Sequence record: NZ_CP069608.1
DNA from: a plasmid
Length of the DNA: 64,000 nt
Strand: one strand, 5' to 3'
In this document: positions 1 through 64,000 of the stretch, one piece after another
Numbering within the stretch: the first letter of the stretch is position 1
Layout: every line of letters begins with the position of its first letter
Program-made: the position numbers and the translations under genes
The notes under the pieces: model-generated
The model's database searches: none
What the model saw: only the letters and a program-made list of their open reading frames with translations
Told to the model about the DNA's origin: nothing

Positions 1-370
1 AGAGGATCTATTACGTTATTTCCTCTACATATTATCTAACTCAAGGTGAAAGGATGGAATGGCCGAATTTTAATGAAACTGAATTCTCTTAAAAAAGAAC
101 GACTAAATAAAAATTCCATAAAAGCTATAGATACTTTCTCTGATATGTTTTCTATAGAAGAAAAAAGATGCCCTATAATTGATAAATCCTAATATGCATA
201 AAAATAAAGTAAATCAAGTACCATTTTAGTTTCTATAATTCTTATCCTTTTTTAAATTTTTATAAAGGTTTTGAAAAATGAACTCGTTTCCCTAATCTTA
301 TTTAATTTTGGAATCCGTAAAGTGCACCCTCAAAATCAATATATTTGTTTATTAATAGGGGGAAGTAAAA

Positions 371-1897
371 GTGAAAAAGAGATTGTTCTCGCTAATGATA
401 ATATCGTTTCTTCTTTTATGTATATATACCTTTCCAGCCAGCGCTATAGAAAAAGAAAAACGTGAATGGCAAGACGAGACTATGTATTTTTTAATGGTTG
501 ATCGTTTTAATAATGGTGACACCATGAATGATAAAGAAGTAGACAGGCAAAATCGCCTTGCCTATCAAGGCGGTGATTTTAAGGGTATAGTAGATAAACT
601 TGATAAACTCAAAGAGATCGGTTTTACTACCATTGTACTTACACCCATTTTTCAAAATGAAAAGGGGGGCTACCATGGCTATTGGATTACCAACTTTTAT
701 AAGATAAATAAACAATTTGGTTCTATAAAAGAGTTTAAAGATCTTGTGAGCGAAGCTCATGATCGCAATATGAAAGTATTAATTGATTTTCCAGTTACAC
801 ATGTCAGCACTTCGCATCCTTGGGTAGATGAAAAGGGAAAAGAAAATTGGTTCACAAACAAAAAGGATCCCGTTTCTCAAAAATGGCTCGGAAACATGGC
901 AGCTTTAAATCTTGAAAATAATGAAACAAAACAGGAGCTAATTAAAGTAGCAAAATGGTGGGTTAAAAATACAAATCTTGACGGCTATTATTTAAGTAAT
1001 GCGTCCGGGGCACCACTTAATTTTTGGAATGACTTTTCAAAAGAAGTAAAAAGAGAAAAAAAAGATCTCTTTTTACTTGGAGAAAGTCAAAAGAAAGATT
1101 TAAAAACGTTAACGGCTTATGAGAAAACAAGACTTGACGGGATAACCTATTCACGTTTGAATAATCCACTACGTCAACAGTTTATAAAACTTAATAAAGA
1201 TTCTAACGAAACGATTGACCTTCTTCAAAAGAAAGAAGAGACATTCGAAAATTCTCGTCTTTCGGCTAACTATTTAGATTCCTATAAAACAGAACGCTTT
1301 ACACGAGATGTAGTGGAAGAAAAAGTATTCCCAGGGGCACGATGGAAAATGGCTTTAACATACTTATATACTATTCCAGGTCTACCCCTTGTTTATTATG
1401 GGTCAGAAATTGCACTTAACGGAGGTGAAGGTGTAGATAATCATCGGACAATGGATTTTCGTGCAGGTAATGAATTAATCGATTACATTACAAAATTGGG
1501 AGAACTCCGCCAGCAATTGCCTGCTTTAACAAGAGGCACGTATGAATCTATTTATAATAAAAAGGGAATGACAGTTTTCAAAAGAGAATATAAAAAAGAA
1601 ACGTTAATTGTAGCTATTAATAACACAAGTAAAACACAGAAGGTAACTATCCCGGTGTCAAAATTCGCCAAAGGCAAAGAGCTGAGGGGACTCTTAGCAG
1701 GAGATCTTGTACGCCCTAACGAGGAAAAGTTTACAATCATATTAGAACGAGAGCAATCTGAAATTTATGCCCTTGCAAAAAAAACCGGAATTAATATTCC
1801 ATTAATTGTAACATTAGCTACTATCTACATTTTTTTCATACTTTTTATTTTCCAGAATAAGAAATATAGACAGCGAGAACGAAAAAAGTCTGCTTGA
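371..1897 (+). CDS. Secreted GH13 alpha-amylase-family glycoside hydrolase with C-terminal hydrophobic anchor
   Basis: GTG start 8 nt after AGGGGGAAG RBS. N-terminal signal peptide (…FPASA). VDRFNNGD, GYHGYW and VLIDFPVTH motifs typical of the GH13 catalytic domain. Hydrophobic C-terminal segment plus basic tail. Confidence 0.85.
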   Translation: MKKRLFSLMIISFLLLCIYTFPASAIEKEKREWQDETMYFLMVDRFNNGDTMNDKEVDRQNRLAYQGGDFKGIVDKLDKLKEIGFTTIVLTPIFQNEKGGYHGYWITNFYKINKQFGSIKEFKDLVSEAHDRNMKVLIDFPVTHVSTSHPWVDEKGKENWFTNKKDPVSQKWLGNMAALNLENNETKQELIKVAKWWVKNTNLDGYYLSNASGAPLNFWNDFSKEVKREKKDLFLLGESQKKDLKTLTAYEKTRLDGITYSRLNNPLRQQFIKLNKDSNETIDLLQKKEETFENSRLSANYLDSYKTERFTRDVVEEKVFPGARWKMALTYLYTIPGLPLVYYGSEIALNGGEGVDNHRTMDFRAGNELIDYITKLGELRQQLPALTRGTYESIYNKKGMTVFKREYKKETLIVAINNTSKTQKVTIPVSKFAKGKELRGLLAGDLVRPNEEKFTIILEREQSEIYALAKKTGINIPLIVTLATIYIFFILFIFQNKKYRQRERKKSA

Positions 1898-2140
1898 ATT
1901 TTAGAAGTTTTAATTAATAAGGAGAGGAAGATCAAGAATCTTTATATAAAATGATTTTTTTAAGGGGAGAAGATAAAAAAACGGAAAAGCTTTTTCTTGT
2001 TAAGAAGTTTTTCCATTTTTTATCTTATAAATTTAGCCATTAATAATCCCTGTTGTATTTAATTGTTGTCGTTGATTAGAATTAGCTATGATGATTTTGA
2101 ATAGTTAGCTTAAACATACACTTAATTAACTTAAACCTCG

Positions 2141-2308
2141 TCACCTTGGTTTTATTATTTCATCTATTCCTTGTAGCTTGTCTTCATATGTTACCTCTTT
2201 TGAAAAACCTTCTGGAACCCCAACTTCATTTGTAAAACCTTGGGGTGAATTTGTTGCTCCTATATCATAATTTTCAGATAAACCTAACTTTTTTATTACC
2301 ATTCTCAT
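2141..2308 (-). CDS. Small hypothetical protein (~53-55 aa)
   Basis: Short minus-strand ORF preceded by AAAGGAG RBS. No recognisable domain. Absent from the ORF track because it is under 60 aa. Confidence 0.25.
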   Translation of the reverse strand: MRMVIKKLGLSENYDIGATNSPQGFTNEVGVPEGFSKEVTYEDKLQGIDEIIKPR

Positions 2309-2653
2309 CTCTCCTTTTTGGAATTTATATTATTTAGTTTTAACTGTAAGAGTAAAATAATAGCTGTTAATAATTACTATTTTAAAATATTCTTTTTCCA
2401 ATTTTAGTTAGTTGGATTATAAACTTTTATACCCTCAGCCTTTATTCCCATGTTATACCACAAAAATCTTAATACGGGTATATAAAATAATACAGATACT
2501 ATTAGGATCCGTTTAATAATTGATGTACCTTTATGGAGTTGTATTTGTCAACTTAAAATCCAGCCATTTCGTCATTAAAAACCCAGCCAATTTTCTGCCT
2601 TCATTTATATAATTGGCCGGTTTTTTAATGCTTTTTTTATTCTTCTTTTCGTT

Positions 2654-3439
2654 CTATCTCTGTTCGATTAATTCTTGTTTCTTCAACCATTTCTCTGTCT
2701 CTTTCATGCGGTAGGAGTCACCAATCATATTCACAATATAGGCTTGATGGGTTAAACGATCAATCATAGCTGCTGTCATGACAGGGTCTTGAAAGATTTC
2801 TCCCCATCTTTCAAAGGATAAGTTCGTTGTAATAATGGTTGATTTCTGATTCGCTCGTAATGATAAATGAGTAAACAATAACTCTGCACCTTCTTTATCA
2901 AATGAAATATAGCCCATTTCATCTGCGATGACTAAATCATATTTTTCAAATCGATTCTGAAAAACTCGTAGAGTTCTCTCCGACCTGCATTCCTTTATTT
3001 GGTTGACTAATAAAGGAACCGTTGTAAACCATACCTTATAACCTTCCATACAAGCTTTTATCCCTAAGCCAATTGCCATGTGAGTCTTTCCTGTACCCGC
3101 ATTGCCAGCTAAAATGACATTTCGGCCTTCTCTGATAAAATCTAAGCTCTTTAAAAGTTTAAATTTTTGCTGGGCATCTTTTGATAAATCCTCAGTTGAT
3201 AGATCTTCTAGATATTTCTTATAGGGAAAGTCTGCACGACGGATTCGATTATATTTGGCAGATTCCTGTCTAGAATCCAGTTCTTTTTGAAGTAACTGTC
3301 GTAAGAATTCTTCATAACTGGCATCTGTTTCAACTGATTCTTTAATCACTTCTTCAAAATCCTGACGGATTTTAGGTAATTTGAGCTCTTTGCTTAATGT
3401 ATTAATTTCCTCTACCAATGCTTGCTTAGAAAGTTCCAT
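2654..3439 (-). CDS. istB: IS21-family helper ATPase IstB
   Basis: Walker A NAGTGKTH and DEMGY Walker B-like motif. Sits immediately downstream of istA on the same strand. Confidence 0.9.
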   Translation of the reverse strand: MELSKQALVEEINTLSKELKLPKIRQDFEEVIKESVETDASYEEFLRQLLQKELDSRQESAKYNRIRRADFPYKKYLEDLSTEDLSKDAQQKFKLLKSLDFIREGRNVILAGNAGTGKTHMAIGLGIKACMEGYKVWFTTVPLLVNQIKECRSERTLRVFQNRFEKYDLVIADEMGYISFDKEGAELLFTHLSLRANQKSTIITTNLSFERWGEIFQDPVMTAAMIDRLTHQAYIVNMIGDSYRMKETEKWLKKQELIEQR

Positions 3440-3452
3440 TTACCTGCACCCC

Positions 3453-5045
3453 TTATTGGATAAATTTCGTTTGGAACAGTTGATCATAGGTCTGAAGATG
3501 TTGTTTAGAATAGTGTTCGATATCGATGGTTTTCTGAGATGAATAGTCTGTAGGTAGATGTAGTCCTTCTCTTTGTTTCGCGCAGATTAATTTGATTTTA
3601 TCTGTGGTGATATGGCTAGGATGAAGAGTAGAGAGTTCTTGAATGCTTTTTTCTATCTGTTCGATAGTAATTCCAGACTTAATAAAGTGTATTAACTCTA
3701 TAAAATCCTTAGGGTGAGTGGTATAGTAAGAGTAGTATATTTTCTTTAATTTTGGATTTACCTGTTGTAATGCTGTGCTATCAGCTAATGCACCAGGCTT
3801 TTTTTGTAGGGTATACAAATAATGTTCAAGGTGTAAGCTCCATTCATGATTTCCAGTTTGTCGTGGATGTAAAGCGATTCTCTTTTCCCGATAAAAACAT
3901 TGAATATGATCGCTGTAAATTTTGATCCGAATCATCTCTCCAACTAGATGGTCCGGTACAGAGTAGTAGTTTTGATCAACGATGACAGTTGAATACTTAG
4001 TCACACGTCCATTTATCACTCTTGCTGCATCAAAAGGCGGGGGCGCTACTAATAAATACTTCTTTTCTTCTTTTATTAAGTCGTTTGGCGTCAAACGAGA
4101 TGATGAGTTCTTCTCTTTGTGATTGAGTTTCAAGCAAATTTCATGTAAATAGTGATTTGCTTTTTCTAATGTGTCAAAGGTATCTTGAAAGGCAAATGCC
4201 TTTCTTCTAATCATCTCTACACTTCGCTCTACATGTCCTTTTTCATTTCCACTTGCTGTATTACAGAAACGGTAATGAAATGAATAATAAAGCGAAAGCT
4301 TTATCAGCGCCTCGGTAGGTTCTCTTTCTGTGCCAATAAATCTCTTTACGGCTACTTTCATATTGTCATATACCATGGTGTGAAATACACCGCCAATATC
4401 TTTAAAGAACAACGAATGAGCTTCTTGAAAACATTCCGTTTTTTGTTTTGTAAATAAATAAGCCATTCTAAAGTTACTATAAGCTGACGTAAACGTGGCC
4501 ATTTGTAAGGCCTGTTTTCTGCCATTAATCATTAATTTGACTTCTCCCCAGTCAAATTCGCAAACCTCTCCAGGCGCGTAAGCTCCTTTAATAAATGCTT
4601 CTTTTTTTGTTTTTTCCATTGCTCTTATCGTGCGAAGAACTGTGCTATAACTAATGGTAAATCCTTCGGATTCTAAGGATTCATGAATATCAACAGCTTT
4701 TTTTATTTGCTTCCTTAACCCCTGTTGCTTTTTCTGCACATTTTCTTCTAGATGCATTTGAATACGATGTAAAATCTCTTTAGATAGCTTTCTTTTCTTG
4801 GAATCACGTTTCTTGTATCTTGGGGCCTCTACAATTTCTTGAATAAGTTCACCAGTATCCGCATTTTTATCTTCACTCAGTAATTTGTTCTTCCTCGTCT
4901 CATACTCACGAATATACTTTCCTACTGTTTCTCGGTTAACGCCTACTAAGCTGGCAATCTTTCTCTGAGAATAACCTTCTCGTACGTGCAGTAATATAAT
5001 CTCCTGTTTCTTTTTCAGCGTAATCATCTCCCCAAATTCCCCCAT
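3453..5045 (-). CDS. istA: IS21-family transposase IstA
   Basis: N-terminal HTH followed by a DDE-type integrase core. The 530-aa size and istA-istB order are typical of IS21. Confidence 0.9.
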   Translation of the reverse strand: MGEFGEMITLKKKQEIILLHVREGYSQRKIASLVGVNRETVGKYIREYETRKNKLLSEDKNADTGELIQEIVEAPRYKKRDSKKRKLSKEILHRIQMHLEENVQKKQQGLRKQIKKAVDIHESLESEGFTISYSTVLRTIRAMEKTKKEAFIKGAYAPGEVCEFDWGEVKLMINGRKQALQMATFTSAYSNFRMAYLFTKQKTECFQEAHSLFFKDIGGVFHTMVYDNMKVAVKRFIGTEREPTEALIKLSLYYSFHYRFCNTASGNEKGHVERSVEMIRRKAFAFQDTFDTLEKANHYLHEICLKLNHKEKNSSSRLTPNDLIKEEKKYLLVAPPPFDAARVINGRVTKYSTVIVDQNYYSVPDHLVGEMIRIKIYSDHIQCFYREKRIALHPRQTGNHEWSLHLEHYLYTLQKKPGALADSTALQQVNPKLKKIYYSYYTTHPKDFIELIHFIKSGITIEQIEKSIQELSTLHPSHITTDKIKLICAKQREGLHLPTDYSSQKTIDIEHYSKQHLQTYDQLFQTKFIQ

Positions 5046-5502
5046 GAACCTACAAAATAGTCTGCATGGGTTTATTATAAACTGGCCGGATTTTCAATGA
5101 CTATGCTGGCTTAGTTTTAGAGTACTAAATACAGGAGTTCTACAAGGTAGTTATTGATTTGGCACTTTAAGACCTTCTCCGTATGTAAAATTCCCTTTTA
5201 TATTCTTATACAAATTCGTATAAATTAGCGAGGAATCTTCTTTCTTATGTTAGGGGAAAATAATAACTATTAGGTCCAAAAAGTAAAATATTTTATTTAA
5301 TATATGTAAATTAAAACAATATTTTCATTTAATTGTCTCATTAATAAAGAAACCTATTGGCATAATAAATTTATACATGAAAATAAAAATTTTAACCATA
5401 AATCTGTAACACTTCCTTCACATATCCTTAATTAATATCTGTTAAAATAAATTATACGTAGTAGTATGTCACTATACTTTAGTAAATAGGATTGGTTTAA
5501 AT

Positions 5503-6933
5503 TTGAAACTTAATTTCCTAAGGTCACCTAAAAATTTAATTAATTATAAGAGAATAAATATATTTAAAAGTACACAAAATCGCTTAACTTTTCTATATAG
5601 TGGGTTAATAATGACTTTTCTTATTCTTTTTGTAGTGGTTGTTTATTCAATACTTTACATAGGAACCATGAAAATTCAAGAGCATAAATTAGAAAATATA
5701 GCAGAGAGCAAAAAGAATATTGTGGAAGATTATTTAACACAACAAAAGGAAGAAAAGAAATTAAATGATATTCAGACACATGAATTAACTCAAAAAGATG
5801 CTGACCAATTTTTTTATTATATAGAAGACTCCGAAAAGAATTTAATTATAGCAGATGAAGTAAATATTCAACTACGGCCCCAAATATTGAAACTTTTACA
5901 AAAATGGAACCCAAGGAAAGTTGATACACATCAAGAAAAGTTGAATATAACTTATTCTGAATTAAAAATTAATCGAGATAGAGATAATGTTATTTTGGGT
6001 AGATCTCAAAAGTCTCGTGAAGTGCGGCTTATGATAGCTGGTCATCCTATTTTTCATAAAAACCAATACATAGGGATGTTGTATATAGGTAAGGATATAT
6101 CGTTTGCTTATCAATTATTTCATTGGCTTCTTGTGGTTTTAATAATTTTAGTTGTTTTATTTTTTGTTATCACATTATTTGTAAGCCATTTGATGTCTAA
6201 GAGATCTATGCTTCCTATTACAGATTCTTTCGAAAAGCAACGTCAATTTGTTGCTGATGCTTCTCATGAATTGCGCACGCCCTTAAGCGTAATGTTGTCT
6301 TCTCTAGACGCAATTGAAATGACAATTGATACCGAAAAAAATAACTTCACTCAGAAACTTCTCCATAATATGAGGAATGAGGTGAAGCGTATGACTAAAT
6401 TAGTAAGTGATTTGTTAACATTAGCTCGTTCAGATTCAAATAAACTTGAAAAAACAATTAAAACGTTCAATTTTCGCTCTCCAGTTGAACAAGCAATTGA
6501 TTCAATAAGGATTCTTGCTAAAGAAAAAAATATTAATATTCATTTAGATGCTGCTGAATCTATTATAGTACAAGGGGATCCTGAAAAATTAACACAGCTG
6601 CTGTACATTTTGTTAGATAACGGTATCAAATACACTCTACCTGGCGGAGATATCTACCTGAATGTAACGATTGATTTATATCAACAACGCCCAACCTTAT
6701 TTCTTAAAGTTCGTGATACAGGTATAGGAATTAAACAAGAAGATTATGATCTAATCTTTAATCGATTTTATAGAATGGATAAATCACGTAACCGACAAAC
6801 TGGGGGGAATGGATTAGGTTTAGCTATTGCTAAATTAATTGTAGAAGCTCATAGTGGAACAATTGAGGTTACAAGTCAGATAAATCAAGGAAGTACGTTT
6901 ACAATTCGAATCCCTTTATCTAAAAAGGCATAA
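5503..6933 (+). CDS. Sensor histidine kinase with no adjacent response regulator
   Basis: Two TM segments flank an extracytoplasmic domain. H-box ADASHELRTPL. HATPase_c motifs (DNGIKYT, GGNGLGLAI). TTG start. An IS21 element lies immediately upstream and no RR gene is nearby. Confidence 0.85.
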   Translation: MKLNFLRSPKNLINYKRINIFKSTQNRLTFLYSGLIMTFLILFVVVVYSILYIGTMKIQEHKLENIAESKKNIVEDYLTQQKEEKKLNDIQTHELTQKDADQFFYYIEDSEKNLIIADEVNIQLRPQILKLLQKWNPRKVDTHQEKLNITYSELKINRDRDNVILGRSQKSREVRLMIAGHPIFHKNQYIGMLYIGKDISFAYQLFHWLLVVLIILVVLFFVITLFVSHLMSKRSMLPITDSFEKQRQFVADASHELRTPLSVMLSSLDAIEMTIDTEKNNFTQKLLHNMRNEVKRMTKLVSDLLTLARSDSNKLEKTIKTFNFRSPVEQAIDSIRILAKEKNINIHLDAAESIIVQGDPEKLTQLLYILLDNGIKYTLPGGDIYLNVTIDLYQQRPTLFLKVRDTGIGIKQEDYDLIFNRFYRMDKSRNRQTGGNGLGLAIAKLIVEAHSGTIEVTSQINQGSTFTIRIPLSKKA

Positions 6934-6978
6934 GGATGTGAAAAGCATCTTTATGCCTTTTGGGGTTTATTTTATACA
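6930..6978 (+). terminator. Rho-independent terminator downstream of the histidine kinase gene
   Basis: AAGGCATAA…TTATGCCTT stem followed by TTTTGGGGTTTATTTT. Confidence 0.5.
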
Positions 6979-7091
6979 GTTATTTCTAAATAGGTTATAG
7001 CTTTATTTATATTACTTAGTTTTTTAGTTCATTTGTGATACATAAATTATAGTCTTTAGAATGATGGTATGAAAATACTTTTGACCGTCAT

Positions 7092-7301
7092 TTATAAATT
7101 TCGAAACACCTTATTATCCTTAGTAAATTTCTTTTTATTATAGTTAAATGTATAATTCCACCACCCTAAGATTCTAAGAATAATTGTCACAACACCTAAG
7201 AAGATTATCCCTGTTCTTGAGAAAGAATAACTATAAAGAATAGTTAAAAGTAATAAAAATAAAATAGTAAGCAATAAAGTAAATATCCAGTATGTCTTCA
7301 C
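7092..7301 (-). CDS. Small hypothetical membrane protein (69 aa)
   Basis: One long hydrophobic segment. No homology recognised. Confidence 0.25.
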   Translation of the reverse strand: MKTYWIFTLLLTILFLLLLTILYSYSFSRTGIIFLGVVTIILRILGWWNYTFNYNKKKFTKDNKVFRNL

Positions 7302-7949
7302 TTCTAAAACCTCCAGATTTCTTGAGAATGATAATGATCTTTCAGCTTGAATTTCACTAGTGAATTACAAATGTATATATTTTTTATTGAATTGAGTTGC
7401 ATACTAATCTTAAGTATTGATTCTTATTTATTGGTTTATTTTTACTTTTATAAAAGAATAACATGATGTTACACTATACTTATTGGTAATTTATAACATA
7501 TGAATGTTTGTGGGTAAAACAATAGATTAACAATCATTTTGAGAATTAAAAATTCAATCTCTTTAAAATTCTTCTAAGAATGATATGATTAATATTTAGT
7601 AAAATAAAAATGATAATTTTTTATTTATTACAAAAAATATAAGTTAGAAACTAAATAAAGAATGCAGCGACAGCGAGGGAGGTAGTATTAAACATAAAGA
7701 TAGAAGAATATATAAATAATAAGACAAAGCTAATACAGTAATATAAATTATACAAGTAAATAAGGTATAAAGGATTTTTTAATTTCTAATTTCTTTATGT
7801 TACAATATAATCGCTTAAGATGGAAGATAGGGATTAATCCCTTATACTCAAAATTTTAGAAAAAAACGTCCTGTTAATAATAAAGCCACTGAAAAAGTGT
7901 TCATTTGTGAAAAAATTAACAAATTTGGTGGTGCTTAAATGTATCCTCA

Positions 7950-7997
7950 AACAAGAAACGGGCCTTAGAAGCGATTCTAGAGGTCCGTTTTTTTATG
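7950..7997. terminator. Hairpin with T-run downstream of czcD-like stop
   Basis: AACGGGCCTTAGAA…TTCTAGAGGTCCGTTTTTTT. Lies 3' of the minus-strand CDF gene. Confidence 0.4.
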
Positions 7998-8112
7998 ACT
8001 ATATTGTTGTTCTGAAAAAAGGGGACTTTTTCAGTGCCCCCGTTAGTAATAGGACGTTTTTTTATTTTATAGATCTTTCTCTGACAACATCCCATATTTT
8101 CTTTTCGCCATT

Positions 8113-9051
8113 TTAATGTTCTTCAATATCACACTTAGTTTCCGGACTATCTATCTGTATAGTAGTATGTTTTATTTTAAATTGTTTCTCTAATATTTCT
8201 TTAGCATTGTTCATAACCATAGAACTACTTTTCAAGTCATTAACTACGATATGGCAGCTGAGAGAAGGGACATCTGATGAAATGGCCCAAATATGGAGAT
8301 CATGTACTTCTAGTGTATTATTTATAGCAACAAGAGCCTCCCGTACCTGAGTGACATCAATGTGAGAGGGAGCTCCCTCCATTAAAATATTAATGGAATC
8401 TCGAGTTACCCTAAAAGCGCTAATAATAATAAGAATAGCCACTAGTACACTCGCTATTGGATCAGCTAAGGTCCATCCGAAAAACATAATTAATAAAGCT
8501 GCAATTATAGCACCGACAGAACCCAGTAAATCCCCAATTACATGAAGAAAAGCACTCCTTACATTAAGATTTTCCGATTTATCACCTTTCATTAGGATAT
8601 AGGCAGCAATAATATTGACGACTAATCCAATAGAAGCAATAATAATCATTCCTGAACTCTGAACTTCAGGTGGCTGTGAAAAGCGTTTATATGATTCCCA
8701 GAATATATACAAAGAAATCACGATTAGGGTAAGACCATTAATAAATGCAGCTAAAACCTCAAACCTTTTATAACCAAAAGTCTTAAATTCAGTCGCTTTT
8801 CGTTCTCCAAAAGTCATCGCTAAATAACTTAACCCCAAAGCTCCAGCATCACTTAACATGTGACCCGCATCGGAAATTAGAGCAAGGCTGTTTGTCATAA
8901 AACCACCAATAGCTTCAATAACCATATATGTGGTGATGATAAAAAAAGAAAGTTTTAACGCCTGTTTATTAGCATTTTTACCATGATTATGCGAATGACC
9001 ATGTGAATGTTTATGATTATGTGAATTCTCTTTTGAATTCATGTACTTCAT
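8113..9051 (-). CDS. czcD: Cation diffusion facilitator (CDF) Zn/Cd/Co efflux transporter, CzcD-like
   Basis: His-rich N-terminus (HNHKHSHGHSHNHG). Six predicted TMs. C-terminal cytoplasmic domain with HIW and HTTIQID motifs typical of CzcD/ZitB. Confidence 0.85.
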   Translation of the reverse strand: MKYMNSKENSHNHKHSHGHSHNHGKNANKQALKLSFFIITTYMVIEAIGGFMTNSLALISDAGHMLSDAGALGLSYLAMTFGERKATEFKTFGYKRFEVLAAFINGLTLIVISLYIFWESYKRFSQPPEVQSSGMIIIASIGLVVNIIAAYILMKGDKSENLNVRSAFLHVIGDLLGSVGAIIAALLIMFFGWTLADPIASVLVAILIIISAFRVTRDSINILMEGAPSHIDVTQVREALVAINNTLEVHDLHIWAISSDVPSLSCHIVVNDLKSSSMVMNNAKEILEKQFKIKHTTIQIDSPETKCDIEEH

Positions 9052-9432
9052 CTCCTATTTTTTTGTTTCTAATTAATAAATTAGTATTTATATTCTACAA
9101 TTAGCCCATAAATAAACCATAAAACCTTTTGTTAAATTATTAAGTTGCATTTTTTCACATTCCAAAAAGTAAAAAAATCTATCCTCTTTAATTGGTAAGT
9201 AGATAAGATTAACCCCAAAATTGACTTTATCAATTATCTATAATTAGATTCCTTTCTCCTATCCGTGCTTAGATAATAATAAGTGCTTTTGAAGATGTGT
9301 TTGGACATCTTATTTTTTCATATATGAAAACTTTTAGCTTGTTCTATGTATTCGAGATTGTACATTTTATTTAGAACGCATAGAAGATAGAGTGAAGTCT
9401 TTCATACCCTAGTCTTCTTACTTTAATTAATA

Positions 9433-9495
9433 ATGTTTAATTTAGATTTAAATAGGTTATTTTATCTAAGAACACTATTTAAATCTAAATTAAAC
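9433..9495. repeat. Perfect 21-bp inverted repeat (hairpin) just upstream of the tandem-repeat gene
   Basis: TGTTTAATTTAGATTTAAATAG…(20 nt)…CTATTTAAATCTAAATTAAAC. Ends ~15 nt before the RBS of the 9514 ORF. Confidence 0.6.
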
Positions 9496-9513
9496 TCGAG
9501 AGGATGAATAACT

Positions 9514-9810
9514 TTGCATACTACGAAGGATTTACATCAAACAGGAGATAAGGTAATTGAATCTGGTCATTATATCGATAAAGACGGTGAACATGTTGAT
9601 TTTAAACAAGGAGAAGTATTTCCGAATTGTCCAAAGACAGACCAGCCTACTACATGGAGGCATGCAGATCATGAACATCAAACAGGGGATAAAGTAACCG
9701 AAACGGGTCATTATGTTGATAAAGACGGTGAACATGTTGATTTTAAACAAGGAGAAGTATTTCCGAATTGTCCAAAAACAAATCAGCCTACTACATGGAG
9801 ACACGCTTGA
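9514..9810 (+). CDS. YjzC-like small protein with an internal tandem duplication (two ~47-aa repeats)
   Basis: The unit HQTGDKV(I/T)E(S/T)GHY(I/V)DKDGEHVDFKQGEVFPNCPKT(D/N)QPTTWRHA occurs twice. The nucleotide repeat is near-perfect. The G-Y-x-G…FP…W pattern resembles the YjzC family. Confidence 0.55.
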   Translation: MHTTKDLHQTGDKVIESGHYIDKDGEHVDFKQGEVFPNCPKTDQPTTWRHADHEHQTGDKVTETGHYVDKDGEHVDFKQGEVFPNCPKTNQPTTWRHA

Positions 9811-9983
9811 TAAATAAAGTGCTTATTAATTATGACTCCAAAAAACAACCTCCTCGATTCTGATGTCTTGAGAGGTTGTTTCTATGTCTTTTCATATTTA
9901 ATCGTAGGGAACATAAATTATACAACTTGACTTACCTAAACTTATTTTAATTATTTAGTAAAATTCAAACTATAAATTTATAT

Positions 9984-10373
9984 TTACCTTCTGAAAACTC
10001 CATCAAATAAACCCAATTTCCGATCTACTATGATAGATAAAATGGCAACGCCAAAAAGTATAAATGTGTCGCGTAACACATGAAGAAAGCTCATATCTTT
10101 TTTTACATAATATCTAGCTTCACTAGCTGAATAATGAGTTGGTAAAAAACTATTTTGTATTTGATTAGAATTGTCTTTCAACTGGTTCTGCGTAGACAAT
10201 TGCTGATTGTATAATATTCTCCCTTGATCTGCATTGCTTAAGTAATTATTTCTATAGAAGGGTATATTACCATATAATAAACTAACTACTAATGGGACAA
10301 AAAGAAACAAAATGACGAGAATCTTTATTATTATATTTATATTAGTTTTCCTTCTTCTTCTCAATATAGACAC
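9984..10373 (-). CDS. Hypothetical membrane protein (129 aa)
   Basis: Two predicted TM helices. No recognisable domain. Confidence 0.35.
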   Translation of the reverse strand: MSILRRRRKTNINIIIKILVILFLFVPLVVSLLYGNIPFYRNNYLSNADQGRILYNQQLSTQNQLKDNSNQIQNSFLPTHYSASEARYYVKKDMSFLHVLRDTFILFGVAILSIIVDRKLGLFDGVFRR

Positions 10374-10657
10374 CCCCTTTTTAAGTCATCTTTCTCAAAG
10401 AGTACTATGTACATTACCTGAATTTTAGTACTCAATACAAAAAAGGTAGGTAATCTTATTATAGAATCAACATTCAGAGAAAAATATATAAAATTATCTT
10501 ATCTTTACATCCCCTTATTAATTTCGTTTTTGATTATAATTACTACCTTGTTAAGACACAAAGTTGTAGATAATGAAGGAATATCACTCGTAAGAGGGAT
10601 GCTATAATGAATTGGCTATAGTGTAAAATATCTATAAAAAATGGAAGGTGATATTAA

Positions 10658-11215
10658 ATGAAAAAAAGTTTATTTTCTTTTCTCCTATTGTTTCTACTCG
10701 TGCCTACAATAGCTTCAGCCCATACAGGATTAGCTTCGTCTACTCCTAGCAAGGGAGAAGTAGTGAAAAAGAACTTATTTGAAGTCAATACAGTTTTTGA
10801 AACAAAAATAGAAAGCTTAAGCACAATGAAATTGATGAAGGATAATAAGGAAGTACCGTTTGATCGGCTAAAAGTAATGGAATCACAAATGATTGGAGAG
10901 TTTTCTACTCCTCTGGAAAATGGTTCTTATCAGTTAGAGTGGAAAATTGTTGGTAAGGATGGGCATCCCATAACGGGAGTTATCCCATTTTCAGTGGATC
11001 AAGCTAAGAAAAAAGAAGTGAACGAAGATTCTTTAACCGAACGGAAAGCTGGTACAAAGGAAGAAAACAACAAACTTGAAAAACAATCGATTAATCAGCA
11101 AAGTAAGAGTGAGGAAACAAAAAATAACTCTTCTTTTCCCATAACAATTGTGATTATATTAGGCTTGATTATAATTGTAGTATTCTTTGTATCCTTAAAA
11201 AAGAAAAATAAATAA
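10658..11215 (+). CDS. copC: CopC-domain copper-binding protein (secreted, C-terminal TM anchor)
   Basis: Signal peptide then AHTGLASSTP (the CopC N-terminal His motif). C-terminal TM. Stop overlaps the start of copD (ATGA). Confidence 0.75.
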   Translation: MKKSLFSFLLLFLLVPTIASAHTGLASSTPSKGEVVKKNLFEVNTVFETKIESLSTMKLMKDNKEVPFDRLKVMESQMIGEFSTPLENGSYQLEWKIVGKDGHPITGVIPFSVDQAKKKEVNEDSLTERKAGTKEENNKLEKQSINQQSKSEETKNNSSFPITIVIILGLIIIVVFFVSLKKKNK

Positions 11216-12282
11216 TGAATATTCTTACGCCTATTTCGGAGATTTTAAATTACATTCTTTTTTCTTTTCTAGTTGGACACGTAGCATTACAATTTGTTTC
11301 AGATTCAAAAAAACCAAAAGTTTCTGTTCCTAAACAGCTTTTACTTCTATCTACTCTTGGAATTATTGTCTGTTCATTAATTCCTGTGTTAAAAGTTATT
11401 TTTTACTTTTCAAATAATATGGGATTTAGATTAACTACTTTATCTGTTCTTACCAATTTTCAGATAGGAAAAGCTTGGGTCTTTACTTGCATTATAGGAA
11501 TTTTGTTATGGTTAACTCTTTACTTTAAAGGATCTAAATACCTTCAATCTTTTTGGCTATTATTAATGATTGGTGCTGTTGGTTATGCAAGCCATGTTTC
11601 TTCTTTATCTTTCTGGACAGGCTTTTTATCACATTCTATTCATTTCTTAATGGTTTCACTTTGGAGTGGAATAATTCTTCATGTTGGTTGGTTTTCAAAA
11701 GGAGAGAAGAATTGGTCAACGTTCTTACAGTGGTTTACCCCACTAGCTATTGGTTGCCTAACTTTAGTTATTGGTAGTGGTTTAATACTGATGTTTAAAA
11801 TTATAGAGCCTAAAGAATATTTTATGGTGTGGGCAATACCTTATGGCCAAATGTTATTGCTCAAACATATTAGCCTTATACCTGTATTAGCATTTGCTTT
11901 GATTAATGGAATTCTTACAAAAAAAATATCATCTTCTCCATCTTTTAATCCAAAATCATGGGTACAGGTGGAAAGTATTGTTTTACTCTTTGTATTTGCA
12001 TTTACAGGAGTCTTAGGTACTTTATCGCCCCCTGATAATATAAATTTTATGGTAATACCAAAATGGATAGAACGAATACTTGGTCAAGACATAGGTGTTC
12101 CCTTACACCCTGAAATTAATTTATCATTTGAAGGGATCATTTTATTTGCTATATCATTAATTTTTATAGCAATGATTATTATGAGCTTTTTTAAAAAATC
12201 TTCACCATTTTCTAGCCTGCTTTTTACTATATGTTTTATAGTATCCCTATATTTAGCCTTAATGATGAATATAACATTGTAA
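11215..12282 (+). CDS. copD: CopD-family copper resistance/transport membrane protein
   Basis: Polytopic membrane protein with conserved His. Translationally coupled to copC. In B. subtilis the two are fused as YcnJ (CopC-CopD). Confidence 0.75.
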   Translation: MNILTPISEILNYILFSFLVGHVALQFVSDSKKPKVSVPKQLLLLSTLGIIVCSLIPVLKVIFYFSNNMGFRLTTLSVLTNFQIGKAWVFTCIIGILLWLTLYFKGSKYLQSFWLLLMIGAVGYASHVSSLSFWTGFLSHSIHFLMVSLWSGIILHVGWFSKGEKNWSTFLQWFTPLAIGCLTLVIGSGLILMFKIIEPKEYFMVWAIPYGQMLLLKHISLIPVLAFALINGILTKKISSSPSFNPKSWVQVESIVLLFVFAFTGVLGTLSPPDNINFMVIPKWIERILGQDIGVPLHPEINLSFEGIILFAISLIFIAMIIMSFFKKSSPFSSLLFTICFIVSLYLALMMNITL

Positions 12283-12338
12283 AAGACAAAGTAGGCACTA
12301 TTTAAACATGTTTAACTTAAAGCTAAACAACTGCTTTT

Positions 12339-12372
12339 AACACCGTTCAACAACCGAACGGTGTTTTTTAGC
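12339..12372 (+). terminator. Rho-independent terminator after copD
   Basis: CACCGTTC…GAACGGTG stem followed by TTTTTT. Confidence 0.6.
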
Positions 12373-12724
12373 ATAAGGGGAACCATTTATTTATATAACA
12401 ATAGGTTTCGTAGTGGTTATCATAGCACTTGGTGAACTCATACGAATAGCGTAAACTGGTCTTCTTAACTCATATCCATCTCATTGGCATCTTATAAACT
12501 TTAGAATATCACTGCTTATAAAATCGTAAACTATCTCCTTTTTATTAATTCTTTTAAACCTTTAAATTTATGCTGTGATTTAAGTACATCTCCTTTTACG
12601 AGACTTATATCAACATTATTTTTACATATACTTAACCTCTTCTTTAATTAAAATTAATACATGAAATTTAAGCTTAGGTTAGATTAATAGTTTCACAATA
12701 AATTTAAAGAATGAGGGTAAAAAA

Positions 12725-13981
12725 ATGAAAAAACGCTTAATAGGAACTGCTGTTTTATCCGTTGCAACGATTGCTGTGTTAACGTTAAGTACGACTACTC
12801 ACTCAAATGTAAAGGCTGCTACTGCAATGAACAATGGGAAAGCGAAAAATGTCATTCTATTTGTTGGAGATGGCATGGGAACGGATCATCGTAATGCTAT
12901 TCGTCTTGCGACCGTTGGAACAAATGGTAAGCTTGCTATGGACGATATGCCAGCTGCAGGTAGGGTTCATACGTCTTCAGGAAGTTCTTTTGTAACAGAC
13001 TCAGCTGCAGCAGCTACAGCAATGGCTTCAGGTGTAAAGAGCTATAATGGAGCTATTGGTGTCAACATGAAAGGGAAGCCAGTTCAAACGGTTCTTGAGA
13101 AGGCAAAGTTGTCCGGAAAAGCAACAGGATTAGTTACAACAAGCCAAGTGACGGATGCCACTCCTGCTGCTTTTGGCGCCCATGTTTCAAATCGAAACGC
13201 TCAAAGTGATATAGCTAAACAATACCTTGAAGGTAGCAAGATAGATTTTATTCTGGGTGGTGGGGAGGATTATTGGTATCCAAAAGGAAATCCAGGTTCT
13301 TACCCAGATGCACCTCCAGAAGATAAAAAAGAGGGCAGCAAAGGAACAGAAGGTAATTTAGTCACCAAAGCTCAGAAGTTGGGTTATACGTATGTTGATA
13401 ATGCTAATCAATTAAAATATGCAAAAGGTCAAAAAGTTCTAGGGTTATTTGCCAATGAAGAAATGTTCCAACAAGCTCCTGAAGGTGAAGGGGATGTATA
13501 CAATCCTTCTGTTTCTTTACCAGACATGACAAAAAAAGCAATAGATACGTTATCTCAAAATAAAAAAGGGTTCTTTCTTGTAGTAGAAGAAGAGGGTATT
13601 GATGAAATGGCTCACAATAACAATGCTTCACTTATGATAAAAGCTGGACAACAGTTAGATAATACCGTAAAAATGGCCAAAAAATATGCAAAGACCCACC
13701 CAGATACATTAGTTCTTGTTGCAGCTGATCATGCAACTGGTGGACTTTCACTCGAAACGACAGATAAGGGCGATGAATCTGGTGAAGGTGTCTCCAAAGA
13801 GGATGGCCCTTTCAACATTGCTAGTTCTAAAGAACAATTTATGGTAGATTGGACTACTGGCGGACATACTTCTTCAGATATATCACTTAATGCTACGGGA
13901 GCACGGTCTGAACTTTTCACAGGTGTTTATGAAAACACTTATATTCACAACGCCCTTGTTAAAGCAATGAATCTTAAATAA
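12725..13981 (+). CDS. phoA: Secreted alkaline phosphatase (PhoA family)
   Basis: Signal peptide. FVGDGMG and VTDSAAAATA(M)ASGVKSYNGAIGV active-site regions match the PhoA family. Confidence 0.85.
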   Translation: MKKRLIGTAVLSVATIAVLTLSTTTHSNVKAATAMNNGKAKNVILFVGDGMGTDHRNAIRLATVGTNGKLAMDDMPAAGRVHTSSGSSFVTDSAAAATAMASGVKSYNGAIGVNMKGKPVQTVLEKAKLSGKATGLVTTSQVTDATPAAFGAHVSNRNAQSDIAKQYLEGSKIDFILGGGEDYWYPKGNPGSYPDAPPEDKKEGSKGTEGNLVTKAQKLGYTYVDNANQLKYAKGQKVLGLFANEEMFQQAPEGEGDVYNPSVSLPDMTKKAIDTLSQNKKGFFLVVEEEGIDEMAHNNNASLMIKAGQQLDNTVKMAKKYAKTHPDTLVLVAADHATGGLSLETTDKGDESGEGVSKEDGPFNIASSKEQFMVDWTTGGHTSSDISLNATGARSELFTGVYENTYIHNALVKAMNLK

Positions 13982-14012
13982 TGAAAAATTCAGGCTGAAA
14001 TTATAATCTATT

Positions 14013-14048
14013 GTAAAAAACACCCTTCATTTTGAAGGGTGTTTTTTT
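14013..14048. terminator. Bidirectional terminator between phoA and the convergent deacetylase gene
   Basis: AAAAAACACCCTTCA TTTT GAAGGGTGTTTTTTT. Confidence 0.65.
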
Positions 14049-14049
14049 A

Positions 14050-14907
14050 TTAACTGCGACTTGGAAACTGTATAGGCTCCATCGAGTCATCAATTTCTAT
14101 CGACTGATATCCGGTTTCCTTGATATATTTTAAAATTTGAGGTAATGACTGAGCAGTAAATGATTTATCATGAAATAAAATAACTGGTGTACGATTGTTT
14201 TGATAAACAGTTTGAATATGTGGCTTTATTGAGTTAATTATCTTAGGTGCAGAACGTAAAGCCCAGTCTTCACTATCAATATTCCAGTCCCATAGTTGAA
14301 AATTGCTAAGTAATTCTGTGCGATGCGGTTCTTTTAGATAAGGAGCACTACCATACGGTACCCGAATTAACTTACTATCTATACCTGTTACTTTTTTGAC
14401 AGTTGCTAGACACTGTTGCATTTCTTGTAAAGCAGTTCCATCTTTACTGTAAATGATATTGATATCATGTGAGACACCGTGACATCCAATTGCATGACCT
14501 TCTTCAGCTACTTTTTTAGCAATATCAGGATAAGATTCCATTTGATTTTTCAACATAAAGAAAGTAACTTTTACATCATACTTACGCAGTATCTCTAAAA
14601 TTTTTAATGTGTCAGGAGTGGGTCCATCATCAAATGTAAGATAAATAGGTTGGGTAATTTGCTGATTTTGGTTACTAACTGTGTTTGACAAATACATGTT
14701 CTGATCTAATATTTTTATTTGTTTTTTAGAATGATTAAAATCACTTATTGATTTTAATGGTAATGGACTAGCGTTTAGTAATATTTGCTGACTGGTTGCT
14801 TGCTTATTCCCTCTTACTTCCACAATAACAAAAAAAGAAGCAATAATTACTAACATAAGAATTATCATTACATAAAATTTTCTTTTAAGTTTAATTTCCT
14901 TCTTCAC
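14050..14907 (-). CDS. Polysaccharide deacetylase (NodB-homology; peptidoglycan/chitooligosaccharide deacetylase-like)
   Basis: N-terminal TM. TFDDGP motif and HG(V/W)SH motif of the CE4 family. Confidence 0.8.
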   Translation of the reverse strand: MKKEIKLKRKFYVMIILMLVIIASFFVIVEVRGNKQATSQQILLNASPLPLKSISDFNHSKKQIKILDQNMYLSNTVSNQNQQITQPIYLTFDDGPTPDTLKILEILRKYDVKVTFFMLKNQMESYPDIAKKVAEEGHAIGCHGVSHDINIIYSKDGTALQEMQQCLATVKKVTGIDSKLIRVPYGSAPYLKEPHRTELLSNFQLWDWNIDSEDWALRSAPKIINSIKPHIQTVYQNNRTPVILFHDKSFTAQSLPQILKYIKETGYQSIEIDDSMEPIQFPSRS

Positions 14908-15281
14908 ATATAAAAACCCTTTCTATGAATTTACTATATATAAATATATTATAAAATATGGAAAAATTATAGAGTAAAAATCATTAAATTGGCCATTACA
15001 TAATAATAAAAATTCACATAGTCATATTTTCTATAAATGCAAAAAAATCTTCAAAAATGCTTTTAATCATGTAAATATGAAGAAATTACATGATATTTGT
15101 TACTGATTTATGAAATTATTAAGTCTATTTTTCGAATATTGATTAAATGAGGAAAAAAATTTTGTGTTACAAGCCCCTGACTTTTACGACTTTTGATAGT
15201 ATATGTACGTAAATATTAAATCTGTTTTGCCAATAGTAATTTGTTTTATGATTGGTAGTTTAGAAAGGAAGGTGAACAAAT

Positions 15282-16265
15282 ATGTTCAAAAGATTAACAT
15301 TACATAATCTATTCAAACCGTTGTTAACCCTTATTTTAGGAGTAGGTTTATTGGTTTTAAGTGGTTGTAGTAACCTGGTCATCTTAGACCCTAAAGGACC
15401 AGTGGCTAAGATTCAAAGTGATCTTATTATGCTATCAATTCTCTGGATGTTATTAATTATTATCGTTGTTTACGTCTTATTTACCTGGGTTGTTATTAAA
15501 TATCGTAATCGTCCTGGATTTAAAGATAAAGACTATCAACCTAACATGCATGGTAACACAAAGTTGGAGATTATATGGACCATAATTCCAATTATAATTG
15601 TTAGCGCTTTATCGATTCCGACAGTACAAGCATTGTATGAACTGGAAAAACCACCAAAGTCAACACGTGATAAAGACCCAATCGTTATTTACGCTACTTC
15701 AGTTGACTGGAAATGGATATTTAGTTATCCAGAAGAAAATATTGAAACTGTAAATTATTTAAATATCCCAGAAGATCATCCAATTCTTTTCAAAATTACT
15801 TCCGCGGATTCTATGTCTTCCTTGTGGATTCCACAACTCGGTGGTCAAAAGTATGGAATGGCTGGGATGGAAAATAAGTTGTATCTTCAAGCTGATGAAC
15901 CTGGACTCTACAAGGGTAGAAACTCCAACTTTACAGGGGAAGGTTTTGCAAATCAAACCTTTACTGTTTTAGCCCAAAAAGAAAAAGATTATAAGAATTG
16001 GGTAAAAGACACTCAACAAAATGCACCGAAATTAACTGAAAAACAGTATGAGAAATTAATGATGCCTGAAGTAGCTAAGAAGATGACTTTTTCATCTACT
16101 CACTTAAATATCGTAGACCATGCAACATCTTCGGAATATGCATTAAGAGTTCGTGAAAAATATGATGTTTCAGTTAATCCTGAAAAAAAACAAAATACAA
16201 ATGATGATAGCCAAGTAGAAGGCGAATCAAGCTCTAGTTCCCAGCATGGATCGCACTCTAACTAA
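15282..16265 (+). CDS. qoxA: Cytochrome aa3 quinol oxidase subunit II
   Basis: Lipoprotein signal (LSGCS), two TMs and a cupredoxin-like domain. Highly similar to B. subtilis QoxA. Confidence 0.9.
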
Positions 16266-16282
16266 GAAAGGAGGAACCCAAG

Positions 16283-18238
16283 ATGATTGATTTTATTAAG
16301 AATAATTTAATTCTGAATAATCCGATGATTATTGGAGCTAATATATCAATTTTACTCACTGTTATCGGAATTCTATTTGTTTTAACGTACTTTAAAAAAT
16401 GGAAATGGCTATGGACGGAATGGCTCACAACAGTTGATCATAAAAGATTAGGGATTCTGTACATTATTTCAGCTATTCTAATGCTGTTCCGTGGCGGTGT
16501 AGATGCATTATTAATGAGAGCCCAACTAACATTACCTAATTCTAAGGTTCTAACTTCTGAACATTATAATGAAATTTTCACCACACATGGTACCATTATG
16601 ATTATTTTTATGGCTATGCCATTTTTAATTGGAATAATGAATGTAGTGGTTCCATTGCAAATCGGTGCTAGAGATGTAGCTTATCCATATCTCAACGCGT
16701 TAAGCTTCTGGACATTTTTCTTTGGAGCAATGTTATTTAACATTTCTTTTGTATTTGGCGGATCACCAGACGCTGGATGGACAAACTATGCACCTTTAGC
16801 AAATGAGGGAAGTCCTGGACCAGGTACAAATTATTATTTAATTGGTCTTCAGCTTTCTGGAATCGGCACTTTATTAACAGGAATTAACTTTATTGTTACT
16901 ATTTTAAAAATGCGGGCGCCTGGTATGACATTATTTCGTATGCCTATGTTCACATGGACATCGTTAATTACAGCGTTTATTATCGTATTCGCATTTCCTG
17001 TATTAACTGTCACATTAGCATTAATGACATTTGACCGATTATTTGGAACCCATTTCTTTACTTTAATGGACGGTGGGATGCCAATGCTTTGGGCCAACCT
17101 CTTTTGGATTTGGGGACATCCTGAGGTATATATTGTAATTCTTCCGGCGTTTGGTATCTTCTCTGAAGTTATCTCGACCTTTGCCAAAAAAACATTGTTT
17201 GGTTATAAAGCAATGATTATTTCCATTGTTTCTATTTCTGCCCTAAGTTTCCTTGTTTGGGTTCACCATTTCTTTACAATGGGCGCTAGTGCAGGAGTTA
17301 ACTCTATTTTTTCAATCTCAACGATGGCCATCGCCATTCCAACTGGAATTAAAATCTTTAACTGGTTGGTCACTCTTTATAAGGGAAAGATTGAATTTAC
17401 TACGGCCATGCTTTGGTCACTTGCGTTCATTCCAATTTTTGTGATAGGTGGAGTAACGGGTGTTATGCTGGGAATGGCAGCAGCTGACTACCAATACCAT
17501 AATACGTACTTCCTTGTTGCTCACTTCCATTACACATTAATAGCTGGAACTGTGTTTGCCTGTTTCTCAGGTCTGATTTTCTGGTATCCAAAAATGTTTG
17601 GACATAAATTAAATGAACGAATTGGTAAATGGAGTTTTTGGTTCTTTGCAATTGGCTTTAATATCTGTTTCTTACCTCAGTTCTTCTTAGGGTTTGCAGG
17701 TATGCCAAGGCGTGTTTATACGTATGGTGCAGAAGAGGGATGGACTGGATTAAATGTTCTTTCCACGATTGGCGCTGTAGGTATGGCAATTGGTTTTGCG
17801 ATTCTTGTTTATAATATTTACTACAGCTTCCGTTATGCTAAAAGAGAAACTAGTGGAGATGCGTGGAATGGACGTACTCTTGAATGGGCAACAACCACTG
17901 CTGTTGCACCGCATTATAACTTTGCCCAGATCCCTGTAGTTAAAGGGTTAGATGCTTTTTGGCTCATGAAAGAAGAGCAAAAGAAAGGTAAGAAGCAAAA
18001 GGTTGAGTATAAGAAAATTCATATGCCTAGTAATTCGGGGCGACCATTTATTATGTCATCATTCTTCTTTGTTTCTGGGTTTGGGCTAGTCTTTGAACTA
18101 TGGTGGATGGCAATATTAGGAGTTATTGGTGTATTTGCATGTATGATAATTCGTTCAATCCGTTCAAATGAAGAGGACAAAGGCTATTATGTCAGTGTAG
18201 AAGAAATTAAAAATACGGAACAGAAGGTTTCATTATGA
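16283..18238 (+). CDS. qoxB: Cytochrome aa3 quinol oxidase subunit I
   Basis: Twelve or more TMs and the conserved His ligands (HHFFTMG, HFHYTL) of heme-copper oxidase subunit I. Confidence 0.9.
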
Positions 18239-18251
18239 GGAGGCGTAAAAT

Positions 18252-18881
18252 ATGGCACATGGACATGATGATCATTATATGAGTGCTGACACGCCCTTAG
18301 AATATCAGTCTGAAACAGGTAGATTAAATATATTTGGATTCTGGATTTTCTTGGGGGCGGAAGTTGCTTTATTTGCCACCTTATTTGCAACTTATTTTAC
18401 TCTTAGTGGTAGCACAGCAGGTGGACCATTGCCTGGAGAGTTATTTGAATTAAAAGGCGTATTGATTATGACGTTCCTATTGCTAACAAGTAGTTTTACT
18501 TGTGGCTTAGCAATCCATGCAATGAGAAGAAACAATCTTACATCTATGATAGTATGGATGATTATTACATTACTGTTCGGTTTAGGTTTTATATATATGG
18601 AGATCAGTGAGTTCATTTTATATGTGGAAGAAGGAGCTTCAATTGGGACAAATGCATTTTGGTCTGCGTTCTTTTTAATAACCGCAACACACGGTCTTCA
18701 CGTCACAATTGGTATCGGTTGGATGATCTTAATTCTTATTGAGTCAATTAAATCAGGTTTAACACCTAATACTGCTAAAAAGGTATTTATATCTAGTTTA
18801 TACTGGCACTTTTTAGACTTTGTATGGATTTTTATCTTCACGGGTGTTTATTTATTAGGGATGGTGGCATATAATGGCTAG
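18252..18881 (+). CDS. qoxC: Cytochrome aa3 quinol oxidase subunit III
   Basis: Five-TM subunit III family. Follows qoxB. Confidence 0.85.
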   Translation: MAHGHDDHYMSADTPLEYQSETGRLNIFGFWIFLGAEVALFATLFATYFTLSGSTAGGPLPGELFELKGVLIMTFLLLTSSFTCGLAIHAMRRNNLTSMIVWMIITLLFGLGFIYMEISEFILYVEEGASIGTNAFWSAFFLITATHGLHVTIGIGWMILILIESIKSGLTPNTAKKVFISSLYWHFLDFVWIFIFTGVYLLGMVAYNG

Positions 18882-19173
18882 TAAATCAGCTAATAATCAT
18901 TTTCCATGGTCTCATGTAATTGGTTTTATGCTTTCAATTGCTTTAACACTTATAGCCTTATGGGTAGGGTTATATATGAATTTGCCGTTTAATACAGTTG
19001 TTATTATTGTATTTATTCTTGCATTCATTCAAGCTGCTATCCAGCTGTATATGTTTATGCACATGACCGAAAGTAAAAATGGTATTTGGCAATCTGGAAA
19101 TATGCTTTTTGCAGCTTTTATAGCAATAGTCATCGTTGCAGGTACTATATGGGTAATGGGTTCTATGCATTAG
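18874..19173 (+). CDS. qoxD: Cytochrome aa3 quinol oxidase subunit IV
   Basis: Small 3-TM subunit. Overlaps qoxC stop. Confidence 0.8.
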   Translation: MASKSANNHFPWSHVIGFMLSIALTLIALWVGLYMNLPFNTVVIIVFILAFIQAAIQLYMFMHMTESKNGIWQSGNMLFAAFIAIVIVAGTIWVMGSMH

Positions 19174-19438
19174 TAACATAATAATGAAGTATAACAAAAT
19201 TAAAAATGATAAATAATTACCTAATTAGCAGCATGGATGAGTACAGCTACTATTAATTTTCATTTTCCTGATTGAGTAGGCGTGTGTGCAGCTCTATATC
19301 CTTCCAATAGTAGCGACGTCTTCTTTCCATGCTCTATTTGTTATCTATATATTAGGTTCTTATTTTACTGCTCGTTATATTACGAACAGAAAAGTCCTGA
19401 AGAAGAAACTGACACAAACAGCATAAGATTTAATAAAT

Positions 19439-19478
19439 AAAAAAAGAGTAAACTTCCAAGTTTGCTCTTTTTTATTTA
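19439..19478. terminator. Terminator-like hairpin flanked by A- and T-tracts downstream of qoxD
   Basis: AAAAAAGAGTAAACTTCCAAGTTTGCTCTTTTTTATTT. Confidence 0.5.
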
Positions 19479-19685
19479 TATGACATTTATTCAACATATG
19501 AAAGATATCTACTTAACTATAAGGAAACATTAGTATGGCTAGTTCCTTTAATAATTATTGAAGAAAGTTAATGGCTAAGCTTTCATGTCTTATTTTAATT
19601 TTATTACATTTTAAGATATACAGCATATTTAAAGCTATCAGAATTATTAGTGCCAATGGTTTTTCTTCTTTTAATGCTTATTATA

Positions 19686-20215
19686 GTGCGACAAGAAGTC
19701 GCTTTTATATGGTGTGGCTCACGCCACTAGTTTAGACGCAAAAACTATCCCCGTCCAAAACTGCGTTTCTGGTAACGGATTCGTGGGTTGCATGCGGAAA
19801 TGCGGAAACAGATAGTCAATGCACGACTCGGAACACTGCTAAGGGAAGATGAGTATGGTGAACATTAGTGAAGGTTTGTATGCTTCGTAAGAGTTAGCCC
19901 AGGATCATGCACAGATTTGCTTGGGAATTGGCAAGAGGAAAAGTAGATTTATAATGCTGGTGTAGCGCTTCCCGTATCTTGCCCAGAGTAAAGAACCTAC
20001 CTAACCTTGTTGTATCTATAAGATGCAGAACTTGGTAAGCCCTCTGTCATCTGGATAAACTGTAGGGAGATTGTAAGATTAAAATGTATGACAGAGGGTA
20101 AAGGATACGAGATAAAGCAAATGCCGTTGTTTCAAAAGGGAATCGCACGGTTCTTAGGGGAGACAGGGGCAATGATGCCCCTAACTTACCCGACTTAACC
20201 ATATAGATAAACGAC
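19686..20215 (+). ncRNA. GC-rich structured noncoding block that may be an ORF-less or degenerate group II intron-like RNA
   Basis: Begins GTGCGAC (the group II 5' consensus is GUGYG). About 530 nt at markedly higher GC than flanks. No credible ORF. A CTATAA motif at ~20013 could serve as EBS1 for the TTATAG immediately upstream of GTGCG. Near the 3' end is a CGCACGGTTCT segment resembling the 3' half of domain V, followed by a GGGGCA…TGCCCC hairpin. Domain V pairing is not clean. Confidence 0.3.
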
Positions 20216-20513
20216 AACAAGAAAATAAAACACAAACCTCTAAAAATAGAGATTTGTGTTTTATTTAGATGATTTCTTCAAATAACTGATGATTAGATTA
20301 TATAATAACTTACTAAAAAAATAAAGCTTAGTATTTGATTATGTGAAATACTTATTCAAATTCGAAAGAGAACCATTATCTAAAAAAAAGAGGTCTGCAT
20401 CAGTTTTTTTGTTTAGTTCTTGTAAAGTTCATACTTTTTTATAAAAATTCCCATACATTCCAAGCTTCAATTGCATAATTTAAAATAATTGAAGAAAAAA
20501 GGAGTAGGGTCAT

Positions 20514-20681
20514 TATGAATTTAAAGATAAATAATGAAGATGATTTTAAAAATATTCTACAATTCACCGGAAAATGTTTAGAAAAGATTGGAGATATGTT
20601 TATAAACAAAGCTTTTGTCAACAACGTTTTAAATTTACCCAATATCAGCGAAAACAAATTCCCCGTTATAAACGGTTAAGT
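20514..20681 (+). pseudogene. 5' part of a small gene apparently interrupted by IS21 #2
   Basis: AAAGGAG RBS then ATG. The ORF runs into the IS terminal repeat, where it meets an IS-encoded stop. Confidence 0.3.
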
Positions 20682-21440
20682 AGTCAACTTGGCAGGATAA
20701 ATTCCTGCCTTTTTCTTTTCGCGTAGACGATATGAATCTCCCTTTATATTAAATGTAATCGCATGATGAAGAAGCCGATCTAATACAGCTGTTGCCAACA
20801 CTTCATCTCCAAAGACGTTTCCCCAATCAAGATAGGATTTATTTGATGTTAAAACCATTGCTCCTTTCTCATACCGTTTAGATACAACTTGAAAGAAAAC
20901 ATTTGCTGTGAGTTCGTCAAATGGAAAATATCCTACTTCATCTATAATTAAAATATCTGGCCGGCTCCATCGATTGACAAGCCGATGGAGGGTACCTTTC
21001 TCATTTGCCTTTCGGCATTGTTCTACTAAGTCATCTGAGGTTAAGAAGAGAGCTGTATATCCTTTGGTAATGGCCTCTACCGCGAAAGAAATAGCTAAAT
21101 GCGTTTTCCCTACACCAGGTGGACCAAGTAAAATTCGATTTTCTCCATTCGAGATAAATCGGCACGTAAGTGTCTCTTTTACTTGTTTCTCACTAAGACT
21201 TGGTTGAAATGTAAAATCAAAGTCGTGAATCGTTTTGTTATAAGGGAGTTTTGCCTGTTTCATTCGTTTTTCCAATTGTCCCGACTCTTGCTTCTCTATT
21301 TCCTGTAAAACGATGGTGTGAAGAAATTCAGAATATGATACATTATCTTTAGATACGTCTTCTAATACACTATCTAGTTGGTTAGCTGTATGGTGCCAAC
21401 CAAGCTTCCTTAGCCGGTCAATTAAGAGCTCATTCATCAT
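20676..21440 (-). CDS. istB: IS21-family IstB ATPase
   Basis: Walker A GPPGVGKTH and DEVGY motif. Overlaps istA stop (ATGA). Confidence 0.9.
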   Translation of the reverse strand: MMNELLIDRLRKLGWHHTANQLDSVLEDVSKDNVSYSEFLHTIVLQEIEKQESGQLEKRMKQAKLPYNKTIHDFDFTFQPSLSEKQVKETLTCRFISNGENRILLGPPGVGKTHLAISFAVEAITKGYTALFLTSDDLVEQCRKANEKGTLHRLVNRWSRPDILIIDEVGYFPFDELTANVFFQVVSKRYEKGAMVLTSNKSYLDWGNVFGDEVLATAVLDRLLHHAITFNIKGDSYRLREKKKAGIYPAKLTT

Positions 21441-22699
21441 ACATGTTCACCTTCTTCTAATGCTGCGTAAGCAGCGAGAGGACGTTTCTCTACTTTAGGG
21501 GATGGGTCTTGTGATTGAGAAACATCGGTCGCCAAACCTTCAATGTGTTTCTCTTTCTGACCCATCTCTGTCTTCTGTAAACCTTGATAATGTTCCATCC
21601 GGATATGTGTCGTTGCGTTTCCAGTAAGAATAGGATGTTTTGCTATACATTCATGTTCATCGTATATTTCTATATGATGATTTAATGTTTCCTTTACTTT
21701 AACGGTCTGTCCAACATAACGATAAGGAACGGAGTATTGTTTTCCCCCGTATGATATAAAACAATCTCGACTAACCTCTCTATGCTCCCAATGGGAAGTA
21801 GGAAATAAAGGTTTTTCCCCCCAGGCCTTCAGGAACTTCTGTTCCTGCTCAAACCTCTTAAAGGGTGCTTCATTTGTTGTCTGATTTTCCTTTTTATTAG
21901 CCACCTGATTTAACCATTCTTTTATATCCTCGTTTAACGCATTCAGTGTTGGTTCATGTTTTCTTTGAAAAAAGTTATCTTTTAAATACTTTACCGTTCT
22001 TTCTACTTTCCCTTTTGTTTGAGGCCTCCTTGGACGGCAGGCCTTTGGCACAATTCCATAGTAAGCCAAGAAATCTTCGAATTTCCGATTAAAACGAACT
22101 TCCACTGGGCTGTGCTTGATCACCACTGTTTTCATGTTATCGTAAAGGATTTGGTCTGGTATCCCATTAAAATAAGAGAAAGCATTCATATGGCATTTCA
22201 TTAAAGTTTCTAGGTTCATATTCGTTGTGAATTCTACATATTTCATCCGGGAATAACCCAAAATCATGATAAATCCATATACATCTTGCAGCACATCATT
22301 TACTAAGTACTTCCCGACATACGCCCAGTCCATTTGAGCTTGCTTTCCAGGTGGCGTTTCAAACCGTAAGGTTGCCTGTTTCTTTGGTTGTTGGCGAAGA
22401 GGACGAACAAAATCTCTTAAGATTGTGAGCTGACCTTCATAACCCATTGCTTGTATTTCTTCTAATAAGACTACGCAATTAGTGGTACCCTCTTTAAGCC
22501 GTCCAAGTATGTACGGTTTGTAAGGGGTTAATTTGCTTTCTTTTTTCTGTTTACTTCCTTTACGCTTAGGTAACTGGTTATCTTTTAGGTATTTACTGAC
22601 TGTTTTGCGATCGAAACCCGTTGCTTCTGCAATAGCTGTTTTCGTCCAACCTTTTTGAAACAATTCTCTAATCATAAAAAACTCCCCAATCTTCAGCAC
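21437..22699 (-). CDS. istA: IS21-family IstA transposase
   Basis: HTH plus integrase core, 420 aa. Distinct in sequence from the other two IstA copies. Confidence 0.9.
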   Translation of the reverse strand: MLKIGEFFMIRELFQKGWTKTAIAEATGFDRKTVSKYLKDNQLPKRKGSKQKKESKLTPYKPYILGRLKEGTTNCVVLLEEIQAMGYEGQLTILRDFVRPLRQQPKKQATLRFETPPGKQAQMDWAYVGKYLVNDVLQDVYGFIMILGYSRMKYVEFTTNMNLETLMKCHMNAFSYFNGIPDQILYDNMKTVVIKHSPVEVRFNRKFEDFLAYYGIVPKACRPRRPQTKGKVERTVKYLKDNFFQRKHEPTLNALNEDIKEWLNQVANKKENQTTNEAPFKRFEQEQKFLKAWGEKPLFPTSHWEHREVSRDCFISYGGKQYSVPYRYVGQTVKVKETLNHHIEIYDEHECIAKHPILTGNATTHIRMEHYQGLQKTEMGQKEKHIEGLATDVSQSQDPSPKVEKRPLAAYAALEEGEHV

Positions 22700-22750
22700 C
22701 GTTTCTCCACTCCATCCATGATGTTGTCTTGAAACGATTATCTGTTATTA

Positions 22751-22933
22751 TTGGGGAATTTGGAATCGCTGTTATTGAGTATTTTACAGTCGCTGATTAC
22801 AGCTTTAATGTTACAGAAAGAATTAAATGAAATACAAGATGAAAATCAAAAACTACAATTAGAGAAGAAAATTAAACAGTTGGAAAAACAAATAGAACTG
22901 GTACAAAAGAACATAAAAAATGTGCCTTTTTAA
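22751..22933 (+). pseudogene. 3' coiled-coil fragment of the gene disrupted by IS21 #2
   Basis: The ORF begins inside the IS right end (TTG). The downstream portion QKELNEIQDENQKLQLEKKIKQLEKQIELVQKNIK is heptad-like. Same strand as the 20514 fragment. Confidence 0.3.
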
Positions 22934-23433
22934 TATTAAATTTAATTTTTAATTTTAAGAGTGTATTAATTCTCTTTTTATAAAAGGGGGTCGATGTATA
23001 AAGAAAAATCCGTTTACTTAATTCCCTTAATATATAGAAGTAACTCGTCAAAAAATAAGCCTGTACCTTAAATAAGAGGATATAAACTTACTTTTAATAA
23101 AAGTGAAGCATATTGTAAAACATTAAATGTTTTACAATTTTAAACACACACAAATTTCAAATCAATACAGTTGAGTTTTCTTGAATAAATTCCCTTTTTA
23201 TGAAATTCAAGGCCACATAAAAACATATATACATTCCTCTGAGCAACACTAATCATCATTATAAAAAGCAAAGAAGCTTAAGCCCAATAAATATAAAGTG
23301 TGAAATTATGTTTTTCTGAAAGAATCGAAAGAATAAATTAGTAAATCTTTTGGTTGAAATGGGTGGTCATATGCTAATCATTAAATACCTTGAATATGGG
23401 CATACTACACTTATTCCCATTAGGAGGTGCGTC

Positions 23434-23613
23434 ATGAAGAAACAGTTCAAAGATTCTCAACCTGCATTAGGAGATGACAGATTCAATACAGCTGGATATA
23501 ATTCGACTGAAGCAAATGTGAATGACCCTTACAAGGAAAATGTCTTTCAAGCCAAGGATGAAATTCCTACACCTGTAAGTAACAAGCATTCTTCTGAAAC
23601 TTCAAAACCATAA
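23434..23613 (+). CDS. Small hydrophilic protein (59 aa), function unknown
   Basis: Start refined to ATG after a TAGGAGG RBS. Polar, low-complexity sequence. Followed by a long perfect hairpin. Confidence 0.4.
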   Translation: MKKQFKDSQPALGDDRFNTAGYNSTEANVNDPYKENVFQAKDEIPTPVSNKHSSETSKP

Positions 23614-23632
23614 GCCCTTTACAGAAAATATA

Positions 23633-23680
23633 GTTACTTCAATAAATCCTATTATTAAAAATAGGATTTATTGAAGTAAC
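23633..23680. repeat. Perfect 21-bp stem hairpin (GTTACTTCAATAAATCCTATT / 6-nt loop)
   Basis: Seen directly. Lies directly 3' of the small ORF. The AT-rich stem with a weak T-run makes it an atypical terminator. Confidence 0.6.
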
Positions 23681-23824
23681 AGATATATATTTCTAAAAAA
23701 TTGGGAACAGGATTATTAATTACTCTTATTACTCTTTATAGTGGTATTTCTTATAAATGAAAGATGCTCATGTATTCATAATATAGAGCGAGGCACCTAA
23801 CATATTCAAAGAGGCGATATTTTT

Positions 23825-24736
23825 ATGTTAACAAAGAAATTTTCTTTTTTATTTTCCTTAGGAACTACGATTTTAACTTTCTTAACGTTACTTTTAGAGA
23901 ACATTAAATTATCTACAAATTCAACGATAGCTTGTAAGAACACTTGGTTAAAGTGTAATGGTTATTGGTTTCCTGATTCCTTTAATTATCATACAATGGT
24001 TGAATATTCTTACCGACTATTTACTATTTTGTTAGGGGCTACAATCCTAGTCAATTTCATTGTTACTTTTAGAAATAATTACAGAAAAAAAACGATTCTT
24101 ATAATATTAGGATTATTGAGCTTGTTTCTGTTTTTGTTTCAATTAGTAATAGGAATATTAAATGTTCAATTAGAAAATCGTCTTACGCTTACAACGCTTG
24201 AGATGGCGTTTAGTTTATCTTTGCTAGTCTGTTTAATTTTTTTAACGATAAAACTATACAGTAATACAGTGAAAAAAAGTCATGATGATAATCCCATCTC
24301 GGGTCAAATAAACCTTCCTGCAATTGAATTATTTATATGTTTATACCTTAACATTATCTTAGGCGTGTTTTTTAAACAGGTACATCTCAATAAAGAAAAT
24401 TTTAGAGGATATGAATTAGAGCTTATATTTGAAAAACCTCTGGTTCCAGACTTATTACACTTTATTCATAGTATAATTGCAATTGTAATTTTACTAGGAG
24501 GCATCTATCTTTTTGCTTTCCTTAGGCACACTAATCTTCGAATTATGTCAATGTTATTATTAGTTTTTATTGTGTTTGGTTCATTGTTAAGTTTTATTTC
24601 GTACATAAACGAATTAAATTCATTTTTTGAATCTGTCCATACAATAGTTTCAACTATTTCATTAAGTTTATTAAGTATTATAGTCGCCTATTTGATATTT
24701 ATTAATAACCCCAAAATAAATATTGACGATTATTAA
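23825..24736 (+). CDS. Divergent heme A synthase-like (CtaA/COX15 family) polytopic membrane protein
   Basis: About 8 TMs. The first extracytoplasmic loop, C-x3-W-x2-C-x-G-x2-FP…E(Y/W)SHR, matches the B. subtilis CtaA GCGRQWPLCHGRFFP…EWSHR region. His residues sit in the later helices (HFIHS). It lacks the second Cys pair. Confidence 0.5.
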   Translation: MLTKKFSFLFSLGTTILTFLTLLLENIKLSTNSTIACKNTWLKCNGYWFPDSFNYHTMVEYSYRLFTILLGATILVNFIVTFRNNYRKKTILIILGLLSLFLFLFQLVIGILNVQLENRLTLTTLEMAFSLSLLVCLIFLTIKLYSNTVKKSHDDNPISGQINLPAIELFICLYLNIILGVFFKQVHLNKENFRGYELELIFEKPLVPDLLHFIHSIIAIVILLGGIYLFAFLRHTNLRIMSMLLLVFIVFGSLLSFISYINELNSFFESVHTIVSTISLSLLSIIVAYLIFINNPKINIDDY

Positions 24737-24837
24737 ATTATATTTTCTTTTAGATATATTATAAAAAATTGATAATATATCGATAAAATGCTAAAAGAGT
24801 TTATTGATGTTTTGTTACAATTTTAGTTATTTGTAAA

Positions 24838-24882
24838 AGTGAATTTCACCTTATTATTTACATAGATGAGGTGAAATTCACT
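24838..24882. repeat. 14-bp perfect inverted repeat AGTGAATTTCACCT…AGGTGAAATTCACT between convergent genes
   Basis: Each arm is itself a near-palindrome (GTGAAWTTCAC). Either a bidirectional terminator hairpin or a dimeric regulator site. Confidence 0.5.
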
Positions 24883-25032
24883 ATAATTTTAGGATAATTC
24901 TAACAAAAATTATTTAATACTTTTGCAAACTCATTTACTCAATTATTAATGCAATACTTGATTCTCTATAGAGTAAAAAAAGAATACAATGTTCTTTTTA
25001 GAACACTGTATTCTTTTTCTTTATTCTATAGT

Positions 25033-26088
25033 TTAATTAAAGAGCTGGTTAAATCTATTAGCATCGAGTTCTTTAATTAGTTCTGTTAACAATTTTGCAC
25101 TGTTTTCTAAATCTTTTTTGCTTACCATTGATACATGACTGTGAATATAACGAGCTGCAACTCCTATCACTATAGTAGGTACGCCTTTTTTAAATAAATG
25201 AAATCTCCCTGCATCTGTTCCGCCACCAAGCATTATATCTACCTGATATGGTATACTATTTTTTTCTGCAATTTCTATAACTAAATCTCTCAAAGATGTA
25301 TGTGGAATCAGTGAGGAATCAAGAAATGTAATTAATGGGCCACTTCCTAACTTTGCTTTATTTGAATTATCACTTGGTCCATCCTGTGCTATTCCCACAT
25401 CTACTGCAATAGAAAGATCTGGCTCCATTATATAAGGTGCAGTAGTAGCTCCTCTTAGACCAACTTCTTCTTGAACTGTAGCACCACAATAAACGGTATT
25501 TGAATGATTTACTTCACTGATCTGTTTAAGCACCTCAAGAGCTAAATAGCAACCAGCCCGATTATCAAGTGCTTTAGCAAGAATAGTGTCATTGTCAGGA
25601 AGTAATTCAAATGGACAAATAGGAATAATAGGATCACCCACTTTAATGCCCCATTGTTTTACCTGATCTTTGTCATTTGCTCCAATATCAATAAACATTT
25701 CTCTCATAGGATAGACTTTTTTAAGTTCCTCAGCCTGTAAAATATGTGGAGGTTTAGATCCAATTACTCCAGTAAATGTTTTATCTTTTGTTATTACCTT
25801 TACTCTCTGTGCTAGCAAGACTTGATCCCACCAACCGCCAAGAGGAACAAACCGAAGATAACCGTCTTTTGTAATTTCACTTACCATAAAGGCTACTTCG
25901 TCCATATGACCTGCAAGCAGAATTTTAGGACCGTTTTCAGATCCACATTTCTCTCCAAATATACTTCCAAGACGATCATATACAGTTTTTGTACCTGTTT
26001 TTTCGATTTCGCGTTTCATTATCTCTCTAATCGGTTTTTCAAAACCAGGTGCACCATTTGCTTCGGTTAATTCTTTCAATAAATCCAT
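25033..26088 (-). CDS. M42-family aminopeptidase (YsdC/FrvX-like)
   Basis: GAPGFE and GHMDEV metal-binding motifs. 351 aa, typical of M42 glutamyl aminopeptidases. Confidence 0.85.
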   Translation of the reverse strand: MDLLKELTEANGAPGFEKPIREIMKREIEKTGTKTVYDRLGSIFGEKCGSENGPKILLAGHMDEVAFMVSEITKDGYLRFVPLGGWWDQVLLAQRVKVITKDKTFTGVIGSKPPHILQAEELKKVYPMREMFIDIGANDKDQVKQWGIKVGDPIIPICPFELLPDNDTILAKALDNRAGCYLALEVLKQISEVNHSNTVYCGATVQEEVGLRGATTAPYIMEPDLSIAVDVGIAQDGPSDNSNKAKLGSGPLITFLDSSLIPHTSLRDLVIEIAEKNSIPYQVDIMLGGGTDAGRFHLFKKGVPTIVIGVAARYIHSHVSMVSKKDLENSAKLLTELIKELDANRFNQLFN

Positions 26089-26914
26089 TTAGCTCACCAT
26101 CCTCTACTACTTAGAATGGTGAATTAGAGAGATATTATTCTACTTTTAAAAAATTATAATTTACTGTTAATGCTAAAATTCTTTGACGGATACGAAACTA
26201 TATATACTAAATGTGATTACTTCTCTATATCTCCATGAGCATGATATTATTGATGGGAAACAATGATTACTTTAAGCAGGTGTATAAATGTTCTCATACA
26301 TATATGATTGTTAATTTTTTAATGTTTTTATAATTTGGATATTTAATAAAACACTAAAAGATAATATGAATTAGAAAAACCATTAATAATCCTGATTTCA
26401 ATCCTATACTTATTTATCTTGCTACTTATTAACCTATATTCAGTGATTTTAGACGAAGATTTAACCAAGCATAGAATAGATCCAATTTACAATTTCATTA
26501 TTAATACATAGGAAAGGGATTTTCTATATACGGACATTCATAAATTTATTAAGGAAATCATTTTATCATTTCCTATAAGGGCGTTATTTTAGATAATTTT
26601 TTCAAAATTGAATAATTCCCAAAAAATATTTTAACTGGATTTATTTTTAAATTGAAATATCTTTGTCTACAATTGCTTTTGTTATTAATCCCAATTGGAA
26701 AATGTTGTATTTAAGCTATTTGTTTTTAAACACTGTAGGAAGTGGGAGAGGTTATTTATTACAAAATCAACTTTAAAAAATTTATTTGGTTTTTATACAT
26801 AACCTAAAATATAGATATAGACTCAAGTTTTTTCTATAGAAGGAATGCAACTAGAGTAAGTAATTAATATTTATGGTATATTATTTCAATTAATTATAGG
26901 AGGTACTAAATGGT

Positions 26915-27163
26915 ATGACTTTGATTAATTTATTATTTAGTATTATAGGTTTACAAGTACTTGGCCTAGGACTTGATATTGTGGGTATTTGTTTTATTAC
27001 ATGGGACATTGCTTTTCCTTTTACAGATACTGAGAAGTTAAAGAATTTAAAAGGAAATGCAATTAATCCGTTAAAAACTAAAAAGAAAACGATAATAGGC
27101 TTAGGGCTCATGATTTGGGGATTCATATTTCAAATGTTAGCATTATTTGTTGATAGATTTTAA
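26915..27163 (+). CDS. Small hypothetical membrane protein (82 aa)
   Basis: AGGAGG RBS. Two hydrophobic helices. Confidence 0.3.
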   Translation: MTLINLLFSIIGLQVLGLGLDIVGICFITWDIAFPFTDTEKLKNLKGNAINPLKTKKKTIIGLGLMIWGFIFQMLALFVDRF

Positions 27164-27471
27164 AGTAATCTATTTTCATTAAAACTAATTTAAATTTTAA
27201 TAATATGTATTACTTTTCCAGCTATAATTTATAAAAAAATATAATTATATACCCTATCCATAACATCAATAAGAAAATAAATTGTTTTTCTATATAAAGA
27301 ATTACAGTCCATAATAGCAATAATAGAGAAATTACTAGTGAATTCATCTTCATTTTCATAACTCCCTTCTAATGAACCTCTTTTCTATAAAATCAAAAAC
27401 AAAAGAAGTATATGTTATACTTCTTTTGTGGATAACATTTCCTATTTATTCATTTTAATTATATATTGCCC

Positions 27472-27996
27472 TTATGGAACAATAAGTTCTAAACTCTGTT
27501 TAATATCTTTCTTAGTCATACCGCCTATGAAAATCTTTTTTACTTTACCGTTTTTATCTATTAGGTATGTAGCAGGGAGAGGATCTACTCCATAGGCATC
27601 TACCACTTCACTCTGTTTATCAATTATAACAGGAAATTTTAAATTATATCTTTCGATGAAAGTTTTGACTGCTATATTTGTCTCACCAACATCTACAGCA
27701 AGAATCTCTACTCCCTTTTTCTTATACTCTGGATACAACGTATTCATAAAGGGCATTTCTTTTTCACAAGGTTTGCACCAGGTTCCCCAGAAGTTTACAA
27801 AAACCCCCTTACCTCTATAATCTGAAAGTTGATGCCTTTTCCCCTGTAAATCTATCAAAGCAAAATCAGGTGCAACTGAACCTACTTTTACTTTTTCTTT
27901 ATTAATAAAAAAGTTTAGATAAAACGTATATCCTAGAGCTCCAAATAATACAAGTAAAATAGCAATTCTTATAACTAAACGCCTCTTCTTATCCAT
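27472..27996 (-). CDS. Membrane-anchored thiol-disulfide oxidoreductase, ResA paralog (TlpA/thioredoxin family)
   Basis: Near-colinear with B. subtilis ResA. N-terminal TM. Active site WGTWCKPCEKEMP (ResA has WCEPCKKEFP). It is not in a resABCDE context. Confidence 0.85.
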   Translation of the reverse strand: MDKKRRLVIRIAILLVLFGALGYTFYLNFFINKEKVKVGSVAPDFALIDLQGKRHQLSDYRGKGVFVNFWGTWCKPCEKEMPFMNTLYPEYKKKGVEILAVDVGETNIAVKTFIERYNLKFPVIIDKQSEVVDAYGVDPLPATYLIDKNGKVKKIFIGGMTKKDIKQSLELIVP

Positions 27997-28573
27997 ATCT
28001 TACCCTCTCCTCTTGAATAATTCTTTCGAACTTCTTTTATCAAGATTAAACCACTATGATAGAATCAAAGTTTACTGAAGGACATCACTATACTTCCTTT
28101 TAAAAATTCACAATCATTTACAAGGAAGGTTTATCAAAATGAAAAATGTTACTAACAAAAGATGAGTTACCTACCGTTATTTTATCATCAATTACATTCC
28201 TAAAAATCCCCTTTTTAAATTACGAAAGAAATTAATAACACTATCTCTCTTGAAAATGAACATTTTGTTGCAGTCAATAAATAAAGGGAACTAACCGTTA
28301 ATATTTTTAAAAAATAAGATAGAATAGTTTAATAAAATAAATTGTATTAATTGTATATTAATCTGCCGACCATGAGGTAGTTTTCACTCTGCTACCTTAT
28401 AATTCCCTATGTTATCTGCAATCATCTATAGTCAATTACCACTAATAGATTTTGTATTTTTAGGAAGACATTACAAATTCATTCAGTAAGTTCAAAATAT
28501 GTTCAAAATTAATTAATTGTTTTCAAACGATAACATGTTACGATCAGATAAATACAAGAAACGAGGCTCAGAT

Positions 28574-29215
28574 ATGTTGGAAATTATCTCCGCCGGTATT
28601 GCTCCCGGTCTCGCACTTATGAGCTACTTTTATTTAAAAGATGAGTACGATACAGAACCAATTTTATTGGTATTAAAAATTTTTATTTTTGGTGCCTTGT
28701 TAGTACTTCCAATTATGTTTATTCAGCATACTTTGACAGAAGAGAATATATGGACATCTCCATTTAAACAAACCTTTTTGTTAGCTGGTTTATTAGAAGA
28801 GTTTTTCAAATGGTTCATTTTATTTTTCACAGTTTATAAACATGTAGAATTTGATGAACATTATGATGGAATTGTATACGGAGTAGCAATTTCACTAGGC
28901 TTTGCAACCCTAGAGAATATTTTTTATTTGTTAGCAAACGGGCTTCACACAGCCATCGGCAGAGCTATACTTCCCGTATCAAGCAATGCATTATTTGGAG
29001 TTATTATGGGCTATTATTTGGGGAAAGGAAAGTTTTCAAGGAGAAAAGAAAGAAGAAAGTGGATTTTATATTCATTGTTAATTCCTTTTTTTTTACATGG
29101 GACGTATGATTATATTTTAAAAAATATTAGCAACTGGATGATTTTAATGGTTCCATTTATGATGTATTTGTGGTGGTTTGGCTTACGAAAAGTTAAAATG
29201 GTGAAACACCAGTAA
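28574..29215 (+). CDS. prsW: PrsW-family intramembrane protease (anti-sigma-W site-1 protease homolog)
   Basis: Start refined to [21 protein letters not shown], which aligns with the B. subtilis PrsW N-terminus. EEFFKW and HGTYDY catalytic motifs present. Confidence 0.85.
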
Positions 29216-29326
29216 TTAAATATTAATGATAGTTATACTGATAACAAGAAGAAATTTAGTTAAGAGATTTCGACAGAAACATATATATATTGAAATGATA
29301 TAGGTAATGAAAGGAGACGGATGTAA

Positions 29327-29512
29327 ATGGGTAACAAAAAAGGGAAAAGAGAGTTAGGAATAAAAACGAATTTGAATGAGGATAACTCGTTTAAAAATCA
29401 TAAATCGGTGGATTTATCCAAGTCAGGATTTTTGAAGGCTTCATTACCAATTATAGCACTTGGGGCAGTTGTCCTGTTTGCTACCTTAAAAAATCATGGC
29501 TTCTTGTCTTAA
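29327..29512 (+). CDS. Small hypothetical protein with C-terminal TM (61 aa)
   Basis: GGAGACGG RBS-like sequence. No homology. Confidence 0.25.
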   Translation: MGNKKGKRELGIKTNLNEDNSFKNHKSVDLSKSGFLKASLPIIALGAVVLFATLKNHGFLS

Positions 29513-30551
29513 AATCTTAATAGGTAAGATCCTATTCGTAAATATTGGAAAATCCTCTCTATTAATAGTTTCTGAAGTAGAGAAATATAACTAACAATTT
29601 AAAGAAGCAATTGTTACTTTCTCCTTATTGTTATTAATGTTTGAGATAGAGGAAATCTAAGTGAATATATTTTTGTTTATGGTTCGCATGTTCTATAGCC
29701 TGGTTAAGCAAATAAATAACATGCATATCATCATATGAATAATGGGAATTAACCCCTCGTCTTCTAAAATTGATAAGTTGTAAGGATTTTAAAAATCGTA
29801 ACTGGTGAGATACAGTAAATTGCATCAGAGGAAGCTCATGTGAAATTTCGTTAACTCTAGATAATAAGTGTAAAATCCAAATCTGTGTCGGATCAGATAA
29901 TGCTTTAAAAGTCTGAGAAACACTGTAAAGAGTTTTTTCATCTAGATCAAATTATAGAAATGATTCAACTTTATTTTCTTGTGTATCACTTATATATCTA
30001 CTCCTTTATTTAAAAAAATCTGACTATTGTTTAAAAGTTTAAAGAAATTAGTCTTGTTATAAACTGTTTATTTAGGACATAAAGCGTTTTCTATCTTTAG
30101 TTTAAATTACTCTCTTTGGAAACCAGTAGATTCTCTATCGCATAAATTCTTTTTTTAAAACTTACAACACTAAGGGAAAGCAACAATTCTTATATATCAT
30201 TATTATATAAAATTGAGTGAAATAAAAAAACCAAGGGTTTCTTAGAATAGCCCTTGGCTGTTTGCTAATCCCTATATTTTCTTATTATAAAAATTAATAG
30301 TATTTTGTGTAAAAAACACTATTATGAATCTGTCTATACTCAAATGAGTATTTATGAGTAGATTTTTTATCATAGTTGGCTTTTTTGATGTCTAATATCA
30401 GTTTTAGTTATCATGGTAAGCTTATAATAAAAAATATAACTTTAAATATTTATTTAGTTGCTATTTCTGCTATAGACTCAGTAAAAACCTTCGATAAGCT
30501 CCTCAACATTTTCTCCATTAACAGATATCTTGTTATAGCCAAAGAATCAAG

Positions 30552-30758
30552 TTATTCAATTTCATTATTTACTTTTAAGCGCTCTCCAAGTCCTTTCATG
30601 ACGATCTCAATAAATTCCTTTTCAGTTATATGGCAGAAAGAGTCAGCTGGCTCTAAGACGGCATCTGGACAAACTTTAATTTCCACCATGCCATTAGCTC
30701 CTCGTCTAATCTCTAACCATTTTTGATTGGCTAACTGAAAGGATAAATTTGCGCCCAT
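30552..30758 (-). CDS. Small hypothetical protein (68 aa)
   Basis: Start refined to MGANLS… after a GAGGAGGG RBS. No recognisable family. Confidence 0.35.
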   Translation of the reverse strand: MGANLSFQLANQKWLEIRRGANGMVEIKVCPDAVLEPADSFCHITEKEFIEIVMKGLGERLKVNNEIE

Positions 30759-31008
30759 TTGTCTCCCTCCTCTCATGTACGGTTAGTTATTAAAACATGG
30801 ATAAACTGGTTTTTAACACAATTAAATAGAAAAAGAGAATGGTAAATACCTTCTCTTTTGGATACAAAATCATTTATTGTATGATACTCCTCTTCATTCC
30901 GCATTCTCCATATCTTAATATTTTTGTATAAAAATTATGGTTTTATACATTTGATAAAGCAGTTTGTAGACGTCAAGTCGAATTTTACACTTTTTGCTTA
31001 TTTGCTTT

Positions 31009-31767
31009 TTACACTTCTGCTGAAAATACACTTTTTCGATGTTTCATTCGATAACTATCTCCATCCATATGAATGACTTCTACACGATGGAGTAAACGAT
31101 CTAAAATTGCAGTAGTAATTCCTTGATCTCCCATTAGTTCACCCCACTGTTCAGGGCTTTTATTGGATGTAAGAATGATAGAACTTCGTTCATACAAATG
31201 ATTAATTAAATGGAAAAACAAATTTGCTTCTCGCTGATCCATTGCCATGTACATTAAATCATCAATGATAATCAGATCGGCGCCTCTTAATCGCTTTAGC
31301 TGCACTTTTGATTTGTTTAGAAACTCTTCCGTTTTTAAAAGATGAATAAGCTCACCCATAGTTACGAAATAGACGTTGAAACCTCTGTGAATAGACTCAA
31401 CCCCCAAACCAATCGCTAAAAATGTTTTACCAACGCCTGGCGGTCCCAATAAAATTAAATTATACTGCTGCTCAAGCCAGTTTAGCTCTGCGAGCTGGGT
31501 CAATTGACGTCCCGTTAAAGCTGTTTGCTCTTCTAAATTAAATTCACTTAATGACTTCACGTAAGGGAAGTGCGCCCACTTCATTCTTCTTTCTAAACTC
31601 TTTACTTCGCGTTTTCTAAGTTCGTAACGCGTAATAGATTCAAGAAATTCTAAATACGTCCAAGAAGATTTTTCAGCCTCACGTAGGAGCTTTGGTAGCT
31701 CCTCAGCTGTTTCGGATAACCTTAATTGGCGAAAGTGTTCCTGCAAGTCATTTACAGTCTTATTCAC
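31009..31767 (-). CDS. istB: IS21-family IstB ATPase
   Basis: Walker A GPPGVGKTF and DDLMY motif. Confidence 0.9.
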   Translation of the reverse strand: MNKTVNDLQEHFRQLRLSETAEELPKLLREAEKSSWTYLEFLESITRYELRKREVKSLERRMKWAHFPYVKSLSEFNLEEQTALTGRQLTQLAELNWLEQQYNLILLGPPGVGKTFLAIGLGVESIHRGFNVYFVTMGELIHLLKTEEFLNKSKVQLKRLRGADLIIIDDLMYMAMDQREANLFFHLINHLYERSSIILTSNKSPEQWGELMGDQGITTAILDRLLHRVEVIHMDGDSYRMKHRKSVFSAEV

Positions 31768-33353
31768 TGTGGGTCACCCCCTAAAATACTTGTGTAAGCA
31801 GTAAGGGAGCGAGTTGTCACTATGATGTTGTCTTTACCTGAATGTTTTATAAAGGGAGGCTTAACCTTTTGGGTACATTCAGTTTGTAATGCATTTTGGT
31901 GGTTTGCGATATCTCGAAAGTCATTGGCGCTGTAAAGTTTATCTATGATGCATTTAGTCAAGGTGGCTTCAATCCACATTGGATATTTCTCAAGGGTGTT
32001 TTGAATGATTATGAGCTGATCACGCCGATACCTTGGGTATCTTAAACAAATTTCATTTAAATAAGAAGTTGCACGTTCCTGATCTTCAAAATGTGAAACC
32101 AGTTGTTGCTTAAATTCTTCAATACCTTTTGAGCGATCCCGGATATGATGTAGATGTTGAATAAGCTTTCCCTTTTCATTACTAATGCTATGTTCAGCAA
32201 TTACTTCTCCATCTAACTGTTTACGGATAATCAGCGTTGGCGGTTGGCTCGAAGTGACTTCAATAAAAACCTCATTATCAGAGGCTGCACTATACGTTCC
32301 GAGAGGAACGGAATAACGGTTTGATTTAAACCGTATTGTATTGTCCTTACTAATATTCCTTGTTATACTTTGGGTAATGACGCTTTCATATGAGAGTGGT
32401 GAAGAGACGGGCTGTAAGTGTTGCTTTTCGACGGGGAACACTTCAGCTGGTCTTTTTTTAGTTGTGTGATGAACATGTTGATTTCCAGTGCGATGTAGCC
32501 ACTGTAATGCACGGTTATTCCAATCTTCAATATTGCTAAATACTCGGCTATCTGCGAAATTTCCCTTTATGTACTTTACAACGTTCTCAATCATTCCTTT
32601 TGATTCTGGGTCTGCCTTACGACATAAATGAACTTTAAACTTACGCTCATTTACATAGCTTTGAAACTCAGAAGTTAAAAGTAGCTGACCTGAATTTTCA
32701 CTTACTGTAATTAAACGATCCTGATCATACACAATTTCTTCTGTACGTCCTCCGTAAAATTGAAATGCATTTTCATGACATCGAATGGCATCATTTGTTG
32801 TAAAAGGCCGGTCCTGCCACTCCATGTATTTGTATCGAGAGTGAGCTAAGACAAAAGCGATAAAATATAGTTTAATTTCATTCTTTTCAGTTGTCTTCTG
32901 TTTCGTTTCTCCCCAATCCACCTGGATTTGCTTACCCATAGGTTGTTCAGGGATTGCTTCATATTGCCGAATTATTACTTTTTTCTCAATCTGATAAATC
33001 TCCCGCATCTCTTTCACATAGGCTCTTACTGTACTCTCGCCAACAACTAAATCGGAATAACGCTCTAAGAGCCAATCGTGGATTTGTGCTGCACTGAGAT
33101 GAGGGTATTCTTCAAGCCAAGCGATAATCCAATCCCTGTAGGGATCCAACTTCTTACCTTTGCCTTGAAGCTGTTCCATGTATGCTTTTGTCTCTTCAAA
33201 CGTCATTTTTAAATATTTATAAACGGTTGGTCTTGATACTTTGAGCTCCTGTGCAATTTGAGATACTTTAAACTTCCGTTGATGTAATTGTTGAATATTT
33301 AAATAAAGCATTAGCTTCTCCTCCAAAACGCTGTCCCCCCAGTAAAATAACAC
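31764..33353 (-). CDS. istA: IS21-family IstA transposase (true start may be the internal Met at ~33311)
   Basis: HTH (VSRPTVYKYL) plus integrase core. Confidence 0.85.
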   Translation of the reverse strand: MLFYWGDSVLEEKLMLYLNIQQLHQRKFKVSQIAQELKVSRPTVYKYLKMTFEETKAYMEQLQGKGKKLDPYRDWIIAWLEEYPHLSAAQIHDWLLERYSDLVVGESTVRAYVKEMREIYQIEKKVIIRQYEAIPEQPMGKQIQVDWGETKQKTTEKNEIKLYFIAFVLAHSRYKYMEWQDRPFTTNDAIRCHENAFQFYGGRTEEIVYDQDRLITVSENSGQLLLTSEFQSYVNERKFKVHLCRKADPESKGMIENVVKYIKGNFADSRVFSNIEDWNNRALQWLHRTGNQHVHHTTKKRPAEVFPVEKQHLQPVSSPLSYESVITQSITRNISKDNTIRFKSNRYSVPLGTYSAASDNEVFIEVTSSQPPTLIIRKQLDGEVIAEHSISNEKGKLIQHLHHIRDRSKGIEEFKQQLVSHFEDQERATSYLNEICLRYPRYRRDQLIIIQNTLEKYPMWIEATLTKCIIDKLYSANDFRDIANHQNALQTECTQKVKPPFIKHSGKDNIIVTTRSLTAYTSILGGDPQ

Positions 33354-33439
33354 CTTCTATTATTTTACTAGAGTTCTAGCTTATTGAAGCAAAAGTGTAA
33401 AATTACGTTGAGCAAAAACTGTCAATTATATTCTAGCGT

Positions 33440-33703
33440 TTACACAGTTACGATAGGTAGCGCAATGCCTAGACCTAAAAGTATAGAAACAATATTAACC
33501 CACCATTTATTTTTTGATAAAATAAGCCATATTCCAGCCGGTATAACAAACACATATTTTGAAATAGTTTGGTTTACATTCATAATTTCAGGCAAAAAAA
33601 CAATTGACAAGTAATAACCAACAGCTAATATTAAAGAATTTCTAAGTATAGTTAAAAACACGCTAACACTCCATTTACTAAACATTATTAAATACTTATA
33701 CAT
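33440..33703 (-). CDS. Small hypothetical membrane protein
   Basis: Three hydrophobic segments. Abuts the IS21 #3 end. Confidence 0.25.
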   Translation of the reverse strand: MYKYLIMFSKWSVSVFLTILRNSLILAVGYYLSIVFLPEIMNVNQTISKYVFVIPAGIWLILSKNKWWVNIVSILLGLGIALPIVTV

Positions 33704-34138
33704 AAAATGAAAGCAATCACCCTTTAAGGGGAAAGTTTTTTATTTTTTATGATAAACATAGTATACATTATACATCTTTAAATAAGCATAATTCATCCCA
33801 TTTAACTTCTATACATAAGGCAATAAATTGACGATAATTTGAAGATCATCTATTTTTTATTTAAATATGGTATATTTAAAGATGAGTTTAGTTGTAAAAT
33901 TCCATAAGATTCCTAAAAATAAAAAGCTACTTAACCCTAGACTAAATTACTTTTATAGTAATAAAAAAAGGGGAGTTTTCCCTTATAGGAAAGTCACCCT
34001 TGAAGATTCTGGTGCAAAAATTTCAAGGTAATTGCAATTAATCTTCGAATCTTGGACATGCTGATACTATTATTTTAAAAAAGGGGCATGATCAGTATGG
34101 AAAACCAAAGTTTGTTCAAAATGTAGAGAGGTGAAAGT

Positions 34139-36211
34139 ATGAGATTCTTCTTAAGGAAAAGCCACCAAATTTTAAACACGCATTTAGGGCTTTTCCTATT
34201 TATTGCGGTTCTTTTTTGGTTAAAGACCTATACGGCTTATCGATTGGAGTTTGACCTTGGTGTTAATAATTCAATACAAGAATTTCTTTTATTTATTAAC
34301 CCGATTAGCTCAGCTTTATTCTTTTTAGCTTTTGCTTTCTTTTTTAAAGGGAAAGCACAGTACCGAGCCTTAATTATCATTAACTTTGTTTTGACATTTC
34401 TTTTATTTGCAAATGTTGTGTTCTACCGTTTCTTCAATGACTTCATCACACTGCCGGTACTCACACAAACTCAGAACTTTGGACAACTCGGTGGCAGTGC
34501 AAAAGCTTTAATGCAACCAACCGATATTTTGTACTTTACAGATACAATCATTTTAATCGCACTTGTATTATTTAAAATTGTGACACCGCATTCTGAGAAA
34601 CTTAGTTGGCGTGGTATGGTGGCTGTTTTCACAGCAGCGATTATATTTTTTGCAGGAAACTTAGCTCTTGCTGAATCAGATCGTCCACAGCTTTTAACAC
34701 GCGCTTTTGATCGTAACTATCTTGTTAAATATTTAGGTGCCTACAATTACACAATTTATGACGCCATTCAGAGTACAAAGTCTTCAGCACAAAGAGCATT
34801 AGCTGATAGCAACGATATTACGGAAATAGAAAATTTCACAAAGGCATCTTATGCAGAGCCAAATGATAAATATTTTGGTGTTGCAAAAGGGAAAAATGTT
34901 ATTTATGTTTCCGTTGAATCGTTTCAAAACTTTTTAATTGATTATAAACTGAACGGCCAGGAAGTGACGCCGTTTTTAAATAGCTTAGCCAAAGATGATA
35001 ACACTTTATACTTTAATAATATTTTTCATCAGACAGGACAAGGAAAAACGTCTGATTCAGAATTTTTAGTAGAAAATGGATTGTATCCATTACCACAAGG
35101 ATCTGTATTCTCTACAAAAGCTGAGAACACATACCAAGCTGCTCCACAAATTTTGAAAGAAAATGGTTATAAGGATTCAGCTGTTTTCCACGGTAACAAT
35201 AAAACATTCTGGAATCGTGAAGAAAATTATAAAGCATTTGGGTATGATCATTTCTTTGATGAAAGTTACTATAATATGGTAGATGAGAACGTGATTAACT
35301 ACGGTTTAGAAGATAAACCATTCTTTAAAGAATCGATACCATATTTGAAAAGCTTAAAGCAGCCGTTCTATTCAAAATTCATTACGTTGTCAAATCATTT
35401 CCCTTATCCGCTTAATGAGGAGGAACAGACCATTGCACCAGCTGAAACAGGTGACACAACTGTTGACCAATATTTCCAAACAGCGCGTTATACAGATGAA
35501 GCACTTGAACAATTCTTCAATGATTTAAAGAAAGAAGGACTTTATGACAATTCCATTATCGTGATATATGGTGACCATTATGGTAATTCTGAAAACCGCA
35601 AAAAAGCAATGAGTAAAATTATGGGTAAAGAAATTACAGATTTTGAGCAAGCACAATTACAACGTGTTCCATTATTTATCCATGCACCAGGTCTGGAAGG
35701 TGGCGTTAAGGAGACGTATGGGGGACAAGTTGACATTCGTTCAACGCTTATGCATTTACTTGGTATCGATACAAAAAAACAAGTCCAATTGGGTACAGAT
35801 CTTTTATCAAAAGAGCATAAAGAACTTGTGCCATTCCGCGATGGAAGCTTTGTAACACCTGAATTTACTCAAGTGGATGGAAAAGTCTATAGCAATGAAG
35901 CAGGGGAAAGAATTGAAAGTACAGAGGCTGTTAAGAAAGCAGAGGAAGTAGCTCAGAAAAAGCTTTCTTTATCTGATAAGCTTGTTTACGGTGACTTGCT
36001 TCGTTTTTACGACTTAGAAGGGTTTGAGCAACCGAAGCGTTCAGAATTCAACTATGTAGATGATGAAAAGTTAGCGAGGGAACCTGGCTTTTTAGAAGAA
36101 GAAATAAGAATTCTAGAACAAGAAAAGCAAGAAAAAGCGCAAGAGTATGAGCAAAAAGGCTATAATTTAGAACAAAGTGAAGAACAGGTATCAACTCAAC
36201 CACAGCCATAA
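34139..36211 (+). CDS. ltaS: Lipoteichoic acid synthase family protein (LtaS/YflE-like)
   Basis: Five N-terminal TMs plus an extracellular sulfatase-like domain. N-terminus is nearly colinear with B. subtilis LtaS (HLGLFL…WLKTYTAY…). Acidic C-terminal tail. Confidence 0.9.
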   Translation: MRFFLRKSHQILNTHLGLFLFIAVLFWLKTYTAYRLEFDLGVNNSIQEFLLFINPISSALFFLAFAFFFKGKAQYRALIIINFVLTFLLFANVVFYRFFNDFITLPVLTQTQNFGQLGGSAKALMQPTDILYFTDTIILIALVLFKIVTPHSEKLSWRGMVAVFTAAIIFFAGNLALAESDRPQLLTRAFDRNYLVKYLGAYNYTIYDAIQSTKSSAQRALADSNDITEIENFTKASYAEPNDKYFGVAKGKNVIYVSVESFQNFLIDYKLNGQEVTPFLNSLAKDDNTLYFNNIFHQTGQGKTSDSEFLVENGLYPLPQGSVFSTKAENTYQAAPQILKENGYKDSAVFHGNNKTFWNREENYKAFGYDHFFDESYYNMVDENVINYGLEDKPFFKESIPYLKSLKQPFYSKFITLSNHFPYPLNEEEQTIAPAETGDTTVDQYFQTARYTDEALEQFFNDLKKEGLYDNSIIVIYGDHYGNSENRKKAMSKIMGKEITDFEQAQLQRVPLFIHAPGLEGGVKETYGGQVDIRSTLMHLLGIDTKKQVQLGTDLLSKEHKELVPFRDGSFVTPEFTQVDGKVYSNEAGERIESTEAVKKAEEVAQKKLSLSDKLVYGDLLRFYDLEGFEQPKRSEFNYVDDEKLAREPGFLEEEIRILEQEKQEKAQEYEQKGYNLEQSEEQVSTQPQP

Positions 36212-36212
36212 A

Positions 36213-36246
36213 AAGATGTGAGGGCACCCCCCTCACATCTTTTTCT
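36213..36246 (+). terminator. Rho-independent terminator after ltaS
   Basis: GATGTGAGGG…CCCTCACATC followed by TTTTTC. Confidence 0.7.
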
Positions 36247-36392
36247 ATCCTCCATTCAATTAGAGAGAAATAATTAACTAATAAATAAAAAACCCCCAGG
36301 TTACACAAAGAATTTGAGAGTTTTTTTGCTACTGAACAACATTATGTTAAATGATCTTTAATCTAACTGTTAATTAACGGTATTGACATCTT

Positions 36393-36741
36393 TATTCTAT
36401 AAACCGAGCGCTTTTTTCGTTGCAGGACCAACTATACCATCTATTACTAAACCGAGCGCTTTTTGAAATTGGCGAACTGCCTTTTCTGTGTTTGAATCAA
36501 AAACGCCGTCTATTCCTTTTGTATTGTAACCAAGAGCTGTTAATTTACGTTGAAGTTCTTGAACAGCACTACCGTGACTACCTTTCTTTAGAACAGTTCC
36601 AGTAGAAGGAGCCGGTGCTGATCCATTTCCATTACTTCCTGAGACTTTAAAACCATTGGCTGCCGCAATTGAGTTAAAGGATTTCTGATGGTTTAAAGGG
36701 TTATCAGTAAGATAAATGCTGCGATTCGCGTTGTAGCGAAA
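36393..36741 (-). pseudogene. 3' remnant of a cell-wall hydrolase/PG-binding protein gene (C-terminal PG_binding_1 domain, no start codon)
   Basis: Minus-strand open frame …SGSNGNGSAPAPSTGTVLKKGSHGSAVQELQRKLTALGYNTKGIDGVFDSNTEKAVRQFQKALGLVIDGIVGPATKKALGL* contains a complete peptidoglycan-binding repeat. An in-frame stop lies upstream and there is no initiator codon. Confidence 0.5.
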
Positions 36742-36848
36742 TGAACTCTGTTCAAGCTAGATAATGAGTCATTCGCTGCAAAATCCCTTACTATAATGTA
36801 TATCAAGTTATAGAACTGGAAAGATTAATAACTGACTCGACCTTTGTT

Positions 36849-36889
36849 AAATAAGCATGTATCTTACTATTTAAGATACATGCTTATTT
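36849..36889. repeat. Perfect 18-bp inverted repeat AAATAAGCATGTATCTTA/TAAGATACATGCTTATTT
   Basis: Seen directly. Terminator-like hairpin in a 0.9-kb AT-rich noncoding stretch. Confidence 0.55.
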
Positions 36890-37670
36890 TATGACGAGTT
36901 TCTTCTATCTTATTATGTACGGCTTAATTTTTAGTAGATAAGATAAATATGAATAATTTAACCTTTTTAACCAACTGGTTCAAATTAATTCGGAAAATTA
37001 TTTTTATTAAAAAGTGATTAAGGTAAAGAATAAAAGATAAATTTCTATTTGTGTAACTTAAGATACACCTTTTATACTAGTAAACGTCAGAGTGAAAACA
37101 GTGAATGTTGCATAAATAGAAAATACCTGTCTGTGCAAAGGAGGTATAACATTAATTTTATATATTAAGTAATGACAAAATTAATGTTATACATATAAGT
37201 AATACCCAACATATTTTATTAAAAGTTATTTTATCTATTACCTATATTGTAGAAAAATTGCCTATTTGTCGTCATTAAGAGTAAATATTGAAACTATTAT
37301 TTTTATAAGTGACTTTATTCATTTACTCCTATATATAAAATACATTTATTTTTTATTTTTAATAAAAATTACATTATTAAAAATACATCAACATTAAATA
37401 TTTGTGAATTTTATATTTGGTTGTTACGAATACACTAATGTCTTAAAAGGTAAATATAAGATAGATTGATATATTAAAAGAAGTGAAATAACCAATTTGT
37501 CATCACTAAGTTTAAATAGTTAAACTAATTATTTTTATGAACTACTTTACGATTTACTTAACAAAACAGACATTCTAGGAATAATTCTCTCCAAATTCTG
37601 CATGCGTTTGAATTACAAAATAGCAATGATAAAATATGAGTGTATAAGAGTATCTAGGAGTGATTAAAGT

Positions 37671-37907
37671 TTGCCTAAATTCATATGTGAAGTATGTCAT
37701 CTAGAGTTCAAAAGCTATAACAAAAATGCAAAATATTGCTCTCAATTATGTAAGGGAAAAGCTTATATTAAACATCCCGTTAAAAATTGTGTGATTTGTG
37801 GAAAAGAGTATAAACCCGTAAGAGCAACAAGTAAATTTTGTTCTCTCAAATGTTGTGCTGTAGAAAAGAAAAATAACAGCAAATCTAATACGACTTTAAT
37901 TAAGTAA
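37671..37907 (+). CDS. Small Cys-rich zinc-ribbon-like protein (78 aa)
   Basis: TTG start after AGGAG. Four CxxC/Cx3C pairs (CEVC…CSQLC…CVIC…CSLKC) form two zinc-ribbon motifs. Isolated inside an AT-rich island. Confidence 0.45.
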   Translation: MPKFICEVCHLEFKSYNKNAKYCSQLCKGKAYIKHPVKNCVICGKEYKPVRATSKFCSLKCCAVEKKNNSKSNTTLIK

Positions 37908-37965
37908 AATCGTAATAAAAAGCCTGTATGTTTTATTATTCGAGAGCAATCTTATATTTGTCTAT

Positions 37966-38000
37966 AAAGAAAGAGCAAACCTTAAGGTTTGCTCTTTTTC
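37966..38000. terminator. Bidirectional terminator between the zinc-ribbon gene and the efeU-like gene
   Basis: AGAGCAAACCTTAAGGTTTGCTCTTTTTC. Confidence 0.65.
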
Positions 38001-38015
38001 TATATTTATTAACTA

Positions 38016-38990
38016 TTAGGCTGTTTGAGCCATTTTCTTCTTCATTGCCTTTCTCTTCGTTACATAACGAGCAGCAAAATAAGAGCCTACTACATAAATA
38101 ACAGCTAAAGCTTGGAAAGATAATGTCTCTACAGTAGGGAATATGCAGAACCAAACGCCTGCCCAATCAGGAAAATGAACATTAATTGTAGTTGTGCTCA
38201 TCCATCCTGCAAATTGCATCTCTTGTACTGTTTCTCCTACCATTACAGCTAGAACTACTACTAAAAGAGCACCTGTAAATACCAACATTTTTTTATGAGG
38301 TAAGCGACGTTGAGCTAAGAACGTAAGAACACCCACTACTAAAGTTAACGCTAACCCAATCAATGTTCCTTGTAGAACGATATCAGAACCTACTTTTAAT
38401 CGTAAATTTTGAAGGAAAAGAACAACTTCAAAACCTTCTCGATATACGGATGTAAGACCAAGTAGGAAAAGAGACCAGAATGCACTTTTTTCAACAGCTT
38501 CACTTTCTGTTTTCTTTCCTGTTAACTGTTGTTTTTTACGATTATGAAGTTGAATCCAACCAGTCCAATAGATCTTATGAAAGAACCAGTTCATGATAAT
38601 TAGTAAAACAACTACAGCTAGAATTCCTGTGAAAGCTTGAATATCAAGCTCAGATGCACTAACAGAAGAAATAATGCCTACAACAATAAACCATGTAGCA
38701 AGTGTAGCTATAAAGGAAACTCCTGCTCCTGCAGAAATTGGTTTCCAATAATTATCTTGTTTTTTACGTACTAAACCAGAGATGATCGCTGATAATACCA
38801 AAATAGCCTCTAGCCCCTCACGAAAAACAAGGATAGCTGTATTTAATATAGCAGCACCTGGTGTTAAATCTTTTGCAGTAGGATCAGGATTTCCCTGATA
38901 GTTAACTCCCTGCCAAACTACAACACCAATTAATATTAGTAATGAAATAGCAATAAGAACGGTTTTAAGATTAAAAATTTTCTTTACCAA
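38016..38990 (-). CDS. efeU: FTR1/EfeU-family ferrous-iron permease
   Basis: Two REGxE motifs (REGLEAIL, REGFEVVL) in TM1 and TM4, the signature of FTR1/EfeU. Start moved to the internal TTG that follows a GGAGGAAAA RBS. The track's upstream TTG has no RBS. Confidence 0.75.
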   Translation of the reverse strand: MVKKIFNLKTVLIAISLLILIGVVVWQGVNYQGNPDPTAKDLTPGAAILNTAILVFREGLEAILVLSAIISGLVRKKQDNYWKPISAGAGVSFIATLATWFIVVGIISSVSASELDIQAFTGILAVVVLLIIMNWFFHKIYWTGWIQLHNRKKQQLTGKKTESEAVEKSAFWSLFLLGLTSVYREGFEVVLFLQNLRLKVGSDIVLQGTLIGLALTLVVGVLTFLAQRRLPHKKMLVFTGALLVVVLAVMVGETVQEMQFAGWMSTTTINVHFPDWAGVWFCIFPTVETLSFQALAVIYVVGSYFAARYVTKRKAMKKKMAQTA

Positions 38991-39017
38991 TGTGTTTTCC
39001 TCCAAAGTATGTATGTT

Positions 39018-39043
39018 GAAAATGATAATCCTTATCAATAATA
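39018..39043. promoter_or_regulatory. Putative Fur box in the efeU-like promoter
   Basis: TGAAAATGATAATCCTTATCAATAAT matches the Bacillus Fur consensus TGATAATGATAATCATTATCA at about 16 of 19 core positions. Coordinates ±1. Confidence 0.45.
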
Positions 39044-39510
39044 TCTGAATAAAGTGTATCCCTGTAGCTATCTTATGTCAAGATAATTTACGATTTACCT
39101 GATTTTTCTTACTAATTCCATTTATAACAAACCAGTCAGTAATAATGGTAGCAAAAAAAAATAACACATTTTGATAAATGTCTTATTTTTATCTTGCTCA
39201 TTCAAGTAAATATTTGAATAAAAAATAGAATGGAGTATATTATACTCAAGTAGATATTAGAATGATAAGGAGGGATTTTTGTACTAAACAAACACCATCT
39301 TTATCTAAACTACCTTATTCAACTAGAATTCTAGCAAACTCTCGACATAGACTTTTTCGATTGTCCCAATTCATTAAACAGTCTTCCTTTCTATAAATAC
39401 TCAGGAAAAAATAAATTTTCTTACCATAATAAAATGTGCTTCATCTATTATTTAGAAAGGAACAAGCATACAAGAAAACAGCACATTTTACAAATAGAAA
39501 AAGAAGGTTT

Positions 39511-39528
39511 ATTTGCTCGCGAGCAAAT
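39511..39528. repeat. Perfect 18-bp palindrome ATTTGCTCGCGAGCAAAT
   Basis: Seen directly. GC-rich centre in an AT-rich 1.4-kb intergenic region between efeU-like and mntH. Confidence 0.6.
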
Positions 39529-40462
39529 GGATACAATCTGTGGTTATAATGTTCAAGATAAAGTTTGAGTGACAGATTCAGACGGCAATCGGTGGGTATT
39601 CTTATAGTGATGCGCACAAAATTGGGTCTGATATAGGAGCCACTGAAAAAGCTCATAACACTAAATCTTGTTTTTAAAAACGCTCTACCAACTCATTATA
39701 TACTATCCGATATAGCAAATAGATATTTTGAAGATTGTCTATTTTTTATTTGGATAATACTGAAATTAATTTTATGAAAAACAAAAAAAGAGCTGATAGT
39801 GACCCTCTATATTTAGCTAGTTTAGCTCAGTTCATACTGTAAACAGCTTAATTATAAAGGAGATAAAATAAACTCCTAGTTATTCAATTTTTCTAAAAAA
39901 AGAATCTAATTATAATATTTGACTTTTTTTGTTTACTTGCAAGCATGAATAACCCCTAATACTTTGGGAAATTAAAAAAGATGCATTGAGGCATGTATCA
40001 ACTCTTATATTCTCTCATACTGTAATCGAAGAAAAAACACCTTTACTACGAGTAGGTCTTTTCTGTTTGCTGCTGTATATCATATTTATTCTTATTTTGC
40101 ATAAGGAACCTTTACATAACCCATGCAAAAAAGAACTCTTCAGGATCAAGGATTATAATGAGGTTATTTTTTCTCGATTATACAGATGAACGCATTGAAT
40201 ACACATTTAACCAAAATATGCAATAATAACTTCCTGGTGCGATTTAGTGATTATTTTTGATTGAGTACATCACATTTCAATGGCACATTCTTCAAAATGT
40301 TTGAATAAAATAAGTATTGCATAGAATGTGGTTTAGAGAATATAATTTGCGTGTGGGCAAAATTATTTGAACTGTGCATTTTTTTGCATTTAAATTTGGT
40401 TTAAGGAAACATATGTGTACATGGTAAAAATAAAGGATTTTAATATTTAGGAGGATATATTT

Positions 40463-41746
40463 ATGAGTAAGGATGGCGTTGTAAAAGAACAGTCCTCAAC
40501 CATTCAATCTGCACAGGCTGCTCTAAGAGGTAAAACTTATGGAATTAAAAGATTATTACCTTTTCTAGGTCCTGCATTTATTGCAGCCATTGCTTACATT
40601 GATCCAGGAAACTTTGCAACAAATATCGCTGGAGGTTCAAAATATGGATACCTACTCCTATGGGTAGTACTTTTTTCTAATTTAATGGCTATTTTAATTC
40701 AATCCATGTCAGCAAAATTAGGAATTGCAACGGGTAAAAACCTGCCTGAAGTTGCTCGTGAGCAATTTCCTAAACCAGTTTCAACTGGTCTATGGATTCA
40801 AGCTGAGCTGGTCGTCATGGCTACAGATCTCGCAGAGTTTATTGGTGCGTCTTTAGGGTTATACTTACTCTTCGATATTCCTTTACTTCCTGCTGCATTA
40901 ATTGCTGCGGTAGGCTCTTTTGCGATCCTTGAACTCCAACGCCGAGGGTTCCGTTCTCTTGAAGCAGGGATTGCGGGTCTACTTTTCATTGTTGTGCTAG
41001 CATTCATTACCCAAGTCTTTTTTGCCAAACCAGAAATTAGTCCGATATTAAACGGTTTTTTTGTGCCTCAATTTAAGGGGGTAGATAGTATTTTACTTGC
41101 AGCAGGTATTCTTGGTGCAACAGTAATGCCACATGCAATTTACCTTCATTCTGCACTAACGCAACGTAGAATAGTGGGAAAGACGGAGGAAGATCGACGG
41201 AAAATCTTTCGCTTTGAATTTATCGATATCTTAATTGCCATGTTCATTGCAGGAGCCATTAATGCTAGTATGTTGATTGTATCTGCTGCATTGTTCTTTA
41301 AAAATGGCTTAAATGTTCAAGACTTAGATGTTGCTTTCGAGCAGTTCGATCATTTAGTTGGTCCTGCTTCAGCCATTCTCTTCGGGATTAGTCTCCTTGC
41401 TTCTGGTTTATCCAGTTCATCGGTAGGTACAATGTCTGGTGATATTATTATGCAAGGATTTATTAATAGACGAATCCCTCTATATCTTAGAAGATTTATT
41501 ACGATGATGCCACCACTTGCTATCATTGCTCTAGGCGTCAATCCAACCCATGCACTAGTCATGAGTCAGGTTGTACTGTCATTTGGGATTGCATTCGCAT
41601 TAATTCCTTTGATTATGTTTACCAGCAATCGTCGTTTGATGGGCAGTTTGGTTAACCGTCGTATTACAACCATTTTTGCATGGGGTGTAGCAGCGTTAAT
41701 TATTGTATTGAATGTGTTCCTTCTGTTTCAAACGTTCTTCGGTTGA
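40463..41746 (+). CDS. mntH: NRAMP-family Mn2+/Fe2+ transporter MntH
   Basis: DPGN signature (YIDPGNFATNIAGGS). Eleven TMs. 427 aa. Confidence 0.9.
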   Translation: MSKDGVVKEQSSTIQSAQAALRGKTYGIKRLLPFLGPAFIAAIAYIDPGNFATNIAGGSKYGYLLLWVVLFSNLMAILIQSMSAKLGIATGKNLPEVAREQFPKPVSTGLWIQAELVVMATDLAEFIGASLGLYLLFDIPLLPAALIAAVGSFAILELQRRGFRSLEAGIAGLLFIVVLAFITQVFFAKPEISPILNGFFVPQFKGVDSILLAAGILGATVMPHAIYLHSALTQRRIVGKTEEDRRKIFRFEFIDILIAMFIAGAINASMLIVSAALFFKNGLNVQDLDVAFEQFDHLVGPASAILFGISLLASGLSSSSVGTMSGDIIMQGFINRRIPLYLRRFITMMPPLAIIALGVNPTHALVMSQVVLSFGIAFALIPLIMFTSNRRLMGSLVNRRITTIFAWGVAALIIVLNVFLLFQTFFG

Positions 41747-41847
41747 TACAATTGAAGAAAATTACAATAAATATAATGAAAAAACGATTCCCTAAATATA
41801 TTAATGAAAGAATAGTTCACATAGCAGAAACTTACTAACCCAAACAA

Positions 41848-41882
41848 AAAACAAGTCCTTGGAGACAAGGACTTGTTTACTT
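41848..41882 (+). terminator. Rho-independent terminator after mntH
   Basis: ACAAGTCCTTGGAGACAAGGACTTGTTTACTTT. Confidence 0.65.
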
Positions 41883-41966
41883 TACAATCTTTATAAGAAT
41901 AAATAGCTTAGGATCAAGGATAAAGAATGCAAGCCCTAGGTAATAATTGATACCTAGGGCTTTATT

Positions 41967-43556
41967 CTATTCAGGTTTATTGTTTGCATTCGGAGCTGGT
42001 GTGAAAGAAGGTTTAAAATTCTTGTATTTTACTTCTGTAACCATTCCAGCAGAAGCATGATGTAAATCATGACAGTGAAACATCCAGTTTCCAGGATTGT
42101 CAGCCTTGAATGCTACAACGTATTCTTCACCTGGTTTAACATTTAGTGTATCTTTCATTAGTGGTGAACCTTCTATTGTCTTTCCGTTTTTACTCAACAC
42201 TTGAAAGAAATGTCCATGTAAATGCATTGGATGATCAGCTGATTTAGATGTGTTTTTCAACGTTACTTTAACTAAATCACCTTCTTTTACATTTAAAGGT
42301 TCAGTATTAGGATAGGTTCTATTGTTAATCGTATAAACCATGCTATTATCTTTCATGGCTGTACCAAGATTCATTTTATATTCAACATCATATTTACTAT
42401 CAAGAGAAAATTCACTTTTTGTAGTTTTACCATATTTAGTGATATCTACATTTGGTAAAGATTCTTCTGGATTTAGTTTATCATTATCTTTCTTTGAGTT
42501 ATCATAAACGATTTTAGCAACCATATTTTTAGCAGCATCGGTATCATCATGAGATTCAATATATGATGTACCAGGGTTATTAGCTTTGAATACTAAATCG
42601 TATCGTTCACCTGGAGAAACTGTCACCGTTTGATCTTTTATAGTAGCAGGATTATTGATTGGTTGCCCATCTGTTGAGAGAATTTTAAATTCATATCCAT
42701 GTAGGTGTATCTTATGAGAGATATATCCTGCATTGACTAAGCGAATTTTTACTGTATCTCCTTCAGTAACTTTTAGGGTTTCCATATTATTTTCACTTTT
42801 TCCATTAATGGTATAAAGATCATACATACTCATATCATCTTGCATATCCATATTCATATTCATTCCATCCATGCTTTCGGTTGAGTTATCTGTATCATTC
42901 TTATTTTCTTCACTTGTCATGGATCCATGGTCCATACCTTCCATGCTACTCTCACCAGACGAAATCCATTCATCTAAAACAAGTGTATAATCTTTATCTA
43001 CTTTTTCTTCATTTTTTCCTTCTATAATCAGCGTTCCATATAAACCTTTGTCTATTTGATTGACGCTATCCTGATGTGAATGATACCAATATGTTCCCGG
43101 AACAGAAGCTGTAAATTCATAAGTGAATGTTTTACCTGGCTGTACAGCATTCATAGTGACTCCAGGAATCCCATCTTGACTATTTGGAACAGGAAGTCCA
43201 TGCCAGTGGATTGTTACAGGTTCAGATAATTCATTTTTTAAGTTGATTTTAACCTTATCTCCTTGTTTGACTCGAATTTGGGATCCAGGGACAGAACCAT
43301 CATATGTCCAAACAGGTAATTTCGTTCCATTCCTAAAATCATGTGTAGCTTCTTTAGCAGTTAGAGTGAATTCCTTTCCTATCTTTACTTGTGTTGTTCG
43401 AGTAGAAGGGAATTTTTCTTTTTTACTTTGTTCTCCCTTGTTTGTATTATCCATGTCAGACATATCATGCCCTTTCATACTGTCTTCACTATTAGAGCAA
43501 GCAACTCCAGTCACAACTAACAATACTAAAATTAAAGTAAGACATAACTTTTTCAC
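41967..43556 (-). CDS. Lipoprotein multicopper oxidase (CueO/CopA-type) with Met/Asp-rich insert
   Basis: Lipobox LVVTGVACS. Copper-ligand motifs HWHGL, HSHQD, HPMHLHGH and HCHDLHHASAGM. Met-rich segment MEGMDHGSM…MDGMNMNMDMQDDMSMYD. Confidence 0.85.
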   Translation of the reverse strand: MKKLCLTLILVLLVVTGVACSNSEDSMKGHDMSDMDNTNKGEQSKKEKFPSTRTTQVKIGKEFTLTAKEATHDFRNGTKLPVWTYDGSVPGSQIRVKQGDKVKINLKNELSEPVTIHWHGLPVPNSQDGIPGVTMNAVQPGKTFTYEFTASVPGTYWYHSHQDSVNQIDKGLYGTLIIEGKNEEKVDKDYTLVLDEWISSGESSMEGMDHGSMTSEENKNDTDNSTESMDGMNMNMDMQDDMSMYDLYTINGKSENNMETLKVTEGDTVKIRLVNAGYISHKIHLHGYEFKILSTDGQPINNPATIKDQTVTVSPGERYDLVFKANNPGTSYIESHDDTDAAKNMVAKIVYDNSKKDNDKLNPEESLPNVDITKYGKTTKSEFSLDSKYDVEYKMNLGTAMKDNSMVYTINNRTYPNTEPLNVKEGDLVKVTLKNTSKSADHPMHLHGHFFQVLSKNGKTIEGSPLMKDTLNVKPGEEYVVAFKADNPGNWMFHCHDLHHASAGMVTEVKYKNFKPSFTPAPNANNKPE

Positions 43557-43751
43557 TACAGCACCCCCATATTAATTTAAATATGTCTACAATGTAATTT
43601 ATAATTGTGCAGAATGTTTGCAGATACTGTAAATAATTAATGGCTTACGAAATTTGTCTAAAGATAATTTTGAATTATTACCCAATCTGCACACTTTCTT
43701 CACATATTTTTTCTAAAATTTGTTGAAGGCTAAGTTAAAGGACGTGAAAAC

Positions 43752-45128
43752 ATGAATAGACTCTCATTAAAACTTGGCTTATTGTTTTTAGCTTTCATTC
43801 TATTGATTGAGGTTGGCTTATTTTTTTATCTATATACTGGGCTAGCTGGCACGAGAATTTCAGAGGAATTAGAAAGTTTAAGACTACGAGGGAACAGTCA
43901 TCGTGAGGTATTAGAGAAACACCATGATTCTGCTACCCTAAGCCATGTCGCTTTGATGGAATCAGAGGCAGAGACAGATGTAATTATTACAGATGAAGAT
44001 GGAAAGATTGTACGGACTTCTAGTCCTTTAGTAAAAGGAGCTAGAGAAGCTGTAGAACAATGGCAAGGCTATTCTCTTAGGTATAAAGGGGAAATTATGC
44101 AAGGGGATTGGAAAAACAAACCCTATATTGCGACTGCCTCTCCCATTAGACTAAACCAAAAAAACGCCGGAACTGTGTACATGTTTGAAAATACTAAAGA
44201 TATACAAGACATGATAGCTAGGCTTCAACACCATTTTTATATAGTTGGAGTTATTTCAGTGTTATTTTCAATTATCACTGTTTTTGCGCTTTCTAAATTT
44301 ATAACACTCCCTCTTATAAGAATGAAACAAGCAACTCAAAAGCTTAGTCAAGGAGATTTTTCTGTAAAGCTGGGTGCACATTCAAGAGATGAATTGGGCC
44401 AGTTAGGAACATCTATTCAAACCCTTGCTAATGAACTACATCGTTTAAAGGAAGAACGTAACGAATTTTTAAGTAGCATATCACATGAACTACAAACCCC
44501 CCTTATGTACTTAAAAGGGTATGCCGATGTAGCTAAACGCCAATCAAACAGTGAAGTGGAAAGAAATAAATACCTTAATATCATTGAAGAAGAGGCACAA
44601 AGGTTATCTCAACTAGTTAAAGATCTATTTCAACTTGCTCAACTTGATCAACATACATTTTTAATTCAAAAACAGAATGTCAAATTATATTCCTATTTAC
44701 ATCATATAATTCAGCATTTTGATTTGGTCTTAAAAGAAAAGGATATTCAACTGCATTTAAATTGCCCACAAGAAATTGAGGTGAATATTGACCCTGAAAG
44801 ATTCCAGCAAGTTGTTGTTAACTTGTTAGATAATGCATTGAAGTATTCTGACAATGGAACCGAAATTTTAATAATAGTGCGAGAACTACCTAAAAAAGTT
44901 ACGATTACCTTTAAAGATCAAGGAATAGGAATTCCTTCGACCGATCTTCCTTATGTCTTTGATAAATTGTATAGAGTAGAAAAATCGCGCTCAAGGAAAA
45001 GTGGAGGTTATGGTTTAGGATTATCTATTGTAAAAGAAATTGTGGAATCTCATGGAGGCGCAGTCACAATAGAAAGTGGGGTAGGAAAAGGCACTATGGT
45101 TGAAATCTTGTTAAGAGAGGATGTTTAG
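43752..45128 (+). CDS. Sensor histidine kinase (divergent from the multicopper oxidase gene)
   Basis: Two TMs, HAMP, H-box SISHELQTPL and HATPase_c motifs (DNALKYS, GGYGLGLSI). Confidence 0.85.
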   Translation: MNRLSLKLGLLFLAFILLIEVGLFFYLYTGLAGTRISEELESLRLRGNSHREVLEKHHDSATLSHVALMESEAETDVIITDEDGKIVRTSSPLVKGAREAVEQWQGYSLRYKGEIMQGDWKNKPYIATASPIRLNQKNAGTVYMFENTKDIQDMIARLQHHFYIVGVISVLFSIITVFALSKFITLPLIRMKQATQKLSQGDFSVKLGAHSRDELGQLGTSIQTLANELHRLKEERNEFLSSISHELQTPLMYLKGYADVAKRQSNSEVERNKYLNIIEEEAQRLSQLVKDLFQLAQLDQHTFLIQKQNVKLYSYLHHIIQHFDLVLKEKDIQLHLNCPQEIEVNIDPERFQQVVVNLLDNALKYSDNGTEILIIVRELPKKVTITFKDQGIGIPSTDLPYVFDKLYRVEKSRSRKSGGYGLGLSIVKEIVESHGGAVTIESGVGKGTMVEILLREDV

Positions 45129-45810
45129 AATGCCAACTATTTTGTTAGTTGATGATGAATCAAGGATGTTAGATCTACTTGAACTTTATCTTACTCCAAA
45201 TGGTTTTATATGTATTAAATTTGATTCTGGTATTGAGGCATTAAACTATCTAGAAGAAGGAAATGAAGCTGATTTAATGCTCTTGGATATTATGATGCCC
45301 GATAAAGATGGATGGGAGATATGTCATGAAGTTAGAAGTAGTTCCAAAATTCCAGTAATAATGCTAACCGCACGTAATCAAACCATTGATATAATAAAGG
45401 GTTTGAATACAGGAGCTGATGATTATATCGTTAAACCCTTTAGTGAAGGAGAACTGATTGCTCGCCTTAGAGCAGTATTAAGGAGAGTTTCAACAGAAAA
45501 TGAGGAGATTAACTATAAAGGATTATTATGGAGTCGAGAAAATCACCTGTTAAAATATGAAGATCAGGAAATACAAGTGACTCCAAAAGAATTTAAATTA
45601 GTAGGATTGCTCTTACAATACCCAAATAGAGTGTTTAGTCGTGAAGATTTATTAACCTCAGTATGGGGATACGATGCTGAAATTGAAGGAAGAACAATTG
45701 ATTCACATGTGCGAAATGTAAGAGATAAACTACGTAAAGCAAACTTTCCTGTAGATGACCACCTTCAAACTGTGTGGGGGCTAGGCTATAAATGGGTAGA
45801 CAGCAATTAA
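45121..45810 (+). CDS. OmpR-family response regulator
   Basis: Receiver domain (DDE…D…K) plus winged-helix C-terminus. Overlaps the HK stop. The HK→RR gene order is unusual. Confidence 0.85.
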   Translation: MFRMPTILLVDDESRMLDLLELYLTPNGFICIKFDSGIEALNYLEEGNEADLMLLDIMMPDKDGWEICHEVRSSSKIPVIMLTARNQTIDIIKGLNTGADDYIVKPFSEGELIARLRAVLRRVSTENEEINYKGLLWSRENHLLKYEDQEIQVTPKEFKLVGLLLQYPNRVFSREDLLTSVWGYDAEIEGRTIDSHVRNVRDKLRKANFPVDDHLQTVWGLGYKWVDSN

Positions 45811-46358
45811 AGCAAGTTGTTGTTGAGTGGTTATCTACCAATGAACTTATAGCCATATTAATTAGTCTATCCCTTAACATTGTCATAAGTATTTTAGGCA
45901 TTGTACCTAGTGTATTTCTTACAGCTGCAAACTTGAAAATATTTGGTTTTTGGGAAGGGACTATCATTTCATTTTTAGGAGAAGTTATAGGAACAAGTGT
46001 ATCTTTTTGGTTATATAAAAAGGGATTTAAATCAGTTTTAAGAAACAAGACGCAGAATCAACCTAAACTAGATAAACTCTTATCAACTACAGGAAAAGAT
46101 GCTTTTTCTCTAGTTATAGGCCTGCGCTTATTACCTTTTACACCTTCTGGATTGGTTACATTCCTTGCTGCTGTTGGAAATATGAGCTTTTCAATATTTT
46201 TCTTAGCCAGTACATTAGGAAAAATCCCTGCCATAGTCTTAGAATCCTATTCAACATATCAAGTGGTGAACTTAACGTTAGAAGGAAAAGTAATTTTAGC
46301 AGGGTTAGCGTTGATTTTAATTCTTTATGCCGTAAGGCGTAAAAAAACGAACAAATAA
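45792..46358 (+). CDS. TVP38/TMEM64 (DedA/SNARE-associated) family membrane protein
   Basis: VTT-domain motif GLRLLPFTPSGLVTFLAAV. Confidence 0.7.
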   Translation: MGRQQLKQVVVEWLSTNELIAILISLSLNIVISILGIVPSVFLTAANLKIFGFWEGTIISFLGEVIGTSVSFWLYKKGFKSVLRNKTQNQPKLDKLLSTTGKDAFSLVIGLRLLPFTPSGLVTFLAAVGNMSFSIFFLASTLGKIPAIVLESYSTYQVVNLTLEGKVILAGLALILILYAVRRKKTNK

Positions 46359-46462
46359 AATATTATTGCTCCCTAGTCTAACAGAATAACTCTCACAATC
46401 TTTTTTGCTTATTGCAAGGGTATTCATTAATTTTTTTTAAAAAAGGGCATTTAACCCTTCGC

Positions 46463-46484
46463 ATAGGGTACAGGGGTACCGTAT
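46463..46484. promoter_or_regulatory. Putative CsoR operator overlapping the -10 of the csoR-copZA promoter
   Basis: GC-rich pseudo-palindrome ATAGGGTACAGGGGTACCGTAT abutting TATAAT. Resembles the B. subtilis CsoR operator class (TACCC…GGGGTA). Confidence 0.35.
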
Positions 46485-46511
46485 AATATAATTATGAAAG
46501 GAGGAAATTAA

Positions 46512-46844
46512 ATGGATGAATTAGAAAAAATCACTGACAATGATAGTTGTTGTTCTATAAATAATGAACGTAGAAGTCATCACTCTCCAGAAGTGAAGAA
46601 AAACCTAACTAGTAGATTGAATCGCATAGAAGGACAAATTCGAGGGATTAAAGGATTAATTGAGAAAGATACTTATTGTGACGATATAATTACTCAAATT
46701 GCAGCCGTACAATCTGCTTTAAACGGTGTAAGTAAGATATTACTTGAAGGACACCTTAAACATTGTATAGTTGAGCGTGTTCAAGAAGGAGATAAAGAAG
46801 TAGTAGATGAATTATTGACAACAATTAAACGACTAATGAAATAA
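46512..46844 (+). CDS. csoR: Copper-sensing transcriptional repressor CsoR
   Basis: RLNRIEGQIRGI and YCDDIITQIAAVQSAL match CsoR, including the Cys-His-Cys Cu(I) ligands. Confidence 0.85.
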   Translation: MDELEKITDNDSCCSINNERRSHHSPEVKKNLTSRLNRIEGQIRGIKGLIEKDTYCDDIITQIAAVQSALNGVSKILLEGHLKHCIVERVQEGDKEVVDELLTTIKRLMK

Positions 46845-46852
46845 AAAAGGAG

Positions 46853-47068
46853 ATGTTAAGAATGGAAAAAGTAACGTTAACAGTTAAAGGAATGTCTTGT
46901 GGTCATTGTGTGAAATCTATTGAAGGAAGTGTTGGTGAACTTAACGGTGTACAACATGTAGAGGTAAATCTAAATGAAGCAAAGGTGTCCGTTGAATTTG
47001 ATCAAAACAAAGTATCGTTAGAATCAATTAAAGAAGATATTGATGACCAAGGTTATGAAGTAGCCTAA
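46853..47068 (+). CDS. copZ: Copper chaperone CopZ (HMA domain)
   Basis: GMSCGHC MxCxxC motif. 71 aa. Confidence 0.9.
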   Translation: MLRMEKVTLTVKGMSCGHCVKSIEGSVGELNGVQHVEVNLNEAKVSVEFDQNKVSLESIKEDIDDQGYEVA

Positions 47069-47149
47069 ATAAAATAGCGTGCGAATACTTCCGCACGCTT
47101 CCTTTAGGAATTGAATATACCTAATAGGGGTATAATAGGAGGTTATAAA

Positions 47150-49567
47150 ATGAGCGAACAGCAAAAAGAAACCACTTTACAAATTAGTGGCATGACCTGT
47201 GCAGCTTGTGCAAACCGTATCGAAAAAGGATTAAAGAAAATTGATGGTGTTCAGGATGCTAACGTAAATTTTGCATTAGAAAGATCAACCATTGTTTATG
47301 ATCCATCAAAAACAACTACTCAAGATTTTGAACAAAAAATTCAAAAATTAGGTTATGACATTGTAAATGAAAAAGATGAATTTAGTATTACAGGCATGAC
47401 TTGCGCAGCTTGTGCAAACCGAATTGAAAAAGGCTTGAATAAATTAGAGGGAGTCTCAAAGGCCACAGTCAATTTCGCATTAGAAACAGCAACAGTAGAA
47501 TATACCCCCTCCCAGGTAAGCACAACAGAAATGATTCAGCGAGTAGAAAAACTGGGATATGGAGCTATATTAAAGTCAGAAGAAAAAGAAGAAAATCTTA
47601 ATCATCGAGAGAAAGAAATTGAAAAACAAAAAGGGAAGTTTTGGTTTTCACTTATTCTAAGTTTCCCTCTGTTATGGGCAATGGTTAGTCACTTTTCATT
47701 TACTTCGTTTATTCCACTACCCGCCATGTTAATGAACCCATGGGTTCAATTAACTCTAGCAACTCCAGTACAGTTTATTGTAGGTAAACAATTTTACGTA
47801 GGTGCTTTCAAAGCACTCCGTAATAAAAGCGCAAATATGGATGTTCTCGTCGCCCTGGGAACCAGTGCAGCATATTTCTATAGTTTATATGTTTCAATTA
47901 AATCAATAGGCTCAAACGCTCCTATGATTGAACTATATTATGAAACAAGTGCCGTATTACTCACACTTATTATATTAGGTAAATTATTTGAAGCAAATGC
48001 TAAGGGACGTTCTTCTGAGGCTATCAAAAAACTTATGGGTTTACAGGCAAAAACAGCAACTGTTTTACGAAATGGTGAGGAAGTTGAGATTCCCATTGAA
48101 GAAGTACAATCAGGAGATATTGTTTATGTAAAACCTGGTGAAAAGGTACCTGTGGATGGGGAAATTGTAGAAGGTCAATCAGCCTTAGATGAATCCATGT
48201 TAACAGGAGAAAGTGTTCCAGTAGACAAAACCATTGGAGATGCAGTCATTGGAGCAACAATCAATAAAAATGGATTTTTAAAAGTAAAAGCGACAAAAGT
48301 CGGAAGAGACACAGCTTTAGCACAAATTATTAAAGTAGTGGAAGAAGCTCAGGGTTCAAAAGCACCTATTCAACGATTAGCTGACCAAATTTCCGGCATA
48401 TTTGTTCCAATTGTAGTTGGTATTGCAATTGTAACCTTTTTAATTTGGTATATCTGGGTTCAACCAGGTGATTTTGCTTTAGCACTAGAAAAATTAATTG
48501 CCGTATTAGTAATTGCTTGTCCATGTGCATTAGGGTTAGCAACTCCAACTTCTATTATGGCAGGATCAGGTCGTGCAGCAGAGTTTGGTATTTTATTTAA
48601 AGGTGGAGAACACTTAGAAACTACTCATAAAATCAATACCATTATCTTAGATAAAACAGGTACAGTCACAAACGGTACTCCTGAATTGACCGACGTATTT
48701 GTATCAAGTGGAATTGAAAATCAGGAGTTTTTAGAGTTAGTAGGTTCAGCTGAACGACAGTCTGAGCACCCTCTTGCTCAAGCAATTGTTGAAGGCATAA
48801 AGGTAAAAGGAATTAAGCTTGTTAGTCCTTCATCGTTTGAAGCTATTCCTGGTTTTGGGATTAAAGCTGTTGTAAATGAGAAAGAGTTATTAGTTGGAAC
48901 ACGTAAATTAATGAACCAGAATAATATCCAAATTGATAATGATTTAAAAAAAATGATTGAGTTAGAACGTGAAGGAAAAACAGCCATGCTGGTTGCTATT
49001 AATGGTCAATACGCAGGATTAATTGCTGTAGCTGATACCATCAAAGAAACTTCGAAAGAAGCTGTCACTCGATTAAAAGAGATGGGTTTAGAAGTCATTA
49101 TGATTACGGGTGATAATAAGCAAACTGCCCAAGCAATTGCTCAGCAAGTAGGTATTGAACATGTCATTGCTGAGGTATTGCCTGAAGGAAAAGCTGAGGA
49201 AGTGAAAAAACTCCAACATCAAGGTAAAAAAGTAGCGATGGTTGGAGACGGCATTAATGATGCACCTGCTTTAGCATTAGCTGATATCGGAATGGCCATT
49301 GGTACCGGTACAGATGTGGCGATGGAGGCTGCTGATATTACCTTAATGCGTGGTGATTTAAACAGTATTGCTGATGCGATCTTTATGAGTAAAAAGACAA
49401 TCCAAAATATTAAACAAAATTTATTTTGGGCATTTGGGTATAACACACTAGGTATACCGATTGCTGCGATTGGTTTATTAGCTCCTTGGTTAGCAGGCGC
49501 AGCAATGGCCTTTAGTTCTGTTTCTGTCGTTCTGAATGCACTAAGATTGCAAAGAGTGAAATTATAA
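47150..49567 (+). CDS. copA: Copper-translocating P1B-type ATPase CopA
   Basis: Two N-terminal HMA domains ([15 protein letters not shown] twice), [15 protein letters not shown], and HP and GDGIND motifs. Start refined to MSEQQ after AGGAGG. Confidence 0.9.
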
Positions 49568-49580
49568 AGGAGTGTAAGGA

Positions 49581-49745
49581 AATGAAAAAATGGATTGTTT
49601 CAGCTGTTTTATATCTCCTTATTGTTATAGCTGCTTATGCTATTTGGGCGAGTTTCAATGAGAGTCCAAAGAATGAACACCAAAATCATCAATCGATCTC
49701 TTATCCTACGCCGATTGAAAAAAGTTATAACATTAGGGTGCGATA
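49581..49745 (+). CDS. Small membrane protein (54 aa) immediately downstream of copA
   Basis: AAGGAG RBS. One TM. Below the ORF-track size cut-off. Confidence 0.3.
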
Positions 49746-49748
49746 GAG

Positions 49749-50078
49749 ATGGATATGCAGGGAGTACAAAAACATGTGTTAATCTGTAATGGAAAAAGCT
49801 GCGTCAAGAATGGTGGAGAACAAGTCGCAGAAGCGATTCGTGATGAGATAAAGAAAAGTGGTTGTACTAAATTTATTCATACAACTAAGACGTTATGTAA
49901 CGGTCAGTGTAAAAATGGAGCTATTACAATTCTGTATCCTGATGGTATCTGGTATAAAGAAATGGACGAAGACTCTGGAAGGAAGCTTATTAAAGAGATA
50001 AACACTCCCATTCCTTTAGAGCAAAAGATCCTATTGGACTATAAAAACCACCAATTTACTGAAAAGAAAACAGAATAG
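49749..50078 (+). CDS. Thioredoxin-like [2Fe-2S] ferredoxin-family protein
   Basis: C-x4-C…C-x3-C spacing (CNGKSC…CNGQC) typical of thioredoxin-like 2Fe-2S ferredoxins. Confidence 0.5.
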   Translation: MDMQGVQKHVLICNGKSCVKNGGEQVAEAIRDEIKKSGCTKFIHTTKTLCNGQCKNGAITILYPDGIWYKEMDEDSGRKLIKEINTPIPLEQKILLDYKNHQFTEKKTE

Positions 50079-50291
50079 CAAAAAGAGTTTAGCTTTTCTT
50101 TAGCTAAACTCTTTTTCTATACAGCTAAGGTAACAAATTTTCACGAAAAAAGGAAGTCTAACAGAATAATCTAATTATCTTCAAACTTTCTCTACAGTTT
50201 CATGGTTTAAATATTAAGATTATCGTTCTTTTATTATGTTTCTAAAATTATTAGGTCATTCTATAAGGTGAAATTATTTAATTCTCACTAA

Positions 50292-50313
50292 AACTGCACA
50301 AAAACTGCACAAA
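50292..50313. repeat. Tandem direct repeat AACTGCACAAA ×2 upstream of the DUF1541 gene
   Basis: Seen directly. Possible regulator half-sites. Confidence 0.4.
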
Positions 50314-50406
50314 ATTTATTTATGCTAAAGAAATAAAGTAATAGGAAAGTTTCTCATTTATACCATTGTTTTATTAAAGAGCGAATTCTATTGCTCAGAA
50401 AGAGGG

Positions 50407-50979
50407 ATGAAAATGAAAAAACAACTTTTTATTCTTGGAGTAGCAACAATTATAGGGCTGAGTGGTTGTGGAAATAATTCCAGCAATGATGATCAATCAA
50501 GTAATAAAAAGGAGTCAAATCAATCAGAGATGGATCACTCCAAGATGAATCATTCCGGTTCAAGCGAGGTTCCTGAAGGTTTACAAGAAGCGAAGAACCC
50601 AACATATAAGTTGGGAAGCGAAGCAACTATTAAAGCAGATCACATGAAAGGTATGAACGGTGCTAAAGCGACAATTGTTGGGGCTTATGATACTACAGTT
50701 TATACAGTTTCTTATACACCAACTACTGGTGGAGAAAAAGTAGCAAATCATAAATGGGTCATTCAAGAAGAAATTAAGGACGCTGATGATAAAACGTTAA
50801 AGCCAGGAACTGAAGTTACTCTAGAAGCAGATCACATGGAAGGTATGAAAGGCGCAAAAGCAACAATTGACTCAGCTGAAAAAACTACTGTATATATGGT
50901 TGATTACACACCAACTACTGGTGGAGAAAAGGTAACAAATCATAAATGGGTTACAGAAAATGAACTTTCTGCTAAATAA
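50407..50979 (+). CDS. YdhK/DUF1541-family lipoprotein with two tandem domains
   Basis: Lipobox LSGCG. Two repeats of ADHM(K/E)GM(N/K)GAKATI…TTVY(T/M)V(S/D)YTPTTGGEKV(A/T)NHKWV. His/Met-rich N-terminal linker. Confidence 0.65.
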   Translation: MKMKKQLFILGVATIIGLSGCGNNSSNDDQSSNKKESNQSEMDHSKMNHSGSSEVPEGLQEAKNPTYKLGSEATIKADHMKGMNGAKATIVGAYDTTVYTVSYTPTTGGEKVANHKWVIQEEIKDADDKTLKPGTEVTLEADHMEGMKGAKATIDSAEKTTVYMVDYTPTTGGEKVTNHKWVTENELSAK

Positions 50980-51145
50980 AGCAAGCCTAGAGATTATTCA
51001 ATAATGCAATTAAAATATATTACGTAGGTAATACCTCTGAAACATATAGATTTCAGAGGTATTCTTTTCACCCTATATATTTTTAATTTAAAAATAAAAG
51101 GAGGAATAGCCATTTGCCATTTCTCCCTTTATAGGTAGCAATTTT

Positions 51146-51475
51146 TTAAGATGCTAATTTCCTACATTCTTCTGCGCATTTCAAACAAGCATCTGCGCAC
51201 TTTTGACAGTGTTCATGGTCATGTTTTTTACACACGTTTCCACATGCTTCACAAATTTGAGCGCATGCCTGAGCTAATTCAGAGACAAAGGGTGTTCCTC
51301 TCCCTAAAGCTTGTTCCAAATACGCACAAATATCTGCGCACTCACGGTCAAGGCGAATACATTCAACCATCATATTTACATTTTCTTCTTTTAAACATGC
51401 ATCATAACAATGATTACATGCAGTCATACATTCATGTAACGTTTGAATAACAAATTGATAGTTTTCATGTGACAA
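51146..51475 (-). CDS. Csp3-like Cys-rich four-helix-bundle copper-storage protein (DUF326)
   Basis: 109 aa with 18 Cys in CxxxC/CxxC arrays on predicted helices, like B. subtilis YhjQ/Csp3. TTG start after AGGAGG. Confidence 0.65.
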   Translation of the reverse strand: MSHENYQFVIQTLHECMTACNHCYDACLKEENVNMMVECIRLDRECADICAYLEQALGRGTPFVSELAQACAQICEACGNVCKKHDHEHCQKCADACLKCAEECRKLAS

Positions 51476-51599
51476 GTTAAAATTCCTCCTCTAAATTTGC
51501 GTTCTCTCTATTACAATAGACTAACATTCGGTTTATTAAACATAATAAGATATATTGTTATATCTTTTACATATTCATAAAATCTCATAGGGAGGTTAT

Positions 51600-51938
51600 T
51601 TAGCTGACACTTGCCATAACACGGCATTCTCTGGCACAGTCTAAACACATTTGAGCACACATCTGTGATTGTTGATCAGAAAACCTTGAACATTCATAGG
51701 CACATGCCTTACAAGTATAAGCACAGAATTTGCAAGCGTTTCTCATAGACTTGCTGTTGCGCGATACTAATTGCGTACATAATATACAAATATCACAACA
51801 ATCTCTAAGTAATTGGATTTGTTGAACTCTGGCATGTACATCAGGACTATGCAGAGAGAAATTTATTGTTTGTTCACACATTATCACGCAGTCTTGAAGT
51901 ATTTTCATCATATTTTGAAACATATTTACATCCATCAT
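51600..51938 (-). CDS. Second Csp3-like Cys-rich four-helix-bundle protein (paralog)
   Basis: Start refined to MMDVN after GGGGGA. About 112 aa with 17 Cys in similar arrays. Confidence 0.6.
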   Translation of the reverse strand: MMDVNMFQNMMKILQDCVIMCEQTINFSLHSPDVHARVQQIQLLRDCCDICILCTQLVSRNSKSMRNACKFCAYTCKACAYECSRFSDQQSQMCAQMCLDCARECRVMASVS

Positions 51939-52201
51939 GCTTTTTCCCCCTATTTGGTTCATTTAACACGATATTTTATGTAGATACTCTTCTCCATAGA
52001 ATCCTATCAAAACGTTAGAGGGTCTAAAATTTGTTCTTCACCAAACCACGGAGGTAAAAACTCTAACAAAACAACCAATATACAAGCAATTTTCTGGTCA
52101 ACTTAATCCCTTCTCTTCGAAATGTTGTTTCACATCTAAGTTTGTTTCTTTTATACTTTAAAACATAGAGATATGTAAATTGAAGGCGGTGAAAGTAACA
52201 T

Positions 52202-52606
52202 ATGAGTGAAAACCATAATGAATTACTATCAAATATCTTAGGACCTCTTGAATTAGAAGTAATGAAAGTTCTTTGGTCTAAGAAAGAAGCAACTGTTCAG
52301 GAAGTATTAGCAGATTTAAATAAACAAAATGAGTATGCTTACACCACAATCATGACGATTATGAATCGTTTAGATAAAAAGAGAATTCTTACACGTAATA
52401 AGGTAGGAAAGGGATATCAATATAAAGCTCGTTATAATCAGGATGAGCTTGTTCAACATACTTCATCTAAGAAGGTCGAACAACTTCTTGGAAACTATGG
52501 TGATGTTGCTATTGCACAGTTTGTCGATGCTGTTGGCCATAATCCAGATCAGCTAAATAAATTGAAACAACTTATTCAAAATTTAGAGAATGGGGAAGAA
52601 TCGTGA
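52202..52606 (+). CDS. BlaI/MecI/CopY-family winged-helix transcriptional repressor
   Basis: The N-terminal ELEVMKVLW…TVQEV…YAYTTIMTIMNRLDKKRIL matches the Penicillinase_R domain. It has no C-terminal CxC motif, so it is not CopY-type. Overlaps the next gene (ATGA). Confidence 0.8.
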   Translation: MSENHNELLSNILGPLELEVMKVLWSKKEATVQEVLADLNKQNEYAYTTIMTIMNRLDKKRILTRNKVGKGYQYKARYNQDELVQHTSSKKVEQLLGNYGDVAIAQFVDAVGHNPDQLNKLKQLIQNLENGEES

Positions 52607-53460
52607 TGCAATTATCTCGTCAGTATAGCATTTACATTGCATTTCTAGTTAGTATTACAGGTTCCTTTTCTCTCTGTTTTTTCGCCTATCACCATAAAGG
52701 GGAAAGTTTTTGGGATGGTATGCTTATGTGTTGTAATAGTCATTCGTGGGAACAAGTATTCAAGGTATTGGTTATCTTACTAGCGGTCTTATGTATATTA
52801 TTTATCGTTTATTTTGTGGGAATTGTTCAAAAGACAAAACAATTTCTTTCTACCCTAATCCCTTATAAAGTGAGAGGATTTTTTTCTCAAGAGATAGAAA
52901 CATTTCAAAAAAAATATTCAATACAAATTCATATTATCAATGATAAACGACCTATAGCTTTTACCTATGGGTTTGTTTTTCCTCAAATTATTATAAGTAC
53001 AGGGCTCCTTCAATTGTTAGATTCAGATGAGATAGAAGCTGTTTTAGAACATGAATATTGTCACTATAAAAATAAGGATCCTTTTAAATTGTCATTATAT
53101 AAATGTTTAGCACGCCTATTCTTTTTCTTGCCCATAACTGAAAAAATATTGAAACGCTATGTCACTCAAAAAGAATTAGCTGCAGATGCTTTTGCAATTG
53201 AACAAGTTGGGCTAAAACCAGTTGCTTCAGCTCTATATAAATTAATGACATATTCTTCACCTCTATCTTTCTCAATAGCTCATTTTCAAAATAATGATCT
53301 CAAAGATGTTCGTATTGAATTTCTTTTGACAGGTACACATACCAGGGCTTCTCTGAGCAAAAAAGAATGGACAGTCTCGGTTCTACATCTTATTTTTATT
53401 ACGCTGATAGCAGGATGTGTGTCATATTTGTGGCAAAATATATCTTCTATGATTTTATAA
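52603..53460 (+). CDS. BlaR1/MecR1-like M56 zinc metalloprotease with no sensor domain
   Basis: Four TMs. HExxH (LEHEYCHY). 285 aa, versus about 585 aa for BlaR1, so there is no extracellular PBP-like domain. Confidence 0.75.
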   Translation: MMQLSRQYSIYIAFLVSITGSFSLCFFAYHHKGESFWDGMLMCCNSHSWEQVFKVLVILLAVLCILFIVYFVGIVQKTKQFLSTLIPYKVRGFFSQEIETFQKKYSIQIHIINDKRPIAFTYGFVFPQIIISTGLLQLLDSDEIEAVLEHEYCHYKNKDPFKLSLYKCLARLFFFLPITEKILKRYVTQKELAADAFAIEQVGLKPVASALYKLMTYSSPLSFSIAHFQNNDLKDVRIEFLLTGTHTRASLSKKEWTVSVLHLIFITLIAGCVSYLWQNISSMIL

Positions 53461-53527
53461 TTACTACATAATTGTAGTAATGCATTGACTCCACTTTCAC
53501 CATCTACTACAATTGTGTAGTAGATGG
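53461..53527 (+). promoter_or_regulatory. Promoter with two BlaI-type operators (TACTACA-N4-TGTAGTA)
   Basis: Operator 1 is TTACTACATAATTGTAGTAA (53461-53480). -35 TTGACT (53485-53490), a 17-nt spacer and -10 TACAAT (53508-53513). Operator 2 is CCATCTACTACAATTGTGTAGTAGATGG (53500-53527) and overlaps the -10. The TACA/TGTA dyads match the BlaI/MecI recognition core. Confidence 0.7.
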
Positions 53528-53577
53528 TGTGTTCTATAGACTCCATCTCTATTCCATGTAAGAAGGAGAGGAAAAAC

Positions 53578-53817
53578 ATGAAAATAAAAAAAACAGTTGC
53601 GGGTTTATCCTTTGTTGCCCTAATGGCAGTTGGAGGAACAGTTTTTGCAGCTAGTCCAGCAGATCATAAACCTATGAGTGAAAAAGATTGTATGGAAATG
53701 AGTAAGAAAGACTGTATGAAGATGATGAAAAATATGAGTGAAGAGGATTGTATGGAAATGATGAAAGGCATGAGTAAAAAAGATTGTATGAAAATGATGA
53801 AAGAGATGAAAAAATAA
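53578..53817 (+). CDS. Secreted 79-aa Met/Cys-rich tandem-repeat peptide
   Basis: GAAGGAG RBS. Signal peptide (…VFAASPA). Four repeats: EKDCMEMSK, KDCMKMMK, EEDCMEMMK and KKDCMKMMK. A terminator follows. Confidence 0.6.
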   Translation: MKIKKTVAGLSFVALMAVGGTVFAASPADHKPMSEKDCMEMSKKDCMKMMKNMSEEDCMEMMKGMSKKDCMKMMKEMKK

Positions 53818-53879
53818 AGCTTTAGTGTAAGAAACCTATTATATCTAATATTAAAGTTATCATACTACTAATCTAAGAC

Positions 53880-53915
53880 AAGAGAGCCAACTTTTAATGT
53901 TGGCTTTTTTATTTC
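53880..53915 (+). terminator. Rho-independent terminator after the repeat-peptide gene
   Basis: AGCCAAC TTTTAAT GTTGGCT followed by TTTTTTATTT. Confidence 0.6.
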
Positions 53916-54170
53916 ATGTTAAATAACTTCCAATGGCGAAATTTCAACCATATTGAGAGGCTTTTTAATACTGTCTTGGTGTCATTTAATGATACTTTAT
54001 CGAACATGGTTAGCATATGGATCATATACTTCTGTAAGCAATAAAATACTTACTGATAAAATTATTGTTCCTACTAATAACAACCCATTACTTACAATTT
54101 TGTTGTTCTTTTTACCTAAAAAGAGGCCAAAAGGTTTTATAAACTAATAAGAATACCAGGAATCAAAAAG

Positions 54171-54207
54171 AAAGGAGCCTGATTATAATGAATTCAGGCT
54201 CCTTTAA
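54171..54207. terminator. Terminator at the 3' end of the ars operon
   Basis: GGAGCCTGA…TCAGGCTCC hairpin flanked by A- and T-runs. Confidence 0.55.
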
Positions 54208-54492
54208 TTAACAACAGCTATTATCCATTCCTACTAATACAAAGCCTGACCCCTGAGGACTTTCTTGTACATCAAGCGTAAGACCTTCAGTTGAAGTTAA
54301 TACTGTGTTTTCAATCGCTACTTGAATACCGTTGATTTCTTGTACTGTATCATTTTCAGCTGGTACATCTAACGATAAACCTATTTGAGGACCACAACAT
54401 CCAGCACCTTCAGAATAGAAACGGATACCTTTTGCACCTTGTTTTGCGAATACGTCATCTAACATTTTTTTTGCTTCATTTGTGATATTCAT
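54208..54492 (-). CDS. HesB/IscA-fold small protein with two vicinal Cys pairs (ars operon accessory)
   Basis: IscA-like layout (GIRFYSEGAGCCGPQ…) but with GCCG and a C-terminal SCC in place of the canonical Cys ligands. Last gene of the ars transcription unit. Confidence 0.55.
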   Translation of the reverse strand: MNITNEAKKMLDDVFAKQGAKGIRFYSEGAGCCGPQIGLSLDVPAENDTVQEINGIQVAIENTVLTSTEGLTLDVQESPQGSGFVLVGMDNSCC

Positions 54493-54526
54493 GAAATCTC
54501 TCCCTCTCTTTACCTTTGTTTACGGT

Positions 54527-54955
54527 TTAAGCTTCTGGAAATAGACGTTGAAGTGAAGCTTTCATTTCTGGTTTTACGTTAATTTTAGCACGAGCTGCTT
54601 TGGCTTTCTCTTCTGCCTCTGCAATTGTATCTACTTCGCCTAGTGCTAGTAGTGTTCCAATTGCAACCGTACCTGTACGATTACTTCCTCCTGCACAATG
54701 GAAGTAAATCTTTTTTCCCTCTTCATACGATTTTACGACTTCATTAATTGCATTTTGAATAGACTCATCTTGGTTTTCTGCATCATCCACAATTGGTGTA
54801 TGAACGCGTACTTCTGGAGCATCGTGTTCTAATGCTTCTGCACGTAAGTCATAAATGACATCTGCTTTATCATTTTCCATCATTTCTTTTACATCGGATG
54901 CTCCACCGATGAAAATACGATCGTCAATTAATGCTTGATAATTCTTGTTGCTCAT
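54527..54955 (-). CDS. Dual-specificity/Tyr phosphatase-fold protein with CX5R P-loop (ars operon accessory)
   Basis: HCAGGSNRTG active-site loop. 142 aa. Confidence 0.65.
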   Translation of the reverse strand: MSNKNYQALIDDRIFIGGASDVKEMMENDKADVIYDLRAEALEHDAPEVRVHTPIVDDAENQDESIQNAINEVVKSYEEGKKIYFHCAGGSNRTGTVAIGTLLALGEVDTIAEAEEKAKAARAKINVKPEMKASLQRLFPEA

Positions 54956-55019
54956 TTTTTACACCTCTATAATTTATAATGTTTAGATTATCATTGAAAC
55001 GTACTATCTTCTATGTTTA

Positions 55020-56795
55020 CTATTGTTGACTATATTCTTTTACCTTCTCATAACCAATTTTCTCTTCTGGTTGCCATGGAATAATCGCACAATTAGAAGT
55101 TAGTTCTTCACTTACTTTTTTAATCCATGCTGCTTCAGCTTGAGCTCTTCCTTTTAAGACAGGATCTACTGTGTCAGTCGCATATAAACTCTGATTAACC
55201 ACCCACCATTTCGGGGTAATTTCAGCTCTTTTCAAGTCTACTTGAAGACGACTTGCTTCTAATACAGGTGTAGCCTCAGCAAGTGTAACAATAACCACAC
55301 TGGTTTCTTTTGGGTTACGTAAGCGTGGTAATAGTTTTTTGACGCTTTCAGGAACTTCACCGGTTGAACGTTCTAATTCCTTATGATAAGACTGTGTAGC
55401 ATCAAGTAAGAGCAACGTATGACCTGTTGGTGCTGTATCAATGACCACAATTTCATCATCTGATTTAGCTACAACATCGGCAAATGCACGAAATACAGCA
55501 ATTTCTTCCGTACATGGAGAATTCAAATCTTCTTGAATGTACGCAATTCCATCTTCATCAAGTTCCTCACTTGCCTTTGACAATACTTCGTTTTTATAAG
55601 CTTCTACTTCAGCCTTAGGATCAATTCGACTAATACTCAATAGCTCCTGGGCTTCACTGTTACTAAAGACAAAATCTAAATGTGCCGCAGGATCTGTCGT
55701 CGTTAAATGAACACGATGACCTTTTTCAACTAGTCCTACTGCAATCGCAGATGCTACCGTTGTTTTCCCAACGCCACCTTTACCCATCGTAAAAATGACT
55801 TTGGTTCCATTTGAAGAGAAATCTTCTACCACATTTTTAAATACAGAAAGATTTTGTTGAGACAAGTCTACATCTTTTATTTCTGTTGCTGGTAACGTAT
55901 ACGATTTAAATAAATGGCGAAGAGGAGAAATTCCTGTTAAAGGATAAGATACGTAAGGTACTGAATACATAACCATTTGTTTTAGTTCTTTAGGCATTCT
56001 CTTTAAGGCCTCTTGTTGTCGATTATAGAAAGCCGTTGAAATTTTATCCTCTTTTACATGTTGCTTCATTAAGCCATTTACAAGTAAGTTTTGATTTGAA
56101 ATACCAATCTCTTTTAATTCCTTTGAAGCTCGATTCGCTTCTTCTAGGGAAGAAACATCAGGACGTGCTACTAACATTAGAGTTGTTTGCTCTGGGTTTG
56201 ATAAAGCCTCTACCGTTTTAGCGTACAAACCTTTCTTTTCGTCTAGTCCTGATAAAGGCCCTAAACAAGAAGCTCCGTGTGTGCTTTCCTCCAAAAAACC
56301 TGTCCAGGCAGTTGGCAACTGTAATAAACGTAGGGTATGCCCTGTTGGGGCTGTATCAAACAGAATGTAATCAAATTGATTAACCATCTCTTCATTTGCT
56401 AATAAGTTCGTGAATTCATCAAATGCAGCAATCTCTACTGTACAAGCTCCAGACAATTGTTCCTCCATAGTAGAAACAACAGAATCAGGAAGCTTTCCAC
56501 GATAAGGTCCTACTACTTTGTCACGGTATGTTTTTGCTGCTTCTTCAGGATCTAAGTTACAAGCGTATAGATTCCTTACATTTGGTATTTCAATTGGTTC
56601 GTTTGTCAGTTCCACTTCGAATACGTCTTGTAAATTTGAAGCAGGATCTGTACTGACAATAAGTACTTTGTTGCCTTTATCTGCTAGTGATACAGCTACT
56701 GCACATGCTGTCGATGTTTTTCCAACACCACCTTTACCTGTGAAGAATAAGAAAGGTGTCTGAACAATTTTTTCGGGTTGAAAAGGTTGAAACAT
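55020..56795 (-). CDS. arsA: Arsenite-stimulated ATPase ArsA (two-domain)
   Basis: Two GKGGVGKT P-loops and two DTAPTGHTL signature sequences. 591 aa. Confidence 0.9.
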   Translation of the reverse strand: MFQPFQPEKIVQTPFLFFTGKGGVGKTSTACAVAVSLADKGNKVLIVSTDPASNLQDVFEVELTNEPIEIPNVRNLYACNLDPEEAAKTYRDKVVGPYRGKLPDSVVSTMEEQLSGACTVEIAAFDEFTNLLANEEMVNQFDYILFDTAPTGHTLRLLQLPTAWTGFLEESTHGASCLGPLSGLDEKKGLYAKTVEALSNPEQTTLMLVARPDVSSLEEANRASKELKEIGISNQNLLVNGLMKQHVKEDKISTAFYNRQQEALKRMPKELKQMVMYSVPYVSYPLTGISPLRHLFKSYTLPATEIKDVDLSQQNLSVFKNVVEDFSSNGTKVIFTMGKGGVGKTTVASAIAVGLVEKGHRVHLTTTDPAAHLDFVFSNSEAQELLSISRIDPKAEVEAYKNEVLSKASEELDEDGIAYIQEDLNSPCTEEIAVFRAFADVVAKSDDEIVVIDTAPTGHTLLLLDATQSYHKELERSTGEVPESVKKLLPRLRNPKETSVVIVTLAEATPVLEASRLQVDLKRAEITPKWWVVNQSLYATDTVDPVLKGRAQAEAAWIKKVSEELTSNCAIIPWQPEEKIGYEKVKEYSQQ

Positions 56796-56808
56796 CTCTT
56801 TTGCCTCC

Positions 56809-57177
56809 CTATTTCAGATTGTTTATATTTAATTTAATTGGCGTGCGTGGCTTTTCGCCAATTAACTCCTCTGCTTTAACATCGAACCATTTAGCCAACT
56901 CTTCATTAGTAGGATAGCTCCCTACTTTTTCAACTACTCCATTCACTAGTACCACTGGTAATGCATCAGGGCCTTTGCTCATAAGAATTTTGTTTACTTC
57001 TGCTTGATCAACAAACTTATCCGGCTCGCTGGTTAAGTTATAACGTGTAATATCAAAGCCTTTCTTTTTCAAAGCAAATACAGCAGAAGCTACTCTCGTT
57101 AGCTCTGGATCTACACTTGGACCACAAACACCTGTTGAACAACACATAGCAGGATCAAAAATCTCTACTTTCTTCAT
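56809..57177 (-). CDS. arsD: Arsenic metallochaperone/repressor ArsD
   Basis: FDPAMCCSTGVCG N-terminal motif. Start refined to MKKVEIF after a GGGGA RBS. Confidence 0.85.
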   Translation of the reverse strand: MKKVEIFDPAMCCSTGVCGPSVDPELTRVASAVFALKKKGFDITRYNLTSEPDKFVDQAEVNKILMSKGPDALPVVLVNGVVEKVGSYPTNEELAKWFDVKAEELIGEKPRTPIKLNINNLK

Positions 57178-57294
57178 ATTGTCATCCCCTTTTAGTAAAA
57201 TACAATACCTTAACAACAACTTATAATAATATACTTATATAAAGGGTAAAGAGTAAGCCGAGAGTTATTTTCCCGGCTTATTTGATTTTTATTA

Positions 57295-57717
57295 TTACTT
57301 ACCTGTTTCAGCGAAACGGTTAATGCGCTCACCGATTTCATCACGTACACGTTGGAAGAATGCCCACTTTTCTTCATCTGTTCCTTCTGCTTTTGCTGGG
57401 TCATCAAAGCCCCAGTGTTCACGTTTCACATGAGGTGGTGTCATTGGACATTTATCAGCTGCATCTCCACATAATGTAACAACTAAATCTGCATTATTTA
57501 AGATTTCAGGATCGATAATATCTGATGTTTGATTCGAAATATCAATACCAGCTTCTTTCATTGCTTTTACAGCATTCGGGTTTAAACCATGTGCTTCAAT
57601 CCCTGCACTATATACATTCCACTCATCACTATTTAAATGTTTTTTTGCCCAACCTTCTGCCATTTGACTACGGCAAGAGTTACCTGTACATAAGAAATAA
57701 AGTGTTTTTTTAGACAT
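57295..57717 (-). CDS. arsC: Thioredoxin-coupled arsenate reductase ArsC (LMW-PTP fold)
   Basis: [15 protein letters not shown]-loop with C10, C82 and C89 equivalents. Confidence 0.9.
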
Positions 57718-57741
57718 GTGTAAAATCTCCTTTATGATGTG

Positions 57742-59040
57742 TTATGAAATAATTAGTAACCAAATATATAAACCAACAAGCGTAATAAACAATGTTGGGA
57801 TGGTTAAGATAATACCTGTTTTAAAGTACGTTCCCCATGAAATTTTCACACCTTTGGTTGACAGAACATGAAGCCATAAAAGCGTCGCAAGAGAACCGAT
57901 TGGTGTAATCTTTGGACCTAAATCTGATCCAATAACATTTGCGTAAATAAGTGCTTCTTTAATCGTTCCTGTTGCATGTGTCGCATCAATCGCAAGGGCA
58001 TCAATCATAACAGTTGGCATATTATTCATAATTGATGAAAGAATAGCTGCGATGAATCCCATACCGATAGTGGCTGCAAATAATCCATGATCGGCTGTTG
58101 CTCGAATAACATCGGCTAGTACTTCTGTTAGACCAACATTACGTAGGCCATAAACGACTACATACATACCAATAGAGAAGAAAACGATAGCCCAAGGCGC
58201 GCCTTTTAATACTGTTTTCGTTTCCACTGCTGGACTTTGTCTTGCTAATCCTAAGAAGAAAATAGCAATAATTCCTGCAATAATGGAAACTGGAATATCA
58301 AAGAATTCACCTACAAAATAGCCAAGGACTAAAACAATTAGTACAATTCCTGACAACTTGAACATTTTTTCATCTTTAATTGCCTCAACTGGTTTTGGTA
58401 GATCAGCTACATTGTACTTTTTTGGAATACTTTTTCGGAAATATAGATACAAGACGACTATACTTGCGAAAAGTGCGAATAAATCTGGAACAATCATGCG
58501 TGAAGCAAATTCAGAAAATCGAATACCAAAGAAGTCAGCTGATACGATATTTACTAAGTTACTTACCACAAGTGGTAACGACGTTGTATCCGCAATAAAT
58601 CCACTTGCAATAATAAATGGAAAGACCATTTTATCTTCAAATTTTAACGCTCGTACCATTGCAAGTACGATAGGTGTTAAAATTAAGGCTGCCCCATCAT
58701 TGGCAAATAAGGCTGCCACAACGGCTCCAAGTAGCGAAACATATACAAACATACGAACACCATTGCCACCTGCAGCTCTTGCCATATGCAACGCTGCCCA
58801 TTCAAAGAAACCAATTTCGTCTAAAATTAAGGAAATAATAATAACTGCGATAAATGTGAGGGTCGCATTCCATACAATGCCTGTTACATCCAGAACATCG
58901 TGGAAATCAACGACTCCTGCTAATAAAGCAAGAACTGCTCCTCCACAGGCTGACCAACCGATAGATAAGTTTTTCGGCTGCCAAATAACAAAAACTAATG
59001 TCACTAAAAAGATCAGTGATGCTAGGACAACTGATGTCAA
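57742..59040 (-). CDS. arsB: Arsenite efflux permease ArsB
   Basis: Twelve TMs. Long colinear similarity to E. coli ArsB (VIWQPK…GWSA…GAVLAL…[12 protein letters not shown]…). Confidence 0.9.
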
Positions 59041-59055
59041 TTTTTAAACCTCCAA

Positions 59056-59406
59056 TTACTCACAACAACTAATACGTAGTCCTTGTTTTTCTAACTCTTT
59101 TAAGCGTTCATCTTGACTTGGTACTGATTCAAGTATGCTAAGAACAAACTCATAATACTTACTTTCTTTGTTAAGGGAATAAAAGATCCATTGTCCTTTT
59201 CGTCTTTCCTTAACTAGTTCCACATCTTTTAATTTTCTTAAATGCTGACTAATTGCCGGCTGGCTAGCTTGATAAATGTCAACAAACTCACAGACACAAC
59301 ATTCATTGTTCTCAATTAACTTCATCATAGAAAGCCTAGTCTTATCGCCTAGTAGCTTTAAAATCTGAGCTGCTTTTTCAACTTCAACTATAGTTTTTAC
59401 ACTCAT
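59056..59406 (-). CDS. arsR: ArsR/SmtB-family As(III)-responsive repressor
   Basis: CCVCEF metal-binding motif preceding the HTH (QPAISQHLRKL). Confidence 0.85.
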   Translation of the reverse strand: MSVKTIVEVEKAAQILKLLGDKTRLSMMKLIENNECCVCEFVDIYQASQPAISQHLRKLKDVELVKERRKGQWIFYSLNKESKYYEFVLSILESVPSQDERLKELEKQGLRISCCE

Positions 59407-59622
59407 TCATCGACACCTCCTGATACGTTAAATACATATATAATAATTTGCTTATGTGTTTATGTTATTAATATAATCGTTTTCTTATATATTTTCAACC
59501 GTTTTGTTTAAATAAATTTGAAAAAACAAATCTATTTTATAACTACATCATAAGATGCCTATATTTTGTTTTTATTATGTAAGTAGCACCTTATAAAAAA
59601 GCCTGGATATATGAATGTATAA

Positions 59623-59661
59623 AAAACAGGAATCGGAAAGAATCCCTCCGATTCCTTTATT
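59623..59661 (-). terminator. Terminator after acr3, separating it from arsR
   Basis: AGGAATCGGA…TCCGATTCCT with a T-run on the minus strand. Confidence 0.6.
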
Positions 59662-59667
59662 TATTAT

Positions 59668-60723
59668 CTATCTTTCTTGAGGTTGAAAATATCTCTTTTT
59701 TAACCAAAACGCTGCATTTACAAGGGCAATGAGTGCCGGAACTTCTACAAGAGGTCCAATTACAGCTGCAAATGCGGCTCCTGAATTAATCCCAAATACC
59801 CCAACTGCTACAGCAATGGCCAACTCAAAGTTATTGCCTGACGCAGTAAACGAAAGAGAAGTTGTAACAGAATAACTTGCTCCTGCCCTTTTTCCTAAAT
59901 AAAAAGAAACAAAAAACATCAAGACAAAGTAAATCAAAAGTGGAATAGCAATACGTACAACATCAAGAGGTAATTGAATAATCATATCTCCTTTTAACGA
60001 AAACATAACAATAATCGTAAATAGGAGTGCAATAAGAGTCAAAGGACTAATTTTAGGTACGAGTACACGTTCATACCATTCTTTCCCTTTGATGCCGATA
60101 AAGATAAATCGAGTCAATATACCAGCTAAAAAAGGGATTCCCAAGTAAATGAGAACACTCTTTGCAATCTCACCCATCGTAATATCAATCACAAAGCTTT
60201 CAAGTCCCAACCATTTTGGAATAAGCGTAACGAACAAATACGCATAAACAGAGTAGAAAAAGACTTGAAAAATGGAATTAAGAGCGACTAAACCAGCAGC
60301 ATATTCGCGATCCCCTTTCGCAAGGTCATTCCATACAATAACCATGGCGATACAACGTGCTAGTCCAATTAAAATCAAACCAATCATGTACTCTGGTACA
60401 TCTCTAAGAAAGACAATCGCAAGTAGAAACATGAGAATAGGGCCAATAATCCAGTTTTGCAAAAGTGAAATTCCTAATACTTTTTTGTCTTTAAACACAT
60501 GTCCCATATTTTCGTATCGTACTTTTGCTAATGGTGGGTACATCATCAAAATTAATCCGATTGCTAAAGGAATGGATGTTGTACCTACCTGAAAGTGATT
60601 CAGTCCATCTACGAAGCTGGGAAAAACATAACCTAAACCAATTCCTATAAACATAGCTACAAAAATCCATACAGTTAAATACCGATCTAAAAATGACAGT
60701 TGTTTACTCAATTGTTGATTCAT
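59668..60723 (-). CDS. acr3: ACR3-family arsenite efflux transporter (start uncertain: 60723 or 60780)
   Basis: [14 protein letters not shown]-terminal motif and ten TMs characteristic of ACR3. Distinct from ArsB. Confidence 0.85.
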
Positions 60724-60974
60724 TCCTTGCTCCAACTCCTTTTCAATTTTAGATCCACAGCCTCTACAACCTCCTTTCATTGTTGTACAATCATATAGTT
60801 ATTCACTTATATATTGAGAAATGTATCTATTTATGAATTTTTAAAAATAAACTATACAATTAGATAGCTGCTATATGATCCTTACTAAAAAATCCAACGT
60901 GAAAAAGCCACTTCCTTTCTGTAAAGAAGTAGCTTTCATTCGTTATATAAATAAGACTTTTTTGGACTTTACAC

Positions 60975-62216
60975 TCACATGGATCTGCTGAAAATTTGTT
61001 TTTTTTCTAGGTGAATCTTTGTCCATCCAATAGCTAATACACCAAAAATGACTGATCCTCCCCAATATAGATAAGCGAAGCCATTCTGAATTTCAATCAG
61101 CATGTAACTAATAAAGGGACCGAGTGCGGCTCCTATATCTTGAGCGATAGAATAGACCGTAAGAAAGGATATAATATTCGATGTTTTTGCTATATCAGAT
61201 GCTAAAGCATCCGTAAGAGTTGTAATAGATGTAGCTCCTATCATGACGATCAGCATAATAACAACCCAAATGATTAGTGGTATATCACTAGCAATCATCC
61301 CAAACGCGAAACTACTAACAATAAGCGAAAGGATATAAAGAGGAATTCTTCCAGATGGTCCATCTGACCAATGTCCAAAGAGACTACCGAAGAAGGGTTC
61401 CCAGGCCCAACGAACAGCCTGTAATAGCCCTGAAAAGAACGTAACACTAATAATCAATCCGAATAATGTGATTTTCTCCCCATATGAATGCTCAAGAATA
61501 GCACTAACAGTCGATGTTAAAACCCCTTGAATTAACATCGTAATCAGAAATCCACTAATAATAATAATGATTTTATGTTTTAAGATCTTATGTATGGAAA
61601 CATTGGTATTAGCTCTTTGAACAGCCTCAGTCTGTTGATTAGATTTAACTCGAAGAGAATAAAAAACTAAAGGTAGCCCTATAAAAGATAGACACCCAAA
61701 AAGGATAGAAACAAATTGCAATCCTACTATAGGTACTAGAATTCCCCCAAGTAACATACCAAATAGGCTTCCTGTGCGATATAGACCGTTATATAGCCCC
61801 ATTGCTTTTCCACGAGTGGAGTCATTTGAATAATAGACAACTGTCGATAATCCTCCGATTCGAAAGAAAGACCAAGCAATTCCCCATAGCCCTCGTAGAA
61901 TAATCCAAGCAATAAACCCTTTAGCCATCCCATATCCTAACGTTGTCACGCTTCCAAGTACAACTGCAATAATAAGGCCTGTCCGTAAAGATATTTTCTG
62001 GTATAACCATCCTATGAAAGGATTGAAAGGCAAACGAATAAATCGATTAACGGATAAAAGGATACCAACCTGCCAAAGGGAGTCAAGCCCTGCCACTTTC
62101 CAATAAACAGGTAATACAATATAGAGCATGGAGTCACCTAGAAGACTAAGTGCCGTTATAATAGCAACAAGAACAATCACGTTTGACGAAGAAGATTTAG
62201 ATCTTGCAGTAAACAT
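60975..62216 (-). CDS. MFS transporter (12 TM)
   Basis: MFS fold with R/K-rich loop 2-3 motifs. Sits between acr3 and the flavoprotein on the same strand. Could be an ArsK/ArsJ-like organoarsenical exporter, but this is unproven. Confidence 0.7.
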   Translation of the reverse strand: MFTARSKSSSSNVIVLVAIITALSLLGDSMLYIVLPVYWKVAGLDSLWQVGILLSVNRFIRLPFNPFIGWLYQKISLRTGLIIAVVLGSVTTLGYGMAKGFIAWIILRGLWGIAWSFFRIGGLSTVVYYSNDSTRGKAMGLYNGLYRTGSLFGMLLGGILVPIVGLQFVSILFGCLSFIGLPLVFYSLRVKSNQQTEAVQRANTNVSIHKILKHKIIIIISGFLITMLIQGVLTSTVSAILEHSYGEKITLFGLIISVTFFSGLLQAVRWAWEPFFGSLFGHWSDGPSGRIPLYILSLIVSSFAFGMIASDIPLIIWVVIMLIVMIGATSITTLTDALASDIAKTSNIISFLTVYSIAQDIGAALGPFISYMLIEIQNGFAYLYWGGSVIFGVLAIGWTKIHLEKKQIFSRSM

Positions 62217-62244
62217 ACAATTACCACCTTCTTTAAGAAAAAGC

Positions 62245-62451
62245 TTATTTTTTTTGATGTTTTAGTTCATCGTAAGCTAGAAGAAAATTTTGATATGTTA
62301 TATGTCCCATGCTATCACATTGTGATCCAAATAATCGCTGAAAAGTTAGTTCCCTTGCCTGTTCAGCTGTATATTCATATGCGTTCATAAACAGTTTCAT
62401 GTAGGATACAAAATACTCCTTACTCAACCTTCCTGAATGATTAATTGTCAT
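62245..62451 (-). CDS. Small hypothetical protein (68 aa)
   Basis: ORF only. No family recognised. Confidence 0.3.
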   Translation of the reverse strand: MTINHSGRLSKEYFVSYMKLFMNAYEYTAEQARELTFQRLFGSQCDSMGHITYQNFLLAYDELKHQKK

Positions 62452-62516
62452 TCTTATGTCCTCCTTTATATAAAAAGGGAGTAAGCAAAATGATTACTCC
62501 CTTTCTAAAACACTAT

Positions 62517-63911
62517 TTAACAACCACAGTTCGAACTGTTACTATCCGTACTGCATGAGCTTTCTTGCTGTAAATTCACGCTACAAACCCCAGTCTCGGG
62601 TAGATCTAGCTCTACTCTCTTAGCTGCTTCGTAATCCCCAGCAAGATGAGCAGCAATTGATCGCACTTGTTCATAGCCAGTTGCCATTAAAAATGTTGGT
62701 GCACGCCCATAACTTTTAGCTCCTACAATATAAAAATCCTTTTCAGGTTGTCGAAGTTCTTCTTCTCCATGTGCGCGAACAGTACCACAACTATGCAGAT
62801 TTGGATCAATTAGAGGAGATAATTTTTCTACACTCTCTGTAATCGAATCAATGGCTGTACGTAATTCACTGATAATCGTAAAGTCTGGGCGATTGCCGGC
62901 ATTTACAATCATTTCATCAATACCTGTCAGAAGTTCTTCTTCTCCTTTATGCTTTCCTATAATATCTATATGGTTATTGAATTCCTTCACATATTGAATC
63001 TTATAAGGTGTTACTACCTTTACTTTTCCTGTATCTACAAGGTCGTGAATCCGACTTCCAAGAGCTCCCCTTTCTGCAAGAGCATCTTTTTCTTCCCCAC
63101 CATATGCTTCTTCTACTTTTTGTTTTCTCATAATCCAAATGATATCTGTTTGTGGATGAGTTTCCTGCAATTGAGCTAATTCTAATAAAGTATTAATAGC
63201 TGAATGACCACTTCCTACAACTGCTACACGTTTATCTGCATATCGAGATCTATCCGTTTCTAACACATTTGGAATGCCGTAAAAGATGTGGTCTTGAAGG
63301 GACCGTTCTCCTTTTAGCCAGACACCACCTGAATTAGCAGGATTCGGGTTACCCCAGGTACCAGAAGCATCTAAGATCGCTCTAGCTTCGTATGTTTGAA
63401 GTTCACCATCTTTTACTGCATAAATTAAGAAAGGTTTATTTTCACGACCAGCCGTTTTCATCTTATCTGTTTCTTCTCGCGTAATGGAAAGAACCTTCGT
63501 GTTAACATGCACGTGTGGCTTTATTTCTGGAATGTTTGCTAATGGCTCTAAATAGCCTTCTACAAGCTCTTTTCCTGTAGGTAATGTTTCTAATTCAGGA
63601 GATCTCCAGCCATTTTGTTCTAAAAGAGCGTGTGCTGCTTTATCAATGTTGTAACGCCAAGATGAGAATAAGCGAACATGCTCCCATGTTAAAATATTGG
63701 CCCCTACCTGTGAACCTGCTTCTAACAAAATGAATGATTGACCTTGTTTAGTTAGGTGTGCTGCTGCTGCAAGTCCAATCGGTCCTCCCCCAATAATGGC
63801 TACAGGTAAATGTTTATGCTTTGTTTCTTCCACCTGCGTAGTAATTGGTTCAAATTTAATCTCTGGTGAGCAACAAGATGTTGTATTTAACGGAATTTTA
63901 ATAGGTTTCAT
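62517..63911 (-). CDS. FAD/NAD(P)-binding flavoprotein (ArsO/CzcO-like flavin monooxygenase family) with Cys-rich N- and C-termini
   Basis: Two Rossmann motifs (GGGPIG, GSGHSA). N-terminal TSCCSPE. C-terminal SSCSTDSNSSNCGC. Start refined to MKPIKIP after GAGGAG. Confidence 0.65.
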   Translation of the reverse strand: MKPIKIPLNTTSCCSPEIKFEPITTQVEETKHKHLPVAIIGGGPIGLAAAAHLTKQGQSFILLEAGSQVGANILTWEHVRLFSSWRYNIDKAAHALLEQNGWRSPELETLPTGKELVEGYLEPLANIPEIKPHVHVNTKVLSITREETDKMKTAGRENKPFLIYAVKDGELQTYEARAILDASGTWGNPNPANSGGVWLKGERSLQDHIFYGIPNVLETDRSRYADKRVAVVGSGHSAINTLLELAQLQETHPQTDIIWIMRKQKVEEAYGGEEKDALAERGALGSRIHDLVDTGKVKVVTPYKIQYVKEFNNHIDIIGKHKGEEELLTGIDEMIVNAGNRPDFTIISELRTAIDSITESVEKLSPLIDPNLHSCGTVRAHGEEELRQPEKDFYIVGAKSYGRAPTFLMATGYEQVRSIAAHLAGDYEAAKRVELDLPETGVCSVNLQQESSCSTDSNSSNCGC

Positions 63912-64000
63912 AAGAATTCTCCTCATTTCTACATGATAAATTGTTCTTTCCTTAATCTTAAATCAAAAAAAATTGATTTATTAGGTGTGAAAACAGAATT

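Follow-up and report, generated by a model that had tools for sequence, protein, structure and literature searches.

The stretch of plasmid DNA analysed here (NZ_CP069608.1, 64,000 nt, hereafter the window) carries two adjacent Cys-rich ORFs on its minus strand, ORF A and ORF B, the second of which is divergent from the gene of a BlaI-like repressor (Table 1). The pair had been singled out by an initial annotation, which delimited ORF A correctly, while the end that it gave for ORF B (51962) is the start of the longest ORF. The true start of ORF B is likely to be the ATG at 51938, which is preferred because a GGGGG ribosome-binding site precedes it by 7 nt and the resulting protein of 112 aa agrees with the one called in the source genome, whereas a ribosome-binding site is absent before the ATG at 51962. 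With this start, the divergent intergenic region measures 263 bp and not 239 bp as first reported. No other ORF of 90 aa or more in the window is as rich in Cys as ORF A and ORF B (14.7% and 12.5%, for a median of 0.8%), and their Cys are spaced by 3 and 4 throughout, which corresponds to the CxxxC/CxxC ladders noticed initially, with 16 and 15 Cys instead of 17-18 each.

Table 1. Genes and sites in and around the Cys-rich pair (window positions)
Feature	Position	Strand	Remarks
Intrinsic terminator after ORF A	51082..51132	minus	~16-pair stem (51094-51132), then U-tract
ORF A, classical Csp3 (YhjQ-type)	51146..51475	minus	109 aa, 16 Cys, KKHDHEHC mouth motif, TTG start
ORF B-ORF A spacer	51476..51599	minus	124 nt; no convincing terminator; RNA fold z=-1.3, A/U hairpin only
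ORF A ribosome-binding site GAGGAGG	51483..51492	minus	Read from sequence; kept in plasmid p9
Cassette with ORF B, blaI, M56 and small secreted Met/Cys-repeat gene	51557..54202		2.65 kb; absent from sister plasmid p9
ORF B, non-classical Csp3-like four-helix bundle	51600..51938	minus	112 aa, 15 Cys; longest ORF to 51962
ORF B ribosome-binding site GGGGG	51946..51950	minus	7 nt before ATG 51938; read from sequence
Candidate sigma-K-type -10 CATAAAATA	51972..51980	minus	34 nt upstream of ORF B start; overlaps TGTAGATACT
BlaI-like repressor, Cys-free	52202-52606	plus	PF03965 E=6.7e-29; divergent from ORF B
Short M56-like membrane peptidase, HEYCH	52603-53460	plus	PF05569 E=3.9e-14
Two perfect 18-nt palindromes TACTACA-N4-TGTAGTA	53462..53522	plus	43 bp apart; flank TTGACT-17-TACAAT promoter
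Small secreted Met/Cys-repeat gene	53578-53817	plus	Behind double operator

The neighbours of the pair are, as originally described, csoR, copZ, copA, a DUF1541/YdhK-like lipoprotein gene, and the genes of the BlaI-like repressor and an M56-like peptidase. Arsenic resistance genes lie on the same island, and a P. megaterium assembly has an identical copy of ORF B among its annotated genes; the setting is probably a plasmid copper/arsenic island of Priestia megaterium. A blastn comparison with NZ_CP059466 finds homology only at 50356-51556 and 54203-60758 of the window, and the sister plasmid p9 has an oxidoreductase gene and ArsR at the position of the cassette, within which, on this comparison, ORF B appears to have arrived. 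A recent tandem duplication as the origin of the pair is ruled out by the 32% identity between ORF A and ORF B and by the cassette boundary. The portrayal of the two genes as tandem paralogs thus holds for their adjacency and fails for their similarity, since they belong to different Csp3 subclasses and ORF B sits in a separate cassette.

Fold and ligands of the two proteins

Classical Csp3 proteins (Mt/Bs/Sl type) are defined by an alpha3-loop-alpha4 His motif of the HxxxHxH type, mouth Cys and an Asn/Asp at the interface (PMC10155185). The whole mouth set is found in ORF A (H84, H86, H88, C27, C39, C90 and D43), which scores 56.9 bits (E=1.5e-15) against the DUF326 profile PF03860 (gathering score 20.4), matches the BsCsp3 structure 5FIG at E=1.1e-29 over residues 8-108, is 55% identical to B. 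subtilis Csp3 and has 391 homologs, those named by their source being mostly called 'four-helix bundle copper-binding protein'. Its TTG start codon is ATG at the same position in the p9 ortholog. ORF A shares with BsCsp3 (YhjQ; 5FIG apo, 6WKT Cu(I)-bound) its length, the HDHxH motif, the interface Asp and 16 of 19 Cys positions, all 16 of its own Cys falling in BsCsp3 Cys columns; the three that are missing, equivalent to BsCsp3 Cys8, Cys12 and Cys67, belong to the closed end. In family members studied so far, Cu(I) capacity follows Cys number, with 13, 18 and 19 Cys binding about 13, 18 and 19.6 Cu(I) (PMC5171941), and the predicted load of ORF A, from its Cys count, is ~16 Cu(I) per monomer. 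Judging from these alignments, ORF A is a routine classical Csp3, with nothing new in the family.

ORF B scores 18.8 bits against PF03860, just under the gathering score in the Pfam copy used, so that the DUF326 profile recognises ORF A and narrowly misses ORF B, to which the protein database gives a precomputed PF03860.22 match. The Cys of ORF B recur with a helical period of 3.5 residues (p=0.0006 in helix 3 and 0.014 in helix 4, by permutation), and its AF2 model (pLDDT 96.8) consists of helices 4-29, 34-59, 65-83 and 89-111. When this model was run against the PDB with Foldseek, the top 43 matches were all Csp-family (including three fusion constructs with the PA2107 bundle), the best being Cu(I)-BsCsp3 (6WKT; TM 0.89/0.94, rmsd 1.2 Å), and a PDB search by sequence returned essentially only Csp proteins (5FIG at E=6.4e-10). 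BsCsp3 Cys columns hold 13 of its 15 Cys. By this alignment and by their spacing, the Cys of both proteins fall at core (a/d) positions of the four helices. The Csp3/DUF326 four-helix bundle that had been proposed for both proteins is thus upheld, by PF03860 for ORF A, by the 5FIG matches, and by the AF2 model and Foldseek for ORF B; both have a Csp-family match and a compatible Cys spacing. A ferredoxin or bacteriocin identity is ruled out by fold and Cys register.

The fold and 13 Cys positions are what ORF B has in common with BsCsp3, from which it differs by the loss of four of the six alpha1 Cys and by a remodelled mouth, in which Gln40 and Ser91 stand for the alpha2 and alpha4 mouth Cys, Leu44 for the interface Asp (Asp/Asn in classical proteins) and SRFSDQQSQ for the His motif, with S28 completing a set that departs from the classical one. 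In proteins of the ORF B type, invariant Arg37 and Asp88 replace the classical His loop. Beyond the 12 Cys that form the core in its clade, ORF B adds C54 and C69, also in the core, and C48. Both bundle ends of ORF B read as non-ligating, and the protein itself as a smaller-capacity, non-classical Csp3, because mouth Cys and His ligands are missing. Its predicted load is ~12-15 Cu(I), and the way in which the metal enters and leaves is expected to differ; as all mouth ligands are lost, Cu(I) entry could be slow or partner-dependent.

Could ORF B belong with RkCsp3 and NmCsp3 (6ZIF, 3LMF; PMC10155185), which like ORF B have neither the alpha3-loop-alpha4 His motif nor three mouth Cys, and whose closed end keeps a counterpart of ORF B C69? 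RkCsp3 has a complete ladder of Cys along alpha1, one Cys left at the mouth (Cys30), a conserved His in the alpha1-alpha2 loop and an interface Met, and binds 17 Cu(I) (PMC10155185), whereas ORF B has Ser28, Gln40, Leu44 and two alpha1 Cys only. The signature columns (M,L,C,C,T,S / Q40 / L44 in ORF B versus C,C,C,C,M,C / H / M in RkCsp3) place ORF B outside that subclass, sequence matches to the RkCsp3/NmCsp3 structures are weak (E=5e-5 to 1e-6), and a representative search separates the RkCsp3-like H/M type (30 clusters) from the ORF B type (63 clusters). Csp1 of Methylosinus trichosporium (5FJD/5FJE; TIGR04401) is also a four-helix bundle, whose 13 Cys are close to the clade-core number, but it ranks below all Csp3 structures in the Foldseek search with ORF B, and the TIGR04401 scores are 54 bits for ORF A and 21.5 bits for ORF B (cut-off 100). 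Csp1 is moreover exported by the Tat pathway, whereas the N-termini MSHENYQFVIQ (ORF A) and MMDVNMFQNMMKIL (ORF B), read from the sequence, show neither a twin-Arg motif nor a hydrophobic h-region. Since there is no signal peptide in either, both proteins are taken to be cytosolic, like BsCsp3. A further difference from BsCsp3 is the setting, a resistance island probably carried by a plasmid, where no yhjR homolog adjoins the two genes.

The ORF B clade

ORF B has 72 relatives at E<1e-10, against two homologs in a word index. In a representative search, conservation across the 63 clusters of the ORF B type reaches 58-63 for the 12 core Cys and 63/63 for R37, Q40, D88 and S91, and Leu44 is near-invariant; half of the clade members have N-terminal tails rich in Pro/Met/Tyr/His. 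Every ORF B-type locus found by a genome scan comes from Bacillota, with many known endospore-forming genera, a result obtained with a motif (LLRDC[AC][DT][IV]C) that was derived from 12 sequences and may bias the taxa found; a 29-sequence alignment contained no stretch conserved enough for a scan motif. Two more named members of the clade are from Camelliibacillus and Alicyclobacillus.

A copper gene (copA, copZ, csoR or multicopper oxidase) lies within 8 kb at 14 of the 56 loci whose only Csp is of the ORF B type (25%), and a recognisable one is missing within that distance at the other 75%. Clustering of 454 neighbouring ORFs of clade genes revealed no dominant partner, the commonest neighbours being a histidine kinase (11 loci), a SHOCT protein (7) and CopA (6).

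Transcription and regulatory sites

A strong terminator is found only after ORF A, where the minus-strand RNA of 50985-51150 folds with z=-4.9, and ORF B and ORF A are probably co-transcribed, from upstream of ORF B to that terminator. The 81 nt of the spacer next to ORF A align with plasmid p9, and ORF A may have a promoter of its own in this conserved segment. The CsoR operator TACCC-N-GGGTA had no matches, and ACCC-N-GGGT is limited to the csoR promoter (46454-46469) and two positions far from the Csp genes (55201 and 62587); upstream of ORF A or ORF B, there is neither a CsoR-type nor a BlaI-type operator. An Rfam scan of 50900-54300 gave nothing near gathering scores. In a minus-strand scan, no sigma-A promoter for ORF B reached 9/12. 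By eye, a tentative candidate, TTTACA-18-TATAAA, can be seen at 52179-52150, ~210 nt upstream of ORF B.

ORF B might be under sigma-K control, which the clade as a whole suggests. The motif AC-16/17-CATAnnnTA is present upstream of 11/64 clade genes and 15/878 controls (p=2e-7), and the sigma-K-like -10 alone upstream of 25/64 and 92/878 (p=1e-8), both p-values ignoring the relatedness of the genomes. In clade genes, these sites lie 25-50 nt before the ribosome-binding sites. The candidate -10 of ORF B, CATAAAATA, has no matching AC -35.

Proposed copper storage and competing readings

We consider it likely that the products of the two genes, which are probably co-transcribed, are four-helix bundles of the Csp3 family that store Cu(I) in the cytosol. 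The a/d positions of their cores, lined with Cys thiolates, would hold chains of Cu(I) ions, and the two proteins would buffer Cu(I) not yet removed by csoR-copZ-copA efflux. Csp proteins are typically homotetramers that bind many Cu(I) with high affinity (about 1e17 per M), and we infer Cu(I) binding, its stoichiometry, tetramer formation and a physiological role for both. A detoxifying role is not guaranteed, since B. subtilis Csp3 is dispensable for copper tolerance (PMC9484137). More generally, Csp3s challenge the idea that bacteria have no cytosolic copper pool.

It had also been suggested that the intergenic region between ORF B and blaI might put the pair and blaI under common control, in which case ORF B, and ORF A with it, would be the regulated output of a copper sensor formed by the divergent BlaI-like/M56 module, in one functional unit. 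The genomic company is suggestive, for blaI-M56 and ORF B share the cassette, a relative of ORF B (P0003, 48% identical) on a metagenome contig is likewise divergent from a BlaI(-M56) operon, a Paenibacillus lautus plasmid copy of the ORF B type has a BlaI/M56 pair 2.5 kb away, and such a pair is found at ≤2.5 kb from 3/7 of the closest ORF B relatives with examined surroundings (window copy included). There is also the precedent of Synechocystis PetR/PetP, a copper-dependent BlaI/M56 pair that resembles the neighbouring module (and not the Csp genes) by its Cys-free repressor, short M56 protease, copper context and lack of a penicillin-binding domain. The operators tell against it. Allowing ≤3 mismatches, TACTACA-N4-TGTAGTA occurs in the whole window only as the two sites at 53462-53522 and nowhere in 51939-52201, the generic TACA-N4-TGTA is not found in the ORF B/blaI intergenic region either, and the TGTAGATACT that had been put forward as a half-site is indeed there, at 51979-51988, as a single imperfect one. 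The conserved operators of the module stand only before the small secreted Met/Cys-repeat gene, in three plasmids and with identical 43-bp spacing, and two of these plasmids (L091 and L092) have blaI-M56 and the small gene and no Csp gene. Furthermore, no BlaI or M56 gene lies within 8 kb at any of the 56 loci carrying only the ORF B type; locus L014, which also has a Cys-rich Csp, offers only a weak BlaI-like match 5 kb away; the BlaI proteins of L004 and L085 are distant relatives of the one in the window (E about 1e-17); and the BlaI lineages of L004, L085 and L042 use other boxes, the TACTACA-type operator being absent there. Co-regulation of ORF B by the BlaI-like repressor is thus not supported by these sites, and we regard the single functional unit as improbable. 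A 5-4-5 palindrome, ACATA-GAGA-TATGT, at 52163-52176, just past the blaI -10, is unrelated to the conserved operator.

A role in sporulation deserves more weight, even if we hold it to be rather unlikely. To our knowledge, the single physiological function of a Csp3 so far is that of BsCsp3 in feeding the spore laccase CotA. By the precedent of this protein, which is under sigma-K and supplies CotA (PMC9484137), the ORF B type, perhaps the whole pair, would be a late, sigma-K-driven product of the mother cell, providing Cu(I) for spore components and no protection to growing cells, with which the Bacillota of the scan (many from known endospore-forming genera), the sigma-K-like motifs upstream of clade genes, the -10 candidate 34 nt before the ORF B start and the tails of half of the clade are all consistent. 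Against this stand the missing AC -35 of the window copy, statistics blind to kinship, a scan motif that may skew the taxa recovered and the immediate setting, a resistance island, in which the multicopper oxidase is a lipoprotein exported unfolded and not a CotA-like coat enzyme. It is much less probable, indeed highly unlikely, that the bundles handle another cargo (Cd, Zn, Hg or As(III)) or act as thiol redox buffer or Fe-S scaffold, to which the arsenic resistance genes, peroxiredoxin or TlpA-type genes adjoining two close ORF B relatives, an ORF A database homolog named 'ferredoxin' and a DUF326 protein listed among cadmium-binding proteins in a proteomics study (PMC6727835) might point; the immediate neighbours are copper genes, the Cys register is that of a Csp ladder and not the ferredoxin CxxCxxC...CP, and among the matches listed the metal is Cu(I) in every metal-bound family structure. 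That the ORFs arose by chance, or that ORF B is a decayed, non-functional copy, is hardly credible: its Pfam score under the cut-off, its two word-index homologs and a relative split into two ORFs (L080) are outweighed by ribosome-binding sites before both genes, 72 relatives with invariant residues, a high-confidence predicted fold and the identical gene call in P. megaterium.

If the pair does store Cu(I) in the cytosol, what distinguishes ORF B within the family? A tentative reading, possible without being probable, is that it belongs to a third structural subclass of Csp3, so far undescribed, which would store copper in association with the spore and need a partner for loading or unloading. 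Such a subclass would combine (i) a central core of 12 Cys, (ii) a ligand-free mouth, presumably closed by the invariant Arg37-Asp88 pair together with Gln40, Ser91 and Leu44, (iii) frequent Met/His/Tyr/Pro-rich N-terminal tails, (iv) an apparent restriction to Bacillota, in many cases endospore-forming ones, and (v) typical sigma-K-type promoters. Conserved, non-ligating residues at the entire copper entry port would make the clade a natural experiment on Cu(I) entry and exit, and through its taxonomic restriction and sigma-K-like promoters a second kind of Csp3 would be linked to sporulation. A possible partner is the Cys-rich Csp3 that lies alongside in at least five genera: a low- and a high-capacity Csp3 recur within a few kb of each other in Priestia, Desulfosporosinus, Ornithinibacillus, Anaerobacillus and a Bacillus species, a pairing that suggests a division of labour.

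The Csp3-like gene pair

The two neighbouring minus-strand ORFs that the initial annotation described as Csp3-like are present, as are the neighbours it named (csoR, copZ, copA, a DUF1541/YdhK lipoprotein, a BlaI-like repressor and an M56-like peptidase). ORF A and ORF B contain 16 and 15 Cys, respectively, fewer than the 17-18 claimed, while the proposed ladders are there, with a spacing of 3 or 4 throughout, and the pair is the richest in Cys (14.7% and 12.5%) among window ORFs of at least 90 aa (median 0.8%). ORF A starts at TTG 51475, which follows a GAGGAGG ribosome-binding site and is replaced by ATG in the ortholog on the P. megaterium sister plasmid p9 (NZ_CP059466). For ORF B the likeliest start is ATG 51938, preferred because GGGGG lies 7 nt upstream and ATG 51962 has no ribosome-binding site; the resulting 112-aa protein is the one called in Priestia megaterium assembly GCA_963966095.1, of which a contig is 99.99% identical to the window.

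Judged by its sequence, ORF A is a routine Csp3 of the classical type, already known. It matches the DUF326 HMM (PF03860, 56.9 bits, E=1.5e-15) and its closest solved structure is Bacillus subtilis Csp3 (BsCsp3, 5FIG/6WKT; E=1.1e-29, 55% identity), with which all 16 of its Cys are shared, Cys8, Cys12 and Cys67 (BsCsp3 numbering, closed end) being absent. Its KKHDHEHC loop is the alpha3-loop-alpha4 His motif of classical Csp3, and Asp43 aligns with their interface Asp, both features having been defined previously (PMC10155185). Bacillaceae commonly have homologs of 65-84% identity, and where the source names them the usual annotation is 'four-helix bundle copper-binding protein'.

ORF B, which is 32% identical to ORF A, is a divergent member of the Csp family. 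It falls just short of the DUF326 cut-off (18.8 bits vs 20.4) and matches 5FIG (E=6.4e-10), and its AlphaFold2 model (29-sequence alignment, pLDDT 96.8) consists of four helices (4-29, 34-59, 65-83 and 89-111). All 43 top Foldseek matches in the PDB are Csp-family structures (three are fusion constructs with the PA2107 bundle), the best being Cu(I)-BsCsp3 6WKT (TM 0.89/0.94, rmsd 1.2 Å over 104 columns). Of its 15 Cys, 13 match BsCsp3 Cys; C54 occupies a core position that is Ala in BsCsp3, and C48 adjoins C47. ORF B differs from classical Csp3 by the absence of (i) four of six alpha1 Cys, (ii) the alpha2 and alpha4 mouth Cys, and (iii) the His motif and interface Asp/Asn. Compared with the RkCsp3 type, the sole other described subclass, it lacks the complete alpha1 ladder, the single mouth Cys, the loop His and the interface Met; it matches neither subclass.

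Core layers of ORF B (112-aa numbering; a/d register via the BsCsp3 alignment)
Layer	alpha1	alpha2	alpha3	alpha4
1 (closed end)	M10	V58	C69	M108
2	L14	C54	C72	C105
3	C17	C51	C76	C101
4	C21	C47	C79	C98
5	T24	L44	C83	C94
6 (mouth)	S28	Q40	loop	S91

The ORF B clade and its possible roles

For ORF B, word-index searching of 5.8 billion proteins returned only the identical protein and one relative at 49% identity. Exhaustive phmmer on 1.84 billion representatives gave 758 matches at E<1e-3, 72 of them at E<1e-10, with identities of 51% or less. The best 150 representatives include 63 with the ORF B signature, 30 that are RkCsp3-like (His/Met at two marker columns) and 24 with Cys at both marker columns. 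Arg37, Gln40, Asp88 and Ser91 are invariant in all 63, the group having been defined by Gln40 and Ser91 only, with no part played by Arg37 and Asp88; Leu44 is kept in 60, and the 12 core Cys are individually conserved in 58 to 63 members. Half of these members have N-terminal extensions of at least 30 aa with a high content of Pro (11%), Met (8%), Tyr (6%) and His (4%). The clade is not described in PMC5171941, PMC9484137 or PMC10155185 and its supplement, and may be described elsewhere; ORF B belongs to a known family, as a variant rather than a new type of system.

A scan for the motif LLRDC[AC][DT][IV]C, covering a single genome of each species, yielded 80 loci, in Bacillota except for one MAG, with 64 ORF B-type and 23 Cys-rich genes. 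In this motif-based scan, loci with an ORF B-type gene are Bacillota without exception, and many hosts belong to known endospore-forming genera, including Clostridia, Bacilli, Desulfosporosinus, Heliobacterium and Sporomusa; Camelliibacillus and Alicyclobacillus add two named clade members. ORF B-type Cys counts have a median of 12 (range 10-15), ORF B being at the top. The two types lie 0.2-7 kb apart at six further loci in five further genera: Desulfosporosinus (L014), Oceanirhabdus (L018), two Ornithinibacillus species (L052, L053), Anaerobacillus (L072) and Bacillus sp. V3B (L078). At these six loci a 12-Cys ORF B type stands beside a 19-20-Cys Csp3, far above chance placement.

In classical Csp3s, the mouth is where Cu(I) enters and exits. 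Beyond family, fold, Cys register, clade invariants and context, which are shown here, both bundles would, by analogy with characterised Csps, fill their cores with Cu(I) held by bridging thiolates. Since capacity tracks Cys number in characterised Csps (13, 18 and 19 Cys for ~13, 18 and 19.6 Cu(I); PMC5171941), the predicted load per monomer is ~16 Cu(I) for ORF A and ~12-15 for ORF B. Exchange would be expected to be altered in ORF B, possibly partner-dependent, because it has no mouth ligand and a Leu at the interface.

Two roles can be considered, and the sequence data may fit either for the pair: Cu(I) buffering in stressed vegetative cells or Cu(I) storage during sporulation. A copper gene (copA, copZ, csoR or multicopper oxidase) lies within 8 kb at 14 of 56 ORF B-type-only loci vs 12 of 17 Cys-rich-only loci, and no dominant neighbour gene was found at clade loci. 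The sigma-K motif AC-16/17-CATAnnnTA is found upstream of 11/64 clade genes vs 15/878 other genes of the same loci (p=2e-7), and the -10 alone upstream of 25/64 vs 92/878 (p=1e-8), both uncorrected for genome relatedness, with sites typically 25-50 nt ahead of the ribosome-binding site. ORF B itself has a candidate -10, CATAAAATA, 34 nt upstream of its start, without AC at -35. For the clade as a whole, sporulation storage is rated slightly higher; for the window copy of the pair, vegetative buffering as part of a resistance island is given the slight edge.

Minor observations on the clade are that (i) the L080 gene (Bacillus sp. V3-13) is broken into two ORFs and is probably a pseudogene, (ii) a small membrane protein with a SHOCT domain is repeatedly found beside the closest ORF B relatives, as is a Sortilin/BNR-like protein, (iii) small secreted Cys/Met-rich proteins lie alongside the Effusibacillus copy and (iv) relative P0007 (locus L090) is divergent from an ArsR/oxidoreductase pair.

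The BlaI/M56 triad and the surrounding island

Divergent from ORF B lies a triad of genes. Its repressor is BlaI-like and has no Cys, its M56 peptidase is short (HExxH, plus 'CCN' in the N-terminal region), and its third product is a small secreted protein (79 aa, signal peptide) with four 'DCMxMMK' repeats. Between the last two genes sit two perfect 18-nt palindromes, TACTACA-N4-TGTAGTA, spaced by exactly 43 bp and presumed to be the repressor's operators, which flank a TTGACT-17-TACAAT promoter preceding the secreted protein gene. The triad is seen on three Bacillaceae metal-resistance plasmids, with identical double operator and spacing on those of Peribacillus asahii and Bacillus sp. HNR-4, where no Csp gene lies upstream of blaI. 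The secreted protein has no Pfam or NCBIfam family and only seven homologs in 5.8 billion proteins, all 'hypothetical' and from Bacillaceae. The triad looks like a proteolytic copper switch of the PetR/PetP kind, which would here control an extracellular Met/Cys copper binder, and it may surpass the Csp pair in novelty.

The suggestion that ORF B and blaI are co-regulated through their shared intergenic region is not supported, since no BlaI-type operator occurs within 3 mismatches upstream of ORF B and the triads on the two other plasmids have no Csp gene upstream of blaI; no CsoR-type box was found upstream of ORF B either. Even so, of the seven nearest relatives of ORF B with visible surroundings, three lie near a BlaI/M56 pair of another lineage: the window copy, P0003 (metagenome contig, divergent) and the Paenibacillus lautus plasmid copy (2.5 kb away). 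Another palindrome, ACATA-GAGA-TATGT, unlike the double operator in sequence, directly follows the predicted blaI -10 (TATACT, ending 52157).

Positions of features (in the window unless a locus is named)
Feature	Position	Detail
ORF A (-)	51146-51475	109 aa
ORF B frame (-)	51600-51962
Terminator past ORF A	51082-51132	z=-4.9
ORF B candidate -10	51980-51972
blaI-proximal palindrome	52163-52176
Triad	52202-53817	L091 4296-5983; L092 4161-5774
Double operator	53462; 53505
Secreted repeat protein	53578-53817
p9 homology, left	50356-51556	YdhK, ORF A, 81 nt upstream of ORF A
p9 homology, right	54203-60758	ars genes
Exchanged cassette	51557-54202	p9 (L003) 10357-12122
Multicopper oxidase	41967-43556
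Oxidase, two-component pair, VTT/DedA	41967-46358
Membrane peptide, ferredoxin-domain protein	49582-50078	after copA
Split ORF B-type gene		L080 5360-5767
SHOCT, Sortilin/BNR-like		L001 2730-4829; L085 4445-5845; L004 3174-4100

Between the blocks homologous to p9, a 2.65-kb segment carries ORF B, blaI, M56 and the small secreted protein gene; at identical flanks, p9 carries an NAD(P)/FAD oxidoreductase together with an ArsR regulator. This replacement indicates that the pair arose by cassette exchange, and tandem duplication is rejected as its origin. ORF A and ORF B are likely co-transcribed, since the strong terminator lies only past ORF A and their 124-nt spacer has just a weak A/U hairpin (z=-1.3); ORF A may have its own promoter inside the 81 nt conserved with p9.

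The island's multicopper oxidase, a lipoprotein with a Met-rich insert, is a resistance enzyme that acts outside the cytoplasm, not a CotA-like client. It adjoins a two-component pair (histidine kinase and response regulator) and a membrane protein of the VTT/DedA type, a set also found near Csp genes at Cohnella and Paenibacillus loci (L039-L042). Behind copA come two genes whose position is conserved on p9, one for a 54-aa membrane peptide and one for a thioredoxin-like [2Fe-2S] ferredoxin-domain protein.

Follow-up and report, generated by a model that had tools for sequence, protein, structure and literature searches.

A BlaI-family repressor, a membrane metalloprotease and a secreted peptide rich in Cys and Met are encoded together in a metal-resistance island of Priestia megaterium. 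On balance, they probably make up a regulated-proteolysis switch of the BlaIR type and of the PetR/PetP kind, in which metal is sensed and a metal-binding peptide is made from one dedicated promoter and exported. The module lies in a 64,000-nucleotide stretch of plasmid DNA (NZ_CP069608.1), hereafter the window, to which all coordinates refer. The families of the repressor and the protease, the geometry of the operators and the promoter and its conservation, the export signal and composition of the peptide, and the association with metal islands are established here; that the module responds to metal, and to which one, we infer.

The repressor and the protease

The features of the module are listed in Table 1. 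The initial annotation had described a BlaI-family repressor gene overlapping that of a half-length, sensor-less M56 protease with HEYCH, followed by twin perfect palindromes that bracket TTGACT-17-TACAAT, one of them over the -10; the coordinates of all these elements were confirmed.

Table 1. Features of the module (window coordinates)
Feature	Position	Strand	Basis or remark
Candidate sigma-A promoter of the repressor-protease operon, TTCACA-17-TATACT	52129..52157	+	Consensus scan
BlaI/MecI/CopY-family winged-helix repressor, 134 aa, Cys-free	52202..52606	+	Pfam Penicillinase_R, E 6.7e-29
Sensor-less M56/M48 membrane zinc metalloprotease (BlaR1-like), 3 TM helices, cytoplasmic HEYCH...ExxxD domain	52603..53460	+	Pfam
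Predicted extracytoplasmic loop of the protease, residues 29-55, AYHHKGESFWDGMLMCCNSHSWEQVFK, candidate signal-sensing site	52687..52767	+	Topology prediction, homologue conservation
Operator 1, TACTACA-TAAT-TGTAGTA, TACTACATAATTGTAGTA	53462..53479	.	Ends 5 nt upstream of the -35
Peptide promoter, TTGACT (53485-53490), 17-nt spacer, TACAAT (53508-53513)	53485..53513	+	Consensus scan
Operator 2, TACTACA-ATTG-TGTAGTA, core 53505-53522, TACTACAATTGTGTAGTA, extended palindrome with 14-bp arms	53498..53529	.	Palindrome, covariation
Gene for the 79-aa pre-peptide, signal peptide residues 1-24 (53578-53649)	53578..53817	+	ORF, Sec-type signal VFA/AS
Intrinsic terminator of the peptide gene, GCCAAC/GTTGGC stem, then T-run	53880..53915	+	Span also given as 53880-53910

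Both family assignments were upheld by Pfam. The repressor matches PF03965 (Penicillinase_R) with 101 bits (cut-off 22.6) over profile positions 1-114 of 115, and the protease matches Peptidase_M56 (3.9e-14; 53 bits, cut-off 31) and M48 (1.9e-12). In PDB, the repressor aligns with MecI, BlaI and the Mtb BlaI (Rv1846c). It falls below the curated NCBIfam cut-offs for both CopY_TcrY (TIGR02698; 64.7, cut-off 121.95) and BlaI/MecI.

No cysteine and no CxC motif is found among the 134 residues of the repressor, and no cysteine is conserved among its 12 homologues. A CopY-type sensor is thereby ruled out, as the C-terminal CxCx4CxC (or CxC) Cu/Zn site is lacking. Therefore, the repressor is not the sensor, and the signal must enter via the protease. 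MecI and BlaI are cleaved at Asn101-Phe102 (PMC1935004). The corresponding pair in the alignment is Gln106-Phe107 (52517-52522), and the motif around it, GD(I/V)AI(A/T)QFVD, is invariant in the repressors of 12 loci; judging from this alignment, the cognate protease would cut the repressor between these two residues. No operator-like site is present upstream of 52202 with 3 mismatches allowed, and therefore the repressor-protease operon is probably not autoregulated.

The stop codon of the repressor gene overlaps the start of the protease gene in GTGATG (52603-52606). Since the homologues start at ATG, the true start is probably at 52606, with a 1-nt overlap (TGATG) and a protein of 284 instead of 285 aa. 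HEYCH is encoded at 53050-53064, and H150, E151, H154, E191 and D195 are invariant among the homologues. Set against the BlaR1 model of 585 positions, the protease of 285 aa matches positions 108-254 (30.7 bits, cut-off 400). It ends 9 residues past the last TM helix, and a penicillin-binding sensor domain is absent. Its AF2 model has a pLDDT of 75.9, and the best fold match in PDB is S. aureus BlaR1 (8exp, E 1.3e-4). The lack of the sensor, which had been taken as unusual, is the rule in BlaIR systems, of which ~94% are without and ~6% with the beta-lactam domain (PMC13081940).

The topology was derived from hydropathy and positive-inside analysis. The predicted outer loop contains His-His, Met-x-Met, the vicinal Cys43-Cys44 (52729-52734) and a further His. 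Of the 23 protease homologues, all keep C43 and most have the Cys-Cys pair; the B. cereus type lacks the second Cys, and the His positions are variable. The H-C-C of the loop is also found in Thermoactinomycetaceae relatives, and a Cys/Met/His loop is conserved from Bacillaceae to Thermoactinomycetaceae. In the distant actinobacterial M56 relatives (P0034-P0047), the N-terminal region is too divergent to inform on the loop, and in the AF2 model the loop has a pLDDT <50. The equivalent loop of PetP carries the Met residues proposed as its Cu ligands (10.1101/2020.07.31.226407). By this analogy, the outer loop would be the metal-sensing site.

Operators and promoter

Both operators are perfect palindromes, and the offset between them is exactly 43 bp, which corresponds to about four helical turns and therefore puts them on the same face of the DNA. 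Operator 2 covers the -10, which lies inside it, and the start site of the peptide gene. In the 64 kb, TACTAC-N6-GTAGTA matches these two operators only, and it has 0 matches in each of 100 shuffles. Nine of the 12 distinct loci have operator 1 at the corresponding position; it is degenerate in the B. cereus type and absent in B. pseudomycoides. The 43-bp offset is constant in every locus that carries both operators. TTGAC and TACAAT are conserved across loci with the same spacing, and operator spacing and promoter are alike in nearly all of them.

The published operator core of BlaI, MecI and CopY is TACANNTGTA (PMC1935004, PMC7253601), that is, TACA-N2-TGTA. The conserved dyad here, TACTAC-N6-GTAGTA, equals TACA-N4-TGTA and is 2 bp wider. 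Thus, of the BlaI core dyad named in the initial annotation, the half-sites TACA and TGTA hold, but the spacing is N4, not N2. The N4 dyad is a variant spacing, and membership of the repressor in the superfamily is still compatible with it.

The outer arms of operator 2 covary in 11 loci, with 6 pairs changed on both sides; the covariation score is 0.239 versus 0.108 for shuffles, of which 0 of 500 reach 0.239. Unlike the predicted folds of the 5'-UTR, the hairpin of the extended operator 2 is conserved, and it probably also serves as a terminator for the repressor-protease operon upstream. An anti-Shine-Dalgarno or 5'-UTR switch is unsupported, as the UTRs of different loci are predicted to fold differently. 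No known RNA element was detected by Rfam in 51900-54200 at E up to 1.

The secreted peptide

The 79-aa product had been described as a secreted repeat peptide, and this is borne out by a Sec signal and four repeats, which read DCMxM(M/S)K. The mature peptide of 55 aa contains 4 Cys and 15 Met, and the repeats in the DNA have a period of 24/36. In every Bacillaceae locus examined, the peptide gene lies 3' of the protease gene. Across loci, the peptides are 30-39% Cys+Met with near-neutral charge, a Met:Cys ratio of 3-4 to 1 and 0-2 His, and the repeats number from 3 to 14. Such variation in repeat number is as expected of a stoichiometric binder, and the peptide would be a binder of metal. Its cysteines, once exported, may be oxidised to disulfides outside the Bacillus cell. 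In one P. megaterium paralogue the peptide gene has a premature stop, which indicates that the peptide is dispensable in some backgrounds.

No curated family in Pfam or NCBIfam covers the peptide; the matches below cut-off (Pfam DUF6488, E 0.007; NCBIfam SbtA, E 0.016) are within the signal peptide, and the tape-measure matches of long variants are repeat artefacts. The family is represented by four clusters among 1.84 billion, and a literature search for the motifs DCMKMMK, CMKMMK and DCMEMMK found no mention of them. The AF2 model (pLDDT 56) contains four short helices of low confidence. An amphipathic Cys/Met helix face forming a Csp-like bundle is unsupported by this pLDDT and by helical resultants of 0.07-0.36 (also given as 0.2-0.36), and the Csp copper-storage models (DUF326/Csp, the Cys-lined four-helix bundle) are not matched.

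The initial annotation had also considered a metallophore-like or signalling peptide and, as an alternative, a precursor of the lantibiotic or bacteriocin kind. Neither is supported, since the N-terminus is a Sec signal of the ordinary kind, with an AxA site, and not the leader of a RiPP, lantibiotic or metallophore precursor, and no conserved modification or ABC-export genes are found beside the module in 12 loci.

A secreted, very Met-rich protein under an envelope switch might instead be a sacrificial sink for oxidants or electrophiles, with the thiols of the protease loop sensing oxidation. MrpX of Azospira suillum, under SigF/NrsF control, offers an analogy (PMC4436054), Cys-Cys loops can be redox sensors, and copper stress generates oxidants. 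However, no methionine sulfoxide reductase gene (PMSR, SelR or MsrP) is present in the neighbourhoods read, the peptide is unrelated in sequence to curated families, Met-rich repeat families included, and the consistent context is metal resistance. MrpX itself is a small exported Met-rich peptide of the periplasm with a dedicated envelope stress switch, but it is a hypochlorite scavenger with a co-encoded methionine sulfoxide reductase and sigma/anti-sigma control (PMC4436054), and it has neither Cys repeats nor homology to the peptide. The oxidant sink is thus quite improbable.

Recurrence and genomic context

The occurrence of the repeat peptide downstream of such pairs in other Firmicutes, for which a neighbourhood search had been proposed, was found in Bacillaceae: the arrangement of repressor, protease, operators and peptide is present in at least 12 distinct loci. 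In the profile search of contigs, a single protease sequence returned 0 loci, and the protease alignment returned 5. All 12 distinct loci are within copper, arsenic or cadmium islands; they come from five genera, some being on plasmids and others chromosomal, and in none of the 12 is a beta-lactamase or PBP gene adjacent to the module. The reading of the module as one for metals rather than antibiotics is therefore sustained.

Next door to the source locus are CsoR-CopZ-CopA and Csp3 systems. Two neighbouring genes had been called Csp3-like; that at 51146-51475 is so, but that at 51600-51962 matches the Csp models only weakly. Copper genes (CsoR-CopZ-CopA, Csp, CopC/CopD, SCO1, PCYCGC, YdhK) are near 8-9 of the 12 loci.

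The same context would arise from co-mobilisation alone if the pair were an envelope regulator with an unrelated signal, as in CenIR, and the peptide had a role outside metals, such as cell-wall modulation, an antimicrobial or bacteriocin-like activity, or that of a RiPP or metallophore precursor. The signal is unknown for most BlaIR systems, and CenIR controls an exported orphan protein. Moreover, the module behaves as a cassette, being missing from P. megaterium p9, which is otherwise syntenic, and integrase, IS or resolvase genes flank it in several loci. In one locus (L001), a C39 peptidase gene is 1 kb away. Against this reading, which we hold to be very unlikely, the C39 gene occurs in that locus only, no immunity gene, modification enzyme or dedicated ABC exporter is conserved beside the module, and the composition of the peptide is extreme in exactly the ligands of soft metals. 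Hitch-hiking is also hard to credit for islands of one kind in 12 of 12 loci.

Within a metal-responsive switch, the signal and the ligand of the peptide could be arsenite, cadmium, zinc or lead instead of copper. As(III) is classically bound by vicinal cysteines, ArsD being an example, and the Cys-Cys loop would then sense As(III) or Cd(II), with the Cys of the repeats binding the metal outside the cell. The ars genes flank 7 of the 12 loci, and in L002 and L004 no other metal genes lie within 6 kb. CadC/CadA, the type to which the neighbouring ArsR/P-type ATPase pairs belong, flank 4-5 of the 12 loci, with pairs carrying ELCVCD and the P1B-2 signature at L001, L009/L022 and L012. As cop, ars and cadCA neighbours are about equally frequent, the context is one of soft metals and does not single out copper or arsenic/cadmium, and copper specificity does not follow from the neighbours.

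Other evidence, however, makes these metals an unlikely signal. Met exceeds Cys 3-4 to 1 in the peptide, and Met-rich motifs outside the cytoplasm typically go with Cu(I)/Ag(I), not with As or Cd. Thermoactinomycetaceae have the same operator in control of a lipoprotein that binds the cell wall and has a tail rich in His and Met; in relatives with other effectors, these His/Met tails are without Cys. Three loci have the module directly after CsoR-CopZ-CopA, and a paralogous module adjoins ycnJ/ycnI-like CopCD and DUF1775 genes. Finally, the only characterised metal-responsive relative without a sensor domain responds to Cu, which counts for copper. Nothing specific linking Bacillus or Priestia copper to BlaI/M56 was found in the literature.

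Proposed mechanism

In the off state, dimers of the Cys-free repressor would occupy both operators and shut off the peptide gene, with the dimer on operator 1 abutting the -35 and that on operator 2 covering the -10 and the start site. A thiophilic metal, most probably Cu(I) (or Ag(I)), would bind the outer loop of ~25 residues, and the metal-bound loop would switch on the zinc-protease domain in the cytoplasm. Cleavage of the repressor at Gln106-Phe107, within its dimerisation helix, would follow and abolish repression. The peptide, presumably flexible, would be made, exported by Sec, and bind soft metals in the cell-wall space. There it would serve, much as SilE/PcoE do, as a sacrificial sponge or buffer and complement the cytoplasmic CsoR-CopZ-CopA and Csp3.

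Comparison with known systems

In Synechocystis sp. PCC 6803, PetR/PetP switches plastocyanin and cytochrome c6 by copper-dependent proteolysis. The gene of PetP, an M48/M56 protease without a sensor domain, overlaps petR, and PetP degrades PetR in the presence of Cu only (10.1101/2020.07.31.226407), so that the concept has more precedent than the initial annotation implied. The anatomy of the PetR/PetP type is found here in the gene overlap (52603-52606), both Pfam families and the conserved Met and Cys of the loop. In both systems, the stop codon of a BlaI-family repressor gene overlaps the start of the gene for a protease of ~280 aa without a C-terminal sensor domain, a cytoplasmic HExxH domain lies between TM helices, the proposed metal site is a short loop outside the cytoplasm that carries sulfur ligands, the repressor lacks the CopY metal site, and the regulator operon is (here probably) itself unregulated. 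PetP, however, has four TM helices and two conserved loop Met, in contrast to three helices and a His/Met/Cys-Cys loop here. PetR has the site GAC-N5-GTC and also activates a gene, whereas here twin TACTAC-N6-GTAGTA operators serve one promoter. The output of PetRP is a swap of metalloproteins and that of the present module a secreted Cys/Met peptide, the phylum differs, and the copper dependence demonstrated for PetRP is presumptive here.

With BlaI/BlaR1 and MecI/MecR1 of S. aureus and B. licheniformis, the module shares the fold and family of the repressor, the Phe at the scissile position (PMC1935004), two operators bracketing the promoter, the TACA half-site and the M56 gluzincin fold. 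It differs in the dyad (N4, not N2), in the length of the protease (285 aa versus about 585) and its lack of a penicillin-binding domain, in scores far below the curated cut-offs for BlaR1/MecR1 and BlaI/MecI, in having no beta-lactamase or PBP2a gene, and in a regulator operon without an operator. CopY/TcrY of the Lactobacillales has in common with it the DNA-binding family, a box of the TACA...TGTA type, two operators and the copper context (PMC7253601, PMC11672702), but CopY needs no protease, its box is N2, and it carries a CxCx4CxC/CxC site in contrast to the Cys-free repressor.

CenI/CenR of Clostridioides difficile is likewise a sensor-less BlaIR pair of a Firmicute, and its top target is a Sec-exported orphan protein; this small protein, encoded just downstream, is repressed 500-fold by CenIR. 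In contrast to the present module, CenR ends in a long C-terminal tail without structure, the regulon comprises about 12 cell-envelope genes, the system is essential and without metal context, and the target is not Cys/Met-rich.

SilE, a disordered metal sponge of the periplasm, and PcoE of Enterobacteria are, like the peptide, small secreted proteins with repeats of soft-metal ligands on metal-resistance islands (PMC5008109). They are strongly induced by an envelope metal sensor (PMC5008109), an induction that would be expected here. They use His/Met (HxxM/MxxH) without Cys, are under two-component control in the Gram-negative periplasm, and are unrelated to the peptide in sequence; the relation is one of functional analogy only.

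Significance

The novelty lies in the family of the peptide and in a candidate for an extracytoplasmic metal sensor of Firmicutes. Copper sensing in Gram-positive bacteria, as understood, is cytoplasmic (CsoR, CopY), and little is known of the detection and buffering of metals at the cell surface of Firmicutes, for which the module is a compact candidate with one promoter, two operators, one loop and one peptide. Tentatively, the module may be the first case in Firmicutes of a soft-metal sensor that is extracytoplasmic and acts by regulated proteolysis. Its Cys-Cys/Met/His loop would detect Cu(I)/Ag(I) (or As/Cd) in the wall space and turn on exported thiolate/thioether repeat peptides that buffer the metal outside the membrane.

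The module would provide a ligand hypothesis for one clade among the many orphan BlaIR systems, and plasmid genes annotated 'BlaI / M56' of this type would not be regulators of antibiotic resistance. A peptide that is one-third Cys+Met, with a repressed promoter and a defined operator, may be of use in metal-binding chemistry, biosensing and bioremediation. If the proposal is true, the capacity of the peptide evolves as its repeats expand, from 3 units up to 14, and the same clade of sensors also drives the His/Met-tailed wall-bound lipoproteins of Thermoactinomycetaceae. The PetRP paradigm would then extend from metalloprotein switching in cyanobacteria to metal defence, and the family would possess an 'outside-in' metal defence in parallel to the cytoplasmic CsoR and CopY.

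Organization of the module and properties of the repressor

The three genes, encoding the BlaI-family repressor, the M56 protease and the secreted Cys/Met-repeat peptide, lie in one orientation at 52202-53817 of the window. All the elements proposed in the initial annotation, i.e., the repressor, the protease, the twin palindromes, the promoter and the repeat peptide, were located in the sequence. The stop codon of the repressor gene and the start of the protease gene overlap. The ATG at 52606 is likely the true protease start, because the homologues begin there.

Features of the module and its surroundings in the window, with the Thermoactinomycetaceae version for comparison
Feature	Position	Strand	Remarks
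Copper island upstream of the module	41967-50979		multicopper oxidase to YdhK/DUF1541 lipoprotein
Second Csp3-like gene	51600-51962	-	120 aa; Csp/DUF326 matches E 1.6e-3 and 2.2e-4, below cut-offs
Candidate repressor-operon promoter	52129-52157	+	plausible, constitutive
Repressor ORF	52202-52606	+	134 aa; Pfam Penicillinase_R E 6.7e-29, whole model covered
Protease ORF	52603-53460	+	285 aa; Peptidase_M56 3.9e-14, M48 1.9e-12
HEYCH of protease	53050-53064	+	zinc-protease motif HExxH
Operator 1, TACTACATAATTGTAGTA	53462-53479	.	begins 2 nt past protease stop
Peptide promoter, TTGACT-17 nt-TACAAT	53485-53513	+	between/overlapping twin palindromes
Operator 2, TACTACAATTGTGTAGTA	53505-53522	.	-10 contained within palindrome
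Peptide gene	53578-53817	+	79 aa; good ribosome-binding site before ATG 53578
Intrinsic terminator of peptide gene	53880-53910	+	sequence-predicted
HesB/IscA-like gene	54208-54492	-	end of ars operon; Fe-S_biosyn E 3e-5; C-terminal Cys-Cys
Thermoactinomycetaceae version	L007 1863-4623; L025/L026 4644-7223		Paenactinomyces guangxiensis; Thermoactinomyces

The repressor, which is identical to one recorded in the database from a Priestia megaterium plasmid, scores far under the curated cut-offs for CopY/TcrY (64.7 vs 121.95), BlaI and MecI. It contains no cysteine, and none is conserved in 12 homologues; therefore, CopY-style metal sensing by the repressor itself is ruled out. Its Gln106-Phe107 is aligned with Asn101-Phe102, the bond at which BlaI is cut, and sits in a stretch, GD(I/V)AI(A/T)QFVDAVGHNP, that is invariant in the same 12 homologues. 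A search upstream of the repressor gene found no operator.

Operators and a putative terminator hairpin

The motif TACTAC-N6-GTAGTA has no further match in the 64 kb beyond operators 1 and 2, and not even one match arose in any of 100 dinucleotide-preserving shuffles. In about 300 kb of flanks of the related loci, too, it is confined to the peptide promoter. In every locus having both operators, the offset between them is exactly 43 bp, operator 1 ends 5 nt ahead of TTGAC, and operator 2 encloses TACAAT. Operator 1 and the -35 are lost in B. pseudomycoides, and operator 1 is degenerate in the B. cereus type.

Two palindromes do bracket the promoter, as had been noted from the sequence, but the BlaI core dyad then assigned to them is not what is conserved. 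Because the half-site TACTAC is invariant while the seventh base varies, the dyad is TACTAC-N6-GTAGTA, with a spacing 2 bp wider than in the core TACA-NN-TGTA common to BlaI/MecI and CopY operators (PMC1935004, PMC7253601). The half-site of mecA, GACTACAT, resembles that of the module. The proposed logic of repressor, operators and promoter is considered highly probable.

In the window (53498-53529) each arm of the operator-2 palindrome can be extended to 14 bp, and elsewhere to as many as 19 bp (6592-6641 in L002, 6289-6338 in L004 and 6840-6889 in L006, among others of the related loci). A T-rich tract usually follows the extended palindrome, and the predicted RNA hairpins range from -12 to -29 kcal/mol. 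Outside the TACTAC core the arms covary between loci, with six pairs showing changes on both sides. Paired cells make up 89.5% of the arms, compared with 31-54% in slid registers, and the covariation score is 0.239, compared with 0.108 in shuffles, none of which (0/500) reached it. Sequence-specific protein contacts would be expected to conserve bases, not to make them covary; for this reason, the operator-2 DNA probably also encodes a hairpin that terminates the repressor-protease transcript, at a site that overlaps the -10 of the peptide promoter. The hairpin would insulate the peptide gene from repressor-protease read-through.

The protease and its outward loop

Three transmembrane helices (10-28, 57-75 and 258-276) are predicted in the protease by hydropathy and the positive-inside rule, which place the HExxH domain in the cytoplasm and leave a single loop (29-55) facing outside. 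The AF2 model has a pLDDT of 75.9, with a confident protease domain. Among PDB structures, its fold is closest to that of S. aureus BlaR1 (8exp, E 1.3e-4), with ZMPSTE24 and HtpX-like proteins next; the alignment with the BlaR1 model spans only positions ~108 to ~254 of 585, and the whole penicillin-binding domain is missing. H150, E151, H154, E191 and D195 are invariant among homologues. Inactivation of the repressor through proteolysis by the adjacent protease is likely.

In the outward loop, AYHHKGESFWDGMLMCCNSHSWEQ, C43 is invariant in 23 homologues, nearly all of which have Cys-Cys; Met and His recur, and a second protease clade carries a third Cys. Toward the outer end of the last helix, Cys272 is nearly invariant too. 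In the Thermoactinomycetaceae proteases the outward loop retains H-C-C (LDWLHRCC, WMDHCCD). Since the loop is modelled at low AF2 confidence, it is from conservation and topology that we infer it to be a candidate metal sensor. An extracytoplasmic thiolate sensor loop in Firmicutes is plausible.

The repeat peptide

The pre-peptide carries a Sec-type signal (MKIKKTVAGLSFVALMAVGGTVFA/ASP). The mature peptide of 55 aa contains 4 Cys, 15 Met, 13 Lys and 11 Asp/Glu, and consists of four DCMxM(M/S)K units, for which the DNA has repeats of 24/36 nt. All the homologous peptides retain a signal peptide and the (D/E)CMxMMK unit, and their mature forms have 30-39% Cys+Met and near-neutral charge. Between close relatives, length varies from 72 to 172 aa and repeat number from 3 to 14 (compare L006 6921-7439, L012 8976-9491 and L004 6373-6786 with the window gene), which suggests that the array expands and contracts rapidly. 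The repeat unit of the long form has 17 residues, DCMKMMK-DCMAMGMSA(E/K).

The family forms seven clusters at 90% identity among 5.8 billion sequences, and a profile search gave four true hits among 1.84 billion 50%-identity representatives. Neither Pfam nor NCBIfam has a family that covers it, and a full-text literature search found no paper mentioning the motif.

In the database entry P0001 (97 aa) the peptide ORF is extended upstream to an in-frame ATG (53524-53817) that is located just past operator 2, some 10-15 nt from the -10, and lacks a ribosome-binding site. Every other homologue begins at MK(I)KK, and the P0001 call is probably too long at its 5' end. In the B. cereus-group version, a CDO_I cupin (cysteine-dioxygenase-family) gene has the orientation of the peptide gene, lies 137 nt downstream of it (L009 9349-9927, L022 8349-8927), and may be co-transcribed with it.

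The best functional analogy for the peptide is provided by SilE/PcoE, disordered periplasmic Met/His 'sponges' of metal islands (PMC5008109), to which, however, it has no homology, and relative to which the use of Cys is new. The main non-metal analogy is MrpX, a Met-rich hypochlorite sink (PMC4436054). As the role of the peptide, metal buffering is slightly favored.

Genomic context and distribution

The placement of the module in a copper/arsenic island holds. Upstream are genes for a multicopper oxidase (with Met/His/Asp-rich inserts), a two-component system (histidine kinase and response regulator), a DedA-like protein, CsoR, CopZ, CopA, a thioredoxin-like [2Fe-2S] protein and a two-domain YdhK/DUF1541 lipoprotein; downstream and convergent is an ars operon (arsR-B-C-D-A) with a phosphatase and a HesB-like gene. 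The RefSeq-plasmid label 'adhesin' for the latter is likely wrong. A divergent pair of Csp3-like genes is present directly upstream, as described earlier, but the second matches Csp models weakly and may represent a divergent Csp3 subfamily. Its Cys-rich product is 37% identical to that of a Csp3-like ORF adjoining the module in L005. The CopA and [2Fe-2S]-like genes, adjacent in the window, are separated from the module by YdhK and the Csp3 pair; in L018 and L020 they directly precede it, with an unannotated ~290-aa gene between the CopA and [2Fe-2S]-like genes.

Compared with window positions 50000-56000, the P. megaterium plasmid p9 (L003, NZ_CP059466) shares the flanks (YdhK, Csp3, HesB-like 'adhesin', phosphatase and arsA), but where the window has Csp3b and the module, p9 has ArsR and FAD-dependent oxidoreductase genes. 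This replacement suggests that the module is an exchangeable cassette. In L012, L009 and L020 it is flanked by integrase, IS6 or resolvase genes.

All three genes recur in this arrangement in at least 12 distinct loci, as searches with the protease, peptide and repressor showed, the hosts being Priestia, Peribacillus, the B. cereus group (protease on at least 72 contigs), B. pseudomycoides, B. rhizoplanae, Metabacillus, Ectobacillus funiculus and a Bacillota MAG. Two paralogous whole modules lie ~16 kb apart on plasmid NZ_CP067070 of Bacillus sp. HNR-4 (L001 5170-6774 and L022 6600-8212). Their operator-2 sequences are nearly identical, so cross-talk between the two repressors seems likely. 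One copy adjoins a PCYCGC/'CopZ family' gene and CadC/CadA; the other adjoins CadC/CadA, a cysteine-dioxygenase-family gene, IS elements, Csp and Nramp.

A third paralogue type in P. megaterium (L023 6001-10734, JARVWM010000004, and L024) has a 62% identical repressor, two operators of its own with the 43-bp offset and a gene for a DCM-repeat peptide. Its neighbors are ycnJ/ycnI-like genes, one a CopC/CopD fusion and the other of the DUF1775 family. The L023 peptide gene has an in-frame TAG ahead of the last repeat, and the protease there is called as a shortened 232-aa product.

The gene order differs in the Thermoactinomycetaceae, where a single TACTACAAT...GTAGTA operator, containing TACAAT, precedes an operon of genes for a lipoprotein, the repressor and the protease, in that order. 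The lipoprotein is a CWB2 cell-wall-binding protein of ~400-430 aa with His/Met-rich termini, e.g., GHEEHMPMQGNNGHGEHMGHH. This version is common, its repressor occurring in 232 blocks of the collection index.

Inducing signal and relationship to known systems

All 12 distinct loci are in metal-resistance islands. Copper genes (CsoR-CopZ-CopA, Csp, CopC/CopD, SCO1, PCYCGC, YdhK) are near the module in 8-9 of them, with CsoR-CopZ-CopA directly upstream in three. Genes for methionine sulfoxide reductase, beta-lactamase, PBP or peptide modification do not recur in the module neighborhoods. The context alone leaves room for As(III) or Cd(II), rather than copper, as the signal, given the ars genes near the module in 7 of the 12 loci and CadC/CadA (ELCVCD regulator and P1B-2 ATPase) in 4-5. 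Cu(I)/Ag(I) is nevertheless favored over these, because the peptides have more Met than Cys, the relatives have His/Met effectors and PetRP sets a precedent. It is moderately likely that the signal is a soft metal, with copper the most likely one.

In a set of ~15,000 BlaIR systems, a beta-lactam-binding domain is present in only ~6% (PMC13081940), and sensor-less BlaR proteins are therefore the rule. Orphan BlaIR systems have been described in M. tuberculosis, M. abscessus, P. aeruginosa and C. difficile; in CenIR of the last, a small exported protein encoded just downstream is repressed 500-fold. By analogy, the closest mechanistic relative is PetR/PetP, the copper-dependent pair of Synechocystis (10.1101/2020.07.31.226407), which likewise has overlapping genes and an M48/M56 protease without a sensor domain. 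The petRP mRNA is unresponsive to copper, with which the lack of an operator and the plausible constitutive promoter of the repressor operon here agree. Degradation of PetR needs both PetP and copper, for which two Met in the equivalent outward loop are the proposed ligands. In contrast, the module has another operator, three helices instead of four, a thiolate-rich loop and, as its output, a dedicated secreted Cys/Met repeat peptide.

A metal-linked reading of the module is the best supported one, and, as judged from sequence, so is its interpretation as a PetRP-like proteolytic switch of the BlaIR family with a new family of effectors.

Follow-up and report, generated by a model that had tools for sequence, protein, structure and literature searches.

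Does the arsenic-resistance operon of plasmid NZ_CP069608.1 end in two further arsenic genes, and what could their products do? The window analyzed here, a stretch of 64,000 nucleotides, carries seven genes on its minus strand (54208–59406), i.e. arsR, arsB, arsC, arsD, arsA, a dual-specificity phosphatase (DSP) gene, and a gene for a HesB-like protein. An initial annotation had named these genes, with their overall span and the lengths of the last two products, and all seven ORFs are confirmed as such. The locus is a true arsenic-resistance operon of seven genes, and operons of this type are known from Bacillus relatives; a promoter-like site 5' of arsR and a strong intrinsic terminator right after the HesB-like gene mark its limits. 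The explanation we prefer, and to which we give about an even chance, is that of an operon with two units, in which the HesB-like protein acts as an As(III) carrier or buffer and the DSP is a phosphatase with an arsenate-linked role rather than a reductase.

Gene content and control of the operon

The features are, in the direction of transcription:

59470..59498, minus strand: promoter-like site TTGAAA-17-TATATT upstream of arsR, enclosing the first dyad (consensus scan, 10/12 matches)
59473..59488, minus strand: dyad ATAAGAAAACGATTAT, a putative ArsR operator within the spacer and -10 of the arsR promoter (sequence reading)
59440..59455, minus strand: second dyad copy ATAAGCAAATTATTAT, in the interval from the promoter to the arsR ribosome-binding site (sequence reading)
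59056..59406, minus strand: arsR, ArsR/SmtB repressor, 116 aa (Pfam HTH_5 5.6e-15; NF033788 93 bits, cut-off 55)
57742..59040, minus strand: arsB, arsenite efflux permease, 432 aa (Pfam ArsB 3e-228; TIGR00935 743 bits, cut-off 415)
57295..57717, minus strand: arsC, thioredoxin-coupled arsenate reductase of LMW-PTP fold, 140 aa (TIGR02691 237 bits, cut-off 174)
57254..57280, minus strand: 10-bp GC-rich hairpin right behind arsC, then a weak U-rich tract; putative internal terminator/attenuator
57223..57250, minus strand: promoter-like TTTACC-16-TATTAT (consensus match), enclosing dyad ATAAGTATATTATTAT (57223–57238)
56809..57177, minus strand: arsD, As(III) metallochaperone, 122 aa (Pfam ArsD 1.8e-42; NF033727 136 bits, cut-off 90)
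55020..56795, minus strand: arsA, two-domain pump-driving ATPase, 591 aa (TIGR04291 868 bits, cut-off 650)
54527..54955, minus strand: ars-associated DSP, 142 aa (Pfam DSPc and PTP-SAK above cut-off; predicted fold)
54208..54492, minus strand: HesB/IscA-fold protein, 94 aa, with G31-C32-C33-G34 and C-terminal S92-C93-C94 (IscA fold predicted)
54163..54205, minus strand: intrinsic terminator at the operon end, a 12-bp stem followed by CUUUUUGAUU (RNA fold)

All five core ars proteins score above curated NCBIfam cut-offs, and ArsC also exceeds that of NF010053 (252 bits vs 215). The ArsR translation has the metalloid-site motif ECCVCE and, at its C-terminus, SCCE; ArsD has Cys12, Cys13, and Cys18 and lacks C-terminal cysteine pairs; arsD starts at an ATG, the mechanical ORF beginning at a TTG and reaching 57219. 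ArsC reduces arsenate with thioredoxin, ArsD takes up As(III) on Cys12/13/18 and passes it to ArsA, and ArsA powers ArsB.

Gene contexts were counted in 70 loci with a HesB-like gene and dyads in 60 related loci. An ATAAG-N6-NTTAT dyad precedes arsR in 40 of these 60 (0.34 expected from shuffles) and occurs in the arsC-arsD spacer in 33 (0.13 expected), while in control regions taken 3' of the HesB gene it is found in 0/60. The spacer RNA also folds stably (-26.3 kcal/mol, z = -2.65), and most related loci have a hairpin at the equivalent position after arsC; in Bacillus sp. CDB3, the counterpart hairpin was shown experimentally to reduce long-transcript levels (PMC4562236). The joint presence of a terminator-like hairpin and the arsR-promoter dyad in this spacer is new, and because of it an internal arsenic-responsive promoter is suggested. 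Specifically, 57223..57250 would be a putative ArsR-controlled promoter/operator for arsD-arsA-DSP-hesB; the spacer dyad could also be a mere roadblock or operator. The terminator behind the last gene (-19.3 kcal/mol, z = -3.96) has 0/200 shuffles as stable as itself.

The Bacillales-type operon would thus comprise two coupled units. The first, arsR-arsB-arsC, would be transcribed from the arsR promoter and end at a leaky hairpin, and the second, arsD-arsA-DSP-hesB-like, would be expressed by read-through and from the putative internal promoter with its arsR-type dyad operator. If that promoter does bear the same operator, all seven genes would respond to As(III) via ArsR. Published data support co-transcription: in CDB3, the eight genes form one operon that includes a hairpin attenuator (PMC4562236), and in Exiguobacterium hesB, arsR, arsD, and arsA were jointly upregulated in one transcriptome comparison (PMC8779447).

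The HesB-like protein and its cysteines

The accessory genes do occur in other ars operons, a point raised by the initial annotation: the HesB-like gene is ars-linked in 66 of the 70 loci, and in 63 of the 70 it directly follows arsD-arsA as the last gene, with or without DSP or arsT. A mobile element of Mammaliicoccus has the arsD-arsA-HesB-like arrangement as well, next to merR-merA. The RefSeq name for the protein is "adhesin," which looks like a misnomer.

Both GCCG and the C-terminal SCC are literally present in the protein, as had been claimed. The proposed IscA/HesB fold is confirmed by the predicted structure (pLDDT 89; TM 0.78–0.80 to E. coli IscA) and supported by Pfam Fe-S_biosyn, whose match of 24.6 bits lies just under the cut-off of 26.3. 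Across the family, no variation is seen at G31, C32, C33, G34, or Q36 and almost none at C93, while C94 is clade-specific; only C93 of the terminal pair is thus conserved family-wide. The claim that the usual Fe-S ligands are replaced is too simple. In the alignment, C32 falls on the first of the canonical IscA/ErpA cysteines (GGCSG), and it is C33 that stands in for the adjacent serine.

Among curated families, the best-scoring are those of the HesB-like selenoproteins (TIGR01911 / NF038090; Zhang et al. 2006, PMC1794560), and the top NCBIfam matches are IscA_HesB_Se and HesB_rel_seleno; the window protein differs in having Cys-Cys and scores under both cut-offs. In a sister lineage, the gene comes directly behind those of an ArsR/CmtR-like regulator and of a Zn/Cd/Pb-type P1B ATPase; its C32 codon is an in-frame TGA at two loci, and a homologue with 81% identity has Cys-Cys. 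A Cys homologue carries the JGI label "HesB-like selenoprotein." The TGA likely encodes selenocysteine, because the reading frame is conserved on either side, although the hairpins downstream of it are modest. We are not aware of natural proteins that use selenocysteine as an Fe-S ligand. That C32, the canonical IscA cysteine, is encoded as an in-frame TGA in the sister lineage is new, and such TGA/Cys exchange typically marks a reactive chalcogen rather than a residue with a structural task. The ATPase-linked, Sec-containing group is a single lineage with members 78–100% identical and so amounts to about one evolutionary observation; one member of the sister lineage (L077) adjoins a glyoxalase-fold gene, not a pump.

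In our best reading, the thiols of the HesB-like protein would let it carry or buffer As(III). The IscA cysteine pocket would be retained and remodelled to vicinal C32-C33 plus the extreme C-terminal C93, giving a three-sulfur site that may resemble that of ArsD, and the protein would serve the ArsD/ArsA pump as a small cytosolic As(III) carrier/buffer. In the sister lineage, the same carrier role may be played for the Cd/Zn-type P-type ATPase. The idea of an As(III) carrier was part of the initial annotation, and gene context lends it backing. The likeness to ArsD is that of a small protein with a vicinal cysteine pair and a third cysteine, i.e. a putative three-sulfur As(III) site, ArsD itself being a small cytosolic metallochaperone whose gene adjoins arsA. 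However, the folds are unrelated (thioredoxin-like vs IscA-like), and the HesB-like protein is encoded besides ArsD and does not replace it.

It is less probable, and on balance unlikely, that the protein has remained a carrier of the A type for Fe-S clusters or iron, co-expressed with the ars genes so as to rebuild arsenite-damaged Fe-S clusters or to mature a partner protein. With IscA, SufA, and ErpA it has in common the fold (TM 0.75–0.80) and the first conserved cysteine of the G-C-x-G loop; it matches the TIGR00049, ErpA, IscA, and SufA models below threshold, and its three pocket-region cysteines per monomer equal the number that an A-type carrier requires. Yet the protein is shorter than these carriers, misses every curated Fe-S carrier cut-off, has a second cysteine where a serine follows the first, and ends in C or CC in place of the defining C-terminal CGC, with a single conserved tail cysteine. 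The vicinal dithiol would itself be a prime As(III) target, the operon encodes no Fe-S client protein, and the sister lineage combines its efflux ATPase link with an apparent selenocysteine at the key position.

A redox function, with a disulfide from loop to tail (a selenenylsulfide in Sec forms), seems improbable, and equally so its use in recycling oxidised ArsC or protecting thiols, possibly with reduction by ArsT. Sec/Cys interchange, as at C32 in the sister lineage, is a common trait of redox-active cysteines (PMC1794560), a single loop chalcogen and a single terminal cysteine are all that many relatives have, and a thioredoxin-reductase-like ArsT is encoded in the same operon in 14/70 loci. 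Most loci, the window included, lack ArsT, however, and the protein lacks both the thioredoxin fold and a CxxC motif; the P1B metal ATPase link of the sister lineage also suits metal binding better than ArsC recycling.

The phosphatase and its proposed link to arsenate

The DSP contains the claimed HCAGGSNRTG motif, i.e. a P-loop H86-C87-AGGSN-R93-T(G), together with an acidic loop (D57/D58) and a single cysteine in the whole protein. The proposed fold is again supported by Pfam (DSPc 34.1 bits, cut-off 33.5; PTP-SAK 32.5, cut-off 27) and confirmed by an AF2 model (pLDDT 91; TM ~0.8 to DUSP14/22/10/5 and Tk-PTP), and the family conserves both a canonical HCX5R(T) loop and the acidic loop. Among solved structures, the small archaeal/atypical DSPs Tk-PTP, ShufPTP, and DUSP14/22 match it best in both sequence and fold and have size, fold, and P-loop in common with it; identity to these is only 15–21% (Foldseek alignments), and the window type differs in its conserved bacterial ars-operon context. 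Homologues with 43–45% identity adjoin arsC in the arsenic islands of Enterobacter and Citrobacter arsenatis, where no HesB-like gene is annotated, and this enterobacterial occurrence is new. One 64%-identical DSP lacks ars linkage.

The initial annotation connected this P-loop to Acr2/Cdc25-type arsenate reductases and considered a second reductase. The chemistry is indeed common, as Acr2p/LmACR2 and pI258-type ArsC also hold a Cys-X5-Arg anion loop able to bind arsenate, but these have a Cdc25-rhodanese and an LMW-PTP fold, respectively, and not the DSP fold. A second arsenate reductase is disfavoured by the single cysteine and by the glycine-rich, phosphatase-type P-loop, which with the conserved acidic loop sets the window protein apart from those enzymes. 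It is also disfavoured by the CDB3 orthologue, which, in the account that PMC4562236 gives of Zheng et al. (2013), raises arsenate resistance in E. coli and does not complement arsC loss. We infer that the DSP works as an active cysteine phosphatase; its role would be linked to arsenate, not arsenite, and would differ from that of an ArsC-like reductase.

A second arsenate reductase made up of two components, DSP and HesB-like protein (with ArsT in operons that have it), is quite improbable, and the same holds for the chemistry this would entail, i.e. an arseno-thioester on Cys87 resolved by the HesB-like vicinal thiols, which remove As(III). The two genes are adjacent in 43/70 loci, an adjacency that survives a swap in order, the CX5R chemistry is that of ArsC and Acr2, and the DSP itself lacks a resolving cysteine; need for a partner would account for the failure of orf8 alone to complement arsC in the same account. 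However, 23 ars-linked loci among the 70 have the HesB-like gene without DSP and the enterobacterial islands have the DSP with no HesB-like gene in their annotation, so the modules are separable. In addition, the P-loop is of the phosphatase type, ArsC is already encoded in every operon, and arsenate resistance through orf8 alone, as related in PMC4562236, points to an independent function.

That the two distal genes are passengers without part in arsenic biology is very improbable: a few homologues do lie outside ars clusters (L017, L025, L047, L055, and L070; ars linkage is absent in 4/66 genome loci), but the position of the two genes is kept in numerous genera and families, whether chromosomes, plasmids, or mobile elements carry them, spacers are short with no internal terminator and a single one behind the last gene, and the DSP orthologue has a published phenotype, as cited in PMC4562236.

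Comparison with known ars operons

The initial annotation pointed to a similar R-Y-C-D-A-T-I-P layout in Bacillus sp. CDB3. A comparable long ars operon with HesB-like and DSP genes, of unsettled functions, does exist there, but under the name arsRYCDAT-orf7-orf8, with the order HesB then DSP, with Acr3, and with arsT (PMC4562236, PMC5481582). The ars1 operons of CDB3 and the B. cereus group, the latter also in a seven-gene version (e.g. pBMB171 and B. cereus ATCC 10987), have in common with the window arsR, a transporter, thioredoxin-type arsC, the hairpin, arsD, arsA, and the accessory pair at the 3' end, whereas the window has ArsB instead of Acr3, DSP before HesB, and no arsT. The pBMB171 pair (orf7/orf8 type), compared instead of the CDB3 sequence, is 42–43% identical to that of the window over the full length (43% for the DSP), and both pairs keep GCCGP, the terminal cysteine, and HCxGGxNRTGT. 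The arsC-arsD spacer of the window holds an extra operator-like dyad that is absent from the pBMB171 spacer.

The layout itself is not novel, as the same seven genes in identical order are present on Priestia megaterium plasmids (CP109762.1, NZ_CP059466.1, and NZ_CP064271.1) and in Priestia sp. J2 (NZ_CP086209.1). These operons cover 98% of the 5.4-kb query at 85–91% DNA identity, with their genes already annotated, and differ from the window only in sequence divergence and flanking genes.

Gene content and transcription signals of the ars operon

Translation of the minus strand between 54208 and 59406 gives seven consecutive open reading frames in the order arsR-arsB-arsC-arsD-arsA, dual-specificity phosphatase (DSP) and hesB-like, with the lengths and motifs described in the initial annotation. 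That observation is confirmed because the reading frames and motifs are present, curated family models are matched and the predicted structures are confident. Against these models, ArsA (two-domain) scores 868 bits (cut-off 650), ArsB 743 (cut-off 415), ArsC (thioredoxin-type, pI258-family) 237 (cut-off 174), ArsD 136 (cut-off 90), and ArsR 93 (cut-off 55). In translation, ArsD carries the metalloid-binding cysteines C12, C13, and C18 within MCCSTGVCGP, and ArsR has a CVC-type site within ECCVCE. By homology, ArsR lifts repression of the ars genes upon As(III), the reduction of As(V) is the ArsC step, and As(III) passes from ArsD to ArsA, which powers ArsB.

Features of the ars operon and its neighbourhood
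46512-46844, copper or soft-metal island: CsoR-type repressor
47111-49567, same island: P1B ATPase with two HMA domains
same island: DUF1541 protein and cysteine-rich DUF326 protein
52202-53460, same island: BlaI/BlaR1-like pair
53524-53817, same island: small secreted protein with four MS-x-x-DCM-x-MMK repeats and no Pfam match
54208-54492, minus strand: HesB-like protein, vicinal cysteines in GCCG and SCC
56809-57177, minus strand: ArsD, vicinal cysteines in MCCSTGVC
59056-59406, minus strand: ArsR, vicinal cysteines in ECCVCE and C-terminal SCCE
59668-60780, minus strand: ACR3 arsenite transporter (acr3), own terminator at 59628-59656
60975-62216, minus strand: MFS transporter
62517-63926, minus strand: 469-aa FAD/pyridine-nucleotide oxidoreductase (flavoprotein), vicinal cysteines in SCCS, cysteine-rich at both ends (N-terminal TSCCSPE, C-terminal SSCSTDSNSSNCGC)

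Spacers within the operon are short (arsR-arsB 15 nt, arsB-arsC 24 nt, arsD-arsA 13 nt, arsA-DSP 64 nt, and DSP-hesB 34 nt), with the one exception of arsC-arsD, at 117 nt. Upstream of arsR, a consensus match (TTGAAA-17-TATATT) marks a promoter-like site, and RNA folding identifies a terminator with a 12-bp stem (z = -4.0) 3' of the last gene; in the arsA-DSP and DSP-hesB spacers, folding reveals no significant structure. Immediately 3' of arsC is a GC-rich hairpin with a 10-bp stem (57254-57280), whose position is kept across related loci. It corresponds to the attenuator hairpin demonstrated experimentally in ars1 of Bacillus sp. CDB3, a relative that experiments have shown to be a single operon (PMC4562236). 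For the window operon, arsenic-inducible co-transcription is predicted from signals in the sequence only, i.e. the promoter-like site, the dyads, the internal hairpin, and the terminal terminator.

The dyads occur at two places. In the arsC-arsD spacer, 3' of the hairpin, a 16-bp dyad (ATAAGTATATTATTAT) sits within a promoter-like TTTACC-16-TATTAT, and the ATAAG-N6-NTTAT dyad type is found twice upstream of arsR, with one copy within the promoter spacer and -10. Among 60 related loci, the dyad is present in the arsC-arsD spacer of 33 (0.13 expected from shuffles) and upstream of arsR in 40 (0.34 expected), while control regions 3' of the HesB gene have it in 0 of 60. The arsC-arsD spacer of the type seen in pBMB171, a B. 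cereus-group relative, contains a terminator hairpin only. We infer that the dyad is a putative ArsR operator. If so, arsD-arsA-DSP-hesB would have its own ArsR-controlled promoter besides read-through, with a start site that is predicted rather than mapped, and this distal unit would also answer to ArsR via the internal dyad. An Rfam scan of 53800-59800 with E up to 1 returns no match, so the arsC-arsD spacer is not explained by a known riboswitch or leader.

Other arsenic and metal genes flank the operon. On the minus strand, arsR is preceded by a separate cluster related to arsenic (59668-63926), in which acr3 is a separate unit from the ars operon given its own terminator, and the copper or soft-metal island (46512-53817) adjoins the operon on its other side. 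Vicinal cysteine pairs are found in four proteins of this neighbourhood (ArsR, ArsD, the HesB-like protein, and the flavoprotein), and in one related locus (L032, 8332-9711) the gene directly 3' of the HesB-like gene encodes a homologue of the flavoprotein, with a CC motif at each end. On a Priestia plasmid (L001, 1271-7840), the cluster 5' of the same ars operon encodes a radical SAM protein with an RCCLKC tail, an aquaporin, a CobW-like "cobalamin biosynthesis" GTPase, a hypothetical protein, and a phosphate transporter, together with a glyoxalase-fold protein, a second ArsR, and ArsN1. A similar series precedes arsR in pBMB171 (L068, 1-2412; MIP channel, GTP-binding protein, hypothetical protein, and GNAT), and these upstream series may represent a conserved organoarsenical module.

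The HesB-like protein and its relatives

The model of the 94-aa HesB-like protein (pLDDT 89) has the IscA fold, with Foldseek TM scores of 0.80 and 0.78 to E. coli IscA (1r94 and 1s98) and 0.75 to SufA (2d2a). Its score for PF01521 (Fe-S_biosyn) is just under the cut-off (24.6 vs. 26.3 bits) and that for TIGR00049 is also below (38.5 vs. 58.8), while the IscA, SufA, and ErpA equivalog models score it far below their cut-offs. The top NCBIfam match is NF038090 (IscA_HesB_Se; 53.1 bits, below the cut-off of 85) and the third-ranked is TIGR01911 (HesB_rel_seleno; 37.4 bits, below 66.35).

The GCCG and C-terminal SCC motifs highlighted in the initial annotation are present. Its proposal that the usual Fe-S ligands have been replaced does not hold, as profile alignment to IscA/ErpA identifies C32 as the canonical cysteine. 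Specifically, against solved carriers C32 aligns on the first cysteine of the A-type GGCSG loop, and C33 on the next serine. The A-type C...C-G-C pattern is otherwise lost, i.e. CGC is absent and the tail reads SCC, with only C93 conserved there. The alignment with E. coli IscA stops at query residue 86 (chain residue 90), 7-8 residues before C93 and C94; in the established IscA numbering, Cys99 and Cys101 lie 9-11 residues past residue 90. These positions place C93 and C94 in the equivalent region, although the CGC motif is gone. The tail is modelled with low confidence (pLDDT 57). Across 55 homologues, no variation is seen at G31, C32, C33, G34, or Q36 and almost none at C93, with C94 restricted to the Priestia clade.

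With these residues, the protein would bind As(III) via C32, C33, and C93, and would buffer it or hand it to the ArsD/ArsA pump. An IscA fold with a retained C32 could also belong to an Fe-S repair carrier, a reading we regard as doubtful, and a role in redox recycling is improbable. Should the protein be an As(III) carrier, it would represent a second arsenic chaperone, structurally unrelated to the first, and would hint at what the HesB-like selenoprotein family does. Foldseek also retrieved the integrative model of B. subtilis YneR-PdhA (9a4q_B, TM 0.50), a match too weak to point to pyruvate dehydrogenase, which arsenite classically targets.

An exhaustive profile search yields 1193 relatives at E <= 0.001 and 92 at E <= 1e-10. 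Many of these are short, HesB-like, and end in C or CC in addition to carrying GCCGP; other members have GWGGP or GWSGP in the loop, and some are N-terminally truncated fragments of 53-60 aa that start just past the loop. Many HesB-like proteins bear the RefSeq label "adhesin", which looks like an annotation error.

In a sister lineage, the genes immediately 5' encode a regulator resembling ArsR/CmtR and a P1B ATPase of the Zn/Cd/Pb type that has several HMA domains:

L072, 7893-8174: metagenomic HesB-like gene, in-frame TGA at the C32 codon
L073, 7893-8174: metagenomic HesB-like gene, in-frame TGA at the C32 codon
L075, 5248-5529: HesB-like gene with Cys-Cys at the C32 position, 81% identical homologue

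In both TGA forms, the reading frame is conserved on either side (G-*-S-G-P), and gene callers break them into fragments of 31 and 57 aa. One Cys form is labelled "HesB-like selenoprotein" by JGI. As expected of HesB-like selenoproteins and their Cys homologues (TIGR01911/NF038090), the position of the conserved HesB cysteine holds Cys (C32) in the window protein and a putative Sec in L072 and L073. RNA folding 3' of the TGA for a SECIS element gives modest hairpins only, so the basis for the Sec reading is the conserved frame together with the Cys-Cys homologue. The interchange of TGA and Cys-Cys suggests that the key loop residue behaves like a reactive chalcogen.

The HesB-like family is associated with efflux ATPases for thiophilic metal(loid)s of two different kinds; the sister lineage is one close group and has the weight of roughly a single evolutionary observation. 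Another member adjoins a glyoxalase-fold gene in place of a pump. The HesB-like selenoprotein has long been known, and the literature searched offers no described function for it. We tentatively consider it possible that short HesB-like proteins with GCCG/Sec and a terminal Cys, the HesB-like selenoprotein among them, form a new class of thiol/selenol chaperones for thiophilic metal(loid)s that serve efflux ATPases, accompanied in DSP by a new arsenate-specific accessory enzyme. In this case, the window protein would be an IscA fold that moved from Fe-S handling to the handling of As(III). The clients of such chaperones would be ArsA in the ars-linked clade and the Cd/Zn/Pb-type P1B ATPase in the sister clade, and the DSP enzyme could be common to Bacillales and Enterobacteriaceae.

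The dual-specificity phosphatase

The 142-aa DSP protein has an HCX5R(S/T) P-loop of the glycine-rich phosphatase type (H86-C87-AGGSN-R93-T), and its Pfam scores are 34.1 vs. 33.5 bits for DSPc, 32.5 vs. 27 for PTP-SAK, and 31.7 vs. 27 for Tc-R-P. Its predicted structure (pLDDT 91) reaches a TM of ~0.8 to DUSP14/22/10/5 and archaeal Tk-PTP, and among solved structures it is best matched by small archaeal PTPs and by atypical DUSPs. Among 45 homologues, D58 is invariant and D57 near-invariant; they lie ~30 residues before the Cys at the general-acid position of DSPs, from which a catalytic role is inferred.

The P-loop chemistry had initially been likened to that of Acr2/Cdc25-type arsenate reductases. 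We reject an Acr2/Cdc25-like identity on the fold, which by Foldseek on the predicted structure is that of a DSP. The whole translated protein has a single cysteine, and curated family models give no ArsC match. CX5R arsenate reductases have either a rhodanese fold or an LMW-PTP fold with resolving cysteines, and DSP has neither. That DSP and the HesB-like protein together form a two-component reductase is very unlikely.

DSP homologues with 43-45% identity are found in enterobacterial plasmid arsenic islands, in which the annotation lists no HesB-like gene:

L083, Enterobacter plasmid: order HTH-ArsC-DSP-ArsC-arsRDABC
L082, Citrobacter arsenatis plasmid: ArsC and DSP genes beside a molybdopterin oxidoreductase cluster and arsDAB

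The C. arsenatis molybdopterin oxidoreductase/DsrO-like cluster possibly encodes a respiratory arsenate reductase, and this locus also has a second DSP fragment of shorter length. A homologue in Evansella (64% identical) lies outside an ars context. In the passage of PMC4562236 that cites Zheng et al. 2013, the DSP of CDB3 (orf8) is credited with arsenate resistance in E. coli without replacing arsC. Taken together, the P-loop, the acidic pair, the single cysteine, the enterobacterial arsC context, and the orf8 report indicate a predicted arsenate-related, phosphatase-type function rather than a reductase. DSP would act on a phospho-substrate relevant in arsenate stress; a defined arsenate-linked substrate would mean a new step in arsenate detoxification, in a phosphatase that reaches clinical Enterobacteriaceae plasmids.

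Several DSPs of 140-142 aa are labelled "thioredoxin reductase (NADPH)" or "rhodanese-related sulfurtransferase" by JGI, which looks like an error. These JGI labels and the RefSeq "adhesin" were perhaps carried over from neighbouring arsT genes.

Distribution of the layout and comparison with CDB3 ars1

Whether the accessory genes occur in ars operons of other bacilli had been left to be checked, and they do. Searching one genome per species with the HesB-like profile gave 66 loci, or 70 with the plasmid loci and the window. Among these 70, the HesB-like gene lies within an ars cluster in 66, 3' of arsD-arsA on the same strand in 63, and immediately beside DSP in 43, and a thioredoxin-reductase-like ArsT separates arsA from the accessory genes in 14. 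A further 23 of the 70 are ars-linked with a HesB-like gene and no DSP, and four homologues (L017, L025, L047, and L055) lie in unrelated contexts. An obligatory pairing of DSP and HesB is rejected, as either can lie in an ars cluster with no neighbouring counterpart found or annotated.

Priestia plasmids (three from P. megaterium and one from Priestia sp. J2) carry the full 5.4-kb unit with its genes annotated, matching at 85-91% DNA identity across 98% of the length. For soil Bacillales there is nothing unusual in the window operon as such, and sequenced plasmids already have it in annotated form. The two accessory genes accompany arsD-arsA in many genera, including on staphylococcal-family mobile elements; for example, a Mammaliicoccus sciuri mobile element has the ars arrangement next to merR-merA. 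Two records appear to reflect contamination, misassignment, or recent transfer from Bacillales: a 3.6-kb contig filed as Sphingomonas sp. PsM26 (L002; arsD-arsA-DSP-HesB, with DSP and HesB-like proteins 98% identical in amino acids to those of the window), and a "Stenotrophomonas rhizophila" plasmid region (L069; 34% G+C, frameshifts, arsR-acr3-arsC-arsD-arsA-HesB).

The initial annotation pointed to a similar R-Y-C-D-A-T-I-P layout in CDB3. The accessory pair is indeed comparable, but the published order is arsRYCDAT-orf7-orf8, in which orf7 is HesB-like and orf8 a DSP, and B. cereus-group strains have the same operon without arsT (PMC4562236, PMC5481582). Homology to the CDB3-type pair was measured against pBMB171 (arsR-acr3-arsC-arsD-arsA-HesB-DSP) as the B. 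cereus-group reference, and BLASTP identity is 43% over 138 aa for DSP (4e-40) and 42% over 93 aa for the HesB-like protein (1e-26), in both cases across the full length. GCCGP, the terminal cysteine, and HCxGGxNRTGT are shared with the pBMB171 pair. As in CDB3-type operons, the two genes are adjacent at the 3' end of an arsD-arsA operon with an arsC-arsD hairpin; the shared pair and the homology to pBMB171 thus assign the window to this kind. By contrast, the window has DSP before HesB, an ArsB transporter, and no arsT, whereas CDB3 has orf7 before orf8, Acr3, and arsT. Relatives include both arsT-containing and arsT-free variants. The window operon is therefore an ArsB-using, order-swapped, arsT-less variant of the CDB3-type operon.

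A literature search for functional work on HesB-like or DSP genes in ars operons turns up nothing beyond the CDB3 papers and a genome paper on Exiguobacterium, in which the operon is described as arsR-arsD-arsA-hesB-arsB (PMC8779447). Three elements go beyond this published picture, i.e. the operator-like dyad, a sister lineage with Sec or Cys that adjoins a metal ATPase, and the link between DSP and arsC across phyla.
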